Of a stretch of DNA of 64,000 nt, positions 1-64,000 are shown one piece after another. Source of the DNA: an uncultured Bacteroidales bacterium. Lineage in GTDB: Bacteria; Bacteroidota; Bacteroidia; Bacteroidales; UBA11471. The position numbers and the translations under genes are program-made. The notes beneath the pieces are model-generated. The model had not been told where the DNA came from, made no database searches, and was given only the letters and a program-made list of their open reading frames with translations. The DNA lies in assembly GCA_944325415.1 (NCBI GenBank), contig CALUZW010000005.1, positions 22,500-86,499 on the forward strand. The letters are read 5' to 3'. Position 1 is the first letter of the stretch, and each line of letters opens with the position of its first letter.

Positions 1-1
1 A

Positions 2-220
2 AAATTCACCACCGCCTACGAGAGCATCGTACTCTGCGGAAAGGCTTCGGTGGGACTGCCCGAAAGCGAACGCCGCCGGGCTCTCGAAATGATTCTCGAC
101 AAATACTCCCCCGACGACAAAGCGGTGGGGCTGAAATATGCCGAAAAATCGTTTCACCGCGCCGAGATTATCCGCATCGACATCGACACGATGAGCGGCA
201 AAAGCAAAGTGATACGATAG
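2..220 (+). CDS. C-terminal fragment of a pyridoxamine 5'-phosphate oxidase-like (split-barrel flavoprotein) family protein; 5' end outside window
   Basis: Frame is open from the window edge (codon phase from nt 2) to TAG at 218-220. The tail KFTTAYESIVLCGKASVGLPESERRRALEMILDKYSPDDKAVGLKYAEKSFHRAEIIRIDIDTMSGKSKVIR resembles C-termini of PNPOx/Nim-type proteins (recognised from memory only). Confidence 0.45.
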   Translation, partial: KFTTAYESIVLCGKASVGLPESERRRALEMILDKYSPDDKAVGLKYAEKSFHRAEIIRIDIDTMSGKSKVIR

Positions 221-315
221 GGTATTCTCCCTACCCCGTACCGGCCCCGCTCCATACCCGGCAGGAAACCGGTGCTTCAAGAAATTTACGTTATCTTTAC
301 CCGAAATTCCGATTT

Positions 316-1254
316 ATGGCAAAAGTCTCGGTCATCATACCCAACTACCGCCATGCCCCCTACTTGCAGGAGCGCATCGACTCGGTATTGGCCCAAACCT
401 GGCGCGATTTTGAAATCATCATCCTCGACGACTGTTCGCCCGACAATTCCCGGGAAGTCATCGAGCGCTACCGCGGCAACGAGAGAATCACCCACATCGT
501 ATATAACGAGCAGAACAGCGGGTCGACATTCGTGCAATGGCAGAAAGGATTCGACCTCTCGCAAGGTGAATACATATGGATTGCCGAGAGCGACGACTTT
601 GCCGAGCCCGGCTTCCTGGCCGCCTGCGTGGAACAGCTCGACCAGGACCCTGCCTGCACACTGGCCTACACCGAAAGCCGCCTCGTCGACGCCGAAAGCC
701 GCCCGATGAAGAAACGCATGAAGAAAGCCTACTCCCGGGGACGAGAGTGTGACATATGGGACGGGGAGGAGTTTGTCGTCGCCAACATGTTGCGATGCAA
801 CACGATATACAACGCCAGCATGGTCGTCTTCCGCAAGTCGGCACTTCCCGGCGACAGAAGTTACACCGGGTTCCGTCTCAACGGCGACTGGCTGTTCTGG
901 GTAGAGATAGCCCTCCAAGGCAGAGTGGCTCACATCAACAAGGCATTGAACAATTTCAGGCAGCACAACGTAAAGGTTACCCGCACGACCCATCGCGACG
1001 GCACTGCCCTGATAGAGCTGCTGCGGCTCTACGACATACTGTTGGCCCGCATCGCCCTGCCCCGCCGCACCCGCTGGGCTGTCGAAGGGCGCATAGCCCG
1101 GCATGCCCTACGGGCTCTACGACGCATCGACGACCCGGCACGTCAACGCGAAGTGTCGGCATTGTGGCACCAAAAATACAAGCATATACGATGGCGCATC
1201 GTATGGTACAAACTCTACCGCCACCTCTTCCTCCGTCCGCGTTTTATTCACTGA
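316..1254 (+). CDS. family 2 glycosyltransferase (GT-A fold)
   Basis: 312-aa ORF. N-terminus VSVIIPNYRHAPYLQERIDSVLAQTWRDFEIIILDDCSPDNS plus AESDD is the classic GT2 nucleotide-sugar binding/DxD region. Confidence 0.85.
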   Translation: MAKVSVIIPNYRHAPYLQERIDSVLAQTWRDFEIIILDDCSPDNSREVIERYRGNERITHIVYNEQNSGSTFVQWQKGFDLSQGEYIWIAESDDFAEPGFLAACVEQLDQDPACTLAYTESRLVDAESRPMKKRMKKAYSRGRECDIWDGEEFVVANMLRCNTIYNASMVVFRKSALPGDRSYTGFRLNGDWLFWVEIALQGRVAHINKALNNFRQHNVKVTRTTHRDGTALIELLRLYDILLARIALPRRTRWAVEGRIARHALRALRRIDDPARQREVSALWHQKYKHIRWRIVWYKLYRHLFLRPRFIH

Positions 1255-1270
1255 TTTTTTGCGTCATATC

Positions 1271-1315
1271 TATACAGCGAAGGCACCTCATATAGAGAGG
1301 TGCCTTCGCTGTATA
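1271..1315. terminator. bidirectional hairpin between convergent genes
   Basis: Perfect 19-bp stem tatacagcgaaggcacctc / gaggtgccttcgctgtata with a 7-nt loop. It lies between the GT2 stop (1254) and the esterase stop (1323). Confidence 0.7.
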
Positions 1316-1322
1316 AAGAGGT

Positions 1323-2729
1323 TCAGCGGGAGAGGGTTGCCATCAACTCCTCCCACGAACGGAGGGCCCCCTCGGGAAGAGAGGCGGCAGAGCCAAACAT
1401 CTGCAACTGTTCGGGCGTCTCGATGGTTACCCGACTCTCGTCGCAACGTCGGGCATCAAGGCCGAAAACGTCGATAAAGAAATCATAGACCGCCCGCCGT
1501 TTGGTTGGGGTAAACTGGTGCCGCTCCTCGGGGAAATGCACATTGCGCACCGCTTCGGCAGCACCATAATAGCCGTAGATATCTTGCAGGAAGGGATATT
1601 CGAGTGTAGGCACGCTGGCCGTCCAGTCGCCACCGTCGGAGACAACAAGCATGGGTTTGGGGGCAAAGATGGCTGCCAGCTCGGCATTGCAGGTTCCTCC
1701 GCAGGCCCGGGTTGTACCCATACCGCTCTCGCACGGACATCCCCCATCGAAGTGTGATGTAAACGACATGACCGGCGCCGCTGCCGTGTACCGGTTGTCG
1801 AGCAGCGTGAGGAAGACCGAGAGGGTTCCACCTCCCGAGCCGCCACACACCCCGATGCGTGTCGTGTCGATGTCGTTGCGGTCGGAGAGCATACGGTCGA
1901 GAATCTTCATGCCCCACAGGCATTGCAGGGGCTGTGCAAGTGCATGGGTGTGCGACGCACTGCCCAGCTGCATCTCCGACTCACCCCACCCCACAAGGTC
2001 GAACGATACGCACACGGCACCGGCACGAGCCAGTGCCGCATAGCGGTACTGCATATCGGGATTGTAGCGGGCTCCGGCCCAGTGGCCGGCCGGCATCATG
2101 ATGAGCGGGTGGTCTCCCCGTTTCCGCGGTGCATATATCGAGCCGCAGACATAGAGGCCGGGAAGGGTTTCCAATGCAAAATTCTGTACCGTATAACCAT
2201 CGTACTTGCGGACTTTCCCTTCGACATAACGGGGCGATGCCACAGACTTTTCAAGGAGTGGGTCGATGCCCAGGAGTCGCCTGAAATCCTGCAACAGAAG
2301 CGTGCGGCGCTGTTCCCACTCCGCCCGGTTGTGATACTTTCCGTGCAGCCAGGCTATGAGTTTTTCTCCATCGGCCGGGGTACGGCGGTAATACTCATAA
2401 GGTTTTACCTTGTAGGTATTCTTTTTCTGTCGCTCATACCGGTATGCTACGGGCGAAAGCACATTCTGCATCGTCTCCTCGAACGAATAGGGTCGGATGC
2501 GGAAATCGGCATAGGTAAGCATCTGCCCGGCCATAGCCGTTGTATCCAGTTTGAGACGCACGCCGAAGTGTTGCTCTATCTCACGCATCACATCGAGAAG
2601 CGGCCGTTCAAAACGGTTCTCGTAGCAGGGCGTAACCTCCTGCGCCCGCAATGAGGCCACACCGGGCCATAAAATAAAAAGGCAGAGTATGCCCCACCAT
2701 TTGTGTTCTGTTTTTGAGGGATGTCTCAT
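1323..2729 (-). CDS. secreted alpha/beta-hydrolase, probable carbohydrate esterase
   Basis: 468-aa ORF with an N-terminal signal peptide (WWGILCLFILWPGVASLRAQE). Nucleophile elbow GVCGGSGGG (GxSxG) lies in a dienelactone-hydrolase/acetyl-esterase-like C-terminal half. Substrate not determinable from sequence. Confidence 0.65.
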   Translation of the reverse strand: MRHPSKTEHKWWGILCLFILWPGVASLRAQEVTPCYENRFERPLLDVMREIEQHFGVRLKLDTTAMAGQMLTYADFRIRPYSFEETMQNVLSPVAYRYERQKKNTYKVKPYEYYRRTPADGEKLIAWLHGKYHNRAEWEQRRTLLLQDFRRLLGIDPLLEKSVASPRYVEGKVRKYDGYTVQNFALETLPGLYVCGSIYAPRKRGDHPLIMMPAGHWAGARYNPDMQYRYAALARAGAVCVSFDLVGWGESEMQLGSASHTHALAQPLQCLWGMKILDRMLSDRNDIDTTRIGVCGGSGGGTLSVFLTLLDNRYTAAAPVMSFTSHFDGGCPCESGMGTTRACGGTCNAELAAIFAPKPMLVVSDGGDWTASVPTLEYPFLQDIYGYYGAAEAVRNVHFPEERHQFTPTKRRAVYDFFIDVFGLDARRCDESRVTIETPEQLQMFGSAASLPEGALRSWEELMATLSR

Positions 2730-2854
2730 ATTTCAACTATTTAGACCGAGAAACAAAGATAGCGAAAACTCTCTTTTCCGCCCTTCTCTACCGTTCAAAA
2801 AAAGAGCGCCGTCGAAATTTTCATTAAAAGAGAATATCGACAGCAGATAATGCC

Positions 2855-2862
2855 TATCTTTG
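2855..2862 (+). promoter_or_regulatory. candidate Bacteroidetes -7 promoter box (TAnnTTTG)
   Basis: tatctttg, 96 nt upstream of the map start codon. Confidence 0.4.
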
Positions 2863-2957
2863 AGGGAGAAGACAGAGCCCGCGGCCTATCAATGAGCAGA
2901 CAACCACACTCGTCGTTATAGGGCCCGGCATTGCCTTCCGTTTGAAAACCATACATT

Positions 2958-3815
2958 ATGCCAAGGAAAATCATCAACAACTGGAAAATCACCAAAGGGG
3001 CTCCGCTCACCGAACTCGACAAGAAGATTCTCTTCTTCCAGAATCACGGCTGCCTTGTGCCCAGCCGGAGCCTGATAAAGACCCCCGAACAAATCGAAGG
3101 CATACGCCGCAGCGGTGCCGTCAACACCGGCGTACTCGACCTGGTAGCCAAAGAAATCAAAGCCGGAATGTCAACTGCCGAAATCGACCGTCTGGTCTAC
3201 GACTACACGGTAGCACACGGCGCCGTTCCTGCACCGCTCAACTACGAAGGCTTTCCCAAAAGCGTATGCACCTCCATCAACGAAGTGGTGTGCCACGGCA
3301 TACCCAGCGAAGATGAGATTCTGCAAGAGGGCGACATCATCAATGTCGACGTGTCGACCATTCTCGACGGTTACTATTCCGACGCTTCCCGTATGTTCAT
3401 CATCGGGAAAACGACTCCCGAAAAAGAGAAACTGGTGCGCGTCACCAAAGAGTGTCTCGAAATAGGTATGCGGGCGGCCAAACCCTTCGGCTTTGTAGGC
3501 GACATCGGAAACGCCATACAGCGACACGCCGAGAAAAACGGCTTCTCGGTCGTACGCGACCTCTGCGGGCATGGCGTAGGGCTTGCCTTCCACGAAGAGC
3601 CCGAGGTACTCCACTTCGGCCGTAAAGGCACCGGCATGCTGCTGGTTCCGGGTATGGTATTCACCATCGAACCCATGATAAACATGGGCAGCTGGCACGT
3701 CTTCATCGACGAAGACGACGGCTGGACGGTCGTTACCGAAGACGAGAAACCCTCGGCCCAATGGGAACACACCTTCCTGATGACCGAGAACGGCCTTGAA
3801 ATATTGACCTATTAA
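2958..3815 (+). CDS. map: type I methionine aminopeptidase
   Basis: 285-aa ORF with VCHGIP, DIINVDVSTILDGYYSDASRMF, CGHGVG, FTIEPM and EHT metal-ligand blocks typical of MetAP1. Confidence 0.95.
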   Translation: MPRKIINNWKITKGAPLTELDKKILFFQNHGCLVPSRSLIKTPEQIEGIRRSGAVNTGVLDLVAKEIKAGMSTAEIDRLVYDYTVAHGAVPAPLNYEGFPKSVCTSINEVVCHGIPSEDEILQEGDIINVDVSTILDGYYSDASRMFIIGKTTPEKEKLVRVTKECLEIGMRAAKPFGFVGDIGNAIQRHAEKNGFSVVRDLCGHGVGLAFHEEPEVLHFGRKGTGMLLVPGMVFTIEPMINMGSWHVFIDEDDGWTVVTEDEKPSAQWEHTFLMTENGLEILTY

Positions 3816-3906
3816 GACTTGTTTCTCCTTAACTTCCCCCGAATATCCCACACAACGACAAAAACCCAAACGACATATATTCAAACCAAAAAATAAATCT
3901 ACTACG

Positions 3907-5805
3907 ATGAAAAAAACACTTTTAATTTTACCTTCATTCCTATTGTCCTGCATATTCTCGATACAGGCCCAAGATGTATCTACGCTCTCTTGGTCTCAGG
4001 TATGTTCGGGAAAAATGGGTACCGAATGGTATGGAACAGACGAAGCCCAGCGTATTGCCGATGACGTATTGTATGTACAGAAGGTCAACGGTGGCTGGAT
4101 GAAAAATGATGAGTTACACAAACTTACCGCGGAACAGAAACAGACCCTTTACAACAAACGCAACGAACACTCCTGCCTCGACAATGCAGCCACGACACAA
4201 GAGATGCGCTTCCTGGCCAAAGTCTACAAACAGACCGGTATCGAAAAATACAAAACGGCTTTCATGAAAGGTCTTTCCCTTATTCTCACGGCAGAGAAAG
4301 GGTGTGGCGGCTGGTCGCAATATTGGCCGCTCTCGGGCAACGGAAGCTATCAGGACTACATAACCTTCAACGACAACCTGACGACCAACGTCATGAAACT
4401 CCTGCAAGAGATCATCGGCAATAAAGGCGACTTTGAGAACCTCGTCGATGCCGAGACCCGTACACGTTGCGAGGCAGCCTTCCAGAAAGGATTGGAGGTA
4501 ATCATCAAATGCCAGGTCGACGACAATGGTACCAAGGCGGCATGGTGTGCCCAACACGACACAACGACATTCCTGCCTGCCGAAGGCCGGCCACACGAGT
4601 TGCCATCTATCAGCGGCAGCGAATCGGCCAGCCTGCTCTCGTTCCTGATGACCATAGAAAACCCGTCGGAAGAGTTAAAGGCCACCATCACATCGGCCGT
4701 CGAATGGCTCGATGCCCATAAAATCGAAGGTAAAGCCATTGAAGAGTTTACCAACGATAACGGAGAAAATGACCGCCGAGTCATCGACAAGGCCGGCAGT
4801 GCCATCTGGGGCCGTTTTATACAGTTGGGTGGCGCAACAGGAGAGGAATCTTACAATGCCTTCTTTACCAAGCTGAGAAATCGCAACAAGTCCCGCTCTT
4901 ACACGACAGGCGGCAAAACCTATACATATACCGAATATGAGATTGCCACTACCTCGTACCGCCCCGAAATGGCCTACCAACCCATCTATGCCATCTACGA
5001 CGACCAGTATCAGCATCTTTATTACCGATTCCTTTACAACTTCGAAGATACCGAACCCGAAGTTGACAGCAAAGGTCTTGCCATACCCACCTCGCTGAAT
5101 GCCATACGGCGCACAAGCTACCAGTTCTTGGGAAGTTGGTGCATGAATGTCATCAATGTGGAATACCCCGCTTGGTTGCAACGCATCAAGGATCAAGAGG
5201 AGTCGGTAGGTTACACCACCTATGCATTAACCTCGGACACTTACACGGGCACCACGACCAGCGGCACCTCTACGTTTTATAATTTCTCCGACGGAATCAG
5301 CATATCCAACGAGAAAGGAAAGGGTTATGCAACAGGACTCTCTTCCGTCAAAAGCATCAAATATTCGGCCGGAGTAAAATACATCATCAAACTGCCCGAA
5401 GAAATTGCGGTAGATAAAATCAAATTTTACGGATACGACAACTATGCCGAAGCCGAAGCCTACATCAGCGAACTTAACGGCACGACATACAACAGTTCCG
5501 AATATGTATTTCCGGCCAAAGATGCGAACGGCACAGCCCAACTTACGTCGCACACCATAGAATTTGCCGACCAGCCGGCAACGGGAGCCATAGGATTTAC
5601 TATTGCCGGCAAGCAATGCGGACTTGCCATAACTCTCTTCTGCAAAGATTCAACCAGCGGAACCACTGCCATCAAGAGAGAGAATCCATCTACCGAGAGA
5701 GCAATAAAGCAGTTCAAAGAGGGGCAGCTCCTCCTCTACCGCGACGGAACATGGTATAACCTCTCGGGACAAATCGTCGAGAAAACCGCAACGACCGATA
5801 AATAA
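3907..5805 (+). CDS. PelA/Pel-15E-type (PL10) pectate lyase with an extra ~200-aa C-terminal module
   Basis: 632-aa ORF with a signal peptide. VQKVNGGWMKND, GCGGWSQYWP, ITFNDN and AAWCAQHD blocks match the PL10 alpha/alpha-toroid family as I recall it. Residues ~435-632 lie outside the catalytic domain. Confidence 0.75.
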   Translation: MKKTLLILPSFLLSCIFSIQAQDVSTLSWSQVCSGKMGTEWYGTDEAQRIADDVLYVQKVNGGWMKNDELHKLTAEQKQTLYNKRNEHSCLDNAATTQEMRFLAKVYKQTGIEKYKTAFMKGLSLILTAEKGCGGWSQYWPLSGNGSYQDYITFNDNLTTNVMKLLQEIIGNKGDFENLVDAETRTRCEAAFQKGLEVIIKCQVDDNGTKAAWCAQHDTTTFLPAEGRPHELPSISGSESASLLSFLMTIENPSEELKATITSAVEWLDAHKIEGKAIEEFTNDNGENDRRVIDKAGSAIWGRFIQLGGATGEESYNAFFTKLRNRNKSRSYTTGGKTYTYTEYEIATTSYRPEMAYQPIYAIYDDQYQHLYYRFLYNFEDTEPEVDSKGLAIPTSLNAIRRTSYQFLGSWCMNVINVEYPAWLQRIKDQEESVGYTTYALTSDTYTGTTTSGTSTFYNFSDGISISNEKGKGYATGLSSVKSIKYSAGVKYIIKLPEEIAVDKIKFYGYDNYAEAEAYISELNGTTYNSSEYVFPAKDANGTAQLTSHTIEFADQPATGAIGFTIAGKQCGLAITLFCKDSTSGTTAIKRENPSTERAIKQFKEGQLLLYRDGTWYNLSGQIVEKTATTDK

Positions 5806-5828
5806 CACAGAATTTTCCCGCATAAAGG

Positions 5829-5866
5829 AAGAGGGATAACCGACTTCAACGTCAGTTATCCCTCTT
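5829..5866. terminator. bidirectional hairpin between convergent genes
   Basis: 12-bp stem aagagggataac / gttatccctctt, followed by a T-rich tract. It sits between the PL10 stop (5805) and the CNNM stop (5885). Confidence 0.6.
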
Positions 5867-5884
5867 TCTTTATCCTCGTTACGA

Positions 5885-7177
5885 TTAATTTTCTGTTTCG
5901 TCTCCGGTATCGGTGCGTTCTACCAGTACCTTGTCGATGCGGGCCCCGTCCATGTCGACCACCTCAAAGGAGAAACCGTTCCAGGCGACCTTCTCTCCGG
6001 CATGGGGTATATGCTCCAACAGGTCGAGCAGCAAACCGCTTATGGTGTTGTAGCTGGCCTGCTCGTAAAGTTCCTCCCTGTCGAAGTAGGTCAGAAAATC
6101 GTAAAACGAACATTGTCCGTCGACCAGCCAACTCTCCGAGTCGGCCCGCTTGACAATATCGGGCTCTTCGTGGGGGTTCTCTATCGAGCCGACCAACCCT
6201 TCGAGTATATCGCGCAACGTGATGATGCCCTGACAGCTTCCGAACTCGTCGCATATCAGCGCCTGGCTGATGCGCTTCTCCTTCATCTGTGCCAAAGCGT
6301 CATATACACTCATCGTCTCATGGAAAAAGGTTGCCGGGGTAATGACTGTGCGGAAATCGAAATCTTCGTCGTCGAGATGGAAAACCAGGCTCTTCAACGA
6401 AACAACCCCCTTTACATCGTCGAACGAACGGTCGACTACGGGGTACATCTCGTGTACGGTTTCGCGTACCACGGCCTTTACCTCTTCGCGACTCATGGCT
6501 ATATCAAGAGCCACCATATCGGTGCGGTATGTCATCAGGGCGTTGACTTTCAAATCGCCCATGATAAGGACTCGTTCCATGATGTCCTGCTCAACCTCCT
6601 GCACCTCTCCATCTTCGGCACCTTCCTGTATAATCGACTTTATCTCGTCTTCGGTAACCTTGCTGCCACCGTCTTTGATTCCCAGCAGATGAAAGATGGC
6701 CGACGTACTTTGCGCCAGTATCCACACAAAAGGGGCTGCCACAATCGATATGAAATACATAAAAGGCGCTATCAACTTAGATATGCGCTCGGCCGAACTC
6801 ATGCCTATACGCTTAGGCACCAACTCACCAAAGATGATGGTAAAATAGGTAACCAAGATAACGATGATGGTCTGTGCCAACGGCTGGGCATATATTGCCG
6901 GCACCTGCCACTCCAATAATACTGCGGCAAAATCGTCGGACAAGGTTGCTCCGGAGTAGATACCCGTGAGTATACCTATGAGCGTAATGCCTATCTGCAC
7001 GGTCGAGAGAAACTTCTCGGGTTCACAAGCCAGTTTCAAGGCTGTTTTCGCCGACTTGCTACCTTTCTTTTCATCAGAAGCCAGACTCGATTTGCGGGCC
7101 GAAACCACGGCCATCTCCGACATTGAAAAAAGTCCATTCAGTAAAATAAGGAAGATAATGATGAGAATCTCGTTCAT
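5885..7177 (-). CDS. CNNM/HlyC-CorC family transporter (DUF21 membrane domain + CBS pair + CorC_HlyC)
   Basis: 430-aa ORF. N-terminal TM region (MNEILIIIFLILLNGLFSMSEMAVVSARK), GELVPKR motif, CBS-pair region and C-terminal CorC-type domain. Confidence 0.85.
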   Translation of the reverse strand: MNEILIIIFLILLNGLFSMSEMAVVSARKSSLASDEKKGSKSAKTALKLACEPEKFLSTVQIGITLIGILTGIYSGATLSDDFAAVLLEWQVPAIYAQPLAQTIIVILVTYFTIIFGELVPKRIGMSSAERISKLIAPFMYFISIVAAPFVWILAQSTSAIFHLLGIKDGGSKVTEDEIKSIIQEGAEDGEVQEVEQDIMERVLIMGDLKVNALMTYRTDMVALDIAMSREEVKAVVRETVHEMYPVVDRSFDDVKGVVSLKSLVFHLDDEDFDFRTVITPATFFHETMSVYDALAQMKEKRISQALICDEFGSCQGIITLRDILEGLVGSIENPHEEPDIVKRADSESWLVDGQCSFYDFLTYFDREELYEQASYNTISGLLLDLLEHIPHAGEKVAWNGFSFEVVDMDGARIDKVLVERTDTGDETEN

Positions 7178-7494
7178 GGATATTTCTATGGTTCATGACA
7201 GAGTCGCCCAGAGATATTGTGAAACTTTACGGTACAAAACGACTCTTTGCGCAAAGATACAACTATTGAAAGAAAAAAAATCTAAAAATATCTATATATG
7301 CAATAACACCGAAAAGGAAATCATAGAATTCAGCAAAAAAAATGAAAACCCGTTGATTAATCACCCCACGAAAAACGACGGCCTTGCAACCCCAACTTCA
7401 CGGCAACAATATACAACCATGTACTTGAAATCTTTACGTTAATTTTTTACAGTCATCGTTTTATGCCGGGGCTACAGTCTGTCCGATTTATTTG

Positions 7495-7502
7495 TACCTT
7501 TG
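7495..7502 (+). promoter_or_regulatory. candidate -7 promoter box (TAnnTTTG)
   Basis: tacctttg, 22 nt upstream of ATG 7524. This argues against the longer ORF start at 7500. Confidence 0.45.
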
Positions 7503-7523
7503 CACATCAAAAAAAATCTGGTT

Positions 7524-8195
7524 ATGAAAAAGATATTAAAACGATATCTGTTATTTGTGGTTGGCCTCTATTTTCTGTCGGCCGGCATTGTGCTTATTCT
7601 GCGTTCATCACTCGGGACAACCCCCATTTCCAGTGTCAACTATGTATTGAGCCTGAACACGGCCTTTTCGTTAGGGACATGGACATTCCTTATCAATCTG
7701 CTGCTCATCGTCGGCCAGTTCTGGTTTGTACGCGACCGCATGAACCGCCGCGATACGGTAGAGATTCTGCTCCAAATACCCTTTTCATTCCTCTTCGGAC
7801 TCTTCATCGACGTGAACATGGTCCTCACGGAAACCCTGCAACCGCAGCACTATATTCTCTCCATCGTGCTGTTGCTGCTGGGCTGCCTGATACAAGCCGT
7901 GGGTGTGGTACTGGAAATAAAACCCCGGGTTGCCATGATGAGTGCCGAGGGATTTGTCAGCTACGCATCTCGCCGTTATAACAAAGATTTCGGCAAAATG
8001 AAAGTACTCTTCGACGTCTCCCTGGTCACTCTGGCACTCGTCTTGTCGCTCGTGCTGGCCCACAAGATTGAAGGGGTGCGCGAGGGAACCATCATTGCCG
8101 CCTGCATCACGGGATACATCGTCAGTTTCCTGAGCAACAGAATACTGACACGGGCCACTCTCCGCAAGATTCTCCCGGCCAAGATTTCCATCTGA
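7524..8195 (+). CDS. YczE/YitT-like integral membrane protein
   Basis: Polytopic hydrophobic ORF. MKKILKRYLLFVVGLYFLSAGIVLILRSSLGTTPISS resembles the YczE/DUF6198 family. Start moved to 7524 because of the promoter box. Confidence 0.6.
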   Translation: MKKILKRYLLFVVGLYFLSAGIVLILRSSLGTTPISSVNYVLSLNTAFSLGTWTFLINLLLIVGQFWFVRDRMNRRDTVEILLQIPFSFLFGLFIDVNMVLTETLQPQHYILSIVLLLLGCLIQAVGVVLEIKPRVAMMSAEGFVSYASRRYNKDFGKMKVLFDVSLVTLALVLSLVLAHKIEGVREGTIIAACITGYIVSFLSNRILTRATLRKILPAKISI

Positions 8196-8216
8196 CAGAC
8201 ATATCCACAACAAGAG

Positions 8217-8249
8217 CGAAGGGGTACCGCCAACGGCGGTACCCCTTCG
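8217..8249. terminator. bidirectional hairpin between convergent genes
   Basis: Perfect 15-bp stem cgaaggggtaccgcc / ggcggtaccccttcg with a 3-nt loop. Confidence 0.7.
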
Positions 8250-8274
8250 TAATATCAAAAGAAAAGGCTCTTCC

Positions 8275-9429
8275 TTATTTCATCTTGTAGATTTCGGTTC
8301 CGGCCATCAGGAAAGCACCCAAACCGAAGTCATCGAAGTCGGGCTCGCGGTCATAGGTAACGGGCTGGGCCTCTTTCGGCTCCTTACCCGACCCCTGCAC
8401 ATAACCCAAGAAACCGTTGGGGTGGAGACAATCTTTCACCATGGCGTTCCAAGCCTTGTAGATAACGGGTTCGTACTCGGCAGCATCGAGGAGACCGTTG
8501 TTGACACCATAAGCCATTCCATAGATAAACATGGCCGTTCCTGTCAATTCCTTTCCGCCGTAATTATTGGGGTCGTGCAGGCTGACATTCCACAGACCGT
8601 CTTCGCGCTGTACCTTTTTCAGGGATTCGCACATATCGACCAGCATCGTGGCATATTCCTGACGGTGAGGTTCATCGGCCGGCAGCAGTTCGAGCATGCG
8701 CACCATGGCTACGACAATCCAGCCATTACCCCGCGACCAGTAGCAGTCTTCGCCATTGGGTTCGGTATAGGGAGGATCGAAATCGCCGTCACGCCACCAC
8801 AGCTGATCTTCGGGGTTGTAAAGACCATTGGCTCCGTGGCGGGTCTTGGTGTAGTTGTACATGGCATAGGCACGCTCGTAATAGGCCGTGTCGCCGGTGA
8901 TATTTCCCAGTTGGGCAAAGATGGGCATCGCCATCTGCACGGCATCAATCCAGTGCCAGTCGTCGATTTTGTCGGTAACCATCATCGAGTCGATGGAGGT
9001 CTTGATATTGGCAATATAATGCTCGGGCTTTTCGGGATCGAGTTCATAGAGATAGATATAGGCCTGACCGGCGCACTGGTTGTCGGCATTGCGGGTTTTC
9101 CAGCCGTTCTTGGTACCGCGCAGTTTCCAGTCGTGCTTGTTGCCCCACTCCAACATATAGTCGAGATAGCGTTGCTGGGGGTCAATCTCCCACAAGTCGA
9201 TAAGACCTTCATAGTAGTAAGCACGGGTCCACACATTGGTCTCATAGTTGCGCTTGCGCGACGGATAGGGAATCTCCTCACCGGGATCGCTCCACTTCTC
9301 CATAAAATAGTCATTTGCCAAGCGGAGGGCTTTCAATACATCTTCTTTCTCGGGTTTCTGGGTCGAGGGTTTCTCGGCACAACCGGCCAGGAACAACAGA
9401 CCCAAGACAAGGACTGATAGTTTCTTCAT
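8275..9429 (-). CDS. GH105/GH88-type unsaturated (rhamno)galacturonyl hydrolase lipoprotein
   Basis: 384-aa ORF with lipobox LLFLAGC. (alpha/alpha)6 family blocks include WWRDGDF, YWSRGNGW, GKELTGTAMF and GYVQGSG. Neighbouring pectinases favour GH105. Confidence 0.8.
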   Translation of the reverse strand: MKKLSVLVLGLLFLAGCAEKPSTQKPEKEDVLKALRLANDYFMEKWSDPGEEIPYPSRKRNYETNVWTRAYYYEGLIDLWEIDPQQRYLDYMLEWGNKHDWKLRGTKNGWKTRNADNQCAGQAYIYLYELDPEKPEHYIANIKTSIDSMMVTDKIDDWHWIDAVQMAMPIFAQLGNITGDTAYYERAYAMYNYTKTRHGANGLYNPEDQLWWRDGDFDPPYTEPNGEDCYWSRGNGWIVVAMVRMLELLPADEPHRQEYATMLVDMCESLKKVQREDGLWNVSLHDPNNYGGKELTGTAMFIYGMAYGVNNGLLDAAEYEPVIYKAWNAMVKDCLHPNGFLGYVQGSGKEPKEAQPVTYDREPDFDDFGLGAFLMAGTEIYKMK

Positions 9430-9675
9430 CGATTCTTGTTTTTAATAGATTTTCTTTTCATGGTTATACTTTCTCAAAAATCGGAGGCATAAAGATGCTT
9501 TTCCGACATTATCGGGTGTAAAATTAAGCTTTTCTCTCGATTTATGACGCAATTTTTCTTATTTATTCTTATCGACCTGTCGCAAGACGGGCAATAATAC
9601 AAACTTTTGTTTACTTTTGTCACGACGCAACGACCGGCTAAACTGCCCGCCGCGCTCTTATAAACGACATATAAA

Positions 9676-10527
9676 ATGGCCGATAACTATCTCGAAAAAA
9701 AATTTGAAGAGTATGCTTCCCGCAAATCGGAAAGCAAGGTAAAGAAGATTTTCGCGACCGGACCGCGACCGGGCCACCTCGATGTAAAATTTCCACCCCG
9801 GCGGGTATTCGTTACCGGCGGAGCAGCAGGCATAGGCAAGGCTGTGGTAAAGGCGTTCCGCGACGCCGGCTGCCGGGTAGCCTTTTGCGACGTCGACACC
9901 AAAAACGGTCCTCTCACAGCCCAACAGACAGGTGCCCGCTTCTACCCGCTCGACGTGTGCGACAGTGCCGCACTGACTACCTGCCTGCACGATATTTTCA
10001 CGACCTGGGGCGACATCGATATCCTTATCAACAATGTAGGTATCAGCCGTTTTTCACCGCTCACCGAAACCTCCATCAAAGAGTTTGACCGCATCATTGC
10101 CACCAATCTGCGTCCGACATTCATCACAGCCCGTGAGCTGGCCCGTCACCGCCGTTCGCTACCCGAACCTCCTGCCTACGGGCGCATCGTCAACATTACC
10201 TCGACCCGTTACCTGATGAGCGAACCGGGCAGCGAAGGGTATGCTGCCTCAAAGGGGGGCATCTACTCGCTCACCCATGCCCTGGCTCTGTCGCTGGCGC
10301 CGCTGCACATCACGGTCAATTCCATTGCTCCCGGCTGGATTGAGAACGGTAACTACGAGGCATTGCGCCCCGAAGATCACGCCCAGCACCCGTCGGGGCG
10401 TGTGGGACGCCCCGACGACATAGCCCGCATGTGCCTGTTTCTCTGCCAGGAAGAGAACGACTTCATCAACGGCGAAAACATCACTATCGACGGGGGCATG
10501 ACCAAAAAGATGATTTATATCGAATAA
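9676..10527 (+). CDS. short-chain dehydrogenase/reductase (SDR) family oxidoreductase
   Basis: 283-aa ORF with Rossmann motif VFVTGGAAGIGKA, NNVG, and catalytic YAASKGG (YxxxK). Confidence 0.85.
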   Translation: MADNYLEKKFEEYASRKSESKVKKIFATGPRPGHLDVKFPPRRVFVTGGAAGIGKAVVKAFRDAGCRVAFCDVDTKNGPLTAQQTGARFYPLDVCDSAALTTCLHDIFTTWGDIDILINNVGISRFSPLTETSIKEFDRIIATNLRPTFITARELARHRRSLPEPPAYGRIVNITSTRYLMSEPGSEGYAASKGGIYSLTHALALSLAPLHITVNSIAPGWIENGNYEALRPEDHAQHPSGRVGRPDDIARMCLFLCQEENDFINGENITIDGGMTKKMIYIE

Positions 10528-10607
10528 CCCTCATATACCCTCACACAAAACCGTGGTGAGGAAAACTCTCGGGGCACAATGTCTCCCGCCCAATGGGCCT
10601 GAACGCA

Positions 10608-10649
10608 CCGACGACCGGAGCGGCACGCTGTGCCTGCTCCGGTCGTCGG
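10608..10649. terminator. bidirectional hairpin between convergent genes
   Basis: 14-bp stem ccgacgaccggagc / gctccggtcgtcgg, extended by inner ggcac/gtgcc pairing. Confidence 0.65.
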
Positions 10650-10671
10650 CATTTATATCACAATGACAAGG

Positions 10672-12243
10672 TCAGAGAGCAAGAGTCTCTTTCGCTCCTA
10701 CCTCGTCATAATGTTTTCCGTTAATGGTAACATCGGAGGCATTCTCTATCTGCACGGCAGGACCGTCGGCTTCAACGTCAAGGCCCGACATTTTCACTCC
10801 GTCGACACGGCTGATGACCACGCCGGTGCGGGCATCAGTTACCACCATGTTCTCTACCTGGATATTACGCACGGGCAACTCGGGCAGTCCGTTGAAACCG
10901 GCCGCACGGCCAGCGCCCCGACAATAGACATCGGAGATGAATATATCCTTGAAGAGCGGCGTTCCTTCATCGACGGGAGGAATCTGCTGATTGGCATCGC
11001 TTCCCATGTAATAGAGGTCAAACGTCAATGCATCGCCCGAGATGTTTATCATGTTGATATCGCTGATGTGGATATTCTCCACAACACCTCCTCGACCACG
11101 GGCGCTCTTGAAACGCAATCCTGTATCGGTGCCTACAAAAGAGCAGCCCGACACGGATACATTCTTCACACCGCCCGACATCTCGCTACCGATAACAAAG
11201 CCACCGTGACCATGCAGCACGACGTTGTCTCTGACAACGACATTCTCGCAAGGCTCACCCCGGAGGCGGCCTTCTTCGTCGCGACCCGATTTGAGGCAGA
11301 TGGCATCATCGCCGGCATCGAACAGACAGTTCGACACCAACACATTCTTACAAGACTCTACATCGAGAGCGTCGCCATTCTGCGAATACCAGGGGTTAAA
11401 GACCTTCACATCGTTTACAATCAACGACTCGCACGAAAGGGGGTGAATACACCAGGCAGGAGAGTTCTTGAAGGTTACGCCTTCGAGCAGCACCTTCTTG
11501 CTCTTTCTGATGCTTACCAGCACAGGGCGCAGCCACACGCGCATCTCCTCCCATTGGGCATCGCTTATCGACGACTGGGTGGCACCTTTCTGGGCCATCA
11601 GTTCCGAGGCTTTCAACGCACCGGCATCGGGATACCATATTTTACCGGCAGCATCGACCTTACCGCCCGACTTCAACAGGTCTTTCCACTGACGTTCGGT
11701 CATCTTCATCTTCTTGACGGGACGCCATTTATCGCCAGAGCCGTCAAAGACCCCCTCGCCCGTAATTGCAATATTTTCGGCATTGAGTGCCGAGATGGGC
11801 GACTGGCAACGTTTCTCGCTGCGTCCCTCAAAAGACGACTCTATAATCGGATACAGATTGTAGTCGCTGCTGAAAATGACAAGAGCATTCTTTTCGGTAT
11901 GGAGGTTGACGTTGCTCTGCAACACGATGGGGCCGGTAAGCCACAGGCCGGCGGGAATCACAACCGTTCCACCTCCGCGTTCATGCACCGAACGGATAGC
12001 CTCGTTGATAGCTTCGGTACAGAGCGACTTGCCGCCGTTCTGCGCACCAAAGTCGCAGATGCTCACCTGATAATCGGGGAAAACGGGACGCTCGATGGCG
12101 GCCATCTCAAACGGCAGGTTCTTATACACATCATCGGCCGACGATGCCTCCGGGGCCGTCTGGGGCGATGTGGTACACGACGCTGCTGCCAGCCATGCTC
12201 CTGACAGGACAAGTAACAAGTTTTTTTTCAGAATAGGGTACAT
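10672..12243 (-). CDS. GH28 polygalacturonase-family lipoprotein
   Basis: Parallel beta-helix signatures NPWYSQNGDALDVESC, FDAGDDAICLKSG and HGHGGFVIGSEMSGG. The lipoprotein signal MYPILKKNLLLVLSGAWLAAASC favours ATG at 12243 over the upstream 12291. Confidence 0.9.
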   Translation of the reverse strand: MYPILKKNLLLVLSGAWLAAASCTTSPQTAPEASSADDVYKNLPFEMAAIERPVFPDYQVSICDFGAQNGGKSLCTEAINEAIRSVHERGGGTVVIPAGLWLTGPIVLQSNVNLHTEKNALVIFSSDYNLYPIIESSFEGRSEKRCQSPISALNAENIAITGEGVFDGSGDKWRPVKKMKMTERQWKDLLKSGGKVDAAGKIWYPDAGALKASELMAQKGATQSSISDAQWEEMRVWLRPVLVSIRKSKKVLLEGVTFKNSPAWCIHPLSCESLIVNDVKVFNPWYSQNGDALDVESCKNVLVSNCLFDAGDDAICLKSGRDEEGRLRGEPCENVVVRDNVVLHGHGGFVIGSEMSGGVKNVSVSGCSFVGTDTGLRFKSARGRGGVVENIHISDINMINISGDALTFDLYYMGSDANQQIPPVDEGTPLFKDIFISDVYCRGAGRAAGFNGLPELPVRNIQVENMVVTDARTGVVISRVDGVKMSGLDVEADGPAVQIENASDVTINGKHYDEVGAKETLAL

Positions 12244-12606
12244 ATTGTTCTTTTTTATGGGTTTAATAATAATCTCACGACCAAAGTGCATTCATGACAT
12301 CGCGTCACCAGCATCCGGATTAAGGCTGGGCAATCGTTTTTTTAGACCGACACAGCCCGGATAAGTGTTTTTTCAATAGGATTGCCAAACGAAGTTAAAG
12401 TTTAACGTACTCCACAAAAATAGAGTAAAAAATATCCTCCAAGGGGCAATTTTAGAGAATAAACGTGTACTTTTTTAACGATTCAGGCATGAAAGTGGAC
12501 AAAATGAGCAAAAAACACAACTATTCAGTCAGATATTTCCCATTATCTCCTTTTCTCATTTAGATACAAGCCGCGTGCTATGCTTGTTATTCCGGCATAT
12601 AGCGAT

Positions 12607-12614
12607 TATATTTG
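12607..12614 (+). promoter_or_regulatory. candidate -7 promoter box (TAnnTTTG)
   Basis: tatatttg, 73 nt upstream of ATG 12687. Confidence 0.4.
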
Positions 12615-12686
12615 CAATGAACACCTTTGTAAAAAGGTACAAATGACTCAACATTCGATATAACACCATAAAAACTTCCCTACATC

Positions 12687-14081
12687 ATGACACGACTCAC
12701 CTATTTTCTGACAGCTGTCGGGCTACTACTTGCCATGCTTCCGGGTATTGCAGCAAACGATGCCGAACGAATGGCCAAACGCGACGCCATATTGGCCCAA
12801 ATCACCGGTGCCGCGATGCCGCAGAAAGAGTTAAAAATCACATCATTCGGTGCCAAAGGCGATGGAAAGAAAGACTGTAAGCCGGCCTTCGACAAGGCCA
12901 TGAAACGGGCCGCCCGGGAAGGGGGTGCCCGCATCGTCGTTCCGGCAGGAGAATACCTGCTCAACGGACCCATACATTTTGTAAGCAACGTGTGTCTCGA
13001 ACTGCAAGATGGGGCAACCCTGAAATTTTCGCCCGAGCCCCGTTACTACCTGCCTTTGGTAAAAACCAGCTGGGAAGGGACATTTCTGCAAAATTACAGT
13101 CCGTTTATCTACGGCTATCAACTCGAAAACGTATCTATCGTAGGCAAAGGCACCATCGACGGAAACGCCGCAACCACCTTCTCCACCTGGAAAAGCCGGC
13201 AAAAGAAAGGTCAGCAGTTGAGCCGCGACATGAACCACCGCGAGACACCGGTCGAGGAGCGCAACTTCGGCGAGGGGTTCTATCTGCGCCCGCAACTGAT
13301 ACAGTTTTTCGACTGCAAGAACATTACCATCGAAGGTGTATTCATTACCAACGCTCCCTTTTGGTGCATTCACCTGCTGAAATCGGAGAACATCATCTGC
13401 CGGGGTATCCGCTACGATGCCAAACTGGTAAACAATGACGGTATCGACCCCGAATACAGCCGCAACCTGCTCATCGAAAATATCGAATTCAATAACGGCG
13501 ATGACAACGTGGCCATAAAATGCGGACGCGACAACGACGGCTGGACGACCAACCGCCCCTCGGAAAACATCATCATTCGCAACTGTAAATTCAAAGGCCT
13601 TCACGGCGTGGTGCTTGGCAGCGAAATGTCGTCGGGTATACAAAACGTCTTTATCGAAAACTGCACCTACGGGGGCTACTGCAAACGGGGTATCTACATG
13701 AAGACCAACCCCGACCGCGGCGGATTCATACGCCACATATATGTCAACAACTGCACCTTCGGCCAGGTAGAAGACCTGTTCTACATCACCTCCATGTATG
13801 CCGGTGAGGGTATGGACAACAATCACTATACCGAAGTATCCGATATTTATGTAAAAGACCTGCGCTGCCAGTCGGCATCGGCTGCCGCACTGGTGCTGCA
13901 AGGCACTACGACCAAACCCATACGCAACGTATATTTCGAAAACGTGAATGTCGACAAGGCCGGCATCGGGCTGAGTTTCTCTAATACCGAATTTATCAGC
14001 ATCAAGAATTGCAACCTGGGCGGCTACGCCGGTGTACCCACAACCATCAGCGACAAAGACAAGATTTTCGACAAAGACTGA
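12687..14081 (+). CDS. GH28 family glycoside hydrolase (second, divergent copy)
   Basis: 464-aa ORF with a signal peptide. Signatures NNDGIDPEYSRN, NNGDDNVAIKCGRD and KGLHGVVLGSEMSSG. Confidence 0.9.
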   Translation: MTRLTYFLTAVGLLLAMLPGIAANDAERMAKRDAILAQITGAAMPQKELKITSFGAKGDGKKDCKPAFDKAMKRAAREGGARIVVPAGEYLLNGPIHFVSNVCLELQDGATLKFSPEPRYYLPLVKTSWEGTFLQNYSPFIYGYQLENVSIVGKGTIDGNAATTFSTWKSRQKKGQQLSRDMNHRETPVEERNFGEGFYLRPQLIQFFDCKNITIEGVFITNAPFWCIHLLKSENIICRGIRYDAKLVNNDGIDPEYSRNLLIENIEFNNGDDNVAIKCGRDNDGWTTNRPSENIIIRNCKFKGLHGVVLGSEMSSGIQNVFIENCTYGGYCKRGIYMKTNPDRGGFIRHIYVNNCTFGQVEDLFYITSMYAGEGMDNNHYTEVSDIYVKDLRCQSASAAALVLQGTTTKPIRNVYFENVNVDKAGIGLSFSNTEFISIKNCNLGGYAGVPTTISDKDKIFDKD

Positions 14082-14151
14082 ACGGGCCCGATACGCCCGA
14101 CCGAAGCCGGCAAAAAAACGTCTCCTCGCGTGCGAGGGAGACAGTCCATAT

Positions 14152-14189
14152 AAAAGCGGGCGGTGCCATGACAGGCACCGCCCGCTTTT
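14152..14189. terminator. bidirectional hairpin between convergent genes
   Basis: Perfect 16-bp stem aaaagcgggcggtgcc / ggcaccgcccgctttt, with A/T runs on both sides. Confidence 0.75.
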
Positions 14190-14213
14190 GTTCACAATAC
14201 CGATGGCAATCGC

Positions 14214-14714
14214 TCAATAGAGCGTGCGGGAAAGAACGGTCGCAAGCCGTTCGAGATAACAACGGTCGGTATCGTCGAAGGTGGCATAATGCTCGCTGTC
14301 GATGTCGAGCACACAACGCACCTCGCGCTTCTCTCCGGTAGAGAAAACGGGCACGACAATCTCGGAACGCGACAGCGAACTGCACGCGATATGTCCCGGA
14401 AACTGCTCGACGTCGGGCACGACAACCGTCTGCCCTTGCGCCCAGGCCGTACCGCACACCCCACGACCGTATTTTATACGATAGCAGGCCACACTTCCCT
14501 GGAACGGACCCAGCACAAGCTCTTCGCCCTTTACCCGATAGAAGCCGACCCAGAAAAAGCCGAATGCCTCGTGCAACGCCGCCGAAGCATTGGCCATGAC
14601 ACTTATCTCGTCGTCGACACCCTCGACCAGCGCCTCAAACTGCCGGAGAAACGCTTCGTAACGCTCGGCCTTAGTCAACTCCGAGGGTAATACAAAACTC
14701 TGTTCCATAATCAA
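14214..14714 (-). CDS. msrC: GAF-domain protein, free methionine-(R)-sulfoxide reductase type
   Basis: 166-aa ORF. WVGFY, GPFQG...AC..I..GRGVCGTAW and DID blocks are typical of the YebR/fRMsr GAF family. Confidence 0.75.
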   Translation of the reverse strand: MIMEQSFVLPSELTKAERYEAFLRQFEALVEGVDDEISVMANASAALHEAFGFFWVGFYRVKGEELVLGPFQGSVACYRIKYGRGVCGTAWAQGQTVVVPDVEQFPGHIACSSLSRSEIVVPVFSTGEKREVRCVLDIDSEHYATFDDTDRCYLERLATVLSRTLY

Positions 14715-14785
14715 AGTACATAAGAATTCGACTTCAAAATTACAACAAAACTTTCATATCAGCGCCCTCGGCTATTTGACAACCC

Positions 14786-16138
14786 TCAATCGCCATAGTC
14801 GTCGAGGCGGCCGCTCCATAAATATTTTCGGGTTTCGGAGGCGACAACGCCCGATAACAGCAGCAACGAAATCAGATTGGGAATGGCCATGAAGGCGTTC
14901 ATGCCGTCGGCCAAGTTCCACACGATGGAGAGTTGCATCACCGAGCCGAAATAGATGGCCACAATCCACAAGACACGGTAATACTTGATGAGGCGCCTGC
15001 CGCCCAGATATTCGATGGCTTTCTCGGCATAGTAACTCCACCCCAGTATCGTGGAGAAGGCAAAGGTGAGAATACCCACCGTCAATATAAAGGTGCCGAC
15101 CACGGGAATCTTTCCGAAGGCAGCCTTGGTCAATGCGCCGCCCTGCGTGTAATCGATGTCGGGGTGGGCGATGATGCTGCTCACCAGCACCAGTCCGGTG
15201 AGCGCGCAGATAACCACCGTATCCCAAAACGTGCCGGTCGAAGATACCAGCGCCTGCCGCACGGGATTGCGTGTCTGAGCGGCAGCAGCGACAATCGCTG
15301 CCGAACCGAGCCCCGACTCGTTGGAGAAGAGTCCGCGGGCTATGCCATACCGGGCAGCCATCATAACCGTCGTCCCGGCAAAACCGCCACCCGCCGCATG
15401 GGCATTGAAAGCCGAGTCGACAATCAGCCGCAACGATTCGCCCAGATAAGCCGCATTCAGCCACAATATATACACACAGCCCAAGACATAAAACAGTGCC
15501 ATGAAGGGGACCAGCCCCATGCACACACGGGCAATGCCTTTCACGCCAAACACGATAACAAGAGCCACCAGCAGGGCGACAACCACCCCGGTAATGTGGG
15601 GTGAAACGCCGCAAGTCTCCTGCACCAGCAGCGAGATGGAGTTGGCCTGCACCGTATTGCCGATACCAAAAGCGGCTATGGCCGTAAACACGCAGAACAG
15701 TATGGCCAGCCACCGCATGTTCAATCCCCGTTCCAAGGCATACATGGGCCCGCCCAGCATCTCTCCGTCGGGCTTCTTCACCCGGTACTTTATGGCCAAC
15801 AGCCCTTCGGCATACTTGGTCGAGATACCCAGCACACCTGTGAACCAGCACCACAACACAGCACCCGGCCCGCCCAGCGAAACAGCAGTCGCCACGCCGA
15901 TGATATTTCCGGTACCTATGGTCGCGGCCAACGAAGTGGCCAATGCGCCGAACTGGCTGACGTCGCCCTTGGCCTGCTTGTCGGTCGTAACCGACAGGCG
16001 TATGGCCGTCCATATCTTACGTTGGGGGACCCGCAAACGTATGGTCAAAAACAGATGGGTGCCCAGCAGCATTATAATCATGGGCCACCCCCACAACCAT
16101 GTGCTCAGGTCGGCCAGAAAAGCGGTGAGAATATCCAT
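14786..16138 (-). CDS. alanine/glycine:cation symporter (AGCS family)
   Basis: 450-aa polytopic ORF with GDVSQFGALATSLAATIGTGNIIGVATAV and ESGLGSAAI motifs. Confidence 0.9.
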   Translation of the reverse strand: MDILTAFLADLSTWLWGWPMIIMLLGTHLFLTIRLRVPQRKIWTAIRLSVTTDKQAKGDVSQFGALATSLAATIGTGNIIGVATAVSLGGPGAVLWCWFTGVLGISTKYAEGLLAIKYRVKKPDGEMLGGPMYALERGLNMRWLAILFCVFTAIAAFGIGNTVQANSISLLVQETCGVSPHITGVVVALLVALVIVFGVKGIARVCMGLVPFMALFYVLGCVYILWLNAAYLGESLRLIVDSAFNAHAAGGGFAGTTVMMAARYGIARGLFSNESGLGSAAIVAAAAQTRNPVRQALVSSTGTFWDTVVICALTGLVLVSSIIAHPDIDYTQGGALTKAAFGKIPVVGTFILTVGILTFAFSTILGWSYYAEKAIEYLGGRRLIKYYRVLWIVAIYFGSVMQLSIVWNLADGMNAFMAIPNLISLLLLSGVVASETRKYLWSGRLDDYGD

Positions 16139-16388
16139 TATACTCCGATTCGGTTCTATTTCAGCCCGCGAAGATACATATTTTTAAGAAAATTCTTACA
16201 AAAAGCAGAATAAATCCACTTTTTTTCTATCCTTTACCACGTTTTATCCCAAGAAATCCATCAAAAAGACAGTACAACAAAATACTTCAAACTCTTTGCT
16301 ACGGGGAAAACGGCACTGAAACAGGAAAACAGAGATACGACAAATCTCCGCTCTCGGCCCGGAGATGCGCTCCCGATCCGGTACGATG

Positions 16389-16430
16389 AAAAAAAAGAGG
16401 GAGGCATCGGCAGTTGCCGATACCTCCTCT
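16389..16430 (-). terminator. Rho-independent terminator of the LRR gene
   Basis: On the minus strand, agaggaggtatcggca/tgccgatgcctccctc forms a stem followed by an 8-T run, 26 nt after the stop at 16456. Confidence 0.75.
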
Positions 16431-16455
16431 GTCTTGCAAGCAAAGGGCAATCACG

Positions 16456-19260
16456 CTACATGAGTACCTTAATGGTGCGGCTGCCGCACTTCACCAGGTA
16501 GAGCTGTCCGCCGGGAACGGGTATTTCCACACATGTGTCGGAGGCGATTCCACGATATACCAACACGCCGGCGGCGGTATATACGGCAATCGGAGTTCCC
16601 GCATCAGCACGCGCTATTGTCAGGCCACCGGCCGAGGCATATACCCTTACCGCAGCTTCGGCATCGGCTTCCACCTCTTCGCTTCCCGAAAAATCCATCT
16701 CCACTATATGGGAGAAATCTTTCCACTCATAAGCCGACTTATAAGCCTCGACCGTTCCTTGGGGCACATAGAGTGTGCAAACTTGTTTGTCGGTTTCCCC
16801 AAAAGAAAAGTTACATTCGGGCGGATTTATGGCTTGGCAAAATATATTTTTCAAATTGAAGCAATTAGCAAAAGCAAAGGGAGCTATCATCTTCACTCCG
16901 TCGGGAATAGTGATGGAGGCAAGGTGACGACAACCGGAAAAAGCGTGTTGGTCTATCTCCGTCACCTCATCGGGAATAGCGATGGAATCGAGGCTGCGGC
17001 AATCGTAAAAAGTCCACTCGTCTATCTTCGACAATCCGCTGCCAAGCGATACCGTTGCAAGGTTGCCGCATTGGTAAAAAGCACAGCGGCCTATCTCCGT
17101 CACCCCGGCGGGAATAGAGACGGAGGCAAGACGGCTGCAACCGCTAAAAGCACTTTCGCCTATCATCGTCAACCTGCCAGGAATAGCTATGGAGTCAAGG
17201 CTGGTGCAATCGGAAAACGCCCACTCGCCTATCGACGTCAACCCACTACCAAACGAAACCTTCTCAAGACTGCTGCAATCGGAAAAAGCATTCTTGCCTA
17301 TCGTCGTCAATCTGTCACCAAGCAACACTGTCGTAAGACCACTACAATAGGAAAACGCCCCTGTGCCTATCTCCGTCACCCCATCGGGAATAGCGATGGA
17401 ATCGAGGCTGCGGCAAGCAGAAAAGGCCCCCTCGCCTATCGACTCCAATCCGGCGGGAAACAATACCGCCGTAAGGTCAAAACATTGATAAAAAGCTTCA
17501 TCGTCAATCGACGTTATCCCGTCAGGAATAGCAATAGAGGCAAGGCGGGTGCATTTGTAAAAAGCTTTCTCGCCTATCGATGTCGCTCCACTACCAAGCG
17601 ATACCGTCATAAGGTCGCCACATCGGTGAGAAGTACTGTTGCCTGCCGTTCCACAACGAAGCGATACCGTTTCGAGGCGCCCATTACAAAAAAAAGCCTC
17701 ATCACCTATCGACGTCAACCCGGCGGGAAGCGATACCTTGGTAAGATTATCACAATAGGAAAACGCCCCTGCACCTATTGTCGTTATCCCATCGGGAATA
17801 GCGATGGAATCAAGACGGGTACAACCGGAAAACGCCCCTGCACCTATCGTCGTTATCCCATCAGGAATAGAGATGGAGTCAAGGCCGCTATCGGAAAAAA
17901 CGCCTTTTTCTAACGCCGTCAAGCCGTCAGGAAGCAATACCGTCGTAAGGCTACGGCAACCGGAAAAAGCATAGTCTTCTATCGAAGTGACTCCGTCGGG
18001 AATATTAATCGACGTAAGGCCGATGCAATACCAAAAAGCGCTACTGCCAATCGTCGTCACCTCATCGGGTATATCAATAGAGACAAGGCTGCTGCATTCT
18101 GCAAAGACTCTTCTGTCTATCATCGTCAACCCTTTGGGTAGGGCGACAGAGACGAGACCGCTGCAACCCCTAAAAGCATTGTCTTCTATCGAAGTGACTC
18201 CGTCGGGAATATTAATCGATGTAAGGCCACGGCAACCCCAAAAAGCGCCATCGCCTATCGTCGTCACCTCGCCGGGTATATCAATGGAGGCAAGGCTGCT
18301 GCAATCGGAAAAGACTTTGCTGTCTATCAACTTTAACCCTCTGGGAAGTGTGACAGAGACGAGACCGCTACAACCTGAAAAAGCATTGTCTTCTATCGAA
18401 GCAACTCCGTCGGGAATAGCAATAGTGGCAAGACCGCAACCGGAAAAAGCGCTACGCCCTATCGTCGTCACCTCGCCGGGTATATCAATGGAGGCAAGAC
18501 GGCTGCAACCGAAAAAAGTTGAGTCGTTTATTGACTCCAACCCGCCGGGAAGTGTAACAGAGACGAGACCACTGCAACCGGAAAAAGCGCTGCGGCCTAT
18601 CGTTGTCACCTCATCGGGAATAGCAATAGTGGCAAGGCCGCAATCGGAAAAAGTAGAGTCGTTTATTGACTTCAACCCACCAGGAAGTGAGACAGAAACG
18701 AGACCACTACAACCAGAAAACGTGTTGTCGCTTATCGAAGTGACTCCATCGGGAATAGCAATAGTAGAAAGGCTGCTGCAACCGGAAAAAGCGCTACGGC
18801 CTATCGACGTCAACCCGCGGCCAAGCGATACCGTCGTAAGGCCGCTGCAACCGGAAAAGGCATAGTTGCCTATCGTCGTCACCTGGTCGGGAATAGTGAC
18901 AGAGAGGAGACCGTTGCAACCGTAAAAAGCACTACTGCCTATCGACTCCAATCCGGCAGGGAGTGTTATCGAGGCAAGATCGCTGCAACCGGTAAAAGCG
19001 CCCAGTCCTATCGCCGTCACCGTATAGGTCGTGCCATTGTAGCTCACCGTATCGGGGACTACGATGTCTCCCACGTAATTCCATAACGACACTGCCACGG
19101 TTCTCTCACTCTCGGAGAGAACTTCATAATAGATGCCATCAACACCGAAATCGTATGCATGAACGTTGGGTACCACGCAAAAAGCTACAAACAGAAACAA
19201 AATCTTAATCAGTCTCCTTCTCATCATCGTTCTATTTTTAACTCTACTTATCCATCTCAT
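16456..19260 (-). CDS. BspA-type leucine-rich-repeat surface protein with T9SS C-terminal sorting domain
   Basis: 934-aa ORF with ~30 tandem ~23-aa LRR units (..IP.GVT.IG..AF.GC..L.S..). The C-terminal ~75 aa (AAVRVYASAGGLTIARADAGTPIAVYTAAGVLVY...LYLVKCGSRTIKVLM) look like a type-A T9SS CTD. The promoter box at 19265-19272 suggests the true start may be M12 (19227). Confidence 0.9.
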   Translation of the reverse strand: MRWISRVKNRTMMRRRLIKILFLFVAFCVVPNVHAYDFGVDGIYYEVLSESERTVAVSLWNYVGDIVVPDTVSYNGTTYTVTAIGLGAFTGCSDLASITLPAGLESIGSSAFYGCNGLLSVTIPDQVTTIGNYAFSGCSGLTTVSLGRGLTSIGRSAFSGCSSLSTIAIPDGVTSISDNTFSGCSGLVSVSLPGGLKSINDSTFSDCGLATIAIPDEVTTIGRSAFSGCSGLVSVTLPGGLESINDSTFFGCSRLASIDIPGEVTTIGRSAFSGCGLATIAIPDGVASIEDNAFSGCSGLVSVTLPRGLKLIDSKVFSDCSSLASIDIPGEVTTIGDGAFWGCRGLTSINIPDGVTSIEDNAFRGCSGLVSVALPKGLTMIDRRVFAECSSLVSIDIPDEVTTIGSSAFWYCIGLTSINIPDGVTSIEDYAFSGCRSLTTVLLPDGLTALEKGVFSDSGLDSISIPDGITTIGAGAFSGCTRLDSIAIPDGITTIGAGAFSYCDNLTKVSLPAGLTSIGDEAFFCNGRLETVSLRCGTAGNSTSHRCGDLMTVSLGSGATSIGEKAFYKCTRLASIAIPDGITSIDDEAFYQCFDLTAVLFPAGLESIGEGAFSACRSLDSIAIPDGVTEIGTGAFSYCSGLTTVLLGDRLTTIGKNAFSDCSSLEKVSFGSGLTSIGEWAFSDCTSLDSIAIPGRLTMIGESAFSGCSRLASVSIPAGVTEIGRCAFYQCGNLATVSLGSGLSKIDEWTFYDCRSLDSIAIPDEVTEIDQHAFSGCRHLASITIPDGVKMIAPFAFANCFNLKNIFCQAINPPECNFSFGETDKQVCTLYVPQGTVEAYKSAYEWKDFSHIVEMDFSGSEEVEADAEAAVRVYASAGGLTIARADAGTPIAVYTAAGVLVYRGIASDTCVEIPVPGGQLYLVKCGSRTIKVLM
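16863..19083 (-). repeat. intragenic tandem repeat array (69-bp LRR unit, 207-bp higher-order unit)
   Basis: Copies of gtcttctatcgaagtgactccgtcgggaat... start at 17974, 18181 and 18388, exactly 207 bp apart. The first ~48 nt of copies 1 and 2 differ at a single base. Confidence 0.85.
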
Positions 19261-19264
19261 TTTC

Positions 19265-19272
19265 CAAATATA
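19265..19272 (-). promoter_or_regulatory. candidate -7 promoter box for the LRR gene
   Basis: Minus-strand tatatttg. It lies only 4 nt upstream of ATG 19260, so a TSS ~7 nt downstream would favour the internal MMRRRL start. Confidence 0.4.
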
Positions 19273-19623
19273 TCTGTTTTATTTGATAAAAGCAATATAT
19301 TCCGAACGAAAAAGCGGCTCAATATTAGAATAATAAGGATAATCTATCACTTTCCGCCTTCGAGGGTTGTCGACAATGCCCACACACCATCTGAAACACA
19401 CACAATCAGGAGACTTATCATTAAGAAAGATGAATACGGCAGGGCCGACAAATCGGCATAAAAAAAGCCCCACAAATTGATTAAGCGTGTAGAGCTTGTC
19501 TATTTCATTAGCCGGCATTACCCGTATATTCCGCGGAGAGAAAGTCCTTACCTCCCTCCCAAGTGTTTCCGACACCAAGGGTTTCGAGGCCGCCATAATC
19601 AGCCACGGCAGTCTTGTTTCGCC

Positions 19624-20241
19624 TTAGTCTTTGGTGAGCGTATATCCTTTGTTTTCTTTTTGCAGCAGGCCTTGATTGACCAACTGCAATATGGCTCTCG
19701 ACAGGGAGGGGCGAGCTACACCAAGAATAAATGCAGCCTCTTGAAGATTCTGTATGGCGCCGTTTTGCTGTATATAACTTATAATTCTCGACGAGAGCGT
19801 CTGCAAGGCAAACTCGTTCAACCGCTTGCTCAGAAACACACTATGGTCCGATATGACCGTCAAATAATTTCGCAGGACCAAAGAATCTTCTTTGATAATC
19901 CGCAAAATACTCTCCTTGTTTACGATCCAAAGGCTACAATTACTGTTTGCCAGTATTGTAATGGGGAATATTCCTTCGGTGCTGAATATAAAGGAAGAGG
20001 CCAGGACATCGGGTGCCGACAAGGTGTCGAGGGTCAGTTCTTTCCCCTCCTCGCTTATCATCTTGGCATAGACACTGCCTTCGCACAGAATATACAGCGA
20101 ACGGCAGGCACTCCCCTGCACGGCGATGGTATCGCCTTTTTTATACTGGACATACCGGCTGGGAAAGTCGTGCATGATTTTCTCGATGGCATCTTTATTA
20201 CCGCCTTTAAACAAAGGCATTTCATAAATATCATTATTCAT
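19624..20241 (-). CDS. Crp/Fnr family transcriptional regulator
   Basis: 205-aa ORF. N-terminal cNMP-binding beta-barrel (FKGGNKDAIEKI...YKKGDTIAVQGSACRSLYILCEGSV) and C-terminal HTH (QEAAFILGVARPSLSRAILQLVNQGLL). Confidence 0.85.
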   Translation of the reverse strand: MNNDIYEMPLFKGGNKDAIEKIMHDFPSRYVQYKKGDTIAVQGSACRSLYILCEGSVYAKMISEEGKELTLDTLSAPDVLASSFIFSTEGIFPITILANSNCSLWIVNKESILRIIKEDSLVLRNYLTVISDHSVFLSKRLNEFALQTLSSRIISYIQQNGAIQNLQEAAFILGVARPSLSRAILQLVNQGLLQKENKGYTLTKD

Positions 20242-20287
20242 TTTCGCTGATTATATAATCCGATATTTTCCCGTTTTTTTTCGCTGC

Positions 20288-20301
20288 GTAACATTTGTTA
20301 C
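20288..20301. promoter_or_regulatory. perfect palindrome GTAACA-tt-TGTTAC, candidate Crp/Fnr-type operator
   Basis: 5-N4-5 (GTAAC ATTT GTTAC) inverted repeat in the divergent crp/lipoprotein-cluster intergenic region. Its centre is ~43 nt upstream of the TSS predicted from the -7 box at 20324-20331. Confidence 0.4.
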
Positions 20302-20323
20302 CGATTATAACCACGCAATCTGA

Positions 20324-20331
20324 TACTTTTG
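20324..20331 (+). promoter_or_regulatory. candidate -7 promoter box for the lipoprotein cluster
   Basis: tacttttg, 148 nt upstream of ATG 20479. Confidence 0.4.
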
Positions 20332-20478
20332 CATCGGTCAAAAAAAATTCAAGCCATGCTCGGTACAATTATCCTGGTATTTGTTTCAATAGGTAACATC
20401 GCCCTGCGATATTAACGACCAAATTTACCCATTTTGTTCCGTTTAATTTCTTTTTTCAATAAAAATATATTTATAAAA

Positions 20479-22398
20479 ATGAGACATACAATTTATCTCT
20501 TTCTGATAAGTATAATCGTACTCCTTCCTGCATGTGTAAAAGATGATTATCTGGACACTGTTCCCTCTGAGAACGGGTTCACCGGCATTTCGTTCCGGCT
20601 GGTACACGAGGGATATGCCTCGGAAGTACCGAGCGAAGGTTTAAAGAGTGGAGTTCGGGAAGAAGCGGTCATACCCTCTTCGGGCAAAATGACAAGACAA
20701 AGCCTCTCCAACTACGACAAAGTAGAGTTTGTCGTAATCGACGAAGAGGGGTATAAGGTCGAAGGTGTGAAAGGCATCTATGACAAGACTACGTCGAATA
20801 TGCGGTTGGAAGGCCTGCATGAGGGCTCTTACCGCATACTTATTCTGGGCGTGAAAGGCGACATCTCGGCCGACAAAGCGACGATAAACAGAATCGCCCA
20901 TGCATCAGACGTGTGGCTTTCGTTTCCCGCCGAACTGGCCAAACCCCTGGAATGCGAATATTTCTATTCGTCAACCCCGTTTACGGTAAGCAAGGTTTCT
21001 ACCTCGCTCGGGTATGAACTGGTGGCAGAGATTGCCGAGGACGTCGTTCAACGCCGCATAGTGGGGAGAGTGGATTTTGTCTTCTCGTACAATAATCCCT
21101 ATGTAAAAACAGCCCTCACCACAAATACGGTTACATTACACACGAGCCGGTTTTACACGCAGATTTCGGGTGAGGGTACTTTTTCGGGCGAAAGCAATGG
21201 CGAAATGAGAGTTCTGGATATGTCGGGACAGACCGAATATCTATTTATGCCGACGATTGCAGAGAGCCCGATAAAGGGAAGTGCCACCCAAAACACCCGG
21301 GACTATCGGGGACACACGACAAAACGCACCTACACCTTTGAGCTAAACAAGGTCGAGGAAAACCACATCGGCCGCATAGAGATAAACGTTGTACACCCCG
21401 ACGATGAAATGGGAACAATGTTTATTACCGGCCAGGCGTATGCCAAAGGGCAACACGGCTACATTCTGCAAGACGATGAACCGCACACCCTGTATACCGA
21501 CAAGAGTCTCCGCAACTTCAACACATCACGTCCGCTGCAACTCTCTGTAACCAATGATGGGCAGTTGCATGCAAGGTTCTACTCACCGCGCAGCCTCAAC
21601 AACGTTCTGGTAAAAGCGCGCATACCCTCCGTGGGCGACGAATATGTGCATTTAGCCTACTTCGACAGCATTCCGGCTTTTGCCGATTTCTATGAAGAAA
21701 TACCCCTTTTAAAGAAAGAGTTGTACTACCGTTCGGAATCGGGAAGGATTGTCAGAATACCCATGATGCAGGCCGATGATTTTTCGGGAATTGAGTTTGA
21801 AATTGAGTCAGATGATCCCTACCTAGAAAAGTTAAAGGCCATCATTCACGGGTGGAACATACGGTTCGACCTGTATGGAGGCGATCCGACCCGACCCGAT
21901 GGTGGTCCTGTCGGGAACTGGATGGGAATCCGACCCGTACATTGTCGCGAAGCCGTAGCTTTCTTCCTGAACTTTACATACATGATTGACATGCCCGAAC
22001 ACGAAGAGATATTACGGGCAAACGAAGACCGGCTGTATGGTAATGGTGGTGTAACCGACAAGGTTACTGCCGACGTCGTATTGCAACAGATGAGACAAGA
22101 ACGCACACTGAATGTCGGGCTGGTATATCCGGGGAATGGTGTTATCGGACTGGGGGGAGGTTCTGCCTTTGGAGTATATCAATCGGGCTGGCTGAATCAC
22201 TATACCAACACCTATGCCTGCGAAATCATGTTTCATGAGTTGGGGCACGTGATGGGCTACAACCATAGCAGCGCTTTCACTTACGGGCCTTGGGCACAAG
22301 AGCTTATGAACCATTTTTATGTAACGCATCTGAACGACATGCCCATAAACTCGTCCCATTACCTCAACAGCAGTAAAAATCCGACTCTTTATCAGTAA
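20479..22398 (+). CDS. lipoprotein: distant fimbrillin (Mfa2/FimB)-like N-terminal module + C-terminal metzincin-type zinc metallopeptidase
   Basis: Lipobox IIVLLPAC. N-terminal blocks (FVVIDEEGYKV, SYRILILGVKGD, VVQRRIVGRVDFVF) parallel those of the three downstream genes. HELGHVMGYNH at nt 22234-22266 fits HExxHxxGxxH, with a possible Met-turn (QELMN) 15 aa later. Confidence 0.7.
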   Translation: MRHTIYLFLISIIVLLPACVKDDYLDTVPSENGFTGISFRLVHEGYASEVPSEGLKSGVREEAVIPSSGKMTRQSLSNYDKVEFVVIDEEGYKVEGVKGIYDKTTSNMRLEGLHEGSYRILILGVKGDISADKATINRIAHASDVWLSFPAELAKPLECEYFYSSTPFTVSKVSTSLGYELVAEIAEDVVQRRIVGRVDFVFSYNNPYVKTALTTNTVTLHTSRFYTQISGEGTFSGESNGEMRVLDMSGQTEYLFMPTIAESPIKGSATQNTRDYRGHTTKRTYTFELNKVEENHIGRIEINVVHPDDEMGTMFITGQAYAKGQHGYILQDDEPHTLYTDKSLRNFNTSRPLQLSVTNDGQLHARFYSPRSLNNVLVKARIPSVGDEYVHLAYFDSIPAFADFYEEIPLLKKELYYRSESGRIVRIPMMQADDFSGIEFEIESDDPYLEKLKAIIHGWNIRFDLYGGDPTRPDGGPVGNWMGIRPVHCREAVAFFLNFTYMIDMPEHEEILRANEDRLYGNGGVTDKVTADVVLQQMRQERTLNVGLVYPGNGVIGLGGGSAFGVYQSGWLNHYTNTYACEIMFHELGHVMGYNHSSAFTYGPWAQELMNHFYVTHLNDMPINSSHYLNSSKNPTLYQ

Positions 22399-22417
22399 CC
22401 GCTTTTTTTGACATAAA

Positions 22418-24679
22418 ATGAATACAAGAATCTTCAAACTCACACCTGTATTTCTTTTCCTGCTCTGGGGAATAGTGGGGTGTAACGAAAATCTCGATAT
22501 GTTGGAGACTGGAAATGCCCAAATGATAACCGTAAGGTTGTCGCCCGATAATCTGTCGGGAAGCGGCAACGAATCCATCATCAAGAATGTAACCGGTTAT
22601 CGTTTTGTCGACGGCATACTCGAAGAAGTAATCACGCCCTCGCAGACAGGTGGTACAAACCAGTTTGCTTTCGCGCCGGCAACTTTCTCGGGCACGCTAT
22701 ACATATTGTGTAACTCTACATCATTAAAGGGTACCGGAACACTCACTCCCCGATATTCGACCCTCGACGAGTTTCTCGCCATGGAAGGCAGCATCGAAGA
22801 GATGACCGGCGACGGTCTGCTGATGACCGGCAAGACCGATATCGAGAAATCGACCTCTGCCGTCGTGGCGATGACACGAAGCATGGCAAGAGTCGATATC
22901 GAATCTCTCGAAAAGGGCGTACAGGTACAAAAAGTCATCATTCATAATTTGGCCGATAAAGGCTATGTCATGGCCAGAGAAAATGTAGCGACCGCCGCAT
23001 CGGCTGCCAGGTTTGATTTCATAAAAGAGTACGCCGATGCTCCTGTCGAGAACAAAAGCGAGACGCTCCTCTATATTCCCGAACAGACAAGCGATTCGCT
23101 TTTCGTAGAGGTTACCATTACATTCGGTGACGGATTGCACCTGCTTAAAGCAGCGCTCCCGTCGGTGATACGCCGGAACGAGGTTCACACCCTGAAAATT
23201 CACGGGAAGGGTGCCGAAATGCAACTCGTTATCGAAAGTGATGGCTGGGAGGCGGGAACATCGGCCGGGTCGAGCCCATCGATCGAAGGTCTTGTTGATG
23301 TAGAAAACTCCACACTCTCCGATGGAGTGAGGGTGAATGAAACAAGAGACACCGTCTTTGTTCCATATCATGGAAGCGACTTTGTATTGGCACTCATGGC
23401 CGAGGCAAACGCTACCGTAACTATCGACGGCTCGGTAGCCGGCGTAGAAATATCTCATAACGTCAATAAAGAGAGAAGCCTCTTAGAACGAATAGCCGAA
23501 GTTTCCGTCAGCAGCCGCCGGCGTATGCCCGGCCGGACGGCTGAAAGAATCCATTTGGACATCTATGGCAACGATGCAACCAATCTCGGTAGAGTCGTGC
23601 TTATTATCGAGTCCAACCCGATAGAGGTAGACGGGGCCATTCGTTTTGACGACAACGCAATGTGCGATTTCAAGCAATACATCGACGGAGAGCTGGGTAT
23701 CATCACGCTCCCGCCCCACAAGATACTCCACGTAGAATTTGATGCCGATGAATCGGCATGGCTGAAAGCTGCCGAAACAGCCTCCGAAGCGATTGATCCG
23801 GCAGACATGCCAGGCAAGAGATACCGTATTGTCAGTGGATGGAAACCCAACGACCCCAAAGCTGACGGACGGATTCAAGAGGGCCGGCTAATCATTTCGG
23901 ACGAAGATGGAAGCAACGAAGAGACCTATACCGTGCGAAGGATAAACTGGGGGTTACCCGTAGTGAAGATAGGTGAAACATGGTGGTGCAAATACAACTT
24001 GCGGGGAGATGTAAAATCTTTTGAAGACCAGATAACAATCCCCAACGACCCGGCACCTCATCACGACCTGCTTTCTTACCTGACGACCGTAGCCGACGAT
24101 GAGCTCCTGGAAATATTGGGCGATCAATATCAAGGCGGGAACAGCCGGGGACTGCCGTTGCGCCACGACGGGACCGCATTTTATCACGAGGGAATGGCCT
24201 CGCAGGCTCAGAACTTCGGGTTGCTCCCCCCGACAGAAATGGCTCCGCAAGGATACCAGATTCCCGACTATGATGATTACCTCGTCTTTTCTAAAAATGG
24301 GAACTTCAACCTTGGAGGCGTAGGCTCACGGACATATCAAAACAGCGCCGGGCAAGATATACGGATTACGATTGTAGAGAGAGATGTCAATTTTCTGGGT
24401 CATAACTATGGAATCATATCGTTCTATGATTTTGAGATAGACGGCTCTCATTACCTCCTTAACGGACTGGGGCACCAGTGGGACACGACACACGGGAATA
24501 TTGCCCGCATGAATCTGCTCCTGGCCACTTATGGGAACAGCAGTCAGACGTGGACAATGGAAGGATATGCAAGCGCCATAAAACCCAATGAAAACTGGAT
24601 TAAGTTTGTAACCAACAATGCCACAAAGACACGACTGATAAGATGCATCAAGACTCCCGTAGAATATATCTACGATTAA
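22418..24679 (+). CDS. lipoprotein: fimbrillin-like N-terminal module + beta-rich middle region + FISUMP/C-type-lectin-like C-terminal domain
   Basis: Lipobox LWGIVGC. Pilin-like blocks are GTLYILCNS, MTRSMARVDI and IRRNEVHTLKI. The C-terminal 250 aa (nt 23927-24676), VVKIGETWWCKYNL...PQGYQIPDYDDYLVF...TRLIRCIK, parallel the Fibrobacter major paralogous domain consensus (kiGnqtWmaeNL...GWrlP..eEw..L...SVRCvk). Confidence 0.7.
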   Translation: MNTRIFKLTPVFLFLLWGIVGCNENLDMLETGNAQMITVRLSPDNLSGSGNESIIKNVTGYRFVDGILEEVITPSQTGGTNQFAFAPATFSGTLYILCNSTSLKGTGTLTPRYSTLDEFLAMEGSIEEMTGDGLLMTGKTDIEKSTSAVVAMTRSMARVDIESLEKGVQVQKVIIHNLADKGYVMARENVATAASAARFDFIKEYADAPVENKSETLLYIPEQTSDSLFVEVTITFGDGLHLLKAALPSVIRRNEVHTLKIHGKGAEMQLVIESDGWEAGTSAGSSPSIEGLVDVENSTLSDGVRVNETRDTVFVPYHGSDFVLALMAEANATVTIDGSVAGVEISHNVNKERSLLERIAEVSVSSRRRMPGRTAERIHLDIYGNDATNLGRVVLIIESNPIEVDGAIRFDDNAMCDFKQYIDGELGIITLPPHKILHVEFDADESAWLKAAETASEAIDPADMPGKRYRIVSGWKPNDPKADGRIQEGRLIISDEDGSNEETYTVRRINWGLPVVKIGETWWCKYNLRGDVKSFEDQITIPNDPAPHHDLLSYLTTVADDELLEILGDQYQGGNSRGLPLRHDGTAFYHEGMASQAQNFGLLPPTEMAPQGYQIPDYDDYLVFSKNGNFNLGGVGSRTYQNSAGQDIRITIVERDVNFLGHNYGIISFYDFEIDGSHYLLNGLGHQWDTTHGNIARMNLLLATYGNSSQTWTMEGYASAIKPNENWIKFVTNNATKTRLIRCIKTPVEYIYD

Positions 24680-24722
24680 GATATTGAAAATCATAAACAC
24701 CGAACTTAACCGAAGCGCAATA

Positions 24723-25628
24723 ATGAAAACAAAACTTTTCTATACCGTATTCGCATCTTTAAGCCTTTTCACATCATGCTCGAAAGATGATGCAACAACC
24801 CCCTCCTTCCCCGATGGAAATGGAGATGGACACAGAACCGTAAAGACTTCCATAACAGAATATGATGGCATCGGGCCGGCCCTGGAAAACGAGAGTATCG
24901 TAACAGATATGCAGGCTTGTATATTTGAGGACGGAAAGATGACCCGTATCTATAACAACCTTGTTCTCTCAGGAAACAGTTTCGACATACAACTCGACAA
25001 ATATGCCGGAACATTGTATGTACTGGCAAATACCCAAGAACAGATTCACCTGGAAGAGTTGAAAAGTCAGGAGATAACGGAGGAAGAGTGGTTAAAGAGA
25101 TGGATGACGGTAAAAAACAATACACCGGTACATTTCTATTCGGGGAGTGTAAATCTGAACCACATGGAGGCCTCACAGACCACACTCCCGGTGAGTCTGA
25201 AAAGAGGGTTTGCCCGTTTCGACCTCCAAATCAGAACCGCGGGTACAGCATCGGTAAGCCGCATTACCTTGAAGAATGCCGCACAATCAGGCACCCTTTT
25301 TTCCGACGGCAGCGCATACACCCCCCAGGAAGTCCCTGTGGGCGACATGAGTGTCTCTTTCGACGCCCCGCTTGCGACAGATACTCCGGCCGTATTCTAT
25401 GCCTATGAACAGGCCAATGAGAATCTTGAAATAAGTGTCGAAGCCGTTATCAACGGGAAGTCTCATACCCTGACAAAAGCGTTTAACGGCGACATCATGC
25501 GCAACACGATTTATACGATAACCGTCCGCCAGGATGTCATCGATGTAACGGTCGAAGTCTCTTTCGACGAATGGGAAGAAGGGCCTGATACCGAACTCGT
25601 GCCCCACACGCTGAGCTCTTCAAATTAA
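24723..25628 (+). CDS. FimB/Mfa2-like fimbrillin-family lipoprotein (module only, 301 aa)
   Basis: Lipobox SLFTSC. Blocks ACIFEDGKMTRIY, GTLYVLANTQ, LPVSLKRGFARFDLQI, RNTIYTITVRQD and FDEWEEGPDTEL align one-to-one with the N-terminal 300 aa of the next gene. Start set at ATG 24723. Confidence 0.7.
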   Translation: MKTKLFYTVFASLSLFTSCSKDDATTPSFPDGNGDGHRTVKTSITEYDGIGPALENESIVTDMQACIFEDGKMTRIYNNLVLSGNSFDIQLDKYAGTLYVLANTQEQIHLEELKSQEITEEEWLKRWMTVKNNTPVHFYSGSVNLNHMEASQTTLPVSLKRGFARFDLQIRTAGTASVSRITLKNAAQSGTLFSDGSAYTPQEVPVGDMSVSFDAPLATDTPAVFYAYEQANENLEISVEAVINGKSHTLTKAFNGDIMRNTIYTITVRQDVIDVTVEVSFDEWEEGPDTELVPHTLSSSN

Positions 25629-25633
25629 AAAAA

Positions 25634-25650
25634 GCCCCACGGCGTGGGGC
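25634..25650. other. GC-rich intracistronic hairpin after the short fimbrillin-like gene
   Basis: gccccac-ggc-gtggggc (7-bp stem), preceded by a 7-A run and not followed by a T run on the + strand. Confidence 0.5.
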
Positions 25651-25691
25651 GCTTGCAATCTTTGTTACACATAGAAAATGATATGGACATT

Positions 25692-27986
25692 ATGAGAAAA
25701 ATATATTCGGTTTTCTTTCTTACACTTCTGTTACTGACCGGTTTGTCCTGCGACGACCAGTCGCACGGAGAGGGCCTTTTTGAAAACAGCGACAGGATAA
25801 TCTGCACAGAGGTATCGTATCTTTTTTCCGACAACCAGACAGAGGCCGACAGTGAAGACAATATAGAAGAGATCGGCGCCTTTCTTTTTGATGAGGGGAA
25901 ATTTGTAAAAGAATATATCGGGAGCAAACAGGCCCACAGCAAATATGAATTTCGGCTCGATGCCATGAAAGGGAATCTGTATGTTGTGGCCAACGCCTCC
26001 CTTCTCCCCGACTTCGCATCGCCCGCACCGGGACTCTCGGAAGAGGAATGGCGCAAAACCATCATACACTCCACCGATGGAAAAGCCGAAAGGGTATATA
26101 CCGGTGTCGTATCGCTATCCAACCCGTCGGATTATGTAATCCCGGTATCGCTGAAAAGAGTAGCCGCCCGCTTCGATTTGCGAATTGCCGTGGCCGGAAC
26201 GGTCGAAGTAAAAGAGATAACCTTTAAGAATGTAGCGAAGAATGCCTACCTCTTTCCCCAATCAGAGGTCGTCTCGCCCGAAGTGAGAGACACGGCCGAC
26301 ATTGCGCTTGTACCTGAACAGCCGTATCACGATACCGAGCCGGGAATCCTGTATGTGTATGAGCAGCACAATCGAGACTTGAAGGTCGTGTTAAACGCTA
26401 CCATCGAGGGAAAAGAATACTCACTCGAAAGCGATTTGCCCGAAACGATTTCCCGCAATACGGTCTACTCCATCACCCTCCGCAAAGATGTGGTCGACAA
26501 AGAGGTGCAACTCACCGTAGAGGAATGGAAAGACGGCGGAGACACCGCTTTGAAACCGGGAATAGACTCACCCCTTACCATAGACTCGACCCTTGTGGCG
26601 CTACCCCGTAATGTAACGATTGCCCAAGAGGGTACCATGCTCATACTGCCACATCTGGAAACCGATTTCATCGTGGCCATAAAAAGCGACAGCGAATTGG
26701 AGGTCGTGCCAGTAGCCGATGACTTGCTGACCGTAGAACCGGTCTCCGACCCGGAACTCAGCGATAAGGCCGCAAACTCTTTATCGGGCATCAACCTTTT
26801 CAGGATTCGCAAAAAACTCTATGCGCCCAACATGAAAACGGCTGACCTCTTGCTCTATTTCCATCGGAAAGGACTGCATAACTTCTACCCCGAAGACCAC
26901 ATTCACATACGTATGACGGGAAACCCTACAACCAGCGAAGGGGCGTTGGAGTTCGGGACAGATACATATACCCACGATTTCGGCCGCTACATAGACAACG
27001 AGTTCGGTATTTTTACGCTTCCGTCCGAAAAAGAGATGATTGTAGAATTTGAAGAAGGAGAAGATGCCTGGATAAAGATTGAGGCCGAGAGTGATGGCAA
27101 CCGATACCGTGTGTTGGGCGGTTGGCGCCCCAATGACCCCACGGCCAATGGCCGCAAGCAATCGGCCACCCTTGTCATCAGAAACAAAGAAGACAACACC
27201 GACCGGGAAGCCTATACCGTAATACGTCGCAATTACGGCTTGCCGGTAACATGGCTGCATGGTGTGTGGTGGTGCAAATACAATGCCATCAAGAACTCAA
27301 AGAGTTTTGAAGATCAGATACTCTCCTCATCCGACCCGGCCGCACAATCGGGCATGACCCTCTTTCAATATCTCACCTCCTGCTCAGCGGCAGACTTTTT
27401 CGACCTCTGGGGCTGGGCATACCAAGGAGGCAGCGGGCAAGGTATGCAGGTTATCGAACAAGACGGTGTCGTTGTCTTGGAACGATTCACCCGAGACGAA
27501 AAAGTACACATCAACAAATTGGACCCGAAGGCTCTTTCACCCGACGGATACGAGCTGCCCTCGATGGAAGAGATCAACCGGCTGTTCGATGCGACAGACT
27601 ATGTATGGATGATGTATAACGGAACCCACACATTGAAAAATCCGTGGAACGGACATTCACAGATAAAACGTCAGCAACTTCGCAAGAACGACATACCCGT
27701 AGGCACCACGACCGTATCGGATATCATCTATGTTGCCATGTCGAGCCCCGACTATCCCGAACACGAGCCTCTTGTATGGTATGGCCCGGCGGCACAGTGG
27801 AACGATGCCGGCATAATGCATTCGGGGCATTACAACAATATCCTTTTCGGGGTTTACTCCCCCACCGGTGAAGGGTGGTACATGAACGGGGGCATGTCCA
27901 ACCTGTACCTGATGAAAAACGGAGCCAGCAGTTACGACACCCGTATTCTCCGATTCAAGAAGTCGGACGTTGAATACATCTATTGA
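25692..27986 (+). CDS. lipoprotein: fimbrillin-like N-terminal module + beta-rich middle region + FISUMP/C-type-lectin-like C-terminal domain (paralog of 22418-24679)
   Basis: Lipobox LLTGLSC. Pilin-like blocks are AFLFDEGKFVKEY, GNLYVVANAS, IPVSLKRVAARFDLRI, RNTVYSITLRKD and VEEWKDGGDTAL. The C-terminal 257 aa (nt 27213-27983), GLPVTWLHGVWWCKYNAIKNSKSFEDQI...PDGYELPSMEEINRLF...TRILRFKK, are homologous to the C-terminus of 22418-24679. Confidence 0.7.
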   Translation: MRKIYSVFFLTLLLLTGLSCDDQSHGEGLFENSDRIICTEVSYLFSDNQTEADSEDNIEEIGAFLFDEGKFVKEYIGSKQAHSKYEFRLDAMKGNLYVVANASLLPDFASPAPGLSEEEWRKTIIHSTDGKAERVYTGVVSLSNPSDYVIPVSLKRVAARFDLRIAVAGTVEVKEITFKNVAKNAYLFPQSEVVSPEVRDTADIALVPEQPYHDTEPGILYVYEQHNRDLKVVLNATIEGKEYSLESDLPETISRNTVYSITLRKDVVDKEVQLTVEEWKDGGDTALKPGIDSPLTIDSTLVALPRNVTIAQEGTMLILPHLETDFIVAIKSDSELEVVPVADDLLTVEPVSDPELSDKAANSLSGINLFRIRKKLYAPNMKTADLLLYFHRKGLHNFYPEDHIHIRMTGNPTTSEGALEFGTDTYTHDFGRYIDNEFGIFTLPSEKEMIVEFEEGEDAWIKIEAESDGNRYRVLGGWRPNDPTANGRKQSATLVIRNKEDNTDREAYTVIRRNYGLPVTWLHGVWWCKYNAIKNSKSFEDQILSSSDPAAQSGMTLFQYLTSCSAADFFDLWGWAYQGGSGQGMQVIEQDGVVVLERFTRDEKVHINKLDPKALSPDGYELPSMEEINRLFDATDYVWMMYNGTHTLKNPWNGHSQIKRQQLRKNDIPVGTTTVSDIIYVAMSSPDYPEHEPLVWYGPAAQWNDAGIMHSGHYNNILFGVYSPTGEGWYMNGGMSNLYLMKNGASSYDTRILRFKKSDVEYIY

Positions 27987-28065
27987 CACATTCACACCGT
28001 ATGCTTACATCATATACAGAACAGACTGACACATAGCCTCACAATCCTCCGAGGATACCCAATCA

Positions 28066-28101
28066 AGCACTTCGGTAAGCTGGTTACCGGAGTGCTTTTT
28101 T
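28066..28101 (+). terminator. Rho-independent terminator of the lipoprotein cluster
   Basis: agcacttcggtaa / ttaccggagtgct stem (one G-U pair) followed by TTTTTT, 80 nt after the stop at 27986. Confidence 0.7.
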
Positions 28102-28325
28102 AATATCGGCATTTATTTGATATATGGTCAATAAGGCAGTGTAGTATCTCAATCCGCTCTGTTCCAGATTATATCCGTTGGGCCTAATCATGCCATCGCG
28201 GTAATACATCAAACAGATATATTTTATAACTAATTGTATGTTAGCACCTTCGTTTCAAAAAAGCAAATAATCACCGTATTTCTAAAATCACATAAAAACA
28301 GACTCACATCCTGTTAAGACTGCAA

Positions 28326-28781
28326 TTATCTACTTATACTAATTTTAAGGTAAATCATATCTTTCAATTGTTTACCTGCTTCAAAAATCGGATGGTCATA
28401 ATTATCGGTAAAAAAGTTAGGTATCCGGTGTGAATATACAAATCCGCAATTCTTGTAGAAGGATATGGTCATAGGAGAGTCTCCGGTTCCGACAAGCATT
28501 GTATGGCATCGAGATTTATAATATTCCAGAAGAAAGAATATCAACTTTCTCCCATACCCCTGACGCTGGAACTGTGGATAAACAGCAATGTTTTTGATTT
28601 CGTAGACACCTTTGCCTTCTTCGGTTATAACGCATGAAGCTTTAACCTCATTATTATCAGAAAGGACAAACATATCCCCGCGTTCCAAATAACGGTCAAT
28701 CATGGACTCCTGCTCATCAGCAAGGAGTAGTAAATCGAGGTATTGCTTTTTATTGTAAAAGATAGGATATATATCTATCAT
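28326..28781 (-). CDS. GNAT family N-acetyltransferase
   Basis: 151-aa ORF with acetyl-CoA motif A IAVYPQFQRQGYGRKLI. The gene is strikingly A/T-rich compared with its neighbours. Confidence 0.8.
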   Translation of the reverse strand: MIDIYPIFYNKKQYLDLLLLADEQESMIDRYLERGDMFVLSDNNEVKASCVITEEGKGVYEIKNIAVYPQFQRQGYGRKLIFFLLEYYKSRCHTMLVGTGDSPMTISFYKNCGFVYSHRIPNFFTDNYDHPIFEAGKQLKDMIYLKISISR

Positions 28782-28852
28782 ATTCCGTTTCTATGCAAAT
28801 AGCTTGATTCGTAATAAGAAAACAATAGCGATTCTCGTTGGGGTGTAAAAAA

Positions 28853-28887
28853 GGGAGCAAATCCAGAAATTTTTGGATTTGCTCCCT
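28853..28887. terminator. hairpin terminator downstream of tRNA-Ser
   Basis: Perfect 13-bp stem gggagcaaatcca / tggatttgctccc, flanked by A- and T-runs and directly 3' of the tRNA on the minus strand. Confidence 0.75.
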
Positions 28888-28893
28888 TTTTCA

Positions 28894-28979
<86 letters not shown>

Positions 28980-29029
28980 TTGCTTTCGGATAGTGGAGCG
29001 TGTGAACACTCTCCCTGCGAAAAGCGTTG

Positions 29030-29037
29030 CAAAGGTA
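29030..29037 (-). promoter_or_regulatory. candidate -7 promoter box for tRNA-Ser
   Basis: Minus-strand tacctttg, 50 nt upstream of the tRNA 5' end. Confidence 0.4.
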
Positions 29038-29079
29038 ACTGATTTTTCGATATTACCAAACAGTTTCTGATTTTTTGTC

Positions 29080-29087
29080 TACCTTTG
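29080..29087 (+). promoter_or_regulatory. candidate -7 promoter box for the chrA-chrA-folC unit
   Basis: tacctttg, 80 nt upstream of ATG 29167. Confidence 0.4.
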
Positions 29088-29166
29088 CCTGCGTTTACGC
29101 CCGCCGCTCCGATGGGAAAAACCGGGTATAATCCTTGCGGATACGACGTTCCGAAGAATTTTTTGA

Positions 29167-29715
29167 ATGATGATATTTTTACAACTCTTTTGGTCTTTTT
29201 TCAAGATTGGCTCGTTTACCATCGGTGGCGGCTATGCCATGGTGCCCATCATAGAGGAGGAGCTGGTGCGGAAAAAAGGGTGGATCGACAGCGCAGAGTT
29301 TATCGATATGCTGGCCCTCTCGCAATCGGCGCCGGGTATTCTGGCCGTGAACATCTCCATCGCCACGGGCTACCGCATCAAGGGGCTTGCCGGTGCGATA
29401 ACGGCCACGCTGGGTACGGTGCTGCCGTCGTTTATCATCATACTGCTCATTGCCATGTTTTTCCAGCGGTTTCAAGACAATGCGGTGGTGGAGCGCATCT
29501 TCAAGGGCATACGTCCGGCCGTGGTGGCACTCATTGCCGCTCCGGTATTCAAACTGGGCAAGTCGGCACGCATCAACCGTTACAATGTATGGATTCCGGT
29601 GGTGGCGGCTCTGCTGATATGGCTGCTCGACTTCTCTCCGATATGGGTGGTACTCATTGCCGGCATCGGCGGCTATCTCTATGGCGTATATAAAAGAAGG
29701 GAGGCACGGAAATGA
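29167..29715 (+). CDS. chrA: chromate transporter (CHR) family protein, short-chain half 1
   Basis: 182-aa hydrophobic ORF. FFKIGSFTIGGGYAMVPIIEEELV..KGWI...F.D.LALSQSAPG is the CHR signature. Confidence 0.85.
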   Translation: MMIFLQLFWSFFKIGSFTIGGGYAMVPIIEEELVRKKGWIDSAEFIDMLALSQSAPGILAVNISIATGYRIKGLAGAITATLGTVLPSFIIILLIAMFFQRFQDNAVVERIFKGIRPAVVALIAAPVFKLGKSARINRYNVWIPVVAALLIWLLDFSPIWVVLIAGIGGYLYGVYKRREARK

Positions 29716-30260
29716 TTTGGTTGCAACTGTTCTATTCGTTCTTTAAAATCGGCCTTTTCGGTTTCGGCGGCGGATATGCCATGCTCTCAATGATTCAGGG
29801 CGAAGTGGTAACGCGCCACGAGTGGCTCACGCCGCAGGAGTTTACCGACATTATCGCCATCAGCCAGATGACCCCCGGCCCCATCGGCATCAACTCGGCC
29901 ACCTACATCGGCTACACGGCCACGGGCAGCGTGTGGGGGTCGGTATTGGCTACGCTGGCGCTGGTGCTGCCATCGTTTATCATCATGCTCATTCTCTACC
30001 GCTTTTTCATGCGGTATCACAACAACCAGCACGTTACCGACACGTTTGCGGGGCTGCGCCCGGCTGTTATCGGCCTCATCGCCTCGGCAGCACTCGTGCT
30101 GATGAACAGCGAGAACTTCGGTTCGCCCACGGACGATACACGGCAGTTTGTCGCAAGCCTGCTCATCTTCGGAGCCGTGCTGGTGGCCAATTTCTTTTTC
30201 AGGGTGAACGCCATACTGTTGATTGTCCTGGCCGGTGTGGCCGGATTTTTAATATACTGA
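29712..30260 (+). CDS. chrA: chromate transporter (CHR) family protein, short-chain half 2
   Basis: 182-aa paralog (FFKIGLFGFGGGYAMLSMIQGEVV..HEWLT..EF.D.IAISQMTPGP). Its start overlaps the upstream stop by ATGA. Confidence 0.85.
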   Translation: MIWLQLFYSFFKIGLFGFGGGYAMLSMIQGEVVTRHEWLTPQEFTDIIAISQMTPGPIGINSATYIGYTATGSVWGSVLATLALVLPSFIIMLILYRFFMRYHNNQHVTDTFAGLRPAVIGLIASAALVLMNSENFGSPTDDTRQFVASLLIFGAVLVANFFFRVNAILLIVLAGVAGFLIY

Positions 30261-30262
30261 CC

Positions 30263-31549
30263 ATGAACTACGAAGAAACTCTGCAATATCTCTATCGGCA
30301 ACTGCCCGTATTCCAGCAGGTAGGACAGTCGGCCTACAAGCCGGGGCTGGGCAACAGCCTCGCTCTCGATGCGCTGGTGGGACACCCCCACCGCCACTAC
30401 GCCACCATACACGTTGCCGGTACCAACGGCAAGGGGTCGACCAGCCATGTACTGGCAGCCGTGCTCCAAAAGAGCGGCTACCGGGTGGGACTGTACACCT
30501 CGCCGCATCTGGTCGATTTCAGAGAGCGCATACGGGTCGACGGCGAAATGATTCCACGCGAGGCGGTTCTCGCCTTCACCCGAAAATACCTCGACGCAAG
30601 CCGCGAGATTCACCCGTCGTTTTTTGAACTGACAATGATGATGGCCTTTGACTATTTTGCCGAGTGCCACGTCGACGTGGCGGTGATAGAAACCGGCCTC
30701 GGCGGACGTCTCGACAGCACCAACATCATCACCCCGCGCGCCTGTGTCATTACCAACATCAGCTACGACCACATGGCCCTGCTCGGCAATACGCTCACGG
30801 CCATTGCCCACGAAAAGGCCGGTATCATCAAAAGCGGCATACCTGTCGTCATAGGCGAGGCCGAAGGCGATGTGCGCCGCGTTTTTGAAGAGAAAGCCCG
30901 CGAGGAGTCGGCCCCGATATATTTTGCCCAGGATTGCGACGTGATGACCGCCTGCCGCAAAAACGAACTCGGACAGTGGGCCATCGACAGCCGCGACTTC
31001 GGATTCCTGACCTACGAACTGGGCGGATTCTGCCAGGAAAAGAATGCCGCCACACTGCTCTGTGCCCTGCGCCTGCTGCGCAAGGAGGGCTTTGCCATCA
31101 CCCCCGAGGCGGTGCGCGAGGGCTTTGCCCATGTAACCACACTCACCGGACTGCAAGGCCGCTGGCAACAGGTAAACCTCTCGCCCCGCGCCTACTGCGA
31201 CACGGGCCACAACGTGGGTGGTTTTCAATATATCGTAGAACAGTTGGCCGCCATAAAATGCACGACGCTGCGCATCGTCTTCGGCATGGTCAACGACAAA
31301 GACATTTCGGGCGTACTGGCCATGCTCCCCCGCACAGCCGTCTACTATTTCACCCAAGCCTCGATACCACGCGCCATGCCGGCCAGCGTCATGCGCGACA
31401 AGGCCGCCGAAAAGGGTCTTCACGGCGAAGTCTATGCTTCGGTAGCCGAAGCCTACCAAGCCGCCCTGAACGACAGCTGCGCCGACGACTTCGTATTTGT
31501 AGGCGGCAGCAGTTTTGTTGTTGCCGACCTGCTGGCTTCGCTCGGGTAA
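30263..31549 (+). CDS. folC: bifunctional folylpolyglutamate synthase / dihydrofolate synthase
   Basis: MNYEETLQYLY...; Mur-ligase P-loop HVAGTNGKGST; DH..LLG.TL..IA.EKAGIIK. Start set at ATG 30263; the ORF-track extension to 29822 overlaps chrA. Confidence 0.9.
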   Translation: MNYEETLQYLYRQLPVFQQVGQSAYKPGLGNSLALDALVGHPHRHYATIHVAGTNGKGSTSHVLAAVLQKSGYRVGLYTSPHLVDFRERIRVDGEMIPREAVLAFTRKYLDASREIHPSFFELTMMMAFDYFAECHVDVAVIETGLGGRLDSTNIITPRACVITNISYDHMALLGNTLTAIAHEKAGIIKSGIPVVIGEAEGDVRRVFEEKAREESAPIYFAQDCDVMTACRKNELGQWAIDSRDFGFLTYELGGFCQEKNAATLLCALRLLRKEGFAITPEAVREGFAHVTTLTGLQGRWQQVNLSPRAYCDTGHNVGGFQYIVEQLAAIKCTTLRIVFGMVNDKDISGVLAMLPRTAVYYFTQASIPRAMPASVMRDKAAEKGLHGEVYASVAEAYQAALNDSCADDFVFVGGSSFVVADLLASLG

Positions 31550-31640
31550 GGCACTCCCCTGCCCCGTCGGCCAAGGGTGAGTTTTCCCTCTCAGAAACTC
31601 CACCGCATCACCACGAAATATATTCAACCATGCCACTGTA

Positions 31641-31676
31641 AAATCAACGCCCGACAACCTCGGGCGTTGATTTTTT
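31641..31676 (+). terminator. Rho-independent terminator after folC
   Basis: 13-bp stem aaatcaacgcccg / cgggcgttgattt followed by a T run. Confidence 0.75.
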
Positions 31677-31769
31677 GTAAAGAAACAAACAGAGAGATTA
31701 ATTTTATTCAAATCAGCTTTGATATTATTAAACCATATATTATATTTGCATCAATAGAGAAGAAACAAA

Positions 31770-32057
31770 ATGAATACACCGAAACGTCTACCACTGACCT
31801 GCCCGAGTTGCGAAACGCCGCTAAAAGTGAGCGAACTGTTCTGCCACACCTGCGGCACCAAAGTGTGTGGTGAATATGACCTGCCCCCGCTGGCCCGACT
31901 CAGTGAGAAAGAACAACAGTTTGCCATCGACTTTATCAAGTCGAGCGGCAGCCTCAAAGAGATGGCCCGCTCCATGGGACTGAGCTATCCCACCGTGCGC
32001 AATATTCTCGACGAACTCATCGAGAAGCTTCAACATCTCTCACCGTCGAATCCCTAA
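31770..32057 (+). CDS. DUF2089-family protein (zinc ribbon + HTH)
   Basis: 95-aa ORF. CPSC...CHTCG zinc-ribbon pattern, then LSEKEQQFAIDFIKSSGSLKEMARSMGLSYPTVRNILDELIEKL. Confidence 0.75.
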   Translation: MNTPKRLPLTCPSCETPLKVSELFCHTCGTKVCGEYDLPPLARLSEKEQQFAIDFIKSSGSLKEMARSMGLSYPTVRNILDELIEKLQHLSPSNP

Positions 32058-32069
32058 AACCAATCTGCC

Positions 32070-32672
32070 ATGAATACACACACAAAACCGTCCCGCCCCG
32101 CCTTTCTCGCCAACCCCTTCTACACCATAGCCGGATGGAAAGCCTTGGCGTGGGGATTGCTGGGCATGGCCGTAGCAACTGCCGGGTCGATGGCCGCACA
32201 TCTGCACTATCACGGACTTATGCACTACGGCTCCGCCCCTAACGACGCATGGTGGTGCTACACAGCCGAGCATCTCGTCGTGTGGCTTGTACCGGCAGCC
32301 ATATTCTATGTAGCGGGGCTGCTGCTGTCGTCATCGCGCATACGACTCATCGACGTGCTCGGCACAACGGCTTTTTCCCAGATACCTTTTGCCGTCATGA
32401 ACCTCTTCTATCTGCCAGAGCAGGTACAAACTTTCATCGCTCTTACCCCTGAAGAACTTGCCGGGAAAATTTCACAGGAGAGTTACTGGCTACCCGTTGT
32501 CGGATGGCTGACGCCGTCACTGCTGTTTCTCGCTGTGGTCCTGTGTTGGCTGGCCGTTGCCCTGAAAACCTCTTGCAACCTGCGCGGGTGGAGGCTTCTA
32601 CTGGGTTATGCCGCCGGTATTATAGGCGGCGACATGGCTTGTCGCCTCATCATTTCTCTAATGTATAAATAA
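32070..32672 (+). CDS. hypothetical polytopic membrane protein (Yip1-like topology)
   Basis: 200-aa ORF with ~5 hydrophobic segments, 12 nt downstream of the DUF2089 gene. No family confidently recognised. Confidence 0.55.
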   Translation: MNTHTKPSRPAFLANPFYTIAGWKALAWGLLGMAVATAGSMAAHLHYHGLMHYGSAPNDAWWCYTAEHLVVWLVPAAIFYVAGLLLSSSRIRLIDVLGTTAFSQIPFAVMNLFYLPEQVQTFIALTPEELAGKISQESYWLPVVGWLTPSLLFLAVVLCWLAVALKTSCNLRGWRLLLGYAAGIIGGDMACRLIISLMYK

Positions 32673-32756
32673 ACCTAAAAAACCAACAAAAACACCAAAA
32701 GTTTTCTCAGTTAACCAAGAAAGAGATATTTTTGCCGCAAACCAAAAACAACAATT

Positions 32757-34295
32757 ATGAAAAAAATTCTACTCTCGATGTTTGCGGCACTGAGTCTATC
32801 TGCTGCCGTACATGCCACAAACGTAAACGTAACGGTAAACAAAAGCGACTACGCGGAGGAGCCCCAAATATCGGGTTTTTCCATCAATGACGCAAATGAT
32901 ATACTGACTGGCGACGCCACTTTGGAATATGGCGTACATGGCACAGGTATATGGTCAATCACCTTTTATGTCAAGGAGGGTACCACCCCCGAAGCACTCG
33001 ATGCATCGGTAACCTCCGACAGTTTTACATTCACCCCCGAAGAGCTCACGGTTACCTATTACGGCACGGCTATCACCGGCGGCTCCATGACAGCCCCCAT
33101 CTCGGAAGGTAATGTACTTTTTATCGTCGGCGATATGCAAATATATGTATACTATGAAGAGGAACAAAGCGCAAATATCCCTTCGGTAAACAACCACGGC
33201 TATCAGATTCCCAACTCCGACTTCGAAAACTGGGTCTCGGACAAGGATCCCGGTAATGGCTGGAACTCTTTTGCCTCGGCTACGGGCGATTATGCCACAT
33301 TCGCATCCATGTCGCCCGCCCCTGTCAAAGTTGAAGGTCGCAACGGAGGTTCGGCTGTAAGACTGAACTCGAAGGATTTATGGCTCGCCAAAGCTAACGG
33401 AAACCTCACCACCGGCACCATCAACATGGGCAACATGACCCCCACCGACACCACCAACCACAACTACACCGATCTCGATAACGAGGGGCACTATCTTCTC
33501 TTTGCCGGCCAGCCCGACTCGGTATGCCTCTATGCCAAATTCATCTCGGGCGGCAGTGAAAATGGCCGCGGACGGTTTATCCTCCACGACAAATACGAAT
33601 ATCACGACCCCGAACTGAGCGGCGACAACAACCACAAAATAGCCGAGGCGGCCGTCCTGATACCGGAAGCCGGCGAATGGACCCGCTACTGTGCACCTTT
33701 CACCTACACGGGTCTTACCGCAGCCGAAGGCGAACAATATATGCTGGCCTCCATTACCACCAACCCCGTGGCCGGAGGTTCCGACAAAGACACCCTCTTC
33801 ATCGACGACATCGCCATGATTTACAACTCCAAACTGAACTCCATCACCATTGCCGATGTTGCCTTGGAAGGATTCGACAAAGAGACATACTCCTACACCG
33901 TAAACGGTGATGTACCGCAGACCACCGATGTAGTTGCCGTCTCCGACGGTAAAGGCGCCCTGGTTTCGACCGAGATTACCGACAATATTCTTACCATTAC
34001 CGTAAAAGGCAACGATATCGCCGTCAATCCCGAGAATGTCCACACCTACACCGTCACGTTCGACAACAGTTCGGCTATCAACGCCGCTACAAGCGAGAAC
34101 ATCGCCATAAGCTATGCCAACGGATTCCTCACCATCAAGGGTGCCACAGGAGAACAGGCCGAAGTTTACACCCTGACCGGCCAACTGATAGCCCAGTTTA
34201 CAGTGGGCAACACCCCGGCTCAGGTATCACTTCGCAGCGGTGCCGCCTACATCGTAAAAACCGGCAATACCCGACAAGTGATTATCGCCCAATAG
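32757..34295 (+). CDS. PCMD (putative carbohydrate metabolism domain) protein with T9SS C-terminal sorting domain
   Basis: 512-aa ORF with a signal peptide. GYQIPNSDFENWVSDKDPGNGWNSF is the PCMD hallmark. The C-terminal ~75 aa (ENIAISYANGFLTIKGATGEQAEVYTLTGQLIAQF...AAYIVKTGNTRQVIIAQ) are CTD-like. Confidence 0.7.
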   Translation: MKKILLSMFAALSLSAAVHATNVNVTVNKSDYAEEPQISGFSINDANDILTGDATLEYGVHGTGIWSITFYVKEGTTPEALDASVTSDSFTFTPEELTVTYYGTAITGGSMTAPISEGNVLFIVGDMQIYVYYEEEQSANIPSVNNHGYQIPNSDFENWVSDKDPGNGWNSFASATGDYATFASMSPAPVKVEGRNGGSAVRLNSKDLWLAKANGNLTTGTINMGNMTPTDTTNHNYTDLDNEGHYLLFAGQPDSVCLYAKFISGGSENGRGRFILHDKYEYHDPELSGDNNHKIAEAAVLIPEAGEWTRYCAPFTYTGLTAAEGEQYMLASITTNPVAGGSDKDTLFIDDIAMIYNSKLNSITIADVALEGFDKETYSYTVNGDVPQTTDVVAVSDGKGALVSTEITDNILTITVKGNDIAVNPENVHTYTVTFDNSSAINAATSENIAISYANGFLTIKGATGEQAEVYTLTGQLIAQFTVGNTPAQVSLRSGAAYIVKTGNTRQVIIAQ

Positions 34296-34318
34296 ACATA
34301 CACATAGCCCCATATCGA

Positions 34319-34354
34319 TTCAGGCGGGTTCTCCATACAGGGAATCCGCCTGAA
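34319..34354 (+). terminator. hairpin after the PCMD gene
   Basis: ttcaggcgg / ccgcctgaa stem with an 18-nt loop, followed by cttttat. Confidence 0.45.
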
Positions 34355-34396
34355 CTTTTATCTCAACATCAACCGCTCTCAATTGATATAATAGAT

Positions 34397-34432
34397 AAAA
34401 AAGAGGCGAGGTATAATTTTATCCTCGCCTCT
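34397..34432 (-). terminator. Rho-independent terminator of ridA
   Basis: On the minus strand, agaggcgagg / cctcgcctct forms a stem followed by a 6-T run. Confidence 0.7.
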
Positions 34433-34454
34433 TCAACATAAAAAATTTCGTCGG

Positions 34455-34835
34455 TTATTTTACGGCAATCACCTCTATCTCGACCAAAGCTCCTTTGGGC
34501 AGTTCCTTGACGGCTACGGCCGAACGGGCAGGAAACGTACCGGTAAACTGCGCGGCATAAACCTCGTTCATCGGGACAAACAGCGACATATCGGCCAGGA
34601 AGACGGTCGTCTTTACCACATCATCAAAGGTGTATCCGGCTTCGGCAAGGACAGCTTTCAGGTTGGCAAAAACCTGTGTTGTCTGCTCCTTGATACCACC
34701 TTCAACAAATTGCGAAGTAGCCGGATCGATAGGTATCTGACCCGAAGTAAAAAGCATATTTCCCACTTTCACGGCCTGACAGTAGGGGCCGATAGCCGCA
34801 GGAGCGGCGGTAGTTGCGATAACGGTTTTCATCAT
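34455..34835 (-). CDS. ridA: RidA (YjgF/YER057c/UK114) family reactive-intermediate deaminase
   Basis: 126-aa ORF with APAAIGPYCQAV..GN.LFTSGQIP and PARSAV.V..LPKGALVEIE. Confidence 0.9.
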   Translation of the reverse strand: MMKTVIATTAAPAAIGPYCQAVKVGNMLFTSGQIPIDPATSQFVEGGIKEQTTQVFANLKAVLAEAGYTFDDVVKTTVFLADMSLFVPMNEVYAAQFTGTFPARSAVAVKELPKGALVEIEVIAVK

Positions 34836-35108
34836 TCAAAAAATTTGGAATTGGTAGGGACAAAGATAAAATTTTTCGTTCATTTTACGACTGGGTATGT
34901 CGATTTTTTGTCCACATGACGGTCTAAAAATCCACCTGACAGAGTTTCCTATCACTTCGTGGCAGCTACTAATCATAATAAACAGCTATAATACAAAGGG
35001 CTATCAAGAATATTCGAAAAAAGAAAAAAAGACCGATTTTTACTTTTCTGATATTATCAAAAAAATGTATCTTTACAGCGAAAGATAACTATATAAAAGC
35101 AAAAGAGT

Positions 35109-36596
35109 ATGTATTTATTAGGATACGACATAGGCAGTTCATCGGTCAAAGCCTCGCTTGTCGACGCACAGACCGGAATATGCGTGGCCAGTGATTTCTC
35201 GCCCAAACAGGAAATGGAAATCATCGCCAGAAAAAACGGATGGGCCGAGCAAGACCCCGAACAGTGGTGGACCAACCTGCAAGCTGCCACCCACTCCATT
35301 CTGAGCCAGGCCAACATCGACGGCGCAGAGATAAAAGCAATCGGTATCTCCTACCAGATGCACGGCCTCATCGTCGTCGACAAAGACAAAAACGTACTGC
35401 GCCCCGCCATTATCTGGTGCGACAGCCGGGCAGTTCCTTACGGAGAAAAAGCCTTCCACTCGCTGGGCGAACAGTTCTGCCTTGAACACCTGCTCAACTC
35501 TCCGGGCAACTTTACAGCCTCGAAACTGGCCTGGATAAAAGAGAACGAGCCCGAGATTTTTGAAAAAATCGACAAAATCATGCTGCCGGGCGACTATATC
35601 GCCATGCGGCTGACCGGCGAAATATGCACCACCGTATCGGGTCTCTCCGAGGGCATCTTCTGGGATTTCAAGAACGAATGTGTATCCAAGGAGTTACTCG
35701 CCCACTACGGATTCGACGAAAGTATCATCGCCACGATTGTTCCCACCTTTGGTGTACAGGGAGCCGTCAGCAGCCACGCCGCCCAGCTACTGGGTCTCAC
35801 CCCCGGCACGCCGGTAACCTACCGGGCCGGAGACCAGCCCAACAACGCCCTCTCACTCAACGTATTCAATCCCGGCGAGATTGCCTCTACTGCCGGAACA
35901 TCGGGCGTGGTATACGGTATCAACGGCTCGGTCAACTACGACCCTCTGTCGCGTGTCAACACCTTTGCCCACGTCAACCACAAGAAGGGTCAGACCCGCC
36001 TGGGCGTTCTGCTCTGTATCAACGGCACCGGTATTCTCAACTCGTGGATAAAACGGAATGTAGCCCCCGAAGACACCTCTTATGCCAGCATGAACCTGCT
36101 GGCCTCGCAGGTAGGCATCGGATGCGACGGCGTGAGCATTGTACCCTTCGGCAACGGAGCCGAACGCATACTCCAAAACAAAGAGGTAGGCGCATCGATT
36201 CATGGCCTCAACTACAACCGGCACGACCGTTACCACCTCATGAGAGCCGCCCAGGAAGGTATCGTGTTCTCGTTTAAATACGGTATGGAAATCATGCAGG
36301 GCATCGGTATCGACATACGCACGATAAAAGCAGGACATGCCAACATGTTCCTCAGCCCCATCTTCCGCGATACGCTAGCCGGCGTTACCGAGGCTACCAT
36401 CGAACTCTACGATACCGACGGCTCGGTAGGTGCAGCCAAAGGTGCCGGTATCGGAGCCGGTATATACAAATCGACCGAAGAGGCCTTCTCCTCTCTCAAA
36501 AAAATACAGGTCATCGAACCCGACACCCGCAACGTAGAGGCCTACAAAGAGGCCTACGCCCGGTGGAAAAACATTGTAGAAAACCTTATCAAATAA
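35109..36596 (+). CDS. xylB: xylulokinase (FGGY family)
   Basis: 495-aa ORF with MYLLGYDIGSSSVKASL, GISYQMHG and GGGA-type C-terminal motifs. It lies directly upstream of xylA. Confidence 0.85.
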   Translation: MYLLGYDIGSSSVKASLVDAQTGICVASDFSPKQEMEIIARKNGWAEQDPEQWWTNLQAATHSILSQANIDGAEIKAIGISYQMHGLIVVDKDKNVLRPAIIWCDSRAVPYGEKAFHSLGEQFCLEHLLNSPGNFTASKLAWIKENEPEIFEKIDKIMLPGDYIAMRLTGEICTTVSGLSEGIFWDFKNECVSKELLAHYGFDESIIATIVPTFGVQGAVSSHAAQLLGLTPGTPVTYRAGDQPNNALSLNVFNPGEIASTAGTSGVVYGINGSVNYDPLSRVNTFAHVNHKKGQTRLGVLLCINGTGILNSWIKRNVAPEDTSYASMNLLASQVGIGCDGVSIVPFGNGAERILQNKEVGASIHGLNYNRHDRYHLMRAAQEGIVFSFKYGMEIMQGIGIDIRTIKAGHANMFLSPIFRDTLAGVTEATIELYDTDGSVGAAKGAGIGAGIYKSTEEAFSSLKKIQVIEPDTRNVEAYKEAYARWKNIVENLIK

Positions 36597-36623
36597 TCAA
36601 ATCCATACAAATAACACAAAACT

Positions 36624-37940
36624 ATGGCAACAAAAGAGTACTTTCCTCAGATAGGAAAAATCAAATTTGAAGGAAAAGAGAGTAAAAACCCGATGGCTTT
36701 CCGTTACTACGACGCCGAGAAAGTCATCAATGGCAAAAAAATGAAAGACTGGCTGCGCTTCTCCATGGCCTGGTGGCACACCCTCTGCGCCGAAGGCGGC
36801 GACCAGTTCGGCGGCGGAACGAAAAAATTCCCCTGGAACGAAGGAGCTACCGCCCTGGAACGTGCCAAAAACAAAATGGACGCCGGTTTTGAAATCATGC
36901 AGAAAATGGGTATCGAATTCTACTGCTTCCACGACGTAGACCTCATCGAAGAAGGAAACAGCATCGAAGAATACGAAGCCAACTTGAAAGCAATCGTGGC
37001 CTACGCCAAACAGAAACAGGCCGAGACCGGCATCAAACTGCTGTGGGGTACCGCCAACGTATTCGGCCACGCCCGCTACATGAACGGTGCCGCCACCAAC
37101 CCCGACTTCGACGTTGTGGCCCGTGCTGCCGTACAAATCAAGAATGCCATCGACGCCACTATCGAACTCGGCGGCTCGAACTATGTATTCTGGGGTGGTC
37201 GCGAAGGTTACATGTCGCTGCTCAACACCGACCAGAAACGCGAAAAAGAGCACCTGGCCATGATGCTTACCATCGCCCGTGACTATGCACGCGCCAAAGG
37301 CTTCAAAGGTACCTTCCTCATCGAGCCCAAACCCATGGAACCGACCAAACACCAATACGATGTCGACACCGAAACCGTTGTCGGATTCCTCAAAGCCCAC
37401 GGTCTTGACAAAGACTTCAAGGTAAACATCGAGGTAAACCACGCCACACTGGCCGGCCACACCTTCGAACACGAACTGGCCGTAGCCGTAGACAACGGCA
37501 TGCTCGGCTCCATCGACGCCAACCGCGGTGATTACCAGAACGGCTGGGATACCGACCAGTTCCCCATCGACAACTACGAGCTCACCCAGGCCATGATGCA
37601 AATCATTCGCAACGGTGGTCTCGGCAACGGCGGTACCAACTTCGATGCCAAAACCCGTCGTAACTCGACCGACCTCGAAGATATCTTCATCGCCCACATC
37701 GCCGGTATGGACGCCATGGCTCGTGCCCTCGAAAGCGCTGCTGCCCTGCTCAACGAGTCGCCCTACAAGAAAATGCTGGCCGACCGCTACGCTTCGTTCG
37801 ACACAGGCAAGGGCAAAGAGTTTGAAGAAGGAAAACTCAAACTCGAAGACGTTGTCGCCTATGCCAAAGCCAAAGGCGAACCCAAACAGACCAGCGGCAA
37901 ACAGGAGCTCTACGAGGCTATCCTCAATATGTATTGCTAA
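36624..37940 (+). CDS. xylA: xylose isomerase
   Basis: 438-aa ORF with [28 protein letters not shown] and [13 protein letters not shown] signatures. Confidence 0.97.
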
Positions 37941-38060
37941 TTAGCCGCATAAGCTTTGATAATCGGTGTTTGGTAGCAGAACCGGCATCAGCCGGCTCTG
38001 CTATCGGACACTTTATCGCAACCCTAAAATTCAACCCCCTAAATCAAAAGACTTAATATC

Positions 38061-39536
38061 ATGAATTACGCAGAAAAAGGCAACAAAGCCTACCTTATAT
38101 CCATCGTCATGGTGGCCGTCATCGGAGGCTTGTTGTTCGGTTATGATACGGCCGTCATCTCCGGCGCCGACAAAGGCTTGCAAGCCTTCTTCATGGGAGC
38201 AAAAGACTTTGTCTACTCCGACGCCATCCATGGCTTCACCGCATCGAGCGCGCTCATCGGTTGCATCATAGGTAGTGCCCTCTCGGGTTTCTTTGCCTCA
38301 AATTTCGGACGAAAAAAATCTCTTTTCATTGCCGGCGTCCTCTTTTTCCTCTCGGCCCTCGGCTCATACTACCCCGAGTTCCTCTTCTTTGAATACGGCA
38401 AGCCCACCTACCCGCTGCTCGTCGCATTCAACTTCTACCGCATATTGGGAGGTGTCGGTGTCGGACTGGCATCGGCCATCTGCCCCATGTATATCGCCGA
38501 GATAGCTCCGAGCAACATACGAGGCACCTTGGTATCGTGGAACCAGTTTGCCATCATCTTCGGACAGTTGGTGGTCTATTTTGTCAACTTCCTGATTCTG
38601 GGCGACAACATCAACCCCGTCATCAAAGCCATCGACGGCATCAACCAGATTCTGAACCCGGCCGAGTCTATCTGGGCCACCGAAACCGGCTGGCGTCTGA
38701 TGTTTGTGAGCGAAGCTTTCCCCGCCGGACTCTTCACCCTGCTGGTACTCTTCGTGCCCGAGACACCGCGCTATCTGGCCATGAGCGGCAACGACGACAA
38801 AGCCCTCGCGGTACTGAGCCGCATCAACGGTATCACCCAGGCCCGCGCCATCTTGGCCGAAATCAAGGCCACGGCCCACGAAAAGACCGAGAAGCTGTTT
38901 ACATACGGCTGGCTGGTCATCTTCATCGGTATCATGCTCAGCGTGTTCCAACAGGCCGTAGGTATCAACGCCGTACTCTATTTTGCCCCCCGCATATTCG
39001 AGAGCATGGGTATGGGCAACCCCATGATACAGACCGTCATTATGGGTATCGTCAACATCACCTTCACCCTCGTTGCCGTATTCACGGTCGAGAAGCTGGG
39101 CCGCAAGCCGCTGCTTATCACCGGCTCCATAGGTATGGCCATCGGCGCCCTGATGGTAGCCCTGTGCAACCTAGTAACCCTGCCTCCCATCGTGTCGGTA
39201 GTCAGCATCATGATCTACTCGGCCTCGTTCATGTTCTCATGGGGACCCATCTGCTGGGTACTCATTGCCGAAATCTTCCCCAACACCATACGTGGTGCGG
39301 CCGTAGCCATAGCCGTAGCCTTCCAATGGATATTCAACTTCATCGTATCGTCGACCTTCGTACCCATGTATAACATGACGGCCGGCGACATGGGCGAGAA
39401 GTTCGGCCACATGTTTGCCTACGCCCTTTACGGCATCATCTGCGTCATCGCCGCCATCTTTGTATGGAAGCTCGTTCCCGAGACCAAAGGCAAAACGCTC
39501 GAAGACATGAACAAACTGTGGAAAAAAGAGAAATAA
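38061..39536 (+). CDS. xylE: MFS sugar porter, probable D-xylose:H+ symporter
   Basis: 491-aa 12-TM ORF with GRKKSL, PETPRYL and PETKGKTLEDM sugar-porter motifs. Substrate is inferred from operon context only. Confidence 0.8.
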   Translation: MNYAEKGNKAYLISIVMVAVIGGLLFGYDTAVISGADKGLQAFFMGAKDFVYSDAIHGFTASSALIGCIIGSALSGFFASNFGRKKSLFIAGVLFFLSALGSYYPEFLFFEYGKPTYPLLVAFNFYRILGGVGVGLASAICPMYIAEIAPSNIRGTLVSWNQFAIIFGQLVVYFVNFLILGDNINPVIKAIDGINQILNPAESIWATETGWRLMFVSEAFPAGLFTLLVLFVPETPRYLAMSGNDDKALAVLSRINGITQARAILAEIKATAHEKTEKLFTYGWLVIFIGIMLSVFQQAVGINAVLYFAPRIFESMGMGNPMIQTVIMGIVNITFTLVAVFTVEKLGRKPLLITGSIGMAIGALMVALCNLVTLPPIVSVVSIMIYSASFMFSWGPICWVLIAEIFPNTIRGAAVAIAVAFQWIFNFIVSSTFVPMYNMTAGDMGEKFGHMFAYALYGIICVIAAIFVWKLVPETKGKTLEDMNKLWKKEK

Positions 39537-39562
39537 GAGCGGCATCCGCCCTTCTCTTACAA

Positions 39563-39602
39563 AGAGAGAGCCCGGACTGGTTTGTCCGGGCTCTCTCTTT
39601 TT
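39563..39602. terminator. bidirectional hairpin between convergent genes
   Basis: Perfect 15-bp stem agagagagcccggac / gtccgggctctctct plus a T run. Confidence 0.8.
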
Positions 39603-39622
39603 CATGAACATTATCCCTGCAC

Positions 39623-39997
39623 TCAATCGGGAACAACCGTCCGACCGAAAGGGAACATAGCCACCCGCATAAGCTTGAAATGCTGCAAGCCGAACGGTAT
39701 ACCCACAACGGTAATACAGAAAATCAGCCCCCAGAGAAGATGGCTCAGAGCAATCCATATACCGCCGATAAAAATCCATATCACATTCATGATAATTTCG
39801 AGGCAACCCCTACTGCCGCCTTCGACAACAGAGGTCTGCCCGAAAGGCAATAGCGCCAGAATTCCGATTTTGAAAACCTGCAAGCCAAAGGGTATGCCGA
39901 TAATGGTGCAGCAAAGGACAAAGCCTGCCACAAAATACTCGACAGCCATCATGAAACCGCCGAAAACAATCCAAATGATATTTCCCATTGTACGCAT
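39623..39997 (-). CDS. yccF: YccF-domain inner membrane protein
   Basis: 124-aa ORF with duplicated GNIIW..FGG...A......G...C.TIIGIPFGLQ.FK motif. Confidence 0.85.
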   Translation of the reverse strand: MRTMGNIIWIVFGGFMMAVEYFVAGFVLCCTIIGIPFGLQVFKIGILALLPFGQTSVVEGGSRGCLEIIMNVIWIFIGGIWIALSHLLWGLIFCITVVGIPFGLQHFKLMRVAMFPFGRTVVPD

Positions 39998-40009
39998 AAA
40001 AGGGTGATT

Positions 40010-41389
40010 TTAAAATGATTCGTTTTTTTCATTATCCACCGAGCGACCAAACGTCAAATCCTTGATGAGTATCTCTTCTCCTTTCTGATACATCTTTTCG
40101 CGGGTATCGAGCATGGCCCACCATTGCTTGTGATAGACGCGCCGGTCGATTTTGAAATTCTCCGAACCGCTACGGTCGAGTCGGCGCATGAGCATACCCA
40201 CACTCAATTTTGAGACGTCGATGGCCGGCATATAAGCCCACACACGTTCGTCGGAGGTGGGAGTACCCCGAATGATTTTTGCCTCCATGAGTTGCTGCAA
40301 AACCTGTCCGGTAAGACGCACGGGAATACGGCAGAACGAGGCTATCTGATGCCGGGTAAGGGGTGTCTCGCCCCGCACGAAACGCTGCACGACAACCGTT
40401 GCTACAATGAGAATGACAAAATCCTTGTAGCGCCGGCTGATAGTCTTGATATCCTTGTCGAAATTGAATTTCTCGACATTCTGAGACGAATAGGAAAGCA
40501 CCGCCCCGAAGAGGCATATCAGCCAAGAAAACCACATCCACAAAAGGAAAAGCAACAAAAATGCGAAACTGCCGTATATGGCGTTGTAACGCGACACCCA
40601 CACCTGACCGTTGATATATATAATCTGCAACAGTTGGAACGACAGGCCGCATATCACTCCCGATACCAGCGCATTCCAGAACTTGACACGCGTGTTGGGC
40701 ACCAGCATATACAACGCCGTAAAGACGATACAGGTGAGCAGATAGGGACTCACCGCCAGTGCCACACGCAGCACGGGACTCAGAAATGCCAGCATGGGGC
40801 GGGTATCGATGCCCGAAGTCACGAATATCGATAAACCTGCGGCCACAATCATCAGCACCGGCAGCAGCACCATGATGGCGATATAATCGACGATTTTGCG
40901 GTATATCGACCGCTGCTTGGACACCTGCCAGATGTCGTTGAACGTTGTCTCTACACTATTCAGCAGGCTCACCACCGACCAGATGAGGAAGATGATACCC
41001 ACCCCCACAAAGATTCCGTCTTTGGTGTGAGAGAGGTAAGAGTCGACAAAGGTCATGGCCTGTTCGAGTGCCTCGCGCTGCGCCGGGAAATAGTCGAACA
41101 GCTGACTCTGCACGATGGCCTGGAAGCCAAACCCTTTGGCCACGGCAAAAACCAGTGCCAGTGCCGGCACCACCGCCAGCAGTGTACTGAATGTGAGCGC
41201 CGCAGCCTTGGATTGCAGGTCGTCGGCCAGGAAACGCTGTACCGAAAGGTAAATGGTCTTTACGAGGTTGATGAGACGATGGCGGTTGACCGAAACTTCA
41301 TTTCCGGTAATACGCCACATATCGTAGATGATAAAACGATAGGTGCGAAGGAAAATAATGCGCCACTTCTTTTGTTTTGTTACGGCCAT
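40010..41389 (-). CDS. YihY/BrkB family membrane protein with C-terminal winged-helix-like extension
   Basis: 459-aa ORF. The N-terminal ~300 aa are a 6-TM YihY core (AAALTFSTLLAVVPALA...). The C-terminal ~150 aa are soluble with an Rrf2/wHTH-like stretch TRHQIASFCRIPVRLTGQVLQQLMEAKII. Confidence 0.75.
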   Translation of the reverse strand: MAVTKQKKWRIIFLRTYRFIIYDMWRITGNEVSVNRHRLINLVKTIYLSVQRFLADDLQSKAAALTFSTLLAVVPALALVFAVAKGFGFQAIVQSQLFDYFPAQREALEQAMTFVDSYLSHTKDGIFVGVGIIFLIWSVVSLLNSVETTFNDIWQVSKQRSIYRKIVDYIAIMVLLPVLMIVAAGLSIFVTSGIDTRPMLAFLSPVLRVALAVSPYLLTCIVFTALYMLVPNTRVKFWNALVSGVICGLSFQLLQIIYINGQVWVSRYNAIYGSFAFLLLFLLWMWFSWLICLFGAVLSYSSQNVEKFNFDKDIKTISRRYKDFVILIVATVVVQRFVRGETPLTRHQIASFCRIPVRLTGQVLQQLMEAKIIRGTPTSDERVWAYMPAIDVSKLSVGMLMRRLDRSGSENFKIDRRVYHKQWWAMLDTREKMYQKGEEILIKDLTFGRSVDNEKNESF

Positions 41390-41415
41390 GGCGATTTTAT
41401 TTTATAATAAAAAAA

Positions 41416-41764
41416 CAGCAGGACGATAAGCCGGGTTCTGTACTTTCCCGAGAGAAAGTGTCTGTCATTTATCTAGCCTTTGCGTTGCCGCAAAGATCGA
41501 GCGGTTTACCCCCCGGCATGGGACGAGCAGCCCTCATAACGCCGGTGTACATAACCTTGCAACCCATAAGACGTACGGCTCTCTGTGTCGCCACAAAGAC
41601 CGGTAAGCTCTTACCTCACCTTTTCACCCTTACTGCCGAAGCAGCGGTTATTTTCTGTTACGCTACTCTGCCCTCGCGGACAGCTTCCCGTTAAGAAATA
41701 TGGTGCTCTGTGTTGCCCGGACTTTCCTCTCACGTTGCCGCGAGCGACAGACTGTCCTGCTGCT
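41416..41764 (-). ncRNA. rnpB: RNase P RNA (bacterial type A)
   Basis: The minus strand contains GAGGAAAGUCCGGGC (complement of gcccggactttcctc at ~41714-41728), GGUAAGAGCUUACCGG, AGAUAAAUGACAG and ACAGAACCCGGCUUAU. P1 pairs GCAGCAGGAC (5') with GUCCUGCUG (3'). The 5' end falls 7 nt after a -7 box. Confidence 0.9.
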
Positions 41765-41770
41765 AAAAGG

Positions 41771-41778
41771 CAAAGATA
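41771..41778 (-). promoter_or_regulatory. -7 promoter box for rnpB
   Basis: Minus-strand tatctttg ends 7 nt upstream of the predicted mature 5' end of RNase P RNA. Confidence 0.55.
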
Positions 41779-42058
41779 GAACATTTCGCTCGTTTTGCCA
41801 ATATCTTTCGTAAAATATCCGATAAAAAACGGCGCTCACTGCCAAACTGCCCGTTTACCGGCCGGCAATCTGCCGCCGATGACAAAATGGCGCACTTTGA
41901 AATCGCCCTCGGTTAAGGGCTGTTAAGCCCCCAAGTGGCTATATTAAAAATCGCTAAGTCTTACAATAAAGCGAAACATCGGCACGTATATTGTATTAAA
42001 TTTAACGCATCGAAATCTTAAAACAAGAACAGTATTAACAAATAAAACCAATACCGAC

Positions 42059-43558
42059 ATGACATCTTTCAAGAAAACGTTACTGGCCCTCGTTGCAGTG
42101 GCCGGAGTAAGTTCGGGCGTAAGCATCGCCTTGTTCTCGGCCATGCAGGAGAAGAGTGAGCCCATATCGCTCAACGGCGAAAGCGTCACCACTGCCTACG
42201 CCACCCCCACCACCTTCACACCCGTCGTCTCACGGCCGGCCGTAGAAACAGACTTCACCCAGGCTGCCGCCAGCACGGTAAATGCCGTAGTAAGTATCAA
42301 GTCGACCACCATGCAGCAGCAACGTCCATCGTGCAGCATGGAAGAGGAATTCTTCAAATATTTCTTCGGACAGGGACGCCGCGACTACACCCCGCAACCA
42401 CGCGTAGGCATGGGCTCGGGCGTCATCATTTCGGAAGACGGATATATCGTTACCAACAATCACGTCATCGAACAGGCCGACAAGATAGAGGTTACCCTCA
42501 ACGACAAACGCTCGTTCGAGGCCACACTCATAGGCAGCGACCCGATTACCGACCTGGCCCTGCTGAAAATCGACGCCGAGAAACTGCCCATCGTGCGCTT
42601 TGGCGACTCCGACAAGTTGCAGGTAGGCGAGTGGGTACTGGCCGTGGGCAACCCGTTCCAGCTCAACTCCACCGTCACGGCAGGAATCGTGAGTGCTAAG
42701 TCGCGTAACCTCGGCATGATTGCCCCGAGCAATCGCATGGGCATTGAATCGTTTATCCAGACCGATGCTGCCGTCAATCCCGGCAACAGTGGCGGCGCCC
42801 TGGTAAACACCGCCGGCGAACTGGTAGGCATCAACACGGCCATCTACTCCGAGACGGGCAACTATGCCGGTTACTCCTTTGCCATACCCACCAGCATCGT
42901 GAGCAAGGTCATTACCGACCTGAAACAATACGGCACCGTGCAACGGGCCATGCTCGGCGTCTCCATCATGGAGATGAACGACCAACTGGCCAAGGAAAAG
43001 AATATCGAACTGCGCAAAGGGGTATATGTAGCCGAGGTGAGCGAGCGTAGTGCCGCCATGGAAGCCGGCCTTGAAACCGGCGACGTGATTGTGGCCATCA
43101 ACGGCGTAGCCACCCCCACCGTGGCCATTCTGCAAGAACAGATAGCCCGCTACCGTCCCGGCGACAAGATAAAGATCGAATTCTTCCGCGGTAAAGACAA
43201 GAAGCAGGCCGACTCCGTACTCAAAAACAGCGACGGCAACACCGAGGTAACCAAAGCCTCGAACATCGACATGCTGGGTGCCACCCTCAAAGAGGCTAGC
43301 GACGAGCTGAGAAACAAACTGCGCATACGCGGCGGTGTAGAAGTGACCAAAGTCAAAGAGGGTCAGTTCAAGAAGGCCGGCATACGCGACGGATTTGTAA
43401 TACTCGACATCAACGGTGAGAGAATCATGAACGTGAAAAATGTCGAAGCCGTGTTCCAGGCTCTCATGCGTGGCGACACACGAGACAAAGTAATGTTTAT
43501 CAAAGGTTTGTATCCCAACGGACGGGCCGCCTACTACGCCGTTCCCCTCGTCGACTAA
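42059..43558 (+). CDS. htrA: Do/HtrA family periplasmic serine endopeptidase with two PDZ domains
   Basis: 499-aa ORF with TNNHV (His), DLALLKI (Asp) and GNSGGALVN (Ser) catalytic blocks, plus PDZ-like C-terminal repeats. Confidence 0.9.
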   Translation: MTSFKKTLLALVAVAGVSSGVSIALFSAMQEKSEPISLNGESVTTAYATPTTFTPVVSRPAVETDFTQAAASTVNAVVSIKSTTMQQQRPSCSMEEEFFKYFFGQGRRDYTPQPRVGMGSGVIISEDGYIVTNNHVIEQADKIEVTLNDKRSFEATLIGSDPITDLALLKIDAEKLPIVRFGDSDKLQVGEWVLAVGNPFQLNSTVTAGIVSAKSRNLGMIAPSNRMGIESFIQTDAAVNPGNSGGALVNTAGELVGINTAIYSETGNYAGYSFAIPTSIVSKVITDLKQYGTVQRAMLGVSIMEMNDQLAKEKNIELRKGVYVAEVSERSAAMEAGLETGDVIVAINGVATPTVAILQEQIARYRPGDKIKIEFFRGKDKKQADSVLKNSDGNTEVTKASNIDMLGATLKEASDELRNKLRIRGGVEVTKVKEGQFKKAGIRDGFVILDINGERIMNVKNVEAVFQALMRGDTRDKVMFIKGLYPNGRAAYYAVPLVD

Positions 43559-43575
43559 ACCACCTGAAAAAGAAG

Positions 43576-43611
43576 CTGCCGGAGGCACACAATAAAATGA
43601 GCCTCCGGCAG
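43576..43611 (+). terminator. hairpin after htrA
   Basis: 11-bp stem ctgccggaggc / gcctccggcag with a 14-nt loop. The T tract is weak. Confidence 0.45.
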
Positions 43612-43678
43612 TTATCTATATGACAAGTTTTTTATTAAAAAATATGACAACGGGGAACATTATATGAGAGAAATATAT

Positions 43679-43686
43679 TATATTTG
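43679..43686 (+). promoter_or_regulatory. candidate -7 promoter box for rpoD
   Basis: tatatttg, 24 nt upstream of ATG 43710. Confidence 0.5.
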
Positions 43687-43709
43687 CGTCCCCAAATTTA
43701 TTCTGCGGA

Positions 43710-44570
43710 ATGAGACAATTAAAAATCACAAAATCAATCACCAACAGGGAGAGCGCATCTCTTGACAAATACTTGCAGGAAATAGGTCGTGAGGACTTGA
43801 TTTCGGTAGAAGAAGAGGTAGAGCTCGCCCAGCGCATCAAGAAAGGCGACCGTGCCGCTTTGGAAAAGCTCACACGCGCCAATCTGCGTTTTGTCGTCTC
43901 GGTAGCCAAACAGTACCAAAACCAGGGGCTCAGCCTGCCCGACCTTATCAACGAAGGCAATTTGGGACTGATAAAAGCCGCCGAGAAGTTCGATGAAACC
44001 CGCGGATTCAAATTTATTTCTTATGCCGTATGGTGGATTCGTCAGTCCATTCTTCAAGCATTGGCCGAGCAGTCGCGTATCGTTCGCTTGCCTTTGAACC
44101 AAGTCGGTTCGCTCAACAAAATCAGCAAAGCATTCTCCAAATTTGAACAAGAGAACGAACGCCGCCCCTCGCCCGAAGAATTGGCCAAAGAGCTGGACAT
44201 TCCCGTCGACAAAATCTCCGACACGATGAAAGTATCGGGCCGGCACATCTCGGTCGACGCGCCTTTTGTCGAAGGCGAAGACAACAGCCTGCTCGACGTC
44301 CTGGTCAATGACGACTCCCCCATCGCCGACCGCTCGCTCATAAACGAGTCGCTCGCCAAAGAAATAGACCGTGCGCTGGCCACTCTCACCGAACGCGAAA
44401 GCGACATCATCAAGATGTTCTTCGGCATAGGCTGTCAGGAAATGACGCTGGAAGAAATCGGCGACAAATTCGGTTTGACCCGTGAACGCGTACGTCAAAT
44501 CAAGGAAAAAGCCATTCGCCGCCTGCGTCAAAGCTCGCGCAGCAAGTTGCTCAAAACCTATTTGGGATAA
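43710..44570 (+). CDS. rpoD: primary RNA polymerase sigma factor (Bacteroidetes short SigA/RpoD)
   Basis: 286-aa ORF with region 2 ([17 protein letters not shown]...[18 protein letters not shown]...[13 protein letters not shown]) and region 4.2 ([28 protein letters not shown]). Confidence 0.95.
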
Positions 44571-44587
44571 CATTTTGATTGTTCATA

Positions 44588-44620
44588 ACGAAGGGCCGCT
44601 CCTCGGGAGCGGCCCTTCGT
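44588..44620. terminator. bidirectional hairpin between convergent genes
   Basis: Perfect 15-bp stem acgaagggccgctcc / ggagcggcccttcgt with a 3-nt loop. Confidence 0.75.
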
Positions 44621-44643
44621 CGTTTATATGATAAGCAGGGAAG

Positions 44644-46320
44644 CTACAATACCACCTTGCGGACGGTTCCGTTCACATTGACGATATACATTCCACCGAA
44701 GGGAAGGGATATTTCCATGCGTTTCCCCGTAGAGACACTCTCCTGCACGACGACCCCGTCGATCCGGCACACGACAATCGGTTCTCCCGGTGCCGACCCG
44801 TCGACCACAATACGCCCGCCGCTGGCATATACCTGTACGGCGGCACTCTCGACAGCCTCTACTCCCGTCGTCGACGGCAATACCGTTACCACACAAGTAT
44901 CGCACAAGTTGCTGCCGTCGGTAGTCCTTGCCGTAATAATGGCCGTTCCCGGTCCTTCGCCAAAGAAGCCATATCTCCTGTTCGACCAATGAGTCATCGT
45001 TACCCACGCCACCGACTCATCACTCGATGTCCACTCGATGTTCCGCACATACGAGGCATACTGCGGCAGGAGCTCACATGTATCCGCAAAAGAGCTACCA
45101 CACTCTATGGTTACAGAATCCTGTCCCAAAGAGAAGTATGTTGCCTGCTGGGCGATGTATATCACAGTGCATGTCGCCGACAGGTTGCTGCCATCGGTGG
45201 TACTCAGCCTGATTACAGCCGTATCGGAACCGATAGGGCCCTCGGGGTCGAATGCATATGCCCAACCACTGGCAGATATTTGACCTGTAGTAGAACCCGA
45301 TTCAAAAAAACTGATATCGAATTTTCCTTGATTTTCTACCTCATACGACAACTGAGGATAAGAGGCATTCTCTGGTGTTATCGTCCAATTGGCATAATAC
45401 TTATTCGGCATATCTCGAATGATAATAAGGGTATCGGGGTCTAGGGTGATCGATGTGATCGGTATCTCCACATAATCGGGATATACCGAATCGCGGATTG
45501 AAACAAAATTTCCCCACTCATCGGCCTGCCGATAAGCGTCGACCGAACCCTCGGGCACATATAGAATACCATAAGTGTTAGATTTTCCACTGAAAAGCAC
45601 TCCGTCGGGACTCCCCCGTAGATAAGCCGGTGGCTCTACGGCCAATGAATGAATTTCCATCAAATCGGAGCAAGAAGCAAAAGCATTATCGCCGATTGTT
45701 TTTACATTCTTCCCCAAAGTCAACTTTCTCAATCCACAGTTCTCAAAAGCATTATCGCCTATGCTCTCTACCCCGTCGGGTATGACGACCGAAAAAAGCC
45801 GTTCACAGTACCAAAAAGCATCGTAACCTATAGATGTAGTCTTCTCGGAAATCTTCACCGATTCCAAAGCGTAACACGAGCTAAACGTATGTTCATCGAT
45901 AAAAAACAAAGAAGAGAGATCGACCGACTTCAAAAGATCACAACTATTGAACGCATCGGCACCTATCTTCTTGACATTCTCGAGATTTATCGATACCAAC
46001 GAATCGCAACCCTGAAAAACTCTTTTCCCTATCGTCTGCAAACTCGGAGGCAATGTTACCGTTCGTATCGAGGTATTCCACGCGAAAACATCATCGCCAA
46101 TTTCTACCACCCGATAAGATTCTCCATATGCTTCGATATACTCGGGTATCTGCAAGTCTCGATCTTCTACCGGTCGGGTGCTTGTTTCGAGAACAGCGGT
46201 TCTTTCTCCGAAATCATCATAGAGAAGGTAATACCACCCATCGTCGATATACTCTTGCCCCCTAACAACTCCCAATGTGGCGAATAAGAGCATCGCCGCC
46301 AAAATCACACGTTTTCCCAT
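44644..46320 (-). CDS. BspA-type LRR + Ig-like (Big_2-like) surface protein with T9SS C-terminal sorting domain
   Basis: 558-aa ORF with a signal peptide. ~8 LRR units (..IG..AF..C..L.S..), two Ig-like segments (ITSITLDPDTL..., VTIECGSSF...), and a CTD AAVQVYASGGRIVVDGSAPGEPIVVCRIDGVVV...MYIVNVNGTVRKVVL. Confidence 0.85.
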   Translation of the reverse strand: MGKRVILAAMLLFATLGVVRGQEYIDDGWYYLLYDDFGERTAVLETSTRPVEDRDLQIPEYIEAYGESYRVVEIGDDVFAWNTSIRTVTLPPSLQTIGKRVFQGCDSLVSINLENVKKIGADAFNSCDLLKSVDLSSLFFIDEHTFSSCYALESVKISEKTTSIGYDAFWYCERLFSVVIPDGVESIGDNAFENCGLRKLTLGKNVKTIGDNAFASCSDLMEIHSLAVEPPAYLRGSPDGVLFSGKSNTYGILYVPEGSVDAYRQADEWGNFVSIRDSVYPDYVEIPITSITLDPDTLIIIRDMPNKYYANWTITPENASYPQLSYEVENQGKFDISFFESGSTTGQISASGWAYAFDPEGPIGSDTAVIRLSTTDGSNLSATCTVIYIAQQATYFSLGQDSVTIECGSSFADTCELLPQYASYVRNIEWTSSDESVAWVTMTHWSNRRYGFFGEGPGTAIITARTTDGSNLCDTCVVTVLPSTTGVEAVESAAVQVYASGGRIVVDGSAPGEPIVVCRIDGVVVQESVSTGKRMEISLPFGGMYIVNVNGTVRKVVL

Positions 46321-46559
46321 ACATCATATTTTTAGGTGTTCCTCATGAATGCCGGAAAGTTATAAAACAAAACCGAAAAATCCCAACTTTTTACGCCACA
46401 ATTACAAGAGAGAATCTGACTTCGGGACGGGAATATATACAAAACGATTTTTAGGGCGATTCTTTATGATTTAATATTATGCAATCTTCCACAGATAATA
46501 ATTCGTAAAAGCAAACTCAAAAAATATTTCATTCTATTTGCAAAATCAAAAATAATCGC

Positions 46560-46567
46560 TACATTTG
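46560..46567 (+). promoter_or_regulatory. candidate -7 promoter box for the leu operon leader
   Basis: tacatttg, 31 nt upstream of the leader-peptide ATG (46598). Confidence 0.5.
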
Positions 46568-46597
46568 CAGCCGAAATACAAAAATCGACTGCTACTC

Positions 46598-46675
46598 ATG
46601 CGCGACTTCCGACTTGACAACCTACGAATTATTATTCTACCGAAAACTTCGATGGACGGTGAGCCGGTGCGCTAA
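46598..46675 (+). CDS. candidate leu-operon leader peptide (25 codons)
   Basis: MRDFRLDNLRIIILPKTSMDGEPVR*. The core is CTA CGA ATT ATT ATT CTA (L R I I I L). The CTA Leu codon is used twice here but never in the ~960 codons of leuA+leuC. Confidence 0.5.
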   Translation: MRDFRLDNLRIIILPKTSMDGEPVR

Positions 46676-46698
46676 AATGTAGAAATGAACCCATATAG

Positions 46699-46739
46699 AA
46701 ACCTTTCTCACACGTCCTTGTGCAGAAAGGTTTTTTTTT
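46699..46739 (+). terminator. leader terminator (attenuator) upstream of leuA
   Basis: aaacctttct / agaaaggttt 10-bp stem (plus inner caca/tgtg pairs) followed by nine T. It ends 28 nt before the leuA ATG. Confidence 0.7.
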
Positions 46740-46766
46740 GAGAACAAACGAAAACAACATATTACC

Positions 46767-48263
46767 ATGTCTGAGAAATTATACATTTTCGATACAACCC
46801 TGCGCGACGGCGAACAAGTGCCGGGTTGTCAGCTCAACACCGTTGAGAAAATAGAGGTGGCCAGGGCGCTCGAAGCGCTGGGCGTAGACATTATCGAGGC
46901 AGGATTTCCTGTATCGAGCCCGGGCGACTTCAACTCGGTCGTAACCATCTCCAAGGCGGTAACGTGGCCCACCATCTGCGCCTTGACCCGCGCCAATGAA
47001 AACGACATAAAGGTGGCTGCCGAGGCTTTGCAGTATGCCAAGCACAAACGGATACACACAGGTATCGGCACCTCGGACTACCACATCAAATACAAATTCA
47101 ACTCCACCCGAGAGGAGATTATCGAACGGGCCGTCGCTGCTGTAAAATATGCCAAGAAATATGTCGAAGACGTAGAGTTCTACGCCGAAGACGCAGGCCG
47201 CACCGACAATGAATACCTGGCCCGTGTTGTCGAGGCTGTCATCAAAGCCGGTGCTACGGTGGTGAACATTCCCGACACGACGGGTTACTGTCTGCCCGAG
47301 GAATTCGGCCGCAAGATACGGTTCCTCAAAGAGAATGTCAAAGGCATCGACAAGGCCATCATCGCCACCCACTGCCACAACGACTTGGGCATGGCCACGG
47401 CCAACACCATATCGGGTATTCTCAACGGGGCACGTCAGGCCGAGGTAACCATCAACGGTATCGGCGAACGCGCCGGCAACACCTCGCTCGAAGAGGTGGC
47501 CATGATATTCAAAAGCCACAAGGAGCTCGACATCGAAACCAACATCAACACGCAAAAGATTTACAGCACCAGCCGACTGGTATCGAGCCTCATGAGTATG
47601 CCGGTACAACCCAACAAGGCCATCGTAGGGCGCAACGCCTTTGCCCACTCGTCGGGCATACATCAGGACGGGGTGCTCAAAAACCGCGAGAACTACGAAA
47701 TCATCGACCCGCGCGACGTAGGCATCGACGAAAACTCGATTGTACTCACCGCCCGCAGCGGCCGCGCCGCACTGAAACACCGTCTGCACATTTTGGGCGT
47801 GGAACTCGACAAGAAGGGGCTCGACAAGGCGTATGAAGATTTCCTGAAACTGGCCGACCGCAAAAAAGACATCAACGACGACGATCTGCTCATGCTCGTG
47901 GGTAAGGCGCGCTCGGAAAATGCCCGCATCACGCTCGACTATCTGCAAGTAACATCGGGAGTCGGCGTACGCTCGGTGGCCAGCGTCGGTCTGCTCATTG
48001 CCGGCGAGCGCTTCGAGGCGGCAGCCACGGGCAACGGTCCTGTCGACGCTGCCATCAAGGCCGTAAAACAGATTATTCACCGACAGATGACCATTCAGGA
48101 GTTCCTTATCCAGGCCATCACCAAAGGCAGCGACGACGTGGGCAAGGTACACATGGCCGTAGCTCACGACGGCGTTCACTACAACGGATTCGCCGCCAAT
48201 ACCGATATCGTGGCAGCATCGGTCGAGGCCTTCATCGACGCCATCAACAAATTTGTACATTAA
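46767..48263 (+). CDS. leuA: 2-isopropylmalate synthase
   Basis: 498-aa ORF with [24 protein letters not shown], the HxH(D) metal site and a C-terminal LeuA dimerisation/regulatory domain. Confidence 0.93.
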
Positions 48264-48293
48264 TATTTGTTTCTCTTTCAAACAATATAGGTT

Positions 48294-49688
48294 ATGAATA
48301 CACTTTTCGACAAAATATGGGACGCTCACGTCGTACAGAAAATCGAAGACGGACCTACCCAACTCTACATCGACCGGCTCTACTGCCATGAAGTAACCAG
48401 CCCCCAGGCTTTCGACGGACTGCGTGCACGCGGACTGAAATGTTTCCGTCCGGGACAGATATTCTGCATGCCCGACCACAACACCCCCACCCATGACCAG
48501 GACAAGCCCATCGAAGACCCCGTGTCGCGCAAACAGGTCGACACGCTGGCCCGTAACGCCGAGGAGTTCGGGCTCACCCACTTCGGCATGCTCAATCCCC
48601 GAAACGGTATCATTCATGTCGTAGGGCCCGAACGCGGACTCACCCTGCCCGGCATGACCATCGTGTGCGGCGACTCCCACACCTCGACCCACGGAGCGAT
48701 GGGCGCCATCGCATTCGGCATCGGCACCAGCGAAGTCGAAATGGTACTGGCCACACAGTGTATCCTGCAATCGCGCCCCAAGACCATGCGCATCACCATA
48801 GACGGCACCCTGGGTAAAGGCGTCACGGCCAAGGACATGGCCCTGTATCTCATGTCGAAAATCACCACCAGCGGTGCCACCGGGTACTTTATCGAATATG
48901 CCGGCGAAGCCGTGCGCAGCCTCTCGATGGAAGGCCGCCTCACCCTGTGCAACCTGAGTATCGAAATGGGTGCCCGCGGCGGCATGATAGCCCCCGACGA
49001 GACCACCTTTGCCTACATCAAGGGCCGCGAACATGCACCCAAGGGCGAAGACTGGGACAAGGCGGTGGCCTACTGGAAAACGCTCAAAAGCGACGACGAT
49101 GCCACTTTCGACAAGGAACTGCGCTACGATGCCGCCGACATAGAACCGATGATTACCTACGGAACCAACCCCGGCATGGGTATCGCCATCACCGCCCACA
49201 TACCGACCACCGACGGCATGAGCGAGGTAGAAAAGGGCTCTTTCATGAAATCGTTGCAATACATGGGCTTCGAGCCGGGAGAGTCGCTGCTGGGAAAAGC
49301 GGTAGACTATGTATTCCTCGGCGCCTGCACCAACGGCCGCATCGAAGACTTCCGGGCCTTTGCCTCGCTGGTCAAAGGCCGTAAAAAGGCCGACCACATC
49401 GTAGCCTGGCTGGTACCGGGCTCCTGGATGGTCGACGCACAGATACGCGAAGAGGGTATCGACAAGATACTGCACGAGGCCGGATTCGAGATACGCCAAC
49501 CGGGTTGCTCGGCCTGTCTGGCCATGAACGACGACAAGGTGCCGGCCGGGAAATATGCCGTATCGACCAGCAACCGCAACTTCGAAGGCCGTCAGGGCCC
49601 CGGCTCCCGCACCCTGCTGGCCAGCCCGCTGGTAGCCGCTGCTGCCGCCGTAACCGGTGTAATCACCGACCCCAGAACGCTGATGTAA
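48294..49688 (+). CDS. leuC: 3-isopropylmalate dehydratase large subunit
   Basis: 464-aa aconitase-family ORF with VCGDSHT, GACTNGR and NRNFEGRQG Fe-S ligand blocks. Confidence 0.95.
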
Positions 49689-49707
49689 ACGACAAATGCA
49701 AACGATT

Positions 49708-50301
49708 ATGAAACAGAAATTCAACATACTGACAAGCACCTGCATACCTCTCCCCCTCGAAAACGTAGATACCGACCAAATCATTCCGGCCCGTTTTCTC
49801 AAAGCAACCACCCGCGAAGGATTCGGAGAGAACCTGTTCCGCGACTGGCGCTACAACCCCGACGGCTCTGTCAATAAAGATTTCGTACTCAACGACCCCA
49901 CATACAGCGGCGAAATACTGGTCGCCGGGAAGAATTTCGGTTCGGGCTCAAGCCGTGAACACGCCGCCTGGGCCATTGCCGACTACGGCTTCCGCGTAGT
50001 GGTATCGAGTTTCTTTGCCGACATACACAAGAACAACGAACTCAACAACTTCGTACTCCCTGTCGTAGTGAGCGAGTCGTTCCTGAAAGAGCTGTTCGAC
50101 ACCATCTTTGCCAACCCCAAAGCCGAGGTCGAGGTGAATCTGCCCGAGCAGACCATCACCAACAAAGCCACAGGACGGAGCGAACATTTTGAAATCAACG
50201 CCTACAAGAAACACTGCCTCATGAACGGCCTCGACGACATCGACTACCTGCTGAGCCAGAAAGCCGAAACCGAGTCGTGGGAACAGAACCATAACCGTTG
50301 A
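49708..50301 (+). CDS. leuD: 3-isopropylmalate dehydratase small subunit
   Basis: [32 protein letters not shown]..., [16 protein letters not shown] 49708 is preferred over 49696. Confidence 0.93.
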
Positions 50302-50305
50302 GGCC

Positions 50306-51823
50306 ATGCGCATAGAGATATTAGATACCACCCTGCGCGACGGTGAGCAGACATCGGGTGTCTCGTTTGCCCCGCAGGAGAAACTGAGCATCGCCCGCCT
50401 GCTGCTCTCGGAGTTGCACGTCGACCGCATAGAGATAGCCTCGGCCCGTGTCTCCGAAGGGGAGTTTCAGTCGGTGAGCCAGGTATGTGCCTGGGCCGAG
50501 AAGCAGGGCTTTCTCGACCGGATAGAGATTCTCGGATTCATCGACCGGGGCATCTCCACCCGCTGGATAAAAAAAGCCGGCGGAAGCATCATCAACCTCC
50601 TGTGCAAAGGCTCGCTGCGCCACTGCCGCGAACAGTTGAAAAAAAGCCCCGAAGAGCATATAGCCGACATCCGTGCCGAAATATCCCTCGCCCGTGAGAA
50701 CGGCCTGCGGGTAAACATCTACCTCGAAGACTGGTCAAACGGCATGATACACTCGCCCGAGTATGTCTACCAACTGATGGATGCCCTCCACGGCGAAGAA
50801 ATAGAACACTTCATGTTGCCCGATACGCTGGGCATACTCAATCCCTATCAGTGTTTCGAATTCTGTGCCGCCATGAAAGAGCGCTATCCCGACTGCCGGT
50901 TCGACTTTCACGGGCACAACGACTACGACCTGGCCATTGCCAATGTCTACTCGGCCGTAAAGGCCGGCATACAGGGCATACACTGTACCATCAACGGACT
51001 TGGCGAACGGGCCGGCAATGCTCCGCTTTCGAGCGTACTGGCCGTCATACACGACCAGCTCAAATGCCAGACAGGCATCGACGAAAAGAAAATAAACCAG
51101 GTGAGCCGCGTGGTTGAGTCGTACTCGGGCGTGCGCATTCCGGCCAACAAGCCGGTCATCGGTGAGTATGTCTTCACCCAATGTGCCGGCGTACACGCCG
51201 ACGGCGACAGCAAAAGCAACCTCTACTACAACGACCTGCTGCCCGAACGCTTCGGCCGCACCCGCGAATATGCCCTGGGCAAAACGTCGGGCAAAGCCAA
51301 CATACGGAAAAACCTCGAAGCACTCGGCATAGAACTCGACGAGGAGTCGATGCGCAAGGTAACCGACCGCATCATCGCCCTCGGCGACAAAAAAGAGCAG
51401 GTTACCCAGGAAGACCTGCCCTACATCATCTCCGACGTGCTGAAACACGACACCAAGGACCAGAAGATAAGGCTGCTCAATTACTCGCTGGCCCTGGCGC
51501 AGGGGTTGCACCCGGTAGCCGTGGTGAAGATAGAGATACACGGTAAGCAGTATGAACAGACGGCTACGGGCGACGGACAGTACGACGCCTTTGTGAAAGC
51601 CGTGCGCACCATCTACAAGCAACAGCTGGGCCGGGAATTTCCGATGCTCGCCAACTACACGGTCGACATTCCCCCCGGTGGCCGCACCGACGCTTTTGTA
51701 CAGACCGTCATTACCTGGAACTACCACGGCCATACCTTCAAAACCCGGGGCCTCGATGCCGACCAGACCGAAGCCGCCATACAGGCCACGGTGAAAATGC
51801 TGAATCAAATCGAAAATCTATAA
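50306..51823 (+). CDS. cimA: (R)-citramalate synthase-like IPMS/HCS family enzyme
   Basis: 505-aa ORF with [23 protein letters not shown] and a C-terminal LeuA-dimer-type domain. It is a second, divergent synthase inside the leu operon, and the citramalate assignment rests on that arrangement. Confidence 0.7.
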
Positions 51824-51843
51824 AACAACAAAAACTCTCGTAT

Positions 51844-52917
51844 ATGAAACTGAAAATCGCCGTACTGCCGGGCGACGGCATAGGTCCCGAAATCGTGGGA
51901 CAAGCCCTGCAAGTAACCGAAGCCGTGTGCAAACGTTTCGGACATGAACTGACTCATCAGCACGCATGGGTGGGTGCCTGCGCCATCGACCGCTGCGGAA
52001 ACCCCTATCCCGAAGAGACCCATCGGTTGTGCATGGAGTCTGATGCCGTACTGTTCGGAGCCATCGGCGACCCCAAATACGACAACAACCCCACCGCCAA
52101 GGTTCGTCCCGAACAGGGTCTGTTGGGAATGCGCAAGCAACTGGGTCTCTATGCCAACATACGTCCCGTAACCACCTTTGCCTCGCTGCTGCACAAGTCG
52201 CCGCTGCGCCGCGACATCGTCGAAGGCACCGACCTGATGTGTATTCGCGAACTTACCGGAGGTCTCTACTTCGGCCGCCCGCAAGGACGCAGCGAAGACG
52301 GCAACGTAGCCTATGACACCTGCGTATACAGCCGCGAAGAGGTAGAGCGTATCGTGCGTCTGGCCTACAAATATGCTCGCCAGCGCCGTCAAAAAGTAAC
52401 CGTGGTCGACAAGGCCAACGTACTCTGCACCTCGCGCTTGTGGAGAGAAGTGGCTCAGGAAATCGCCAAAGAAAACGCCGACATCACCACCGAATATATG
52501 TTTGTCGACAATGCAGCCATGCAGCTCGTACAGTTCCCGAGCCGCTTCGATGTCATCGTTACCGAAAACATGTTTGGCGACATACTCACCGACGAAGCCT
52601 CGGTCATCACCGGCTCGCTGGGTATGCTCCCCTCGGCCTCGGTAGGACTGCACACCTCGGTCTTCGAGCCCATACACGGCTCCTACCCGCAGGCTGCCGG
52701 AAAAGACATCGCCAACCCGGTTGCCACCATTCTCTCGGCCGCACTCATGTTTGAATATGCTTTCGGTCTCATGGAAGAGGGTGCTGCCATACGGCGCGCC
52801 GTTGCCGCTTCGCTCGAAGCCGGCGTCGTTACCGAAGACATCTGCGGCGAAGGGAAAGCCTATAAATGTTCCGAAGTGGGCCGATGGATTACCGATTACA
52901 TCGCCCAGGGAAAATAA
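51844..52917 (+). CDS. leuB: 3-isopropylmalate dehydrogenase
   Basis: 357-aa ORF with [23 protein letters not shown] and [10 protein letters not shown] signatures. Confidence 0.95.
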
Positions 52918-52936
52918 CTCTCTCTATGCAATGAGC

Positions 52937-52971
52937 AAAAGCCGTACACACGCAAGGTGTGTACGGCTTTT
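52937..52971. terminator. bidirectional hairpin between convergent genes
   Basis: Perfect 15-bp stem aaaagccgtacacac / gtgtgtacggctttt. Confidence 0.8.
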
Positions 52972-53053
52972 GTCATTTTGTAACCGTCCGCAGGACCGGC
53001 ATCTGCCCAGTCGCGTAGGCGGGAGCAGATGGCTCGGACCCGAAAGACAACAG

Positions 53054-54256
53054 CTATTTGGTCGAGAAGAGGACAATGCGGTTCCAGCTGTTGTCCTGCG
53101 GATAGGGCTGACAGGCACTGCCGCCGGCCACCATCTCGATGCGGCTGGCCGGTATGTTGTACTGCTTGATGAGGGTATCCATAACGGCCTGGGCCCGTTT
53201 CTGACTCAACTGTTTGTTATAGGCCGGCGTACCGGTCTTTTCGTCGGCATAGCCCGTAACGACAAGTTTACAGTTTTTATTTGCTTTCATGTATTGAGCC
53301 ACGTTATAGATGTTGACCATCTCTACCGGAGCAATCTGCGCACTGTTTATCGAGAAGCGTACAACCGACATGAGCTTGCCACCGCATTTGGGCGTCGTAT
53401 CGGCTGGTGCCGGAGCCGTCTTGTAGATAATAACCTTCTCGGGAGGAGGCAAGGGTCGGCTTTCGCACTCTTCGAGTTCCTCGCGCAGGTCATTGATACG
53501 CTCGTTCATAGACGACACAAGAGCCTGTTCGGCATAAGGATTGTATGAGCAGAAACGTTCCTTGCCGAAATTGACCGTGATACCGGCAATTGCCGAGACA
53601 ATCGTCTCGATGCGACGGCTGGCCCAGTACTGCTCCGAAAAGTTGTTGCTCATCATGTTGGCACGTCCCTCAATAAAGAAGTCGGCATAGTGGCACAGGC
53701 GGAAGTTGATATTGATACCGGCCGATACGGGGAAAAGATAGGTATCACGCCCGGCCATCTCGTTTTTGAAGGTATACATGGCACCCACACCGGCAAAGGG
53801 GCGGAACGAAACGATACGCATGGGGTCGTACCCGCCCAGTGCATTGGTCAGATCCCACATCAAGTCTCCGTAGAGAGCCACATAACGGGCCGTCTGCGGC
53901 TCTCCCACGCGGGGCCACATCTTCTTGACACTTCCCCCCATAAAGTCGAGACGCAGAGCCAGATAGGGCGAAAGCCATTTACCGGCAGCCACATCGAGAG
54001 CCAGCGTAAACTGTTGCTTACCACGGTGGAGTGACTTGACGTAGGTCTGTGTGCCGACACCCACCGACATAAACCAGTTGCTTCTCGCCCCTTTGCTGCT
54101 GTAATACTGCGTACCGGGCAACGGCTGCACCTCGACAATCTCTTCCTCGACGACAAGAGTCTGAGCCGACAGATTCGGTACCGACAAGAATCCGGCCGCG
54201 GCAAACAGTGCCACCGCGCCCCATAAACGTTTTTTTGTTTCCATACGATTTATCAA
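53054..54256 (-). CDS. OmpA-family outer membrane protein (beta-barrel + OmpA_C peptidoglycan-binding domain)
   Basis: 400-aa ORF with a signal peptide. The C-terminal VVTGYADEKTGTPAYNKQLSQKRAQAV is an OmpA-like motif. Confidence 0.85.
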   Translation of the reverse strand: MINRMETKKRLWGAVALFAAAGFLSVPNLSAQTLVVEEEIVEVQPLPGTQYYSSKGARSNWFMSVGVGTQTYVKSLHRGKQQFTLALDVAAGKWLSPYLALRLDFMGGSVKKMWPRVGEPQTARYVALYGDLMWDLTNALGGYDPMRIVSFRPFAGVGAMYTFKNEMAGRDTYLFPVSAGININFRLCHYADFFIEGRANMMSNNFSEQYWASRRIETIVSAIAGITVNFGKERFCSYNPYAEQALVSSMNERINDLREELEECESRPLPPPEKVIIYKTAPAPADTTPKCGGKLMSVVRFSINSAQIAPVEMVNIYNVAQYMKANKNCKLVVTGYADEKTGTPAYNKQLSQKRAQAVMDTLIKQYNIPASRIEMVAGGSACQPYPQDNSWNRIVLFSTK

Positions 54257-54469
54257 AAATTTTTATCGTTCCCGGACAAACCAAAAGACACGCCTTCCTC
54301 CCGGGAAACGAGAAAAGGGCGTCTGCGTTCACAGCACCTATATAACAGAAAGGGTAGGCATTATGTTCGGCAACCTTCATATTTGGAAACAAAAGAACAA
54401 GTCAATTGCAGAAAAATCAAAACTTTTATAAAAATGGGAAGAGAGCGGCAAGGGATAGCGAATAATTAT

Positions 54470-54477
54470 TAACTTTG
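54470..54477 (+). promoter_or_regulatory. candidate -7 promoter box for the LytM-dxr-rseP unit
   Basis: taactttg, 58 nt upstream of ATG 54535. Confidence 0.4.
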
Positions 54478-54534
54478 CAAATTAGGATAGTTCTTCCTCG
54501 CGCAATGCACGCGTAATACCGTAAGAGACAAAGT

Positions 54535-55398
54535 ATGCAAACCAGCAACAAACTGAAATCGGTGTGGAAAAAGCTCCGGTTCTCCTATAAACTCACCATC
54601 TTCAACGAACACACGTTGGAGCAGGTTGTGATGCTGCGTATCTCGCGGCTGACGGTTATCCTGTCGATATTCGTTGCCGTTGTCCTTATCGGAGGCCTGA
54701 CAACCTACCTCATAACACGCACTCCGCTGCGCCGCACCCTGCCGGGATACATAAGTCCCGAAATGCGCCGGCAAATCGTCGACAACGCCCTTGCCGTCGA
54801 CTCACTTTCCCGCATGGTAAGCATACAGAAGGCCTATCTGGACAATCTCTCCAACATCTTCTCGGGCAATATCCCTCTCGACTCCATCGACATCAACAGC
54901 GAGCAGGCTCTTCACACCTACTCCATCGATTCACTACTGCCGGCATCGAGCACGACCAACTCATTCATGCGCAAATATGCCGAAGAGGGAAAATACACCC
55001 TTGACGTCTTCAACCAGAACGTAGCCGATAACCTGATATTCTATCCTCCGGTCAAAGGTCGGGTAACACAAACATTCAACCCCGAACGCCAAATCTTCGG
55101 CATACGCATCACACCTTCGCGCCAGTCGCCGGTAGCCGCCGTCCTCGACGGGACAGTCATTGCCACCTATTTCAGCGCCGAAGAGGGATATGTCATCGAA
55201 ATTCAACACAACAACAATTACATATCGATATACCGCTGCAACGACCGGCTGCTGAAATCGGTCGGGCAGAAAGTTGTCGAGGGAGAAAACATCGCCATAT
55301 CGGGCAACCTCATCGAAGGGAAGATACGCCCCTATGTCGAGTTTCAGCTCTGGCATCAGGGCGTTCCTCTCAACCCTTCGGAATATATCCACTTTTGA
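54535..55398 (+). CDS. membrane-anchored M23/LytM-domain protein with degenerate metal-binding motifs
   Basis: 287-aa ORF with an N-terminal TM segment. The C-terminal LytM-like fold is GRVTQTF...FGIRI...VAAVLDGTVI...GYVIEIQHNNNYISIY...GQKVVEGENI. The HxxxD and HxH zinc motifs are replaced (FGIRI, YVEFQLW). Confidence 0.7.
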   Translation: MQTSNKLKSVWKKLRFSYKLTIFNEHTLEQVVMLRISRLTVILSIFVAVVLIGGLTTYLITRTPLRRTLPGYISPEMRRQIVDNALAVDSLSRMVSIQKAYLDNLSNIFSGNIPLDSIDINSEQALHTYSIDSLLPASSTTNSFMRKYAEEGKYTLDVFNQNVADNLIFYPPVKGRVTQTFNPERQIFGIRITPSRQSPVAAVLDGTVIATYFSAEEGYVIEIQHNNNYISIYRCNDRLLKSVGQKVVEGENIAISGNLIEGKIRPYVEFQLWHQGVPLNPSEYIHF

Positions 55399-55412
55399 CC
55401 GTACACGCTTAT

Positions 55413-56567
55413 ATGGGGACAAAACGACAATTAGCCATACTGGGGTCGACCGGCTCGATAGGCACACAAGCCCTGCAAGTGGTAGCCGAGCACGCCGACT
55501 TGTTTGAAATATATGCACTCACCGCCCATCGCAACGTCGACCTGCTGATAGAGCAAGCCCGCCGCTTCTCGCCCGAGGCTGTGGTCATTGCCGATGAAAG
55601 CCTCTATCCCAAACTGAAAGAGGCCCTGAGCGACAAACCCATAAAGACCTATGCCGGCAGTGAAGCCATTGCCCAGATTGTAGAGGCTCAACCCATCGAC
55701 ATGGTACTCACCGCCATGATGGGATATGCCGGCCTCTACCCCACCATACGCGCCATCAAGGCCGGTAAAGCCATTGCCCTGGCCAACAAGGAGACTCTCG
55801 TTGTGGCCGGTGAGCTGATTACCCGCCTGGCCTATGAACACCGGGTACCCATCATTCCCGTCGATTCGGAACACTCGGCCATTTTCCAATGTCTGGCCGG
55901 AGAAAACAACAACGCCATCGACAAAATCATACTCACGGCATCGGGCGGACCGTTCCGCACCCTCTCGGCCGAAGCATTGCGACACGTTACCAAAAACGAA
56001 GCCCTCAAACACCCCAACTGGAAAATGGGTGCCAAAATCACCATCGACTCGGCATCGATGATGAACAAGGGTTTTGAAGTCATCGAGGCACAATGGCTTT
56101 TCAACGTCGCCCCCGAACAGATAGAGGTCGTCGTACACCCCCAGTCGATTGTACACTCCATGGTACAGTTCCAGGACGGAGCCATCAAAGCCCAACTGGG
56201 GCTTCCCAACATGAAACTGCCCATACAATATGCCTTCTCCTATCCACACCGTCTGCCCAGCGCCGACCCCAAGCCCCGGATGGAAGATTACATGACCCTC
56301 ACCTTTGAACGGCCCGATACCGAACGCTTCCCGCTGCTGGGGTATGCCTACGACGCCATGCGTCGGGGTGGAAACATGCCCTGCATCATGAATGCCGCCA
56401 ACGAAATCGTGGTCGACGCCTTCCTGCACGACCGCATCGCCTTTACCGACATGCCCCGGCTCATTGCCCGGGCCATGGAGCAGGTAGCCTTTGTCGCATC
56501 GCCCACCTACGACGATTATGTGGCGACCGACCACGAGACCCGATGCCTTACCCGCGAATGGATTTAA
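55413..56567 (+). CDS. dxr: 1-deoxy-D-xylulose-5-phosphate reductoisomerase
   Basis: LAILGSTGSIGTQ NADPH loop, LANKE, DSEHSA and NAANE blocks. ATG 55413 is preferred over the TTG at 55395. Confidence 0.95.
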   Translation: MGTKRQLAILGSTGSIGTQALQVVAEHADLFEIYALTAHRNVDLLIEQARRFSPEAVVIADESLYPKLKEALSDKPIKTYAGSEAIAQIVEAQPIDMVLTAMMGYAGLYPTIRAIKAGKAIALANKETLVVAGELITRLAYEHRVPIIPVDSEHSAIFQCLAGENNNAIDKIILTASGGPFRTLSAEALRHVTKNEALKHPNWKMGAKITIDSASMMNKGFEVIEAQWLFNVAPEQIEVVVHPQSIVHSMVQFQDGAIKAQLGLPNMKLPIQYAFSYPHRLPSADPKPRMEDYMTLTFERPDTERFPLLGYAYDAMRRGGNMPCIMNAANEIVVDAFLHDRIAFTDMPRLIARAMEQVAFVASPTYDDYVATDHETRCLTREWI

Positions 56568-56604
56568 CGCTAAAAACTGTTTTTCTATACACCACAGCCG
56601 ACTT

Positions 56605-57924
56605 ATGGAAACTTTTCTGATAAAAGCCGCACAACTCATGCTCAGCCTCTCGATTCTGGTATTCATACACGAATTGGGACACTTCTTTTTCTCCCGCCTC
56701 TTCAAAGTAAGAGTCGAGAAATTCTATCTCTTCTTCGACCCTTGGTTCTCACTGTTCAAATACAAACCCAAAAACAGCGATACCGAATACGGTATAGGCT
56801 GGCTGCCGCTGGGCGGCTATGTAAAAATAGCCGGAATGATAGACGAGTCGATGGACAAGGAACAGATGGCCCAACCCGAAAAACCGTGGGAATTCCGTTC
56901 CAAGCCGGCCTGGCAACGGCTGCTCATCATGACGGCCGGCGTCATCAACAACTTCCTGCTCGCCCTCATCATCTACGCCATGATAGCCTTTGTATGGGGC
57001 GACACGATACTCCCCATAAAAAACATCGGCAACGGCCTCGTATATAGCGAGGTGGCACAGAACGCCGGCTTCCGCGACGGAGACATACCGCTGACTGCCG
57101 ACGGACAGGCACTCTATGACTTCTCGGGCGAGACAATTCGTGCCTTGGCCGAAGCCCATGAAGTAGAGGTGATGCGCAACGGCGAGGTAGTAAAACTCAC
57201 TCTCCCCGACGACCTCATGCTGCAACTCATCGGCGCCAACCAGCGCTTTGCCAGTTGCCGCATGCCGGTTGTAGTGCAAAGTGCCGTAGCCGGCTACGGA
57301 GCTGCCGATGCCGGAATGCAGGAGGGCGACAGCATCATCGCCGTGAACGGAGCCGCCACCCCCGACTATACCGACTTCACGGCCGCCATCGGTGCCCATA
57401 AAGGGGGCTCGGCCGAGGTATCCTTTATCCGCAACGGTGCCGAAATGACCCTCCCGGTTGCCGTCAATGCCGAAGGTCAGATAGGCATCACGCTGGTACC
57501 GGCTACAACGTTCTATCCCACCGAGACCCGCTACTACGGATTTTTCGAGTCGATACCCAAAGGCATCAAGAAAGGTTTTGCTACACTGGCCGGCTATGTA
57601 GGCGACTTCAAATATGTCTTCACCAAAGAGGGCGCCAACAGTCTCGGCGGATTTGGAACCATAGGCAGCATCTTCCCCTCGGTATGGAACTGGGAAGCCT
57701 TCTGGGAAATGACAGCATTCCTCTCCATCATTCTGGCCTTCATGAACATACTGCCTATTCCCGCTCTCGATGGTGGCCATGTACTCTTCCTGCTTTACGA
57801 GGTCATTGCCCGCCGCAAGCCGAATGAGAAATTCATGGAGTATGCCCAGATTACCGGTATGGTACTGCTGTTTGCCCTGCTCATTTACGCCAACCTCAAC
57901 GATGTGATACGATTCTTCTTCTAA
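56605..57924 (+). CDS. rseP: RIP metalloprotease RseP (M50 site-2 protease with PDZ)
   Basis: METFLIKAAQLMLSLSILVFIHELGHFFFSR (HExxH in TM1) and NILPIPALDGGH. Start set at ATG 56605; the longer ORF overlaps dxr. Confidence 0.9.
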   Translation: METFLIKAAQLMLSLSILVFIHELGHFFFSRLFKVRVEKFYLFFDPWFSLFKYKPKNSDTEYGIGWLPLGGYVKIAGMIDESMDKEQMAQPEKPWEFRSKPAWQRLLIMTAGVINNFLLALIIYAMIAFVWGDTILPIKNIGNGLVYSEVAQNAGFRDGDIPLTADGQALYDFSGETIRALAEAHEVEVMRNGEVVKLTLPDDLMLQLIGANQRFASCRMPVVVQSAVAGYGAADAGMQEGDSIIAVNGAATPDYTDFTAAIGAHKGGSAEVSFIRNGAEMTLPVAVNAEGQIGITLVPATTFYPTETRYYGFFESIPKGIKKGFATLAGYVGDFKYVFTKEGANSLGGFGTIGSIFPSVWNWEAFWEMTAFLSIILAFMNILPIPALDGGHVLFLLYEVIARRKPNEKFMEYAQITGMVLLFALLIYANLNDVIRFFF

Positions 57925-57936
57925 TTTCGCATAATT

Positions 57937-59121
57937 ATGAAATACATACAGATAAAACTCAAACCCGGCAAAGAGGAGTCGCTGCGACGCTTCCACCCTT
58001 GGGTCTTCTCGGGCGCCATACACAGCATGACGGCCCAACCCGAAGAGGGCGACGTGGTGGAGGTATGCGACAACCACGGGCAGTTCATTGCCCTCGGTCA
58101 CTATCAGATAGGCAGCATCATGGTGAGAGTACTCACCTTTGAACGCGAAGAAATCGACCTCGCATTTTTCAAGAAACGCCTGCGGGCCGCCTACGACGTT
58201 CGTCAAAGCGTGGGTCTCATCGACAAGGAATACAACAACACCTACCGTCTCGTACACGGCGAGGGCGACTACCTGCCGGGCCTGATTATCGATATCTACG
58301 ACAAGACCGCCGTAATGCAGGCCCACTCACCAGGCATGCACTACGCCCGGCATCTGCTGGCCCAGGCCCTGCAAGAGGTCATGGGAGAGTCTCTCCAAAG
58401 CGTCTTCTACAAGTCCGAAACCACCCTTCCCTACAAGGCACAACTCGACGCCACCAACGAATACCTCATCGGCAACGACTGCGGAAACATCGCTACGGAA
58501 CGGGGGCTGAAATTTCATGTCGACTGGCTGAAAGGACAGAAGACGGGATTCTTTGTCGACCAGCGTGAAAACCGTGCCCTGCTCGAACGCTACGCCCACG
58601 GCCGCAACGTGCTGAATATGTTCTGCTACACCGGCGGATTCTCGTTTGCCGCCATGCGAGGGGGTGCCCGACTGGTACACTCGGTCGACAGCTCGTCGAA
58701 AGCCATTGACCTGACCAACAAGAACGTAGAGCTGAACTTCCCCGGCGACGAACGCCACAAGGCATTTGCCGAAGACGCTTTCAAGTTTCTCGAACAGATG
58801 GGCGACCAGTACAACCTCATCGTGCTCGACCCGCCGGCCTTTGCCAAGCATAAAAACGTGCTGCACAACGCCTTGCAGGGATACCGCAAACTCAATGCCC
58901 TGGCTTTTGAAAAGATACAGCCAGGCGGTCTGCTCTTTACCTTCTCCTGCTCGCAGGTGGTAAGCAAAAACGACTTCCGACTGGCGGTATTCAGCGCTGC
59001 CGCACAAGCCCGCCGACAGGTGCGCATCCTGCACCAGCTCACCCAGCCGGCCGACCACCCCATAAACATCTACCACCCCGAGGGCGAATACCTCAAAGGT
59101 CTGGTACTCTATGTCGAATAA
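57937..59121 (+). CDS. rlmI: class I SAM-dependent rRNA (cytosine-C5) methyltransferase, RlmI-like (PUA + MTase)
   Basis: 394-aa ORF with a PUA-like N-terminus, GQKTGFF.DQRENR, NMFCYTGGFS and VLDPPAFAK motifs. Confidence 0.75.
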   Translation: MKYIQIKLKPGKEESLRRFHPWVFSGAIHSMTAQPEEGDVVEVCDNHGQFIALGHYQIGSIMVRVLTFEREEIDLAFFKKRLRAAYDVRQSVGLIDKEYNNTYRLVHGEGDYLPGLIIDIYDKTAVMQAHSPGMHYARHLLAQALQEVMGESLQSVFYKSETTLPYKAQLDATNEYLIGNDCGNIATERGLKFHVDWLKGQKTGFFVDQRENRALLERYAHGRNVLNMFCYTGGFSFAAMRGGARLVHSVDSSSKAIDLTNKNVELNFPGDERHKAFAEDAFKFLEQMGDQYNLIVLDPPAFAKHKNVLHNALQGYRKLNALAFEKIQPGGLLFTFSCSQVVSKNDFRLAVFSAAAQARRQVRILHQLTQPADHPINIYHPEGEYLKGLVLYVE

Positions 59122-59158
59122 ACATTCATCACAACCCTAAACAATAAAAGAGAGAACA

Positions 59159-61207
59159 ATGAAAAAAACCTTCTTCACTATGATAACAGCAGCCACTCTA
59201 CTGTCGGCCTGCGCCGACAAAAACAGTGCCGACGCGCCCGCCGAGAATTTCAACTACTCGGTCGAGCAGTTTGCCGACCTCGAAATACTCCGCTACCGGG
59301 TACCGGGATTTGAAACCCTCTCCCTCCGGCAGAAAGAGCTTATCTACTACCTCACCGAAGCCGCTCTGCAAGGACGCGACATACTCTTCGACCAGAACGG
59401 CAAATGGAACCTCCCCATACGCCGCACGCTCGAAGCCGTCTACACCCAATACGCAGGCGACAAAGAGAGTGCCGATTTCAAGGCCTTGGAGAAATACCTG
59501 AAACAGGTGTGGTTTGCCAACGGTATTCACCACCACTACTCGACCGACAAGTTCACCCCCGAATTCAGCCAGGCCTTCTTCGAAGAGGCCGTGCGCTCCC
59601 TGCCGGCCGAGAGCCTGCCCCTCCAAGAGGGTGGAACCATAGATGAACTGCTGGCAAACATCTGCCCCGTCATCTTCAACCCCGACACCCTGGCCAAGCG
59701 AGTGAACCTCACCGCCGGCGAAGATCTCATCGCCACCTCGGCCAGCAACTACTACGACGGAGTAACACAAGCCGAGGCCGAAGCCTTCTACGGCGCCATG
59801 AAGACCCCCGGCGACACCATGCCTCCCTCTTACGGTCTCAACAGCCGGCTGGTAAAACGCAACGGAAAAATCTATGAAGAGGTAAACCGCATAGGCGGCC
59901 ATTACGGTGCCGCCATCGAAAGAATCGTCTACTGGCTCGAAAAAGCCGCCACGGTAGCCGAGAACGACAAGCAGCGTCAGGTTATCAACCTGCTCATCGA
60001 CTACTACCGCACGGGCGACCTCAAAACGTTTGACCAATACTCGATACAGTGGGTTACCGACCTCGACTCGCGCATCGACTTCGTCAACGGATTTATCGAA
60101 GTCTACGGCGACCCCATCGGACTGAAAGGCAGCTGGGAATCGATTGTCAACTTCAAAGACCTTGAAGCCTCGCACCGCACCGAAATCATCAGTGCCAACG
60201 CCCAGTGGTTTGAAGACAACTCTCCCACCGACACGGCCTTCAAGAAAGAAGAGGTCAAAGGTGTATCGGCCAAAGTCATCACCGCCGCCATTCTCGCCGG
60301 CGACTGCTACCCGTCGACACCCATCGGCATCAACCTTCCCAACGCCGACTGGATACGCCACCTGCACGGTTCAAAATCGGTAACCATCGAAAACATTACG
60401 TCGGCCTACGACAAAGCTGCACAGGGCAACGGCTTCAACCAGGAATTCATGTGGAGCGACACCGAGCGGAAACTGGTCGAAAAATATGGTTTCCTGGTCG
60501 ATAACCTCCACACCGACCTGCACGAATGTCTCGGACACGGCTCGGGCAAACTGCTTCCCGGCACCGACCCCGACGCCATGCGCTCATACAGCTCGACACT
60601 CGAAGAGACCCGTGCCGACCTCTTCGCCCTCTACTTCCTGGCCGACAAGAAACTCATCGAGGTGGGTCTCGTTCCCGATGCCGAAGCCTATAAAGCTGAA
60701 TATTACCGCTACATGATGAACGGCCTGATGACACAGCTCACCCGCATCGTTCCCGGAAAGAACATCGAGGAATCGCACATGCGCAACCGCCAGCTCATTG
60801 CCCGCTGGATTATGGAGAAAGGTGCCGACGACAAGGTACTCGAACTGAAAAAACGCGACGGCAAGACCTACGTTGTGGTCAACGACTACGAAAAGATGCG
60901 CACACTCATCGGCGAACTGCTGGCCGAGGTACAACGCATCAAATCGACCGGCGACTATGAAGCCGGGAAAAATCTCGTCGAGACCTACGGTGTGAAAGTC
61001 GATCCCGAACTGCACGCCGAAGTACTCGACCGTTACACCCACCTGGGCATCAAACCCTACAAAGGCTTTGTCAACCCCGTCTATACCCCCGTCTACGACA
61101 ACGAGGGTAACATCACCGACATCACCGTATCGTACAACGAGGGCTATGCCGAGCAGATGCTCCGCTACTCGCGCGACTACTCGCCGCTACCCTCCTACAA
61201 CGAATAA
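59159..61207 (+). CDS. dipeptidyl-peptidase III (M49) family lipoprotein
   Basis: 682-aa ORF with lipobox LLSAC. M49 motifs HECLGHGSG (HExxGH) and EETRADLFALY (EExRAD). Confidence 0.85.
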   Translation: MKKTFFTMITAATLLSACADKNSADAPAENFNYSVEQFADLEILRYRVPGFETLSLRQKELIYYLTEAALQGRDILFDQNGKWNLPIRRTLEAVYTQYAGDKESADFKALEKYLKQVWFANGIHHHYSTDKFTPEFSQAFFEEAVRSLPAESLPLQEGGTIDELLANICPVIFNPDTLAKRVNLTAGEDLIATSASNYYDGVTQAEAEAFYGAMKTPGDTMPPSYGLNSRLVKRNGKIYEEVNRIGGHYGAAIERIVYWLEKAATVAENDKQRQVINLLIDYYRTGDLKTFDQYSIQWVTDLDSRIDFVNGFIEVYGDPIGLKGSWESIVNFKDLEASHRTEIISANAQWFEDNSPTDTAFKKEEVKGVSAKVITAAILAGDCYPSTPIGINLPNADWIRHLHGSKSVTIENITSAYDKAAQGNGFNQEFMWSDTERKLVEKYGFLVDNLHTDLHECLGHGSGKLLPGTDPDAMRSYSSTLEETRADLFALYFLADKKLIEVGLVPDAEAYKAEYYRYMMNGLMTQLTRIVPGKNIEESHMRNRQLIARWIMEKGADDKVLELKKRDGKTYVVVNDYEKMRTLIGELLAEVQRIKSTGDYEAGKNLVETYGVKVDPELHAEVLDRYTHLGIKPYKGFVNPVYTPVYDNEGNITDITVSYNEGYAEQMLRYSRDYSPLPSYNE

Positions 61208-61230
61208 ATCCTTGGACATTCAACACACAA

Positions 61231-61259
61231 GAAAGGCTGAGCACAATGCTCAGCCTTTC
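61231..61259. terminator. bidirectional hairpin between convergent genes
   Basis: Perfect 13-bp stem gaaaggctgagca / tgctcagcctttc with a 3-nt loop. Confidence 0.75.
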
Positions 61260-61306
61260 TTGTTACTATTCATTTCACACTAAAAGCAGCATACGACAGA
61301 ATAGTG

Positions 61307-64000
61307 TTACTCCAATGAATGAATATTCCCTTTGGGCCGAAACTGTGTTTTCTTCGGGAACAGGAACTCTTCGAGGCGCTGCATCAGACAATAAAAATAG
61401 GGTATAAACAGTGTACCCAATATCATGTTTACCGCCATACCGAAGACGACGGCCGTCCCCAATGCGATGCGGCTCTCGGCACCGGCGCCGGTAGCGAAAA
61501 CGAGGGGCATCACTCCCAGCACGAAGGCCATCGAGGTCATGAGTATAGGCCGCAGGCGCACCCGTCCGGCTTCGAGGGCCGCCTGCTCTATCGACTCGCC
61601 CTGCGCCCTGTAATCGCGGGCAAACTCCACAATGAGTATGGCATTCTTGGCCGACAATGCGATGAGCAGGACAACACCTATCTGCGTATATATACTCACC
61701 GAAAGGTTCATAAGGAAACAACCGGCAACCACCCCGAGAAGGGCAAACGGAAGCCCCAGCAAGACGGCCACGGGGCTGGTCCAACTCTCATACTGAGCCG
61801 AGAGTACCAGCCACACCACCAGCAGGGCCAACAGAAAAATAAGGCTTATCGACGCACCGGCCTGTGTCTCCTGATAAGTAGTACCCGTCCATTCATAGCC
61901 GAAATTGTTGCCCAACACCCGGTCGACAAGCTGTTCGACGGCAGCAATACCCTGTTGCGAACTGTACCCCTGTGCGGTAACCGCCGTAATGGCGGCGGCC
62001 GAGTACATATTGTAACGCGACACGGTCGACAGGCCCAACCGTTCTTCTATCGTCGTAAACGACGAAAAGGGCACCATGTCGCCCGACTTATTGCGCACAC
62101 TGAGTCGCAACACATCATCGATGCGGGCACGGCTGTCGGCATCAGCCCCGATTTTCACCTGATAAACACGCCCGAAGTCGACAAAGTCGTTGACATAGGC
62201 CGACCCGAGATAGAGCGACAGGGTCGTGAAAATATCGTCTATCTTCAACCCCTGCATCTTGGCCTTGTCGCGGTCGATGTTGAGAAAGTATTGGGGCGAA
62301 TTTCCCTGGAAGGCACTGTTCATCGAGGCCAACTGCGGAACTCCGGTCGTCGCCACCAGCAGGGCATCGACCGCATTTTCGAGTTCGGTCGTTCCCAGGT
62401 TATTCCGGTCTTGCAACTCCAACGCCAGACCGCCGCTCACACCCAGTCCGGGAATGGCGGGTGGATTCACGGCATAGACAACCGCCTCCTCGACCGACTG
62501 CACACGACGGTTAAAGTCTGCAATAATATCGAACACGCTTTTGCCCTTTCCCTTACGGAGATTCCAGTTCTCCAAGATAACGAAAAAAGTAGCCGTATTG
62601 GAGTTTTCTCCACCCGCAATCATAGAAAATCCGTTGATGGCAGTATAGGCAACAACCTCGGGATAAGCAGCCAAAAGCTCTCCTACCCGCACCGATACCG
62701 CCTCGGTACGTTGCAGGCTCGACGCCGGTGGCAACTGCACCGACACCACAAAATAGCCTTGGTCTTCTTCGGGAATAAACGACGTGGGCCACCGCCAGAA
62801 AAGCATCAACGCAACTGCCGAGAAGAGAAGAAACAGCAGGGCTGCCGACACCGGTCGCCGTATGAGCCAGGCAGCCACAGCCCCGTAGACCGACACCAGA
62901 CGATTATACATCTTGTCAAAGGCCCGGTAGACAAAATTCCGGCCGGGAGCCGAAGGCCGCAAAAAGAGCGCGCAGAGGGCGGGAGTCAGCGTCAGCGAAT
63001 TGAGTCCGCTGAAAAACGTGGCGGCCGCAATGGTAAGGGCAAACTGTTTGTATAGTTCGCCGGTAACGCCGGCCACAAAAGCCGTGGGAATAAACACCGC
63101 CATCAGCACCAGTACGACACCGATAACGGGGCCGGTAATCTCGCCCATGGCCCGGACAACCGCCTCGCGGGCCGAATACCGGCCGGTATCGAGCAGACGG
63201 GCCGTGTTCTCCACCACCACGATGGCGTCGTCGACCACAATAGCAATGGCCAACACAAGACCGAAGAGGGTGAGCATATTGATGGAAAAGCCAAACAGGT
63301 GCATGACGGCAAAGGTGGCTATCAGCGAAACCGGAATGGTGAGCGAAGGTATGATGACAGCCCTTCCGTTTTGCAGGAAGAGCAGAATAACCAGTATGAC
63401 CAGGAGGGTCGTTTCGAGAAAGGTTTTCAGCACCTCGTCGACCGATGCCGATACAAAATCGGTCGTGTCGAGAACAACCTCGTAACGCACACCCGACGGC
63501 AGATCTCCGGCCAGCCTCTCCATCTCGGCTCTGACAAGTTTTGATACGCTCAACGCATTGGAGCCCGGCGACTGATATATGGCCATCGATGCCGACTGCC
63601 GGCCGTTCTGGGTCGAGGCCACATTATAGGTCTGGCTGCCAAGGTCTATCCGGGCAATGTCGCGCAGGCGCAGATAATTTCCGCCCGGCAGCACCTTGAC
63701 GACCAGGTTGCCGAAATCTTCGGCCGTCGTGAGCAGTCCCCGCGCCGTGAGGGTAAACTGGAAGTCGACCGGCTCTTCAAGCGGCTGACTGCCGACCGTC
63801 CCGGCCGACACCTCGACATTCTGTGCCTGTATGGCCGCAAAGACATCAGAGGGTGTAACGCCACGTATGCGCATCAGTTCGGGGTTGAGCCATACACGCA
63901 TGCTGTAACTTCCGGCACCGAACACCTTCACACTGCCCACACCGGGCAGACGCGACAATGCATCGGTAAAGTGGAGCTGTGCATAGTTGGAGAGATAAAG
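61307..64000 (-). CDS. RND efflux pump inner-membrane permease (AcrB/HAE1 family), N-terminus outside window
   Basis: The frame stays open to the window edge (…[28 protein letters not shown]…). 12-TM/large-loop architecture with [11 protein letters not shown] and typical C-terminal TM bundle motifs. Confidence 0.9.

Follow-up and report, generated by a model that had tools for sequence, protein, structure and literature searches.

A pilin-like lipoprotein with a metzincin-type zinc site at the head of a conserved Bacteroidales operon

The locus and its conservation

We analyzed a 64,000-nucleotide stretch of DNA from an uncultured Bacteroidales bacterium (contig CALUZW010000005.1), referred to below as the window. 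It carries four lipoprotein genes, g1 to g4, flanked by a divergent regulator gene and a terminator-like hairpin:

19624..20241, minus strand: Crp/Fnr-family regulator gene, divergent from g1 (Pfam cNMP_binding, 2e-13, and HTH_Crp_2)
20479..22398, plus strand: g1, 639-aa lipoprotein read from an ATG (open reading frame and translation)
22418..24679, plus strand: g2, 753-aa lipoprotein whose N-terminal module is fimbrillin-like and whose large C-terminal domain has no annotation
24723..25628, plus strand: g3, short (301-aa) fimbrillin-like lipoprotein paralogous to the N-terminal module of g4
25683..27986, plus strand: g4, 767-aa lipoprotein and paralog of g2, with a FimD-like N-terminal module and a g2-type C-terminal domain, ending in PVEYIY
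28065..28097, plus strand: strong terminator-like hairpin of 14 pairs with a T run, 79 nt past the g4 stop codon

The gaps inside the operon span 19–54 nt, the hairpin likely marks its end, and the Crp/Fnr-family gene is its probable regulator; a sigma-70 promoter scan is uninformative for Bacteroidales. The GC profile of the region shows no obvious genomic island. Comparisons using hhalign linked the N-terminal modules of g2 and g4 with g3, and the C-terminal domain of g2 with that of g4, all at a probability of 100%. Searches against Pfam yielded no match for g2 and a sub-threshold Mfa_like_1 match for g3, whereas g4 matched NCBIfam FimD_tip_adhes (3e-7) below the cut-off. No recognisable family was found for the C-terminal domain of g2 and g4, and any binding role attributed to it is, for this reason, a guess. 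The extreme C-terminus is nevertheless common to the two paralogs, with V763, E764, Y765 and Y767 invariant across both.

Searches with g1 recovered 475 homologs and 289 representative clusters, and none of the 10 clusters examined had a source-given name. The gene order g1-g2-(g3)-g4 is kept in 80 Bacteroidales genomes, and carriers of the operon include Alistipes, Barnesiella, Phocaeicola, Mediterranea, Prevotella and Parabacteroides. Among the carriers that can be cultivated are Phocaeicola plebeius, Mediterranea massiliensis, Bacteroides ndongoniae and Caecibacteroides pullorum. The original prediction regarded g1 as the first gene of a fimbrillin-like lipoprotein cluster and called for a check of its co-occurrence with fimbrillin genes; gene order strongly bears out both points, with a g2-type gene directly downstream of g1 in 76 of 78 genome loci. 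The linkage also holds in the opposite direction: when the most divergent g2/g4 relatives (33–39% identity) were sampled with a protein profile and the surroundings inspected on four contigs, a g1 homolog preceded them in 4/4 loci. Open reading frames of the g3 type are less regular, numbering 39 in the 80 loci (about half), and a Crp-like regulator occupies the same upstream position in 60/75. Linkage of g2/g4 to g1 as strict as this is equally expected of a dedicated processing enzyme.

Architecture of g1 and its zinc site

In g1, a type V pilin-like stalk leads into an Ig-like β-sandwich, and a catalytic domain of the metzincin type completes the protein. The full-length AF2 model reached a pLDDT of 83.9 and a pTM of 0.76, and the model of residues 300–639 alone reached 96.3 and 0.93, respectively. 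The features discussed below, all on the plus strand, are:

20479..20535, plus strand: signal peptide and lipobox (MRHTIYLFLISIIVLLPAC), with Cys19 as the predicted lipidation site, followed by KDD
20581..21378, plus strand: pilin-like module of two β-sandwiches, residues ~35–300, closest by Foldseek to the anchor (Mfa2/FimB) class
20587..20607, plus strand: β1 strand, residues 37–43 (ISFRLVH), a strand in the AF2 model and an aligned hydrophobic strand in homologs
20617..20712, plus strand: flexible β1-β2 loop, residues 47–78, containing R60 and T72-R73-Q74 (pLDDT <50 for residues 50–72)
21463..21486, plus strand: ILQDDEPH, residues 329–336, conserved, at the start of the unit common to PDB 9tpb
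21511..21813, plus strand: Ig-like β-sandwich, residues ~345–445, from AF2 strands; it always accompanies the catalytic domain
21841..22395, plus strand: catalytic domain, residues ~455–639, from AF2 and profile matches to PDB
22147..22176, plus strand: Gly-rich GLGGGSAFGV, residues 557–566, a β-hairpin before the active-site helix
22234..22266, plus strand: zinc-binding/catalytic motif HELGHVMGYNH (H586, E587, H590, G593, H596), residues 586–596
22276..22284, plus strand: F600-T601-Y602, at the position of the conserved Met-Thr-Tyr of the family (candidate Met-turn and Tyr)
22306..22308, plus strand: M610, inside the C-terminal helix (603–616) of the model

Cys19 is invariant in the N-terminal alignment of 36 homologs, and the KDD that follows it may be a Bacteroidetes surface-export signal. 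The description of the N-terminal half as pilin-like was upheld by Foldseek, which assigned it the type V pilin fold with matches to Mfa2 (5nfi, E = 2.4e-6) and to Bacteroides type V pilins, among 4h40, 4qdg, 3liu, 3pay, 3t2l and 4k4k (E = 2e-6 to 1e-4, probability 1.0). Within the family, four members match Pfam Mfa2 and some match P_gingi_FimA. A common origin of the g1 pilin module and those of g2–g4 was considered at the sequence level and rejected, as hhalign gave a probability of at most 2.4% for the g1 N-terminal half against g2N, g3 and g4N.

The best structural matches of residues ~35–300 are the anchors Mfa2/FimB of P. gingivalis, BovFim2B and BthFim3B (E = 2e-6 to 2e-5, probability 1.0), of which 3pay (BovFim2B) and 4qdg (BthFim3B) have been described as putative anchors (PMC5789003). 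Like g1, the type V anchors are lipoprotein precursors with two β-sandwich domains, but they are ~300 aa long and terminate the pilus with a free C-terminus, whereas g1 runs 340 residues further. In addition, the β1-β2 loop of Mfa2 is short, rigid and devoid of Arg (PMC5789003), in contrast to the long, disordered and Arg-containing loop of g1. With a 32-residue disordered loop that includes Arg and a long C-terminal extension, g1 departs from the uncleaved Mfa2/FimB anchor class, whose members have no protease site in the loop and end in an antiparallel C-terminal hairpin. Arg is present in this loop in 77/81 homologs (95%); in 77/80, one is found among the 14 residues that precede the Y79 equivalent. 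Judging from the model, the β1 strand may correspond to the N-terminal strand that is removed from type V pilins, and the T72-R73-Q74 loop is, from its sequence, a candidate Arg-specific processing site of g1 itself.

The zinc motif that drew attention to this gene is present as claimed, an exact HExxHxxGxxH at nt 22234–22266 with H586 located 54 residues from the end of g1, matching the proposed distance of ~54 aa. A six-frame scan of the window turned up no other HExxHxxGxxH, against 0.009 occurrences expected from composition. Among 36 close homologs, H586, E587, H590, G593, H596, Y602 and M610 are all invariant; in a wider set of 58 diverse homologs, reaching down to 23% identity, the invariance of H586, E587 and H590 persists and at least 90% have H596, so the expectation that homologs retain HExxH holds in 58/58. 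The Gly-rich strand placed upstream of the motif likewise stands: GLGGGSAFGV is modelled as a β-hairpin (strands E558-560 and E563-566), G557–G561 are invariant in the 36 homologs, and in serralysin the aligned segment is the strand that precedes HEIGH. In the model, this hairpin is a candidate substrate-binding edge strand. Further upstream, I329, L330, D332 and E334 of ILQDDEPH are invariant in the same 36 homologs, with an ILxDxEP consensus in diverse homologs, and one might guess at a latency or linker element. The Ig-like sandwich yielded only weak Foldseek matches, all Ig/FN3-like, and is aligned within both 9tpb and HomA (see below).

Two details of the proposed active site fared less well. 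M610, within QELMN, had been offered as the Met-turn, but it sits in the modelled C-terminal helix 603–616 and does not align with the family Met, and the assignment is probably wrong. In MMPs, the Met lies ~8 residues past the third His. The Met of the present family is found 4 residues past the third His (HxSxMTYG in distant members, 9tpb and HomA), a position taken by Phe600 in the g1 clade; among the homologs retrieved, 138 have Phe and 63 have Met there, and, as a combination, V591/F600/M610 is confined to the operon clade. A C591–C610 disulphide in distant members, replaced by V591/M610, was also considered and dropped, with weak covariation and only three C...C cases. The Ser following the third His, read initially as a matrixin/serralysin-type mark, is not conserved across the family, where the position holds S, D, N, A or G. 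The presence of Phe in the g1 clade in place of the Met-turn Met of the family speaks against the reading of g1 as an active protease.

Relatives of the catalytic unit

The C-terminal half of g1 gave no significant match in Pfam or NCBIfam. Residues ~334–639 fall in the metallopeptidase family of PDB 9tpb/9tpc and, more distantly, of the PDB entries named HomA: phmmer aligned g1 334–602 with residues 55–321 of the 9tpb chain (E = 7e-14), and a family profile searched against PDB recovered 9tpb, labelled 'metzincin', at E = 4e-57 and HomA at 9e-14. The weaker profile matches below HomA are mostly metzincins, including serralysin (0.004), MMP-1 (0.04), adamalysins, archaemetzincin and meprin. 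Together with the residue conservation, these matches support a zinc site of the metzincin type, its catalytic residues conserved, in the C-terminal half of g1. The catalytic family is thus one that is invisible to Pfam and NCBIfam and barely described, and no papers or biochemical data on the 9tpb/HomA-type metallopeptidases were found in the searchable literature.

The 356-aa 9tpb/9tpc protein has in common with the g1 relatives the Ig-like sandwich and catalytic domain, GLGGGSTFG, HExxHxxGYxH and (M)TY, but it is only ~25–31% identical to any relative retrieved, lacks the pilin-like N-terminal module and keeps the Met (NMTY versus FTY in g1). HomA (9tpy/9tp2) is a distant member of the catalytic unit, with HEFSHTKGYTHNGNMTY, and, like the catalytic portion proposed for g1, is a surface-displayed globular domain; it is, however, inserted in a small β-barrel, whereas g1 is carried on a lipidated pilin-like stalk, and its Gly-rich strand is degenerate. 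The depositors labelled 9tpb 'Metallopeptidase | metzincin', and 9tp2 is HomA with HE changed to AA, indicating that they treated the HomA site as catalytic. By its name only, we take the PDB 'HomA' to be the Helicobacter pylori Hom-family outer-membrane protein. If so, the g1 family is linked to a surface domain of proteins described as adhesins, as a published HomA/HomB paper reports a surface-exposed globular domain with roles in adhesion and inflammation and mentions neither zinc nor a metallopeptidase.

This literature, which covers adhesion, biofilm and inflammation, and the loss of the Met-turn Met in the g1 clade would both be in line with a non-catalytic adhesin, in which the metzincin-like domain of g1 is kept as a binding scaffold and cleaves nothing. 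We consider this very unlikely: the three His and the catalytic Glu persist across ~25–100% identity, a degree of conservation not expected of a pseudoenzyme, and both the metallopeptidase label of 9tpb and the HE-to-AA mutant of HomA made by the depositors argue against it.

Better-known metzincins are more remote. In the matrixins and serralysins (MEROPS M10), HExxHxxGxxH and the preceding Gly-containing strand align with the g1 family (E = 0.004–0.04), but only ~45 residues align and the matches stay below Pfam cut-offs; for g1 itself, Matrixin PF00413 scored 14.2 bits against a cut-off of 24, with 23 residues aligned. Moreover, g1 has neither the matrixin prodomain nor the serralysin RTX domain. 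The CpaA glycoprotease of Acinetobacter (NF033511) resembles g1 in layout, with β-sandwich domains, then a catalytic domain and a zinc motif near the C-terminus, and its catalytic region is weakly matched by five family members (E = 0.004–0.01). At 15 bits against a 750-bit cut-off, these matches do not amount to NF033511 membership, and the likeness offers only a lead towards glycoprotein specificity of the g1 family. A β-sandwich followed by a C-terminal zinc catalytic domain is also the arrangement of BT4244, a BACON-containing Bacteroides surface metalloprotease, and BACON occurs in some members of the g1 family.

Surface protease, pilin maturation or mounted tip

From the observed domain identities, residue conservation and gene linkage, we propose that g1 may be a cell-surface lipoprotein zinc endopeptidase operating in a surface module with adhesin-like partner lipoproteins, a reading that draws on sequence and model and that we regard as an even bet. 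In this scheme, g1 would be anchored by lipidated Cys19 and would present, in succession, a two-domain pilin-fold stalk, the Ig-like sandwich and a compact catalytic domain, where H586, H590 and H596 would bind zinc, E587 would act as the general base, the GLGGGS hairpin would form the substrate-binding edge and Y602 would follow the Met-turn position. It would be co-transcribed with the paralogous g2 and g4, and sometimes g3, usually under the divergent Crp/Fnr-type regulator, and the products would constitute one surface module. The g2–g4 lipoproteins, as putative lectin-like or adhesin-like partners, would attach to a target, leaving g1 to cleave an extracellular protein, be it a host or dietary (glyco)protein or the surface protein of another microbe. 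The locus defines a widespread, strictly linked operon of a putative protease and adhesin-like partners in gut Bacteroidales. If the enzyme is active, g1 becomes a candidate factor with which common gut commensals cleave, at their surface, proteins of host or microbial origin.

The distribution of the catalytic unit outside the operon bears on its function. Across the family, it is mounted on FimA-like, FimD-like or Mfa2-like modules, on Mfa_like_1 with BACON, on BACON alone or on an NHL/PQQ propeller. Stand-alone 360-aa lipoprotein versions adjoin genes for non-pilin lipoproteins, and the genes downstream of two of these (L082, L084) showed no similarity to pilins. No pilin genes were detectable in the loci of stand-alone, BACON-fused or β-propeller-fused units, which points to a display module of general use and not to a pilin-specific one, and the pilin-dedicated role envisaged in the original prediction loses ground accordingly. 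Some family members with FimA-like or FimD-like modules, of the stalk or tip type, do adjoin FimA-like genes.

Gut Bacteroidales abound in type V pili and fimbrillin-like lipoproteins, and no protease maturing them outside Porphyromonas was named in the literature we found. The Arg-gingipains RgpA and RgpB, which perform this task in Porphyromonas, are cysteine proteases (family C25) that are secreted by the type IX system, require Arg at P1 and are encoded away from pilus operons. Their likeness to g1 is confined to the proposed job, namely, removal of the N-terminal strand from pilin lipoproteins at the cell surface, whereas g1 is a lipoprotein with a predicted zinc active site, encoded in the operon with partners that lack the Arg. 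Indeed, the proposal that g1 cleaves the products of genes 2–4 after a conserved Arg met with the opposite pattern: in the window, the β1-β2 loops of g2, g3 and g4 contain no Arg and are acidic, and among homologs a loop Arg occurs in 51% for g2, 18% for g3 and 29% for g4, compared with 95% for g1.

A modified form of maturation can still be formulated, in which g1 removes the β1 strand from g2–g4 by cutting within their β1-β2 loops, which are acidic and free of Arg, so that assembly or release of these non-canonical fimbrillin-like proteins would require no Arg protease of the gingipain kind, by analogy to the class C sortases of Gram-positive pili. The tight two-way linkage of the sampled loci speaks for it, as does the fact that g1 is a lipoprotein like its putative substrates, with a stalk resembling the membrane-retained anchor class. 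The general-pathway Arg is absent from g2–g4, so that these proteins, if processed at all, would need a different protease; that an Arg-specific route operates in Bacteroides is indicated by BfrT, cleaved at R43, although the preprint reporting this names no enzyme. We nonetheless find this scenario rather unlikely. The conserved Arg on which the idea was founded is missing, the g2–g4 loops show no Arg/Lys conservation, as in uncleaved anchors (PMC5789003), and the catalytic module extends beyond pilin loci, occurring alone, with BACON, with a propeller and in HomA. The selectivity of the enzyme class points the same way: the preference of metzincins is usually for residues on the primed side, not for Arg at P1. 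Thus, g1 is probably not the missing pilus-maturation enzyme, and the locus does not look like a general answer to type V pilin maturation; on present sequence evidence, the displayed surface protease appears to be the better fit.

The Arg pattern of g1 itself raises another possibility, that g1 is processed to become the tip-like subunit of a short heteromer built in type V style. A cut at T72-R73|Q74 by an Arg-specific protease would remove β1 together with the lipid anchor and open a groove, to be filled by the C-terminal tail of an uncleaved, lipid-anchored partner (PVEYIY of g2/g4, or g3), and the g1 protease would thereby sit at the end of a stalk of one or two subunits, an arrangement compatible with the surface-protease explanation. 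The g1 precursor has the canonical layout of lipobox, β1, long disordered loop with Arg (77/80) and first core strand; g2–g4 lack the loop Arg, like anchors; the extreme C-terminus is invariant between g2 and g4; and the neighborhoods of family members on FimA-like or FimD-like modules are in keeping with such mounting. Several points make it a rather doubtful proposition, however: the g1 stalk is closest in structure to anchors and not to tip or stalk pilins, an Arg within a 14-residue loop is not rare by chance (51% in the g2 family), and the g2/g4 tail may simply belong to the C-terminal domain of these proteins. Quite improbable, in our estimate, is the most far-reaching version, a self-contained, gingipain-independent type V-like assembly system whose metzincin either cuts the acidic g2–g4 loops or is mounted as an enzymatic tip by donor-strand exchange; were this so, a type V pilus-like locus would for the first time be seen to encode a protease of its own, one either dedicated to the locus or carried by it.

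Catalytic half of g1 and its protein family

The analysis concerns the flagged gene g1, which combines a pilin-like N-terminal half with a metzincin-type C-terminal half, and three lipoprotein genes directly downstream on the same strand (g2–g4):

20479–22398, + strand: g1, ORF of 639 aa with N-terminus MRHTIYLFLISIIVLLPAC (ORF translation)
22234–22266, + strand: HELGHVMGYNH, residues 586–596 of g1 (ORF translation)
22418–24679, + strand: g2, lipoprotein, no family match
24723–25628, + strand: g3, lipoprotein, sub-threshold Mfa_like_1 match
25683–27986, + strand: g4, lipoprotein, sub-threshold Mfa_like_1 match and FimD-tip match

The original prediction positioned the zinc motif exactly, with H586 54 residues before the C-terminus of g1. 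No other HExxHxxGxxH occurs in a six-frame translation of the window, where 0.009 would be expected from composition. Among 36 g1 homologs with 54–83% identity, H586, E587, H590, G593, H596, Y602 and M610 are invariant; in a set of 58 extending down to 23% identity, H586, E587 and H590 again show no variation, and at least 90% of the sequences have H596. The few full-length family members that depart from the strict HExxHxxGxxH pattern all retain HExxH. Judging from sequence conservation, the motif is under selection; a role of g1 as a non-catalytic adhesin appears highly improbable.

Pfam searches with g1 gave matches to Matrixin (14.2 bits, with the cut-off at 24) and Reprolysin_3, both sub-threshold and of motif length, so that g1 does not qualify as a matrixin by Pfam criteria; NCBIfam yielded a 14-bit match to the CpaA catalytic region, and, among the matches listed, none of 120 g1 homologs had a precomputed Pfam domain. 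A PDB sequence search with the single g1 sequence retrieved 9tpb/9tpc (E = 7e-14, query 334–602 against chain 55–321), deposited under the terms "Metallopeptidase" and "metzincin", which the family profile matched with E = 4e-57. This profile also matched the PDB "HomA" entries 9tpy/9tp2 (E = 9e-14) over an Ig-like plus catalytic unit homologous to that of g1. HomA carries HEFSHTKGYTHNGNMTY, and 9tp2 has AAFSH where HEFSH is expected; because this is an active-site mutant (HE-to-AA), the depositors evidently regarded the site as catalytic. Weaker profile matches were mostly to metzincins (serralysin, 0.004; MMP-1, 0.04; adamalysins, archaemetzincin and meprin), with a few unrelated chains interspersed, and the metzincin alignments span the Gly-containing strand and the zinc motif. 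On sequence grounds, we assign the g1 catalytic unit to the 9tpb/HomA family and, by motif and profile, consider it metzincin-like.

The locus is thus linked, unexpectedly, to the protein deposited in the PDB as "HomA". If that protein is the outer-membrane protein of the Helicobacter pylori Hom family, the surface domain described as an "adhesin" would be a metzincin-like domain. A 2021 paper on HomA/HomB describes only a surface-exposed globular domain, with no mention of a metzincin-like one, and our literature search found no paper on 9tpb/9tpc, on 9tpy/9tp2 or on a Hom–metzincin link.

AlphaFold2, run on g1 residues 300–639 with a 58-sequence alignment, gave a very confident model (pLDDT 96.3, pTM 0.93), comprising an Ig-like sandwich (residues ~345–445) and an α/β domain with a long helix (486–503), strands 543–549, 558–560 and 563–566, the last two forming the GLGGGSAFGV hairpin, HExxH on helix 578–591, and a C-terminal helix (603–616). 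M610, originally proposed as the Met-turn, falls in this last helix and was probably misplaced; the family Met sits four residues past the third His (HxSxMTYG) in distant members, 9tpb and HomA. At this position the g1 clade has Phe600 (138 F versus 63 M in the fetched sequences), and only the operon clade of the family combines V591, F600 and M610.

Pilin-like stalk and operon partners

The description of the g1 N-terminus as pilin-like was correct. In the full-length model (pLDDT 83.9, pTM 0.76), a strand at 37–43 and a disordered loop at 50–72 are accompanied by two β-sandwiches that extend to about residue 300, and the top eleven Foldseek matches of this half in the PDB were all type V pilins (probability 1.0), with more further down. 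The pilins matched include Mfa2 (5nfi, E = 2.4e-6), BF2867, BT2657 (4qdg), 3liu, BACOVA_04077 (3pay) and BF1858, of which 3pay and 4qdg are putative anchors resembling Mfa2 (Hall et al. 2018, PMC5789003). Four g1-family members additionally have Pfam Mfa2 matches, and the nearest pilin class of the stalk is the anchor. However, the β1–β2 loop of Mfa2 is short and rigid and has no protease site (PMC5789003), whereas the g1 loop is long and flexible and contains T72-R73-Q74. Of 81 homologs, 77 have an Arg in this loop, and in 77/80 an Arg precedes the first core strand by no more than 14 residues; in sequence terms, cleavable stalk and tip pilins are laid out in this way. The g1 stalk has the type V pilin fold but lacks the uncleavable short loop and the free C-terminus that characterise anchors.

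The intergenic gaps of 19–54 nt, together with a 14-bp hairpin and T run 3' of g4, indicate that g1–g4 form a single predicted operon. In profile–profile comparison, g3 and the N-terminal parts of g2 and g4 are mutually homologous, as are the C-terminal parts of g2 and g4 (all 100% probability); the N-terminal part of g1 showed no sequence-level relation to any of these N-terminal modules (≤2.4% probability). The shared C-terminal part of g2/g4 (~450 aa), for which no Pfam or PDB sequence relative was found, contains invariant WW.KYN, GY..P and a ...R..K..VEYIY end, the extreme ...PVEYIY being invariant across both paralogs; on visual inspection, it recalls lectin-like domains of the FISUMP/DUF1566 type. 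Between g3 and g4 lies a perfect GC-rich inverted repeat, GCCCCACGGCGTGGGGC (25634–25650), which was scored by the scan as a minus-strand terminator, has no T tail on the plus strand, and may be an internal attenuator or processing site.

Conservation and possible function of the locus

Scanning one genome per species identified 152 g1 relatives, and locus statistics were taken from the best 80 of these, all Bacteroidales (Barnesiella, Alistipes, Cryptobacteroides, Phocaeicola, Mediterranea, Prevotella, Parabacteroides and Caecibacteroides). A g2-type gene directly follows g1 in 76 of the 78 loci having enough sequence, bearing out the suggested co-occurrence of g1 homologs with fimbrillin-like genes; g4-type ORFs are present in 75/80 loci, g3-type ORFs in 39/80, and a divergent Crp/Fnr-type regulator upstream of g1 in 60/75. 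The reverse search with the g2/g4 profile matched only 122 proteins, and the four most divergent of these on long contigs (33–39% identity) are each immediately preceded by a g1 homolog (50–54% identity, HELGHVMGYGH), with other regulators nearby. Given this reciprocal association, g1 and g2/g4 constitute a strict functional unit.

The original prediction had g1 maturing the products of genes 2–4 by cleavage after a conserved Arg, a type of cleavage that is real in Bacteroides, where BfrT is cut at R43. This proposal was not borne out: the β1–β2 loops in the window, DNLSGSGNESIIKN (g2), DGIGPALENESIVTD (g3) and SDNQTEADSEDNIEE (g4), all lack Arg, and a loop Arg occurs in 51%, 18% and 29% of the respective homologs, at or below chance expectation for a 15-residue loop, versus 95% for g1. 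By the Arg criterion, g1 is the one that appears processed, and g2–g4 resemble proteins that stay uncleaved and are retained in the membrane. An amended version, with g1 as a dedicated protease cutting the acidic loops of g2–g4, fits the strict linkage, but we found no positive sequence evidence for it and regard it as unlikely; this hypothetical role is the sole resemblance of g1 to gingipains.

Stand-alone 360-aa lipoprotein forms of the catalytic unit adjoin unrelated genes or non-pilin lipoproteins, and other family members bear BACON or NHL/PQQ propeller domains; therefore, the unit is not tied to pilins. Its repeated fusion to different pilin subtypes (FimA-like in P0168, beside a FimA-like gene; FimD-like; Mfa2-like in P0208; Mfa_like_1 plus BACON in P0131) suggests that a general surface protease module uses pilin-like modules as scaffolds for its display. 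The data argue against g1 being a general Bacteroidales pilin-maturation enzyme.

Acidic residues past the lipidated Cys are a Bacteroidetes surface-export signal, and this signal and the pilin-type architecture suggest that g1 would be an exported lipoprotein, presented on the cell surface by its pilin-like stalk. There it would hydrolyse extracellular protein via H586/H590/H596-bound Zn and E587, with the co-transcribed g2/g4 proteins probably supplying target binding. We judge it an even call whether g1 is such a displayed protease acting on external substrates. In a compatible and overlapping scenario, to which we give a low probability, an Arg-specific protease would cleave g1 after R73, and the C-terminal strand of a partner would then hold g1 in place, as in type V pilus tips. 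What is new is that a pilin-like lipoprotein carries a metzincin-type protease, and does so within an operon that is strictly conserved and unannotated; the locus exposes an unannotated surface protease family, and the operon can be tested directly in species that are cultivable.

Related loci and genomic surroundings

At three homolog loci (L082, 7026–9117; L083, 3502–5593; L084, 4083–5132), the family members stand alone or are fused to a propeller, and the genes after them encode unannotated lipoproteins of ~330–360 aa. These lipoproteins have a YYYSYE motif in common close to the N-terminus and showed no pilin likeness in hhalign comparisons; they may be another partner family of this protease module. 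Metagenomic contig L085 carries, at 5305–8265 (+), a FimA-like gene and then the FimA-like–metzincin fusion P0168, with a second, g1-like/g2-like pair nearby on the opposite strand (13501–16238, −); thus, two different pilin–protease arrangements coexist in one genome region.

Just upstream of the regulator, the window encodes a BspA-type leucine-rich-repeat surface protein of 934 aa (16456–19260, −; Pfam LRR_5, E = 2e-277, 8 stretches; weak C-terminal DUF6383 match). Of the 80 related loci, only that of the 97%-identical MAG L001 has this gene, which places it outside the conserved unit. Downstream of the operon are a GNAT acetyltransferase gene (28326–28781, −), a tRNA-Ser (TGA) gene at a distance of ~900 nt (28894–28979, −), two adjacent, overlapping half-size Chromate_transp genes (29167–29715 and 29712–30260, +; 182 aa each) followed by a Mur-ligase-type gene (Pfam Mur_ligase_M and Mur_ligase_C; possibly FolC), and a bacterial class A RNase P RNA (41411–41763, −; 247 bits).

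Follow-up and report, generated by a model that had tools for sequence, protein, structure and literature searches.

A conserved Bacteroidales module encoding two paralogous pilin-stalked lipoproteins with non-variable heads and a metzincin protease

The described proteins closest to those considered here are the tip subunits of type V pili. In Bacteroides, the tip adhesins BfrT, BthT and BunT are diversified by diversity-generating retroelements (DGRs). Their heads adopt C-type-lectin folds in which the C-terminal region is variable, a reverse transcriptase (RT), Avd and a template repeat are adjacent, and the genes lie at the end of anchor/stalk operons, often on ICEs (bioRxiv 10.1101/2024.11.15.621889). 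Dozens of type V pilin-like operons are found in gut Bacteroidales, and hardly any of them has a known ligand or role.

The locus examined here lies in a 64 kb stretch of DNA from an uncultured Bacteroidales bacterium (contig CALUZW010000005.1), which was analysed as a whole and is referred to as the window. With the DGR-diversified adhesins, its proteins share a pilin-like N-terminus, sometimes a connecting domain, a globular head presumed to bind a ligand, and an origin in gut Bacteroidales. However, the locus differs from theirs in having no DGR, a highly conserved C-terminus, no detected C-type-lectin fold and no anchor or stalk genes. With the accessory and tip pilins of type V pili (Mfa3, Mfa4, FimC-E; 3UP6, 4JG5, BovFim1C), it has in common a signal peptide and lipobox, a two-domain pilin-like stalk and a short operon made up of pilin-like paralogs; the large C-terminal payloads and the lack of a free C-terminal donor strand are also as expected for tip-type subunits. 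In contrast to these pilins, three distinct tip-like payload proteins are encoded together with neither a major stalk nor an anchor pilin, the stalks match the Pfam and NCBIfam pilin models only below threshold, an Arg/Lys maturation site is not evident, and the head matches no known tip head.

Gene organisation and the paralogous pair

The features of the locus are listed below, with positions as in the window.

19624..20241, minus strand: divergent Crp/Fnr-family regulator with cNMP-binding and HTH_Crp_2 domains (Pfam cNMP_binding, E=2e-13)
20288..20301, no strand assigned: perfect palindrome GTAACATTTGTTAC (GTAAC-N4-GTTAC) between the regulator and gene 1, candidate operator
20479..22398, plus strand: gene 1, predicted lipoprotein with pilin-like N-terminus and metzincin metallopeptidase (profile match to PDB 9tpb)
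22234..22266, plus strand: zinc motif HELGHVMGYNH (HExxHxxGxxH) of gene 1, read directly from the sequence
22418..23272, plus strand: gene 2, aa 1-285, signal peptide, lipobox (Cys22) and type V pilin-like stalk (hhalign, stalk profile against 3UP6)
23273..23635, plus strand: gene 2, aa 286-406, middle spacer domain (aligns with gene 4 residues ~301-426)
23636..23941, plus strand: gene 2, aa 407-508, Ig-like beta-sandwich (AF2 model)
23942..24679, plus strand: gene 2, head A, C-terminal globular domain of 245 aa ending ...RCIKTPVEYIYD and a stop codon (AF2 pLDDT 92.6)
24723..25628, plus strand: gene 3, stalk-only type V pilin-like lipoprotein, lipobox Cys followed by SKDD (weak Mfa_like_1 match)
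25683..26921, plus strand: gene 4, signal peptide, lipobox (Cys at 25749-25751), pilin-like stalk and middle spacer (3UP6 profile match)
26922..27224, plus strand: gene 4, aa 427-527 (ORF numbering), Ig-like beta-sandwich, counterpart of gene 2 aa 407-508 (pairwise and multiple alignments)
27225..27986, plus strand: gene 4, head B, 253 aa ending ...RFKKSDVEYIY and a stop codon (alignment A2)

Genes 2 and 4 are ancient paralogs. Their plus-strand ORFs extend from 22418 to 24679 (753 aa) and from 25644 to 27986 (780 aa as an ORF), with the probable start of gene 4 at ATG 25683 or 25692. The initial annotation, made from the sequence alone, had aligned the two proteins over their last ~350 aa. 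The paralogy is real, but this limit was wrong, as BLASTP aligns the whole length (residues 41-752 with 60-780, 26 % identity, E=2e-66), and the C-terminal part is only the best-aligning region. Of the two starts proposed for the shared C-terminal cassette, 23636 is in frame (gene 2 aa 407) but ~26920 is one base off, the in-frame position being 26922 (gene 4 aa 427).

The cassettes had been estimated by eye to be roughly one third identical, in agreement with the 32 % found between genes 2 and 4 in a MAFFT alignment; the heads taken separately are 26 % identical (alignment A2). The motifs quoted for the cassette, namely FG/CDFxxYID, AW[LI]K, YR[IV]xxGW[KR]PNDP, GLPV, WWCKYN, KSFEDQI and DGY[QE][IL]P, were all found, as was the terminal R[IL][IL]R[CF][IK]K...VEYIY.

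The proposed division of the cassette into a beta domain of ~100 aa followed by a globular head of ~245 aa is borne out by an AF2 model (pLDDT 93.2), in which the first domain is all-beta with strands at residues 9-105. That domain had been called BACON-like. Neither cassette matched BACON (PF13004 or PF19190) at E<=10, a scan of 33 relatives at E<=1 gave no BACON family either, and Ig-like beta-sandwich is the only label that can be given. The middle spacer domain that precedes it in gene 2 has a median identity of 44 % among orthologs.

In every source except UniRef these proteins are named "hypothetical protein", and the UniRef label DUF4906 carried by gene 2 orthologs was not reproduced with the current Pfam library. 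Searches of the PDB with genes 2 and 4 as single sequences gave no matches, and a profile of the cassette matched PDB entries only at chance level (ribosomal protein L23a).

Pilin-like stalks and the gene 1 payload

The stalks of genes 2, 3 and 4 are mutually homologous (hhalign, 100 %); the stalks of gene 2 orthologs, for example, match a profile of the gene 3 and gene 4 stalks with 100 % probability (E=1.5e-47). Gene 3 is 30-33 % identical to the gene 4 stalk, and a separate gene 3 is missing in roughly half of the related loci. A stalk profile built from 49 sequences matched 3UP6 (E=7.4e-7) and 4JG5 (E=0.033), which are both Mfa4-like pilin structures. With single stalk sequences, the Pfam families Mfa_like_1 and P_gingi_FimA were matched only below threshold (for gene 4, Mfa_like_1 at E=2.5e-4, and also P_gingi_FimA). 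The FimD tip adhesin equivalog NF052322 (cut-off 170 bits) gave 29.5 bits (E=3e-7) over the N-terminal 240 residues only of gene 4, and no match to gene 2. These matches agree with the pilin-like, "tip-like" stems described initially and, judged by profile similarity, the stalks are members of the type V pilin (Mfa4/FimA) superfamily.

Genes 1-4 each have a signal peptide and a lipobox (LPAC, IVGC, FTSC and GLSC, respectively) with acidic residues next, and the equivalent Cys is invariant in the orthologs inspected (C23 in alignment A3 and C19 in alignment A4). We take this start, a Cys and then acidic residues, to resemble the signal for surface export of lipoproteins in Bacteroidota. In the consensus of the stalk alignment A3, the ~50 residues that follow the Cys contain no conserved Arg/Lys that could serve as a maturation site. 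Because the module holds no recognisable gene for a stalk-polymer (major) or anchor pilin and gene 3 is short and optional, incorporation of these proteins into a true pilus is putative.

The gene 1 ORF opens with TTG at 20434, but the probable start is ATG 20479, as the orthologs begin at the equivalent Met. The lipobox Cys is at 20533-20535 and is followed by VKDD. The N-terminal ~200 aa matched the stalk profile with 91 % probability (hhalign, P=9e-7) and are probably homologous to the stalks of genes 2-4. The C-terminal payload is identified by its sequence as a metzincin metallopeptidase domain. Positions 313-584 of the gene 1 family profile match PDB 9tpb ("Metallopeptidase | metzincin") with E=3.2e-15, and H586, E587, H590, G593 and H596 of the zinc motif (alignment A4 numbering) are invariant among 24 orthologs. 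One ortholog is labelled "Peptidase M12B domain-containing protein" in UniRef. The payload shares with the metzincin of PDB 9tpb/9tpc the HExxHxxGxxH zinc site and ~270 alignable residues (E=3e-15); CpaA and the adamalysin-like M12B peptidases are more distant relatives. Unlike 9tpb/9tpc, gene 1 encodes a lipoprotein with an N-terminal region of ~310 aa, the first ~200 residues of which are stalk-like. A literature search found no paper describing the 9tpb structure.

The heads and their likeness to FISUMP

The initial annotation had assigned the heads to a FISUMP/C-type-lectin-like class. FISUMP domains (PF09603 / TIGR02145) are found in Bacteroidota lipoproteins and show the same order of motifs as the heads, V.IG..W...NL, then P.G[WY].[IV]P...[DE][WY]..[LF], then a terminal [IV]RC[IV]K, and weak sub-threshold HMM scores were reproducible. 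However, the heads are ~60 aa longer and score only 13-16 bits against cut-offs of 34-42, and head B lacks the terminal Cys and has no match. The gene 2 head reached 15.5 bits (E=0.02) with TIGR02145, whose cut-off is 41.65, over model positions 13-175 of 176, and 13.9 bits (E=0.066) with PF09603 (cut-off 33.9). The gene 4 head matched no FISUMP model even at E<=10, and no family in Pfam or NCBIfam matched head A above its cut-off. Among 33 family members, 14 matched PF09603 below threshold (best E=0.0017), and in 26 of 138 cases the FISUMP HMM gave real heads a higher score than 1380 shuffles.

For profile-profile comparison, an artificial FISUMP-like sequence served only as bait; the at least 120 matches listed were all annotated with PF09603, and only those real proteins were used. 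Against 119 PF09603-annotated domains, hhalign gave 44 % for the head-A type (P=2.3e-4), 11 % for the head-B type (P=2.7e-3) and 35 % for both together. The two head types aligned to identical FISUMP columns, 11-98 only, through the motifs V.IG..WW/M..NL and aP.G[WY].[IV]P...[DE][WY]..[LF], and under relaxed alignment the terminal IRCIK was placed on SVRCV of FISUMP. Scores of 27-34 exceeded those of reversed-profile controls (~11-14). Block-shuffled FISUMP profiles equalled the real scores in 3/60 and 1/60 trials, indicating that short W-rich motifs supply most of the score. A profile of the family searched against 1.84 billion representatives retrieved 189 proteins and, as nearly all of the full-length proteins among the 150 matches listed share the family architecture, the very large FISUMP family was evidently missed.

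Foldseek with the two-domain model gave only weak Ig-like and cadherin matches, which were driven by the first domain, and the head was therefore modelled alone (pLDDT 92.6). Against 350 542 PDB chains, this model gave nothing at E<=0.001 (best E=0.084, TM 0.15) and no lectin-fold entry among the top 50 matches; no C-type-lectin, FGE, Mtd or TvpA-like match was found (TM<=0.2). A search of BFVD also found no significant fold match and no lectin fold, and the entry with the top query-normalised TM-score was a FISUMP-annotated phage protein (E=0.26, TMq 0.24). Foldseek can miss embellished folds, a caveat that applies to both null results. As no solved FISUMP structure was found in the PDB (phmmer), the PDB search is no direct test of a relationship to FISUMP.

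The FISUMP similarity of the head is therefore reproducible but far below threshold, and the head is a family so far undescribed. It may still be that the heads are very divergent members of the FISUMP or C-type-lectin-fold class, forming lectin-type adhesin heads on pilin stems with no DGR involved. The shared motif order and the recurring weak scores would fit, as would the BFVD result and the existence in Bacteroides of tip adhesins that combine a pilin stem with a C-type-lectin head (bioRxiv 10.1101/2024.11.15.621889). Against this stand the deficit relative to every curated cut-off, the silence of gene 4, the hhalign probabilities, the block-shuffle trials, the failure of the family profile to recover FISUMP, the greater length of the head, and a confident model with no C-type-lectin counterpart, and we regard such membership as rather unlikely.

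Several polar residues of the head are invariant, namely N19, D29, Q30, Y63, Q179, R231, R234 and K237 (head numbering, alignment A2). They could also be explained by an enzymatic role or by a fixed protein-protein interface to the protease. A Cys16-Cys235 disulfide is a possible candidate feature of the head.

Conservation of the module, proposed role and regulation

A conserved module around genes 2 and 4 is a new observation. Its parts are the Crp/Fnr-type regulator, the palindrome, the metzincin pilin-like lipoprotein, head A, an optional stalk-only pilin and head B. The gene order 1-2-(3)-4 is kept in 80 of 80 loci, while the remaining flanks differ, and head B is downstream of head A in all loci examined. 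The module is kept in at least five Bacteroidales lineages, with loci in Barnesiella, Alistipes, Cryptobacteroides, Phocaeicola, Bacteroides, Mediterranea, Prevotella and Coprenecus; orthologs in Phocaeicola plebeius are found on at least 1000 contigs. Gene 1 and the two heads occur together in every locus examined, a co-occurrence that is a genomic association only. Between Bacteroidales families, the protease has a median identity of 73 %, head A of 61 % and head B of 66 %, compared with 35-36 % for the stalks. The heads are under purifying selection, and the far better conservation of heads and protease than of stalks favours fixed ligands over diversification. The divergence of the two heads, which had been taken to suggest different specificities, is better described as that of two ancient ortholog groups, each separately conserved.

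With moderate confidence, we favour the reading that genes 2 and 4 encode stalked surface lipoproteins with heads for fixed ligands, and that these belong to a self-contained module and cooperate with the co-encoded protease. Each protein consists of a type V pilin-like stalk, two spacer domains (the second Ig-like) and a head of ~250 aa; genes 1, 2 and 4 are the three constant structural genes, with gene 3 an optional stalk-only copy. The heads may be exposed on the cell surface, where they could cap type V pilus-like fibres or stand alone on stalked lipoproteins, and may act as non-variable binding modules for two different fixed ligands or partner surfaces. They might work with the protease, for instance by keeping its target in place, be it a glycoprotein of host or dietary origin or the surface of another cell.

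A bolder version, that the heads are a new fold family rather than a lectin or FISUMP derivative and form, with the metzincin paralog, a regulated three-payload pilin-stalked surface apparatus that is widely conserved in Bacteroidales and so far unrecognised, is speculative and we consider it quite unlikely. If true, a protease and two receptor-binding heads of fixed specificity would be presented on the common type V pilin-like stalk, a pilus-borne device to "bind, bind and cut" a specific glycoprotein of host or diet, and the Crp/Fnr-type regulator would switch it on via GTAAC-N4-GTTAC. A head that turned out to be a new fold, or a far-removed branch of FISUMP, would add to the known range of bacterial surface-recognition domains.

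The heads could instead be dedicated partners of the metzincin, such as substrate adaptors, latency or inhibitor modules, or assembly factors, making the module a regulated surface protease complex. The constant company of gene 1 and both heads, the protease domain as the best-conserved element, the strong purifying selection and many invariant polar residues of the heads, and a common stalk type that would set the three payloads side by side are all compatible with this. Searches of Pfam, NCBIfam and the PDB gave no likeness to known metzincin pro-domains or inhibitors. We consider this reading very unlikely.

Fixed-ligand heads, as in the favoured reading, are consistent with the results on DGRs. 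The initial annotation had reported neither an RT nor a template repeat, and this stands, with no repeat of either 3' end in the 64 kb window and no RT domain among its 25 larger ORFs (Pfam). Across 81 related loci, no template repeat was found within 10 kb, and a crude motif-regex screen of these loci for FISUMP or RT genes gave no ORF with RT motifs and recovered only the family itself. The suggested check, whether variation is concentrated in the last ~40 residues, revealed no hypervariability; column entropy there was as low as or lower than in the rest (1.98 vs 2.18 for 110 head-A type sequences; 1.73 vs 1.74 for 28 of the head-B type). The terminal ...VEYIY is nearly invariant. The heads are better conserved than any other part of the gene 2 and gene 4 proteins, and the C-terminus ranks with the most conserved stretches. 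A conserved head whose last 40 residues are no more variable than the rest is the reverse of a variable scaffold of the DGR type. When the window is compared with a 97 %-identical genome (complete MAG OZ007034.1), the differences are evenly spread, with one local excess at 24500-24750; this was considered as a variable 3' end and rejected, as it consists of indels in the non-coding spacer between genes 2 and 3. That a DGR encoded elsewhere in the genome targets the 3' ends of genes 2 and 4 could be entertained because the regions inspected were the window and the 10 kb flanks of relatives, but with no template repeat or RT in the window or within 10 kb of 80 orthologous loci (RT by crude motif regex), a C-terminus conserved as much as the rest or more, and evenly spread differences whose local excess is intergenic, this explanation is close to refuted.

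The module offers a contrast to the DGR-diversified tip adhesins, with a like architecture but a head frozen by purifying selection. It is small, sharply defined and found in common human and poultry gut taxa, and its protease and two conserved heads with no recognisable fold relatives make it a tractable entry point to questions about the ligands of stalked lipoproteins, the delivery of proteases on pilin scaffolds and control by a Crp/Fnr-type regulator.

A homolog of the regulator is directly upstream of gene 1, and divergent from it, in 59-63 of ~78 related loci, and is the sole conserved flanking gene among them. The palindrome GTAACATTTGTTAC occurs once in the 64 kb window, and GTAAC-N4-GTTAC was found upstream of gene 1 in 53 of 78 loci. 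In most lineages, the divergent regulator accompanies the module and probably acts through GTAAC-N4-GTTAC as a candidate operator; regulator and palindrome are both present in 51 loci and both absent from 15.

A conserved module of pilin-like lipoproteins

At this locus lies a conserved module of predicted surface proteins, unannotated and with a hitherto undescribed head domain. Public annotation lists its proteins as 'hypothetical protein'. In UniRef, orthologs appear as 'DUF4906 domain-containing' or 'Peptidase M12B domain-containing', the former label not reproduced with current Pfam. The features are as follows.

19624-20241, minus strand, Crp/Fnr-family regulator, divergent from gene 1
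20288-20301, between regulator and gene 1, perfect palindrome GTAAC-N4-GTTAC, unique in 64 kb
20434/20479-22398, plus strand, gene 1, ORF opening the four-gene same-strand cluster
22234-22266, plus strand, HELGHVMGYNH, an HExxHxxGxxH motif invariant in 24 gene-1 orthologs
22418-24679, plus strand, gene 2, ORF of 753 aa
23636-24676, plus strand, cassette of gene 2 (aa 407-753, from the alignment)
24684/24723-25628, plus strand, gene 3, ORF
25644/25683-27986, plus strand, gene 4, 780 aa as ORF
26922-27983, plus strand, cassette of gene 4 (aa 427-780, from the alignment)

The paralogy of genes 2 and 4 is clear (E=2e-66, 26% identity, pairwise BLASTP). The initial annotation had limited this paralogy to the last ~350 aa, here termed the cassette, namely an Ig-like domain and a globular head (head A in gene 2, head B in gene 4). 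The cassette is the best-aligned part (32% identity in the multiple alignment) and all motifs quoted for it were found, but the BLASTP alignment starts at residue ~41 and extends to the C-terminal residue in both proteins, and the whole protein is therefore common to the two genes. The cassette start at 23636 matches aa 407 of gene 2, but the one placed at ~26920 was one base off frame and is corrected to 26922.

All four proteins start with a signal peptide, and acidic residues come after the lipobox cysteine (C-VKDD, C-NEN, C-SKDD and C-DDQ), an arrangement that we take to resemble the Bacteroidota lipoprotein surface-export signal. Relative to a profile of the gene-3 and gene-4 stalks, which matches type V pilin (Mfa4-like) structures, the gene-2 stalk is homologous with 100% probability (hhalign), and the first ~200 residues of gene 1 (91%, P=9e-7) are probably homologous. 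All four thus belong to one paralogous set of type V pilin-like lipoproteins with different C-terminal payloads, bearing out the pilin-like stems predicted earlier. In some relatives, the head-B protein has a gene-3-type stalk (L009:11070-13400, and three-gene loci such as L063, L068, L074 and L078), with 45-65% identity to gene 3 and only 34-37% to the gene-4 stalk, which suggests fusion, fission or recombination among paralogous stalks.

The payload of gene 1, a lipoprotein at 20479-22398, is a metzincin of ~300 aa. A profile of 24 orthologs matched PDB entry 9tpb ('Metallopeptidase', 'metzincin') at E=3e-15, and the recently deposited 9tpb and 9tpc are relatives of this domain.

One genome per species was scanned, which yielded 208 matching stretches. 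The analysis covered the best 80 loci, most of them from the gut of poultry or humans, which belong to Barnesiella, Alistipes and other Rikenellaceae, Candidatus Cryptobacteroides, Coprenecus, Phocaeicola, Bacteroides, Mediterranea, Prevotella and others. The order gene 1, head-A protein, head-B protein is kept in 80/80, which makes head A and head B ancient ortholog groups, each conserved separately. Some loci resemble the window in having a distinct gene 3 with a stalk only, others lack gene 3, and others have a short (~510-550 aa) head-B protein without a stalk. The module thus amounts to three or four co-inherited pilin-like paralogs, all lipoproteins, whose payloads are a protease, head A and head B, the optional fourth having none. 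A dedicated regulator and a putative operator accompany them in most lineages. The divergent Crp/Fnr-family regulator, found in 59-63 loci (median distance 140 nt), is the sole conserved neighbour; other flanking genes differ between lineages, making the module a self-contained unit. The palindrome, a likely operator site, lies upstream of gene 1 in 53/78 related loci. Its occurrence follows that of the regulator, both being present in 51 loci and both absent from 15.

Median identity to the window proteins in other families
Gene-1 C-terminal domain, 73%
Head B, 66%
Head A, 61%
Ig-like domains, 50-57%
Gene-1 N-terminal part, 46%
Middle domains, 38-44%
Stalks of genes 2 and 4, 35-36%

Gene 1 is the best-conserved gene of the module, judged by its C-terminal domain, and the payloads rather than the stalks are the most strongly constrained. 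One further sequence, P0033 (L001:102-1787; ENA ERZ16268298 scaffold_39, contig end), is a gene-2-stalk/gene-4-head chimera. Compared with window 23015-24054 and 27305-27986, its crossover falls within the conserved WWCKYN...KSFEDQI, and nucleotide identity to the window is 78% for the gene-2 portion but 92% over the gene-4 portion and the flank downstream. This is either a real deletion by paralog recombination or metagenome assembly collapse at the contig end.

Structure and affinities of the heads

The AlphaFold2 model of the cassette (33-sequence alignment) is confident (pLDDT 93.2, pTM 0.90) and has two domains, an all-beta Ig-like sandwich (residues ~1-105) and a mixed alpha/beta globular head. 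Modelled alone (40 sequences), the 245-aa head gave pLDDT 92.6. The two-domain organisation first described is thus retained. However, BACON models matched neither the cassette nor its relatives, the gene 2 and 4 cassettes even at E<=10, and the BACON label was dropped in favour of Ig-like sandwich, the limit of what is claimed.

Foldseek found no significant neighbour of the head model among 350,542 PDB chains (best E=0.084, TM 0.15) or in BFVD (best E=0.11). C-type lectin, FGE, Mtd and TvpA-like entries were absent from the best 50 matches in both, and there is no structural support from the models for the lectin fold originally proposed.

Membership of the FISUMP family (PF09603/TIGR02145) had also been proposed. 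The gene 2 head matched TIGR02145 over model positions 13-175 of 176, but at E=0.02 and 15.5 bits (cut-off 41.65), and PF09603 at E=0.066; the gene 4 head matched neither. Below-threshold PF09603 matches occurred in 14/33 relatives (best E=0.0017). Against a 119-domain alignment derived from 120 genuine PF09603-annotated proteins, hhalign gave 44% probability (P=2.3e-4) for the head-A-type profile and 11% (P=2.7e-3) for the head-B-type, both on FISUMP columns 11-98, the N-terminal hairpin and P-x-G-[WY]-x-[IV]-P helix motif. After shuffling in blocks of 8 columns, profiles equalled these scores in 3/60 (head A) and 1/60 (head B) trials, so short motifs supply most of the score. With a FISUMP HMM, the median score was 3.25 bits for real heads (maximum 13.6) and -0.9 for shuffled ones (maximum 6.6). 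Searched against 1.84 billion representative proteins, the family profile had only 189 matches. Nearly all full-length ones among the 150 listed share the family's ~740-aa architecture, and the very large FISUMP family was thus evidently not recovered. No solved FISUMP structure was found with phmmer, and the sole FISUMP-annotated BFVD model matched (E=0.26) nevertheless topped the list by query-normalised TM-score (0.24).

A FISUMP signal is therefore faintly hinted at by sequence, reproducible but missing every threshold for membership, and may reflect very remote kinship or convergent motifs. Within the general picture of stalked heads, a far-diverged FISUMP or C-type lectin derivative is possible but unlikely, the alternative being a new fold.

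Fixed heads and the absence of a nearby retroelement

The last 40 residues, suggested earlier as the place to look for concentrated variation, vary no more than the remainder of the head, and the terminal K-x-P/D-VEYIY is almost invariant. Relative to the complete, 97%-identical MAG OZ007034.1, substitutions are evenly spread. A spike of differences at 24500-24750 mimicked a variable gene 2 3' end and was traced to intergenic indels; the gene 2/gene 3 spacer (24677-24722) has several, including an 8-nt insertion.

Among known systems, type V pilus tip and accessory pilins come nearest. In architecture, the nearest are Bacteroides tip adhesins diversified by diversity-generating retroelements (DGRs), in which a C-Lec head follows a pilin-like N-terminal part, in some cases with a connector domain (bioRxiv 10.1101/2024.11.15.621889). 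The locus has in common with them the stalk superfamily and the arrangement of a head on a stalk. However, the locus has no DGR, no anchor or stalk genes and no detectable C-Lec fold, its heads are frozen rather than variable, a metzincin-bearing paralog is always present, and it has its own Crp/Fnr-type regulator.

On balance, we favour a picture in which pilin-like stalks carry binding heads that do not vary and whose function is coupled to that of the metzincin. The proteins would be exported to the cell surface and, given their large C-terminal payloads, would be tip-type rather than polymerising subunits. They may cap fibres whose stalk and anchor genes lie elsewhere, or be free-standing stalked lipoproteins. 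Each head would recognise a fixed ligand or surface of its own, acting jointly with the protease. That they are instead protease adaptors or regulators, not adhesins, is improbable.

The earlier reading that no DGR is present holds. Within the 64-kb window the 3' ends of genes 2 and 4 are not repeated, and Pfam scans of 25 larger ORFs found no reverse transcriptase, only housekeeping and carbohydrate-use genes. In 81 loci with 10-kb flanks, a crude regex found no ORF with reverse transcriptase motifs, and the sole template-like matches were the reciprocal gene-2/gene-4 3' ends. A DGR elsewhere targeting these ends is barely conceivable.

Neighbouring genes

Pectin/rhamnogalacturonan-utilisation genes upstream (3907-14081; Pec_lyase, GH88, GH28) indicate an ordinary chromosomal carbohydrate-use neighbourhood with no obvious mobile element. 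A 934-aa BspA-type leucine-rich-repeat surface protein (16456-19260, minus strand; Pfam LRR_5, E=2e-277) has a 69-nt (23-aa) DNA periodicity that gives rise to repeat families D1 and D2, and a second, shorter one with a DUF6383 C-terminus lies at 44644-46320 (minus strand). Adjacent overlapping 182-aa ORFs at 29167-29715 and 29712-30260 share a 49-nt repeat (80% identity, family D4). The syntenic genes in L001 (92% nucleotide identity) carry Pfam Chromate_transp, with a FolC-like Mur-ligase gene next, and the pair looks like a split chromate-transporter pair.

Follow-up and report, generated by a model that had tools for sequence, protein, structure and literature searches.

The window, by which we mean the whole stretch of DNA analysed here (64,000 nucleotides), carries the operon leuA-leuC-leuD-cimA-leuB, the genes of which were assigned by NCBIfam matches. 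The products of leuA, leuC, leuD, and leuB scored above the curated cut-offs. The best match of the protein encoded between leuD and leuB was the (R)-citramalate synthase CimA model, with a score of 644 bits that lies below the cut-off of this model (950). The operon and its surroundings are composed as follows:

43710-44570: sigma-factor gene, with its own terminator at 44588-44620
44644-46320, divergent: neighbouring gene upstream of the operon
46767..52917, + strand: operon leuA-leuC-leuD-cimA-leuB, proposed to be regulated by the element described below (NCBIfam matches)
46767-48263, + strand: leuA (NCBIfam, above the curated cut-off)
48294-49688, + strand: leuC (NCBIfam, above the curated cut-off)
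49696-50301, + strand: leuD (NCBIfam, above the curated cut-off)
50306-51823, + strand: cimA-like citramalate synthase gene (best NCBIfam match, (R)-citramalate synthase CimA)
51844-52917, + strand: leuB (NCBIfam, above the curated cut-off)
52935..52973, + strand: operon-end terminator, a 17-pair hairpin followed by a T-rich tail

The region directly upstream of leuA contains a promoter-like pattern, a short ORF, and two alternative RNA pairings:

46537..46540, + strand: −33-like TTTG of a Bacteroidetes-type promoter, with the −7 box 19 nt downstream (direct reading)
46560..46567, + strand: −7 box TAcaTTTG (direct reading)
46598..46675, + strand: leader ORF of 25 codons plus TAA, peptide MRDFRLDNLRIIILPKTSMDGEPVR (ATG at 46598, TAA at 46673-46675)
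46613..46639, + strand: putative regulatory codons (codon listing, family codon bias), listed individually below
46622-46639, + strand: core CTA CGA ATT ATT ATT CTA, encoding L-R-I-I-I-L (direct reading)
46613-46615, + strand: Leu6, CTT
46622-46624, + strand: Leu9, CTA
46625-46627, + strand: Arg10, CGA
46628-46636, + strand: Ile11-13, three ATT
46637-46639, + strand: Leu14, CTA
46654..46668, + strand: antiterminator 5' arm (region 2), GGACGGTGAGCCGGT, lying within the last codons of the leader ORF and pairing with 46701-46717
46699..46718, + strand: terminator 5' arm and loop (region 3), common to terminator and antiterminator (folding, family consensus AAAGCCTTTCTCACTTCC)
46719-46733, + strand: terminator 3' arm (hairpin folding, family covariation)
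46731-46739, + strand: run of nine T (direct reading)

The leader ORF has its own start and stop codons and lies downstream of the promoter, with its ATG 30 nt past the TAcaTTTG box. Its coordinates, its length, and its CTA CGA ATT ATT ATT CTA core are exactly those given in the initial annotation, from which this study started. Both strands of the window contained 472 short ATG-initiated ORFs, and a stretch of six codons with at least five Leu or Ile was present in five of them. Among these five, the leader ORF was the only one with a strong hairpin and a T run behind it. No Shine–Dalgarno sequence was found before the leader ATG, and initiation at this codon is therefore assumed; such an absence is expected for Bacteroidetes. 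The in-frame codons CTG CTA CTC just upstream of the ATG were considered as a part of the leader and rejected because the stretch from the predicted transcription start to the ATG offers no usable start codon.

The strong terminator with nine T residues that had been reported at 46699-46739 was also present. Its hairpin (46699-46733) has a stem of 14 pairs with one bulged C, a loop of 6 nt, and a folding energy of −15.0 kcal/mol, and the distance from the T run to the leuA ATG is 27 nt, not 28 nt as counted previously. A simple terminator scan of the window did not detect this hairpin, probably because the scan pattern forbids the bulged C. The end of the leader ORF (approximately 46654-46663) had been suggested to pair into the terminator, and a duplex of this kind was found: GGACGGTGAG (46654-46663) pairs with 46707-46717, and GGT (46666-46668) pairs with ACC (46701-46703). 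The resulting antiterminator consists of 13 pairs with −19.2 kcal/mol and occupies the whole 5' arm of the terminator, so that the two structures exclude each other. Shuffling of the upstream sequence gave −9.1 ± 2.3 kcal/mol, and the energy of the antiterminator was equalled in one of 1000 shuffles. Region 2 lies 17 nt downstream of the first base of the Leu14 codon and 5 nt upstream of the stop codon.

To represent the ribosome in the folding analysis, 30 nt around Ile11-13, Leu14, or the stop codon were masked, and the RNA was cut at 46720, the stage before the terminator 3' arm is made. The cut RNA folded as the antiterminator without a ribosome and with a mask on Ile11-13 or Leu14, whereas the antiterminator was unable to form with a mask on the stop codon. 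In the complete transcript, the terminator fold was better by 2.6–5 kcal/mol than the antiterminator fold, which was forced for this comparison, even with a stalled-ribosome mask, and no ribosome mask made the full transcript switch to the antiterminator at equilibrium. The folding check proposed in the initial annotation was thus borne out as regards mutually exclusive structures and the switching of the cut RNA, but not for the full transcript, which keeps the terminator. Because full-length RNA prefers the terminator, the switch would have to be kinetic, as in classical attenuators. The minimum-energy fold also showed a long, imperfect hairpin at 46600-46672. The duplex between regions 1 and 2 in the window was no better than that of shuffled sequence (z = +0.87), and this pairing was clear and significant in nine of 41 relatives and is not general. 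With 1:2 pairing at chance level, the means of keeping ribosome and polymerase in step is not visible.

For comparative analysis, we gathered 80 leuA loci from genomes and 80 from metagenomes with 5.5-kb flanks. A homologous element, consisting of a Leu/Ile-rich mini-ORF and then a terminator upstream of leuA, was found in approximately 45 of the 80 genome loci; the mini-ORF that relatives were expected to carry thus occurs in dozens of Bacteroidia lineages. A covariance model (R1) constructed from 40 relatives, with the window left out, matched the window at 46646-46738 over the full model length (35.9 bits, E 4.8e-4), and this was the only significant match in 64 kb. Applied to the 80 metagenome loci, R1 gave a match immediately before leuA in 55. 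Leader peptides of relatives include MNQMFIHILLCGIIILLSKVSGSECCA (Bacteroides), MNNNFLHILLLGIIILLQNK (Paludibacter), MKSLNLLNGLIIIRLHGAGGSDLGAYIS (Prevotella), and MTSFNNISLLGLIIGILLIWMHD (Prolixibacteraceae), and the consensus of the family RNA is GGAAGTGAG ... AAAGCCTTTCTCACTTCC..GTG.GAAAGGCTTTTTTT. Comparison of the window leader with the Bacteroides leader showed IIIL, PKTS, and MDGE at the same spacing as IIILL, SKVS, and GSE, respectively. Conservation of the peptide sequence is confined to the Leu/Ile core; which residues stand at the C-terminus is determined by the RNA pairing. The leader stop codon of relatives lies at or after the first antiterminator base, with the exception of one doubtful ORF (L042); this position is a requirement of a mechanism based on ribosome occlusion. 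Four independent assemblies with identical LeuA had leaders that were 100% identical, which makes the strain-level comparison uninformative and shows that the region is no assembly artefact. No relative with LeuA identity closer than 84–85% was found in the genome or metagenome locus collections. The element is a somewhat degenerate representative of a known type of switch and belongs to a large family that is conserved across Bacteroidia and lies outside Rfam.

The promoter assignment was consistent with the relatives. In the window, TTTG and TAcaTTTG together form the two-part pattern typical for Bacteroidetes promoters, and transcription is predicted to start near 46572-46575, a few bases past the TAcaTTTG box. 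Of 37 relatives, 29 had a box of the form TAnnTT[TC]G that began at most 80 nt before the leader ATG (mean of shuffled sequence, 2.9), and in 27 of the 37 it lay 26–48 nt upstream. The corresponding distance in the window, from the start of the box to the leader ATG, is 38 nt and falls inside this range. TTTG or TTG occurred 14–30 nt upstream of the −7 box in most relatives. The −7 box that had been placed at 46560 is therefore present (46560-46567), with a distance to the leader ATG that is conserved among relatives, and only the spacing of 31 nt assigned to it needed correction, to 30 nt. A scan for sigma-70 promoters was set aside as irrelevant to Bacteroidetes promoters.

Both pairings were conserved in the family. 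Pairs were counted on a sequence-only MAFFT alignment (A1), in which the terminator was paired in 90.3% of cells and showed both-sided (compensatory) changes in 10 of its 13 pairs; no shuffle reached the pairing values of the terminator, and RNAalifold selected its helix as well. The antiterminator was paired in 83.5% of cells, a value that fell to 42–60% once the register was slid, and compensatory changes were present in seven of its 12 pairs. Covariation, which had been named as a check on the reading, is thus seen in the terminator and in the antiterminator of relatives. Moreover, antiterminator arms paired with the terminators of their own loci at a mean of −17.0 kcal/mol versus −12.6 kcal/mol with those of other members (0 of 10,000 permutations), and region 2 of the window paired best with the window's own terminator among comparisons with 46 others. 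This cognate preference arises because lineage-specific changes are matched between both arms; GGACGGTGAG faces CTCACACGTCC in the window, and the corresponding consensus pair is GGAAGTGAG and CTCACTTCC.

Next, we compared codon usage. CTA was absent from leuA, leuC, leuD, and leuB and occurred once in cimA, giving one of 156 Leu codons in the operon. The proposal that the operon avoids CTA therefore holds in that leuA and leuC contain none, but the rarity is common to the long ORFs of the window (approximately 2% of Leu codons) and is not specific to the operon. The same proposal for Ile codons does not hold for ATT, which occurs 25 times in the operon; it does hold that ATT is the least used Ile codon in the ORFs of the window (23%). 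In the family, the codon shares of 44 leaders differed from those of the adjacent leuA genes:

CTA among Leu codons: 31% in leaders, 3% in leuA
ATT among Ile codons: 79% in leaders, 50% in leuA
CGA among Arg codons: 33% in leaders, 8% in leuA

The use of rare codons in the leader, first pointed out for the window, is accordingly seen family-wide as a preference for CTA and ATT relative to leuA. Across the family, leaders consisted of 19% Leu and 18% Ile, with means of 4.4 Leu and 4.7 Ile. The window leader, with three Leu and three Ile, is among the family members poorest in regulatory codons.

The leader codons were then related to operon content, which was determined for the metagenome loci with tblastn. 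Leaders from cimA-containing operons (38 distinct) had two to seven Ile codons, with a mean of 4.7, while those of four loci without cimA (L106, L138, L143, and L153) had zero or one Ile and four to seven Leu. The number of Ile codons separated the 38 leaders from the four completely (Mann–Whitney p = 2e-4, a value not formally corrected for phylogeny). By LeuA identity, the nearest neighbour of each of the four cimA-less loci was a locus with cimA (79–93%); the four were only 73–84% identical to each other and therefore represent separate lineages. An additional case was the operon ilvD-ilvB-ilvN-ilvC-leuA-leuC-leuD-cimA-leuB of L160, in which ilvD is preceded by the family attenuator, with four Val in the part of the leader that is visible, ...SLLLVVILILVDVGWGR. 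A leader upstream of ilvD was looked for in L154, and none was found there. The suggestion that a mixed Leu and Ile core would suit an operon with a citramalate synthase gained ground from this distribution, with two to seven Ile codons where cimA is present and zero or one in the four lineages where it is absent. Mixed control by Leu and Ile is thus supported by the comparison of leaders with operons, albeit with a small sample of exceptions.

From this anatomy and the comparative evidence, we infer that the element functions as an attenuator. It is very probably a ribosome-mediated (leader-peptide) transcription attenuator of leuA-leuC-leuD-cimA-leuB that belongs to a family conserved across Bacteroidia, and most likely a switch that turns the operon up under shortage of leucine or isoleucine. 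That the leader is translated, that ribosomes stall on it, that transcripts end prematurely, and that the outcome depends on Leu and Ile are predictions from these features, and the sequence of events would be as follows. Transcription would start a few bases past TAcaTTTG, and a ribosome would translate the 25-codon leader. When charged Leu-tRNA and Ile-tRNA are available, the ribosome would pass codons 19-25, which hold the antiterminator 5' arm, and reach the stop codon at 46673, where it would cover 46654-46668. With the antiterminator blocked, the terminator at 46699-46733 and its nine U would form, and transcription would stop 27 nt short of leuA. Under shortage of Leu or Ile, the ribosome would stall on CTA, ATT-ATT-ATT, or CTA (46622-46639), with its leading edge stopping short of 46654 and region 2 left free. 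Region 2 could then pair with 46701-46717 once this segment is transcribed; the 5' arm of the terminator would be taken, and polymerase would enter leuA.

The same architecture could in principle sense leucine only, with the Ile codons serving as hydrophobic filler or in RNA structure. The first gene and four of the five operon genes encode leucine enzymes, and in some Bacteroides relatives (L029, L032, and L040) the ATT run pairs with region 2 at approximately −17 kcal/mol, so that ATT could persist for structural reasons. We nevertheless consider a leucine-only sensor unlikely: in the leaders of cimA-containing operons, Ile codons match Leu codons in frequency, and they are nearly absent (zero or one) from the four cimA-less lineages, which retain the homologous terminator; ATT is favoured over other Ile codons more than in leuA; and the window has no significant 1:2 pairing that would account for its ATT run. 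It is less probable still, and in our view very improbable, that the switch is real but set by an RNA-binding protein, an uncharged tRNA, or a small molecule, with the ORF being incidental. Conservation of the region 2 and region 3 sequences GGAAGTGAG and CTCACTTCC beyond the needs of pairing would be in keeping with such a ligand, as would the fact that leader translation is itself predicted from sequence. Against this stand an ATG-initiated ORF that keeps its position relative to the antiterminator across dozens of lineages, the conservation of Leu/Ile content, rare codons, and stop position while the remaining peptide varies freely, and encoded amino acids that follow the gene content of the operon. 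In addition, no T-box, riboswitch, or other Rfam family was matched, and a ligand pocket would have little space in the spacer, given its short length and poor conservation.

The least probable of these readings, to which we give hardly any weight, is that the hairpin acts as a partial terminator without regulation, or as an element for RNA stability or insulation, and that the ORF is there by chance or encodes a functional hydrophobic micropeptide. In its favour, hairpins with T runs behind them are common between genes, and the window leader is short and poor in regulatory codons. However, the gene at 44644-46320 is divergent, and the hairpin at 46699-46733 therefore ends no preceding gene of the + strand; no + strand gene ends upstream for it to serve, given that the sigma-factor gene has a terminator of its own. 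The alternative pairing is conserved with covariation, and the combination of a Leu/Ile run with a terminator occurs in one of the 472 short ORFs of the window. As to the micropeptide, conservation of the peptide does not extend beyond the Leu/Ile core, and the RNA pairing sets its C-terminus.

We compared the element with known systems. The Rfam scan that had been recommended yielded no match of any Rfam 15 family to the window; a permissive scan of 46300-46900 (E up to 10) gave only a chance match to RAGATH-32 (E 0.58), and a scan of 10 canonical relatives at gathering scores gave no match. RF01692, T-box RF00230, and riboswitch families had no match in the window or in the relatives tested. 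A permissive scan of the Bacteroides member L029 returned only leader families far below threshold, namely, Leu_leader RF00512 (19.1 bits), Thr_leader RF00506 (17.2 bits), and Phe_leader RF01859 (22.9 bits), the gathering scores of which are 50–55. These scores are an architectural resemblance and not membership.

Rare regulatory codons are preferred in the enterobacterial leu leader, and rare CUA is said to be important in that of Salmonella (attributed to Carter, Bartkus and Calvo, PNAS 1986). The Bacteroidia element resembles enterobacterial leuL (RF00512) in having a short Leu-codon ORF before leuA, an intrinsic terminator with a competing antiterminator, and rare CUA as a putative regulatory codon. 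Unlike leuL, to which it has no detectable homology (RF00512 had no match in the window at E up to 10, and the 19.1 bits of L029 compare with a gathering score of 50), the window element mixes Ile with Leu codons, is without a Shine–Dalgarno sequence, and has a Bacteroidetes-type promoter. Its antiterminator arm, moreover, lies inside or directly after the last ORF codons, and no clear 1:2 hairpin is present. Leaders with several kinds of regulatory codon are exemplified by ilvL of the E. coli ilvGMEDA operon, with Leu, Val, and Ile codons, and by thrL of the thr operon, with Thr and Ile codons. As in ilvL and thrL, the leader described here mixes codons for several amino acids from the pathways that the operon serves, with Leu and Ile accompanying leuABCD and cimA, and Leu, Ile, and Val accompanying the ilv-leu fusion of L160. 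It differs from them in operon and phylum and has no sequence relation to them (Thr_leader, 17.2 bits versus a gathering score of 55 in L029).

If Bacteroid-trp (RF01692) is a leader ORF of Trp codons with a terminator, as we take it to be, control of this type is already accepted in Bacteroidetes. The motif is listed as cis-regulatory and non-riboswitch (Weinberg et al. 2010, PMC2864571); it shares the phylum with our element but concerns a different amino acid and operon, and RF01692 gave no match. Outside Proteobacteria, leader-peptide control of branched-chain amino acid genes has parallels in the Staphylococcus aureus ilv-leu operon, which has a Leu-rich attenuator peptide (PMC5794164), and in the Lactococcus Leu/Phe leader RF01743. 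The element resembles both in this form of control, but they are Firmicutes leaders, are unrelated in sequence, and had no match in the Rfam scans.

A RegPrecise survey contains only two RNA regulogs for Bacteroidaceae (PMC3766115), and the family described here is absent both from Rfam 15 and from the Bacteroidaceae RNA regulons of RegPrecise. The transcriptome study of B. thetaiotaomicron mentions, in general terms, small ORFs 'reminiscent of leader peptides' (PMC7366714), and signs of leader-peptide attenuation upstream of amino-acid operons were seen in a Flavobacterium transcriptome (PMC9723704). Our literature search found no description of a Bacteroidia leuA leader, and the comparative study of Vitreschak et al. 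2004 (FEMS Microbiol Lett 234:357) may already include a Bacteroides leuA attenuator. That work reportedly places attenuators 'in some cases' in Bacteroidetes/Chlorobi.

The mechanism is most likely that of a textbook leader-peptide attenuator. A broader reading, which we advance tentatively and to which we give somewhat less than even weight, is that a Bacteroidia-wide, formally undescribed family of leuA leaders changes its codon set with the genes of the operon. The codon sets under that reading are Leu only without cimA; Leu and Ile with cimA; and Leu, Ile, and Val with ilvDBNC fused ahead of the leu genes. Were this the case, regulation would provide evidence for a role in isoleucine synthesis of the second LeuA-like gene in gut Bacteroidales, and the pattern would argue that ribosomes load fast enough on nascent RNA for coupled attenuation without Shine–Dalgarno pairing. 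The element would add a well-supported amino-acid attenuator to a phylum with few catalogued cis-regulatory RNAs; its regulation would tie the cimA-like paralogue to isoleucine supply, and it suggests close timing of transcription and translation in Bacteroidia. The covariance model is ready for use, and a simple test system is offered by, for example, the B. thetaiotaomicron homologue. For annotation, the proposed attenuator accounts for the strong 'terminator' immediately before leuA. The Theta-Base tables list a predicted terminator adjoining BT_1862 (PMC7366714), which is probably the terminator of the homologous element in B. thetaiotaomicron.

In one metagenome contig (locus L160), ilvD-ilvB-ilvN-ilvC were joined 5' of leuA-leuC-leuD-cimA-leuB, and an attenuator of the same Bacteroidia leuA leader family (38 bits) was located upstream of ilvD. 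The leader peptide, the 5' end of which lay beyond the edge of the fetched locus, encoded Val besides Leu and Ile (...SLLLVVILILVDVGWGR).

L160:1-119 and L160:202-5486, attenuator and ilv-leu fusion

Operons devoid of cimA were compared with those carrying it. The 330-nt stretch preceding leuA was more often devoid of a detectable leader in cimA-less operons (5/7) than in cimA-bearing operons (15/56), these counts being rough because the script overlooked some leaders that were later recovered by model R1, the covariance model built from 40 relatives. The leuA-leuC-leuD-leuB loci without cimA and without a detected leader were L084, L088, L122, L144, and L149; in L088, the end of ilvB-ilvN-ilvC was found approximately 2.7 kb upstream of leuA.

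Leu-rich leader ORFs upstream of leuA also emerged in Lentisphaerota and Oligosphaeraceae (L062, L063, L065, and L066; e.g., MRFFAAFILSSLLLLALRPAGGCVLSA), where they were paired with GC-rich terminators and matching antiterminators. The LeuA proteins of these four loci exhibited 73-74% identity to the LeuA of the window, and their leaders could be the result of either operon transfer or convergence.

Regarding codon usage, the family leaders showed a strong preference for the Arg codon CGA, which accounted for 33% of Arg codons in leaders versus 8% in leuA. Examples were found in L020, L028, L035-L037, and L060, and at two sites in the window:

46607-46609, leader CGA
46625-46627, leader CGA

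The codon frequently stood beside the Ile run, as in IIIRLR of Prevotella-type leaders and L-R-III of the window. CGA may be a slow-decoding codon that aids stalling, or its abundance may reflect inheritance within one lineage.

Three further Leu codons, CTG CTA CTC (window 46589-46597), abutted the leader ATG on its upstream side and in frame, and the region from the predicted transcription start to these codons contained no stop codon, ATG, GTG, or TTG. They could be a remnant or a coincidence, and would gain relevance only with initiation of translation from a non-canonical codon.

The codon-aligned antisense ORF described in the initial annotation was confirmed as a 1010-codon frame spanning leuA and leuC (window 46779-49811, minus strand). 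This frame is open solely because in-frame CTA and TCA are absent from leuA and leuC, and TTA is nearly so; it is a codon-bias artefact and was rejected as a gene.

Other features identified in the window were as follows:

28894-28979, minus strand, tRNA-Ser with anticodon UGA
41411-41763, minus strand, bacterial class A RNase P RNA (247 bits)
44588-44620, plus strand, very strong GC-rich terminator of 15 pairs, directly 3' of an RpoD-like sigma-factor gene (43710-44570)
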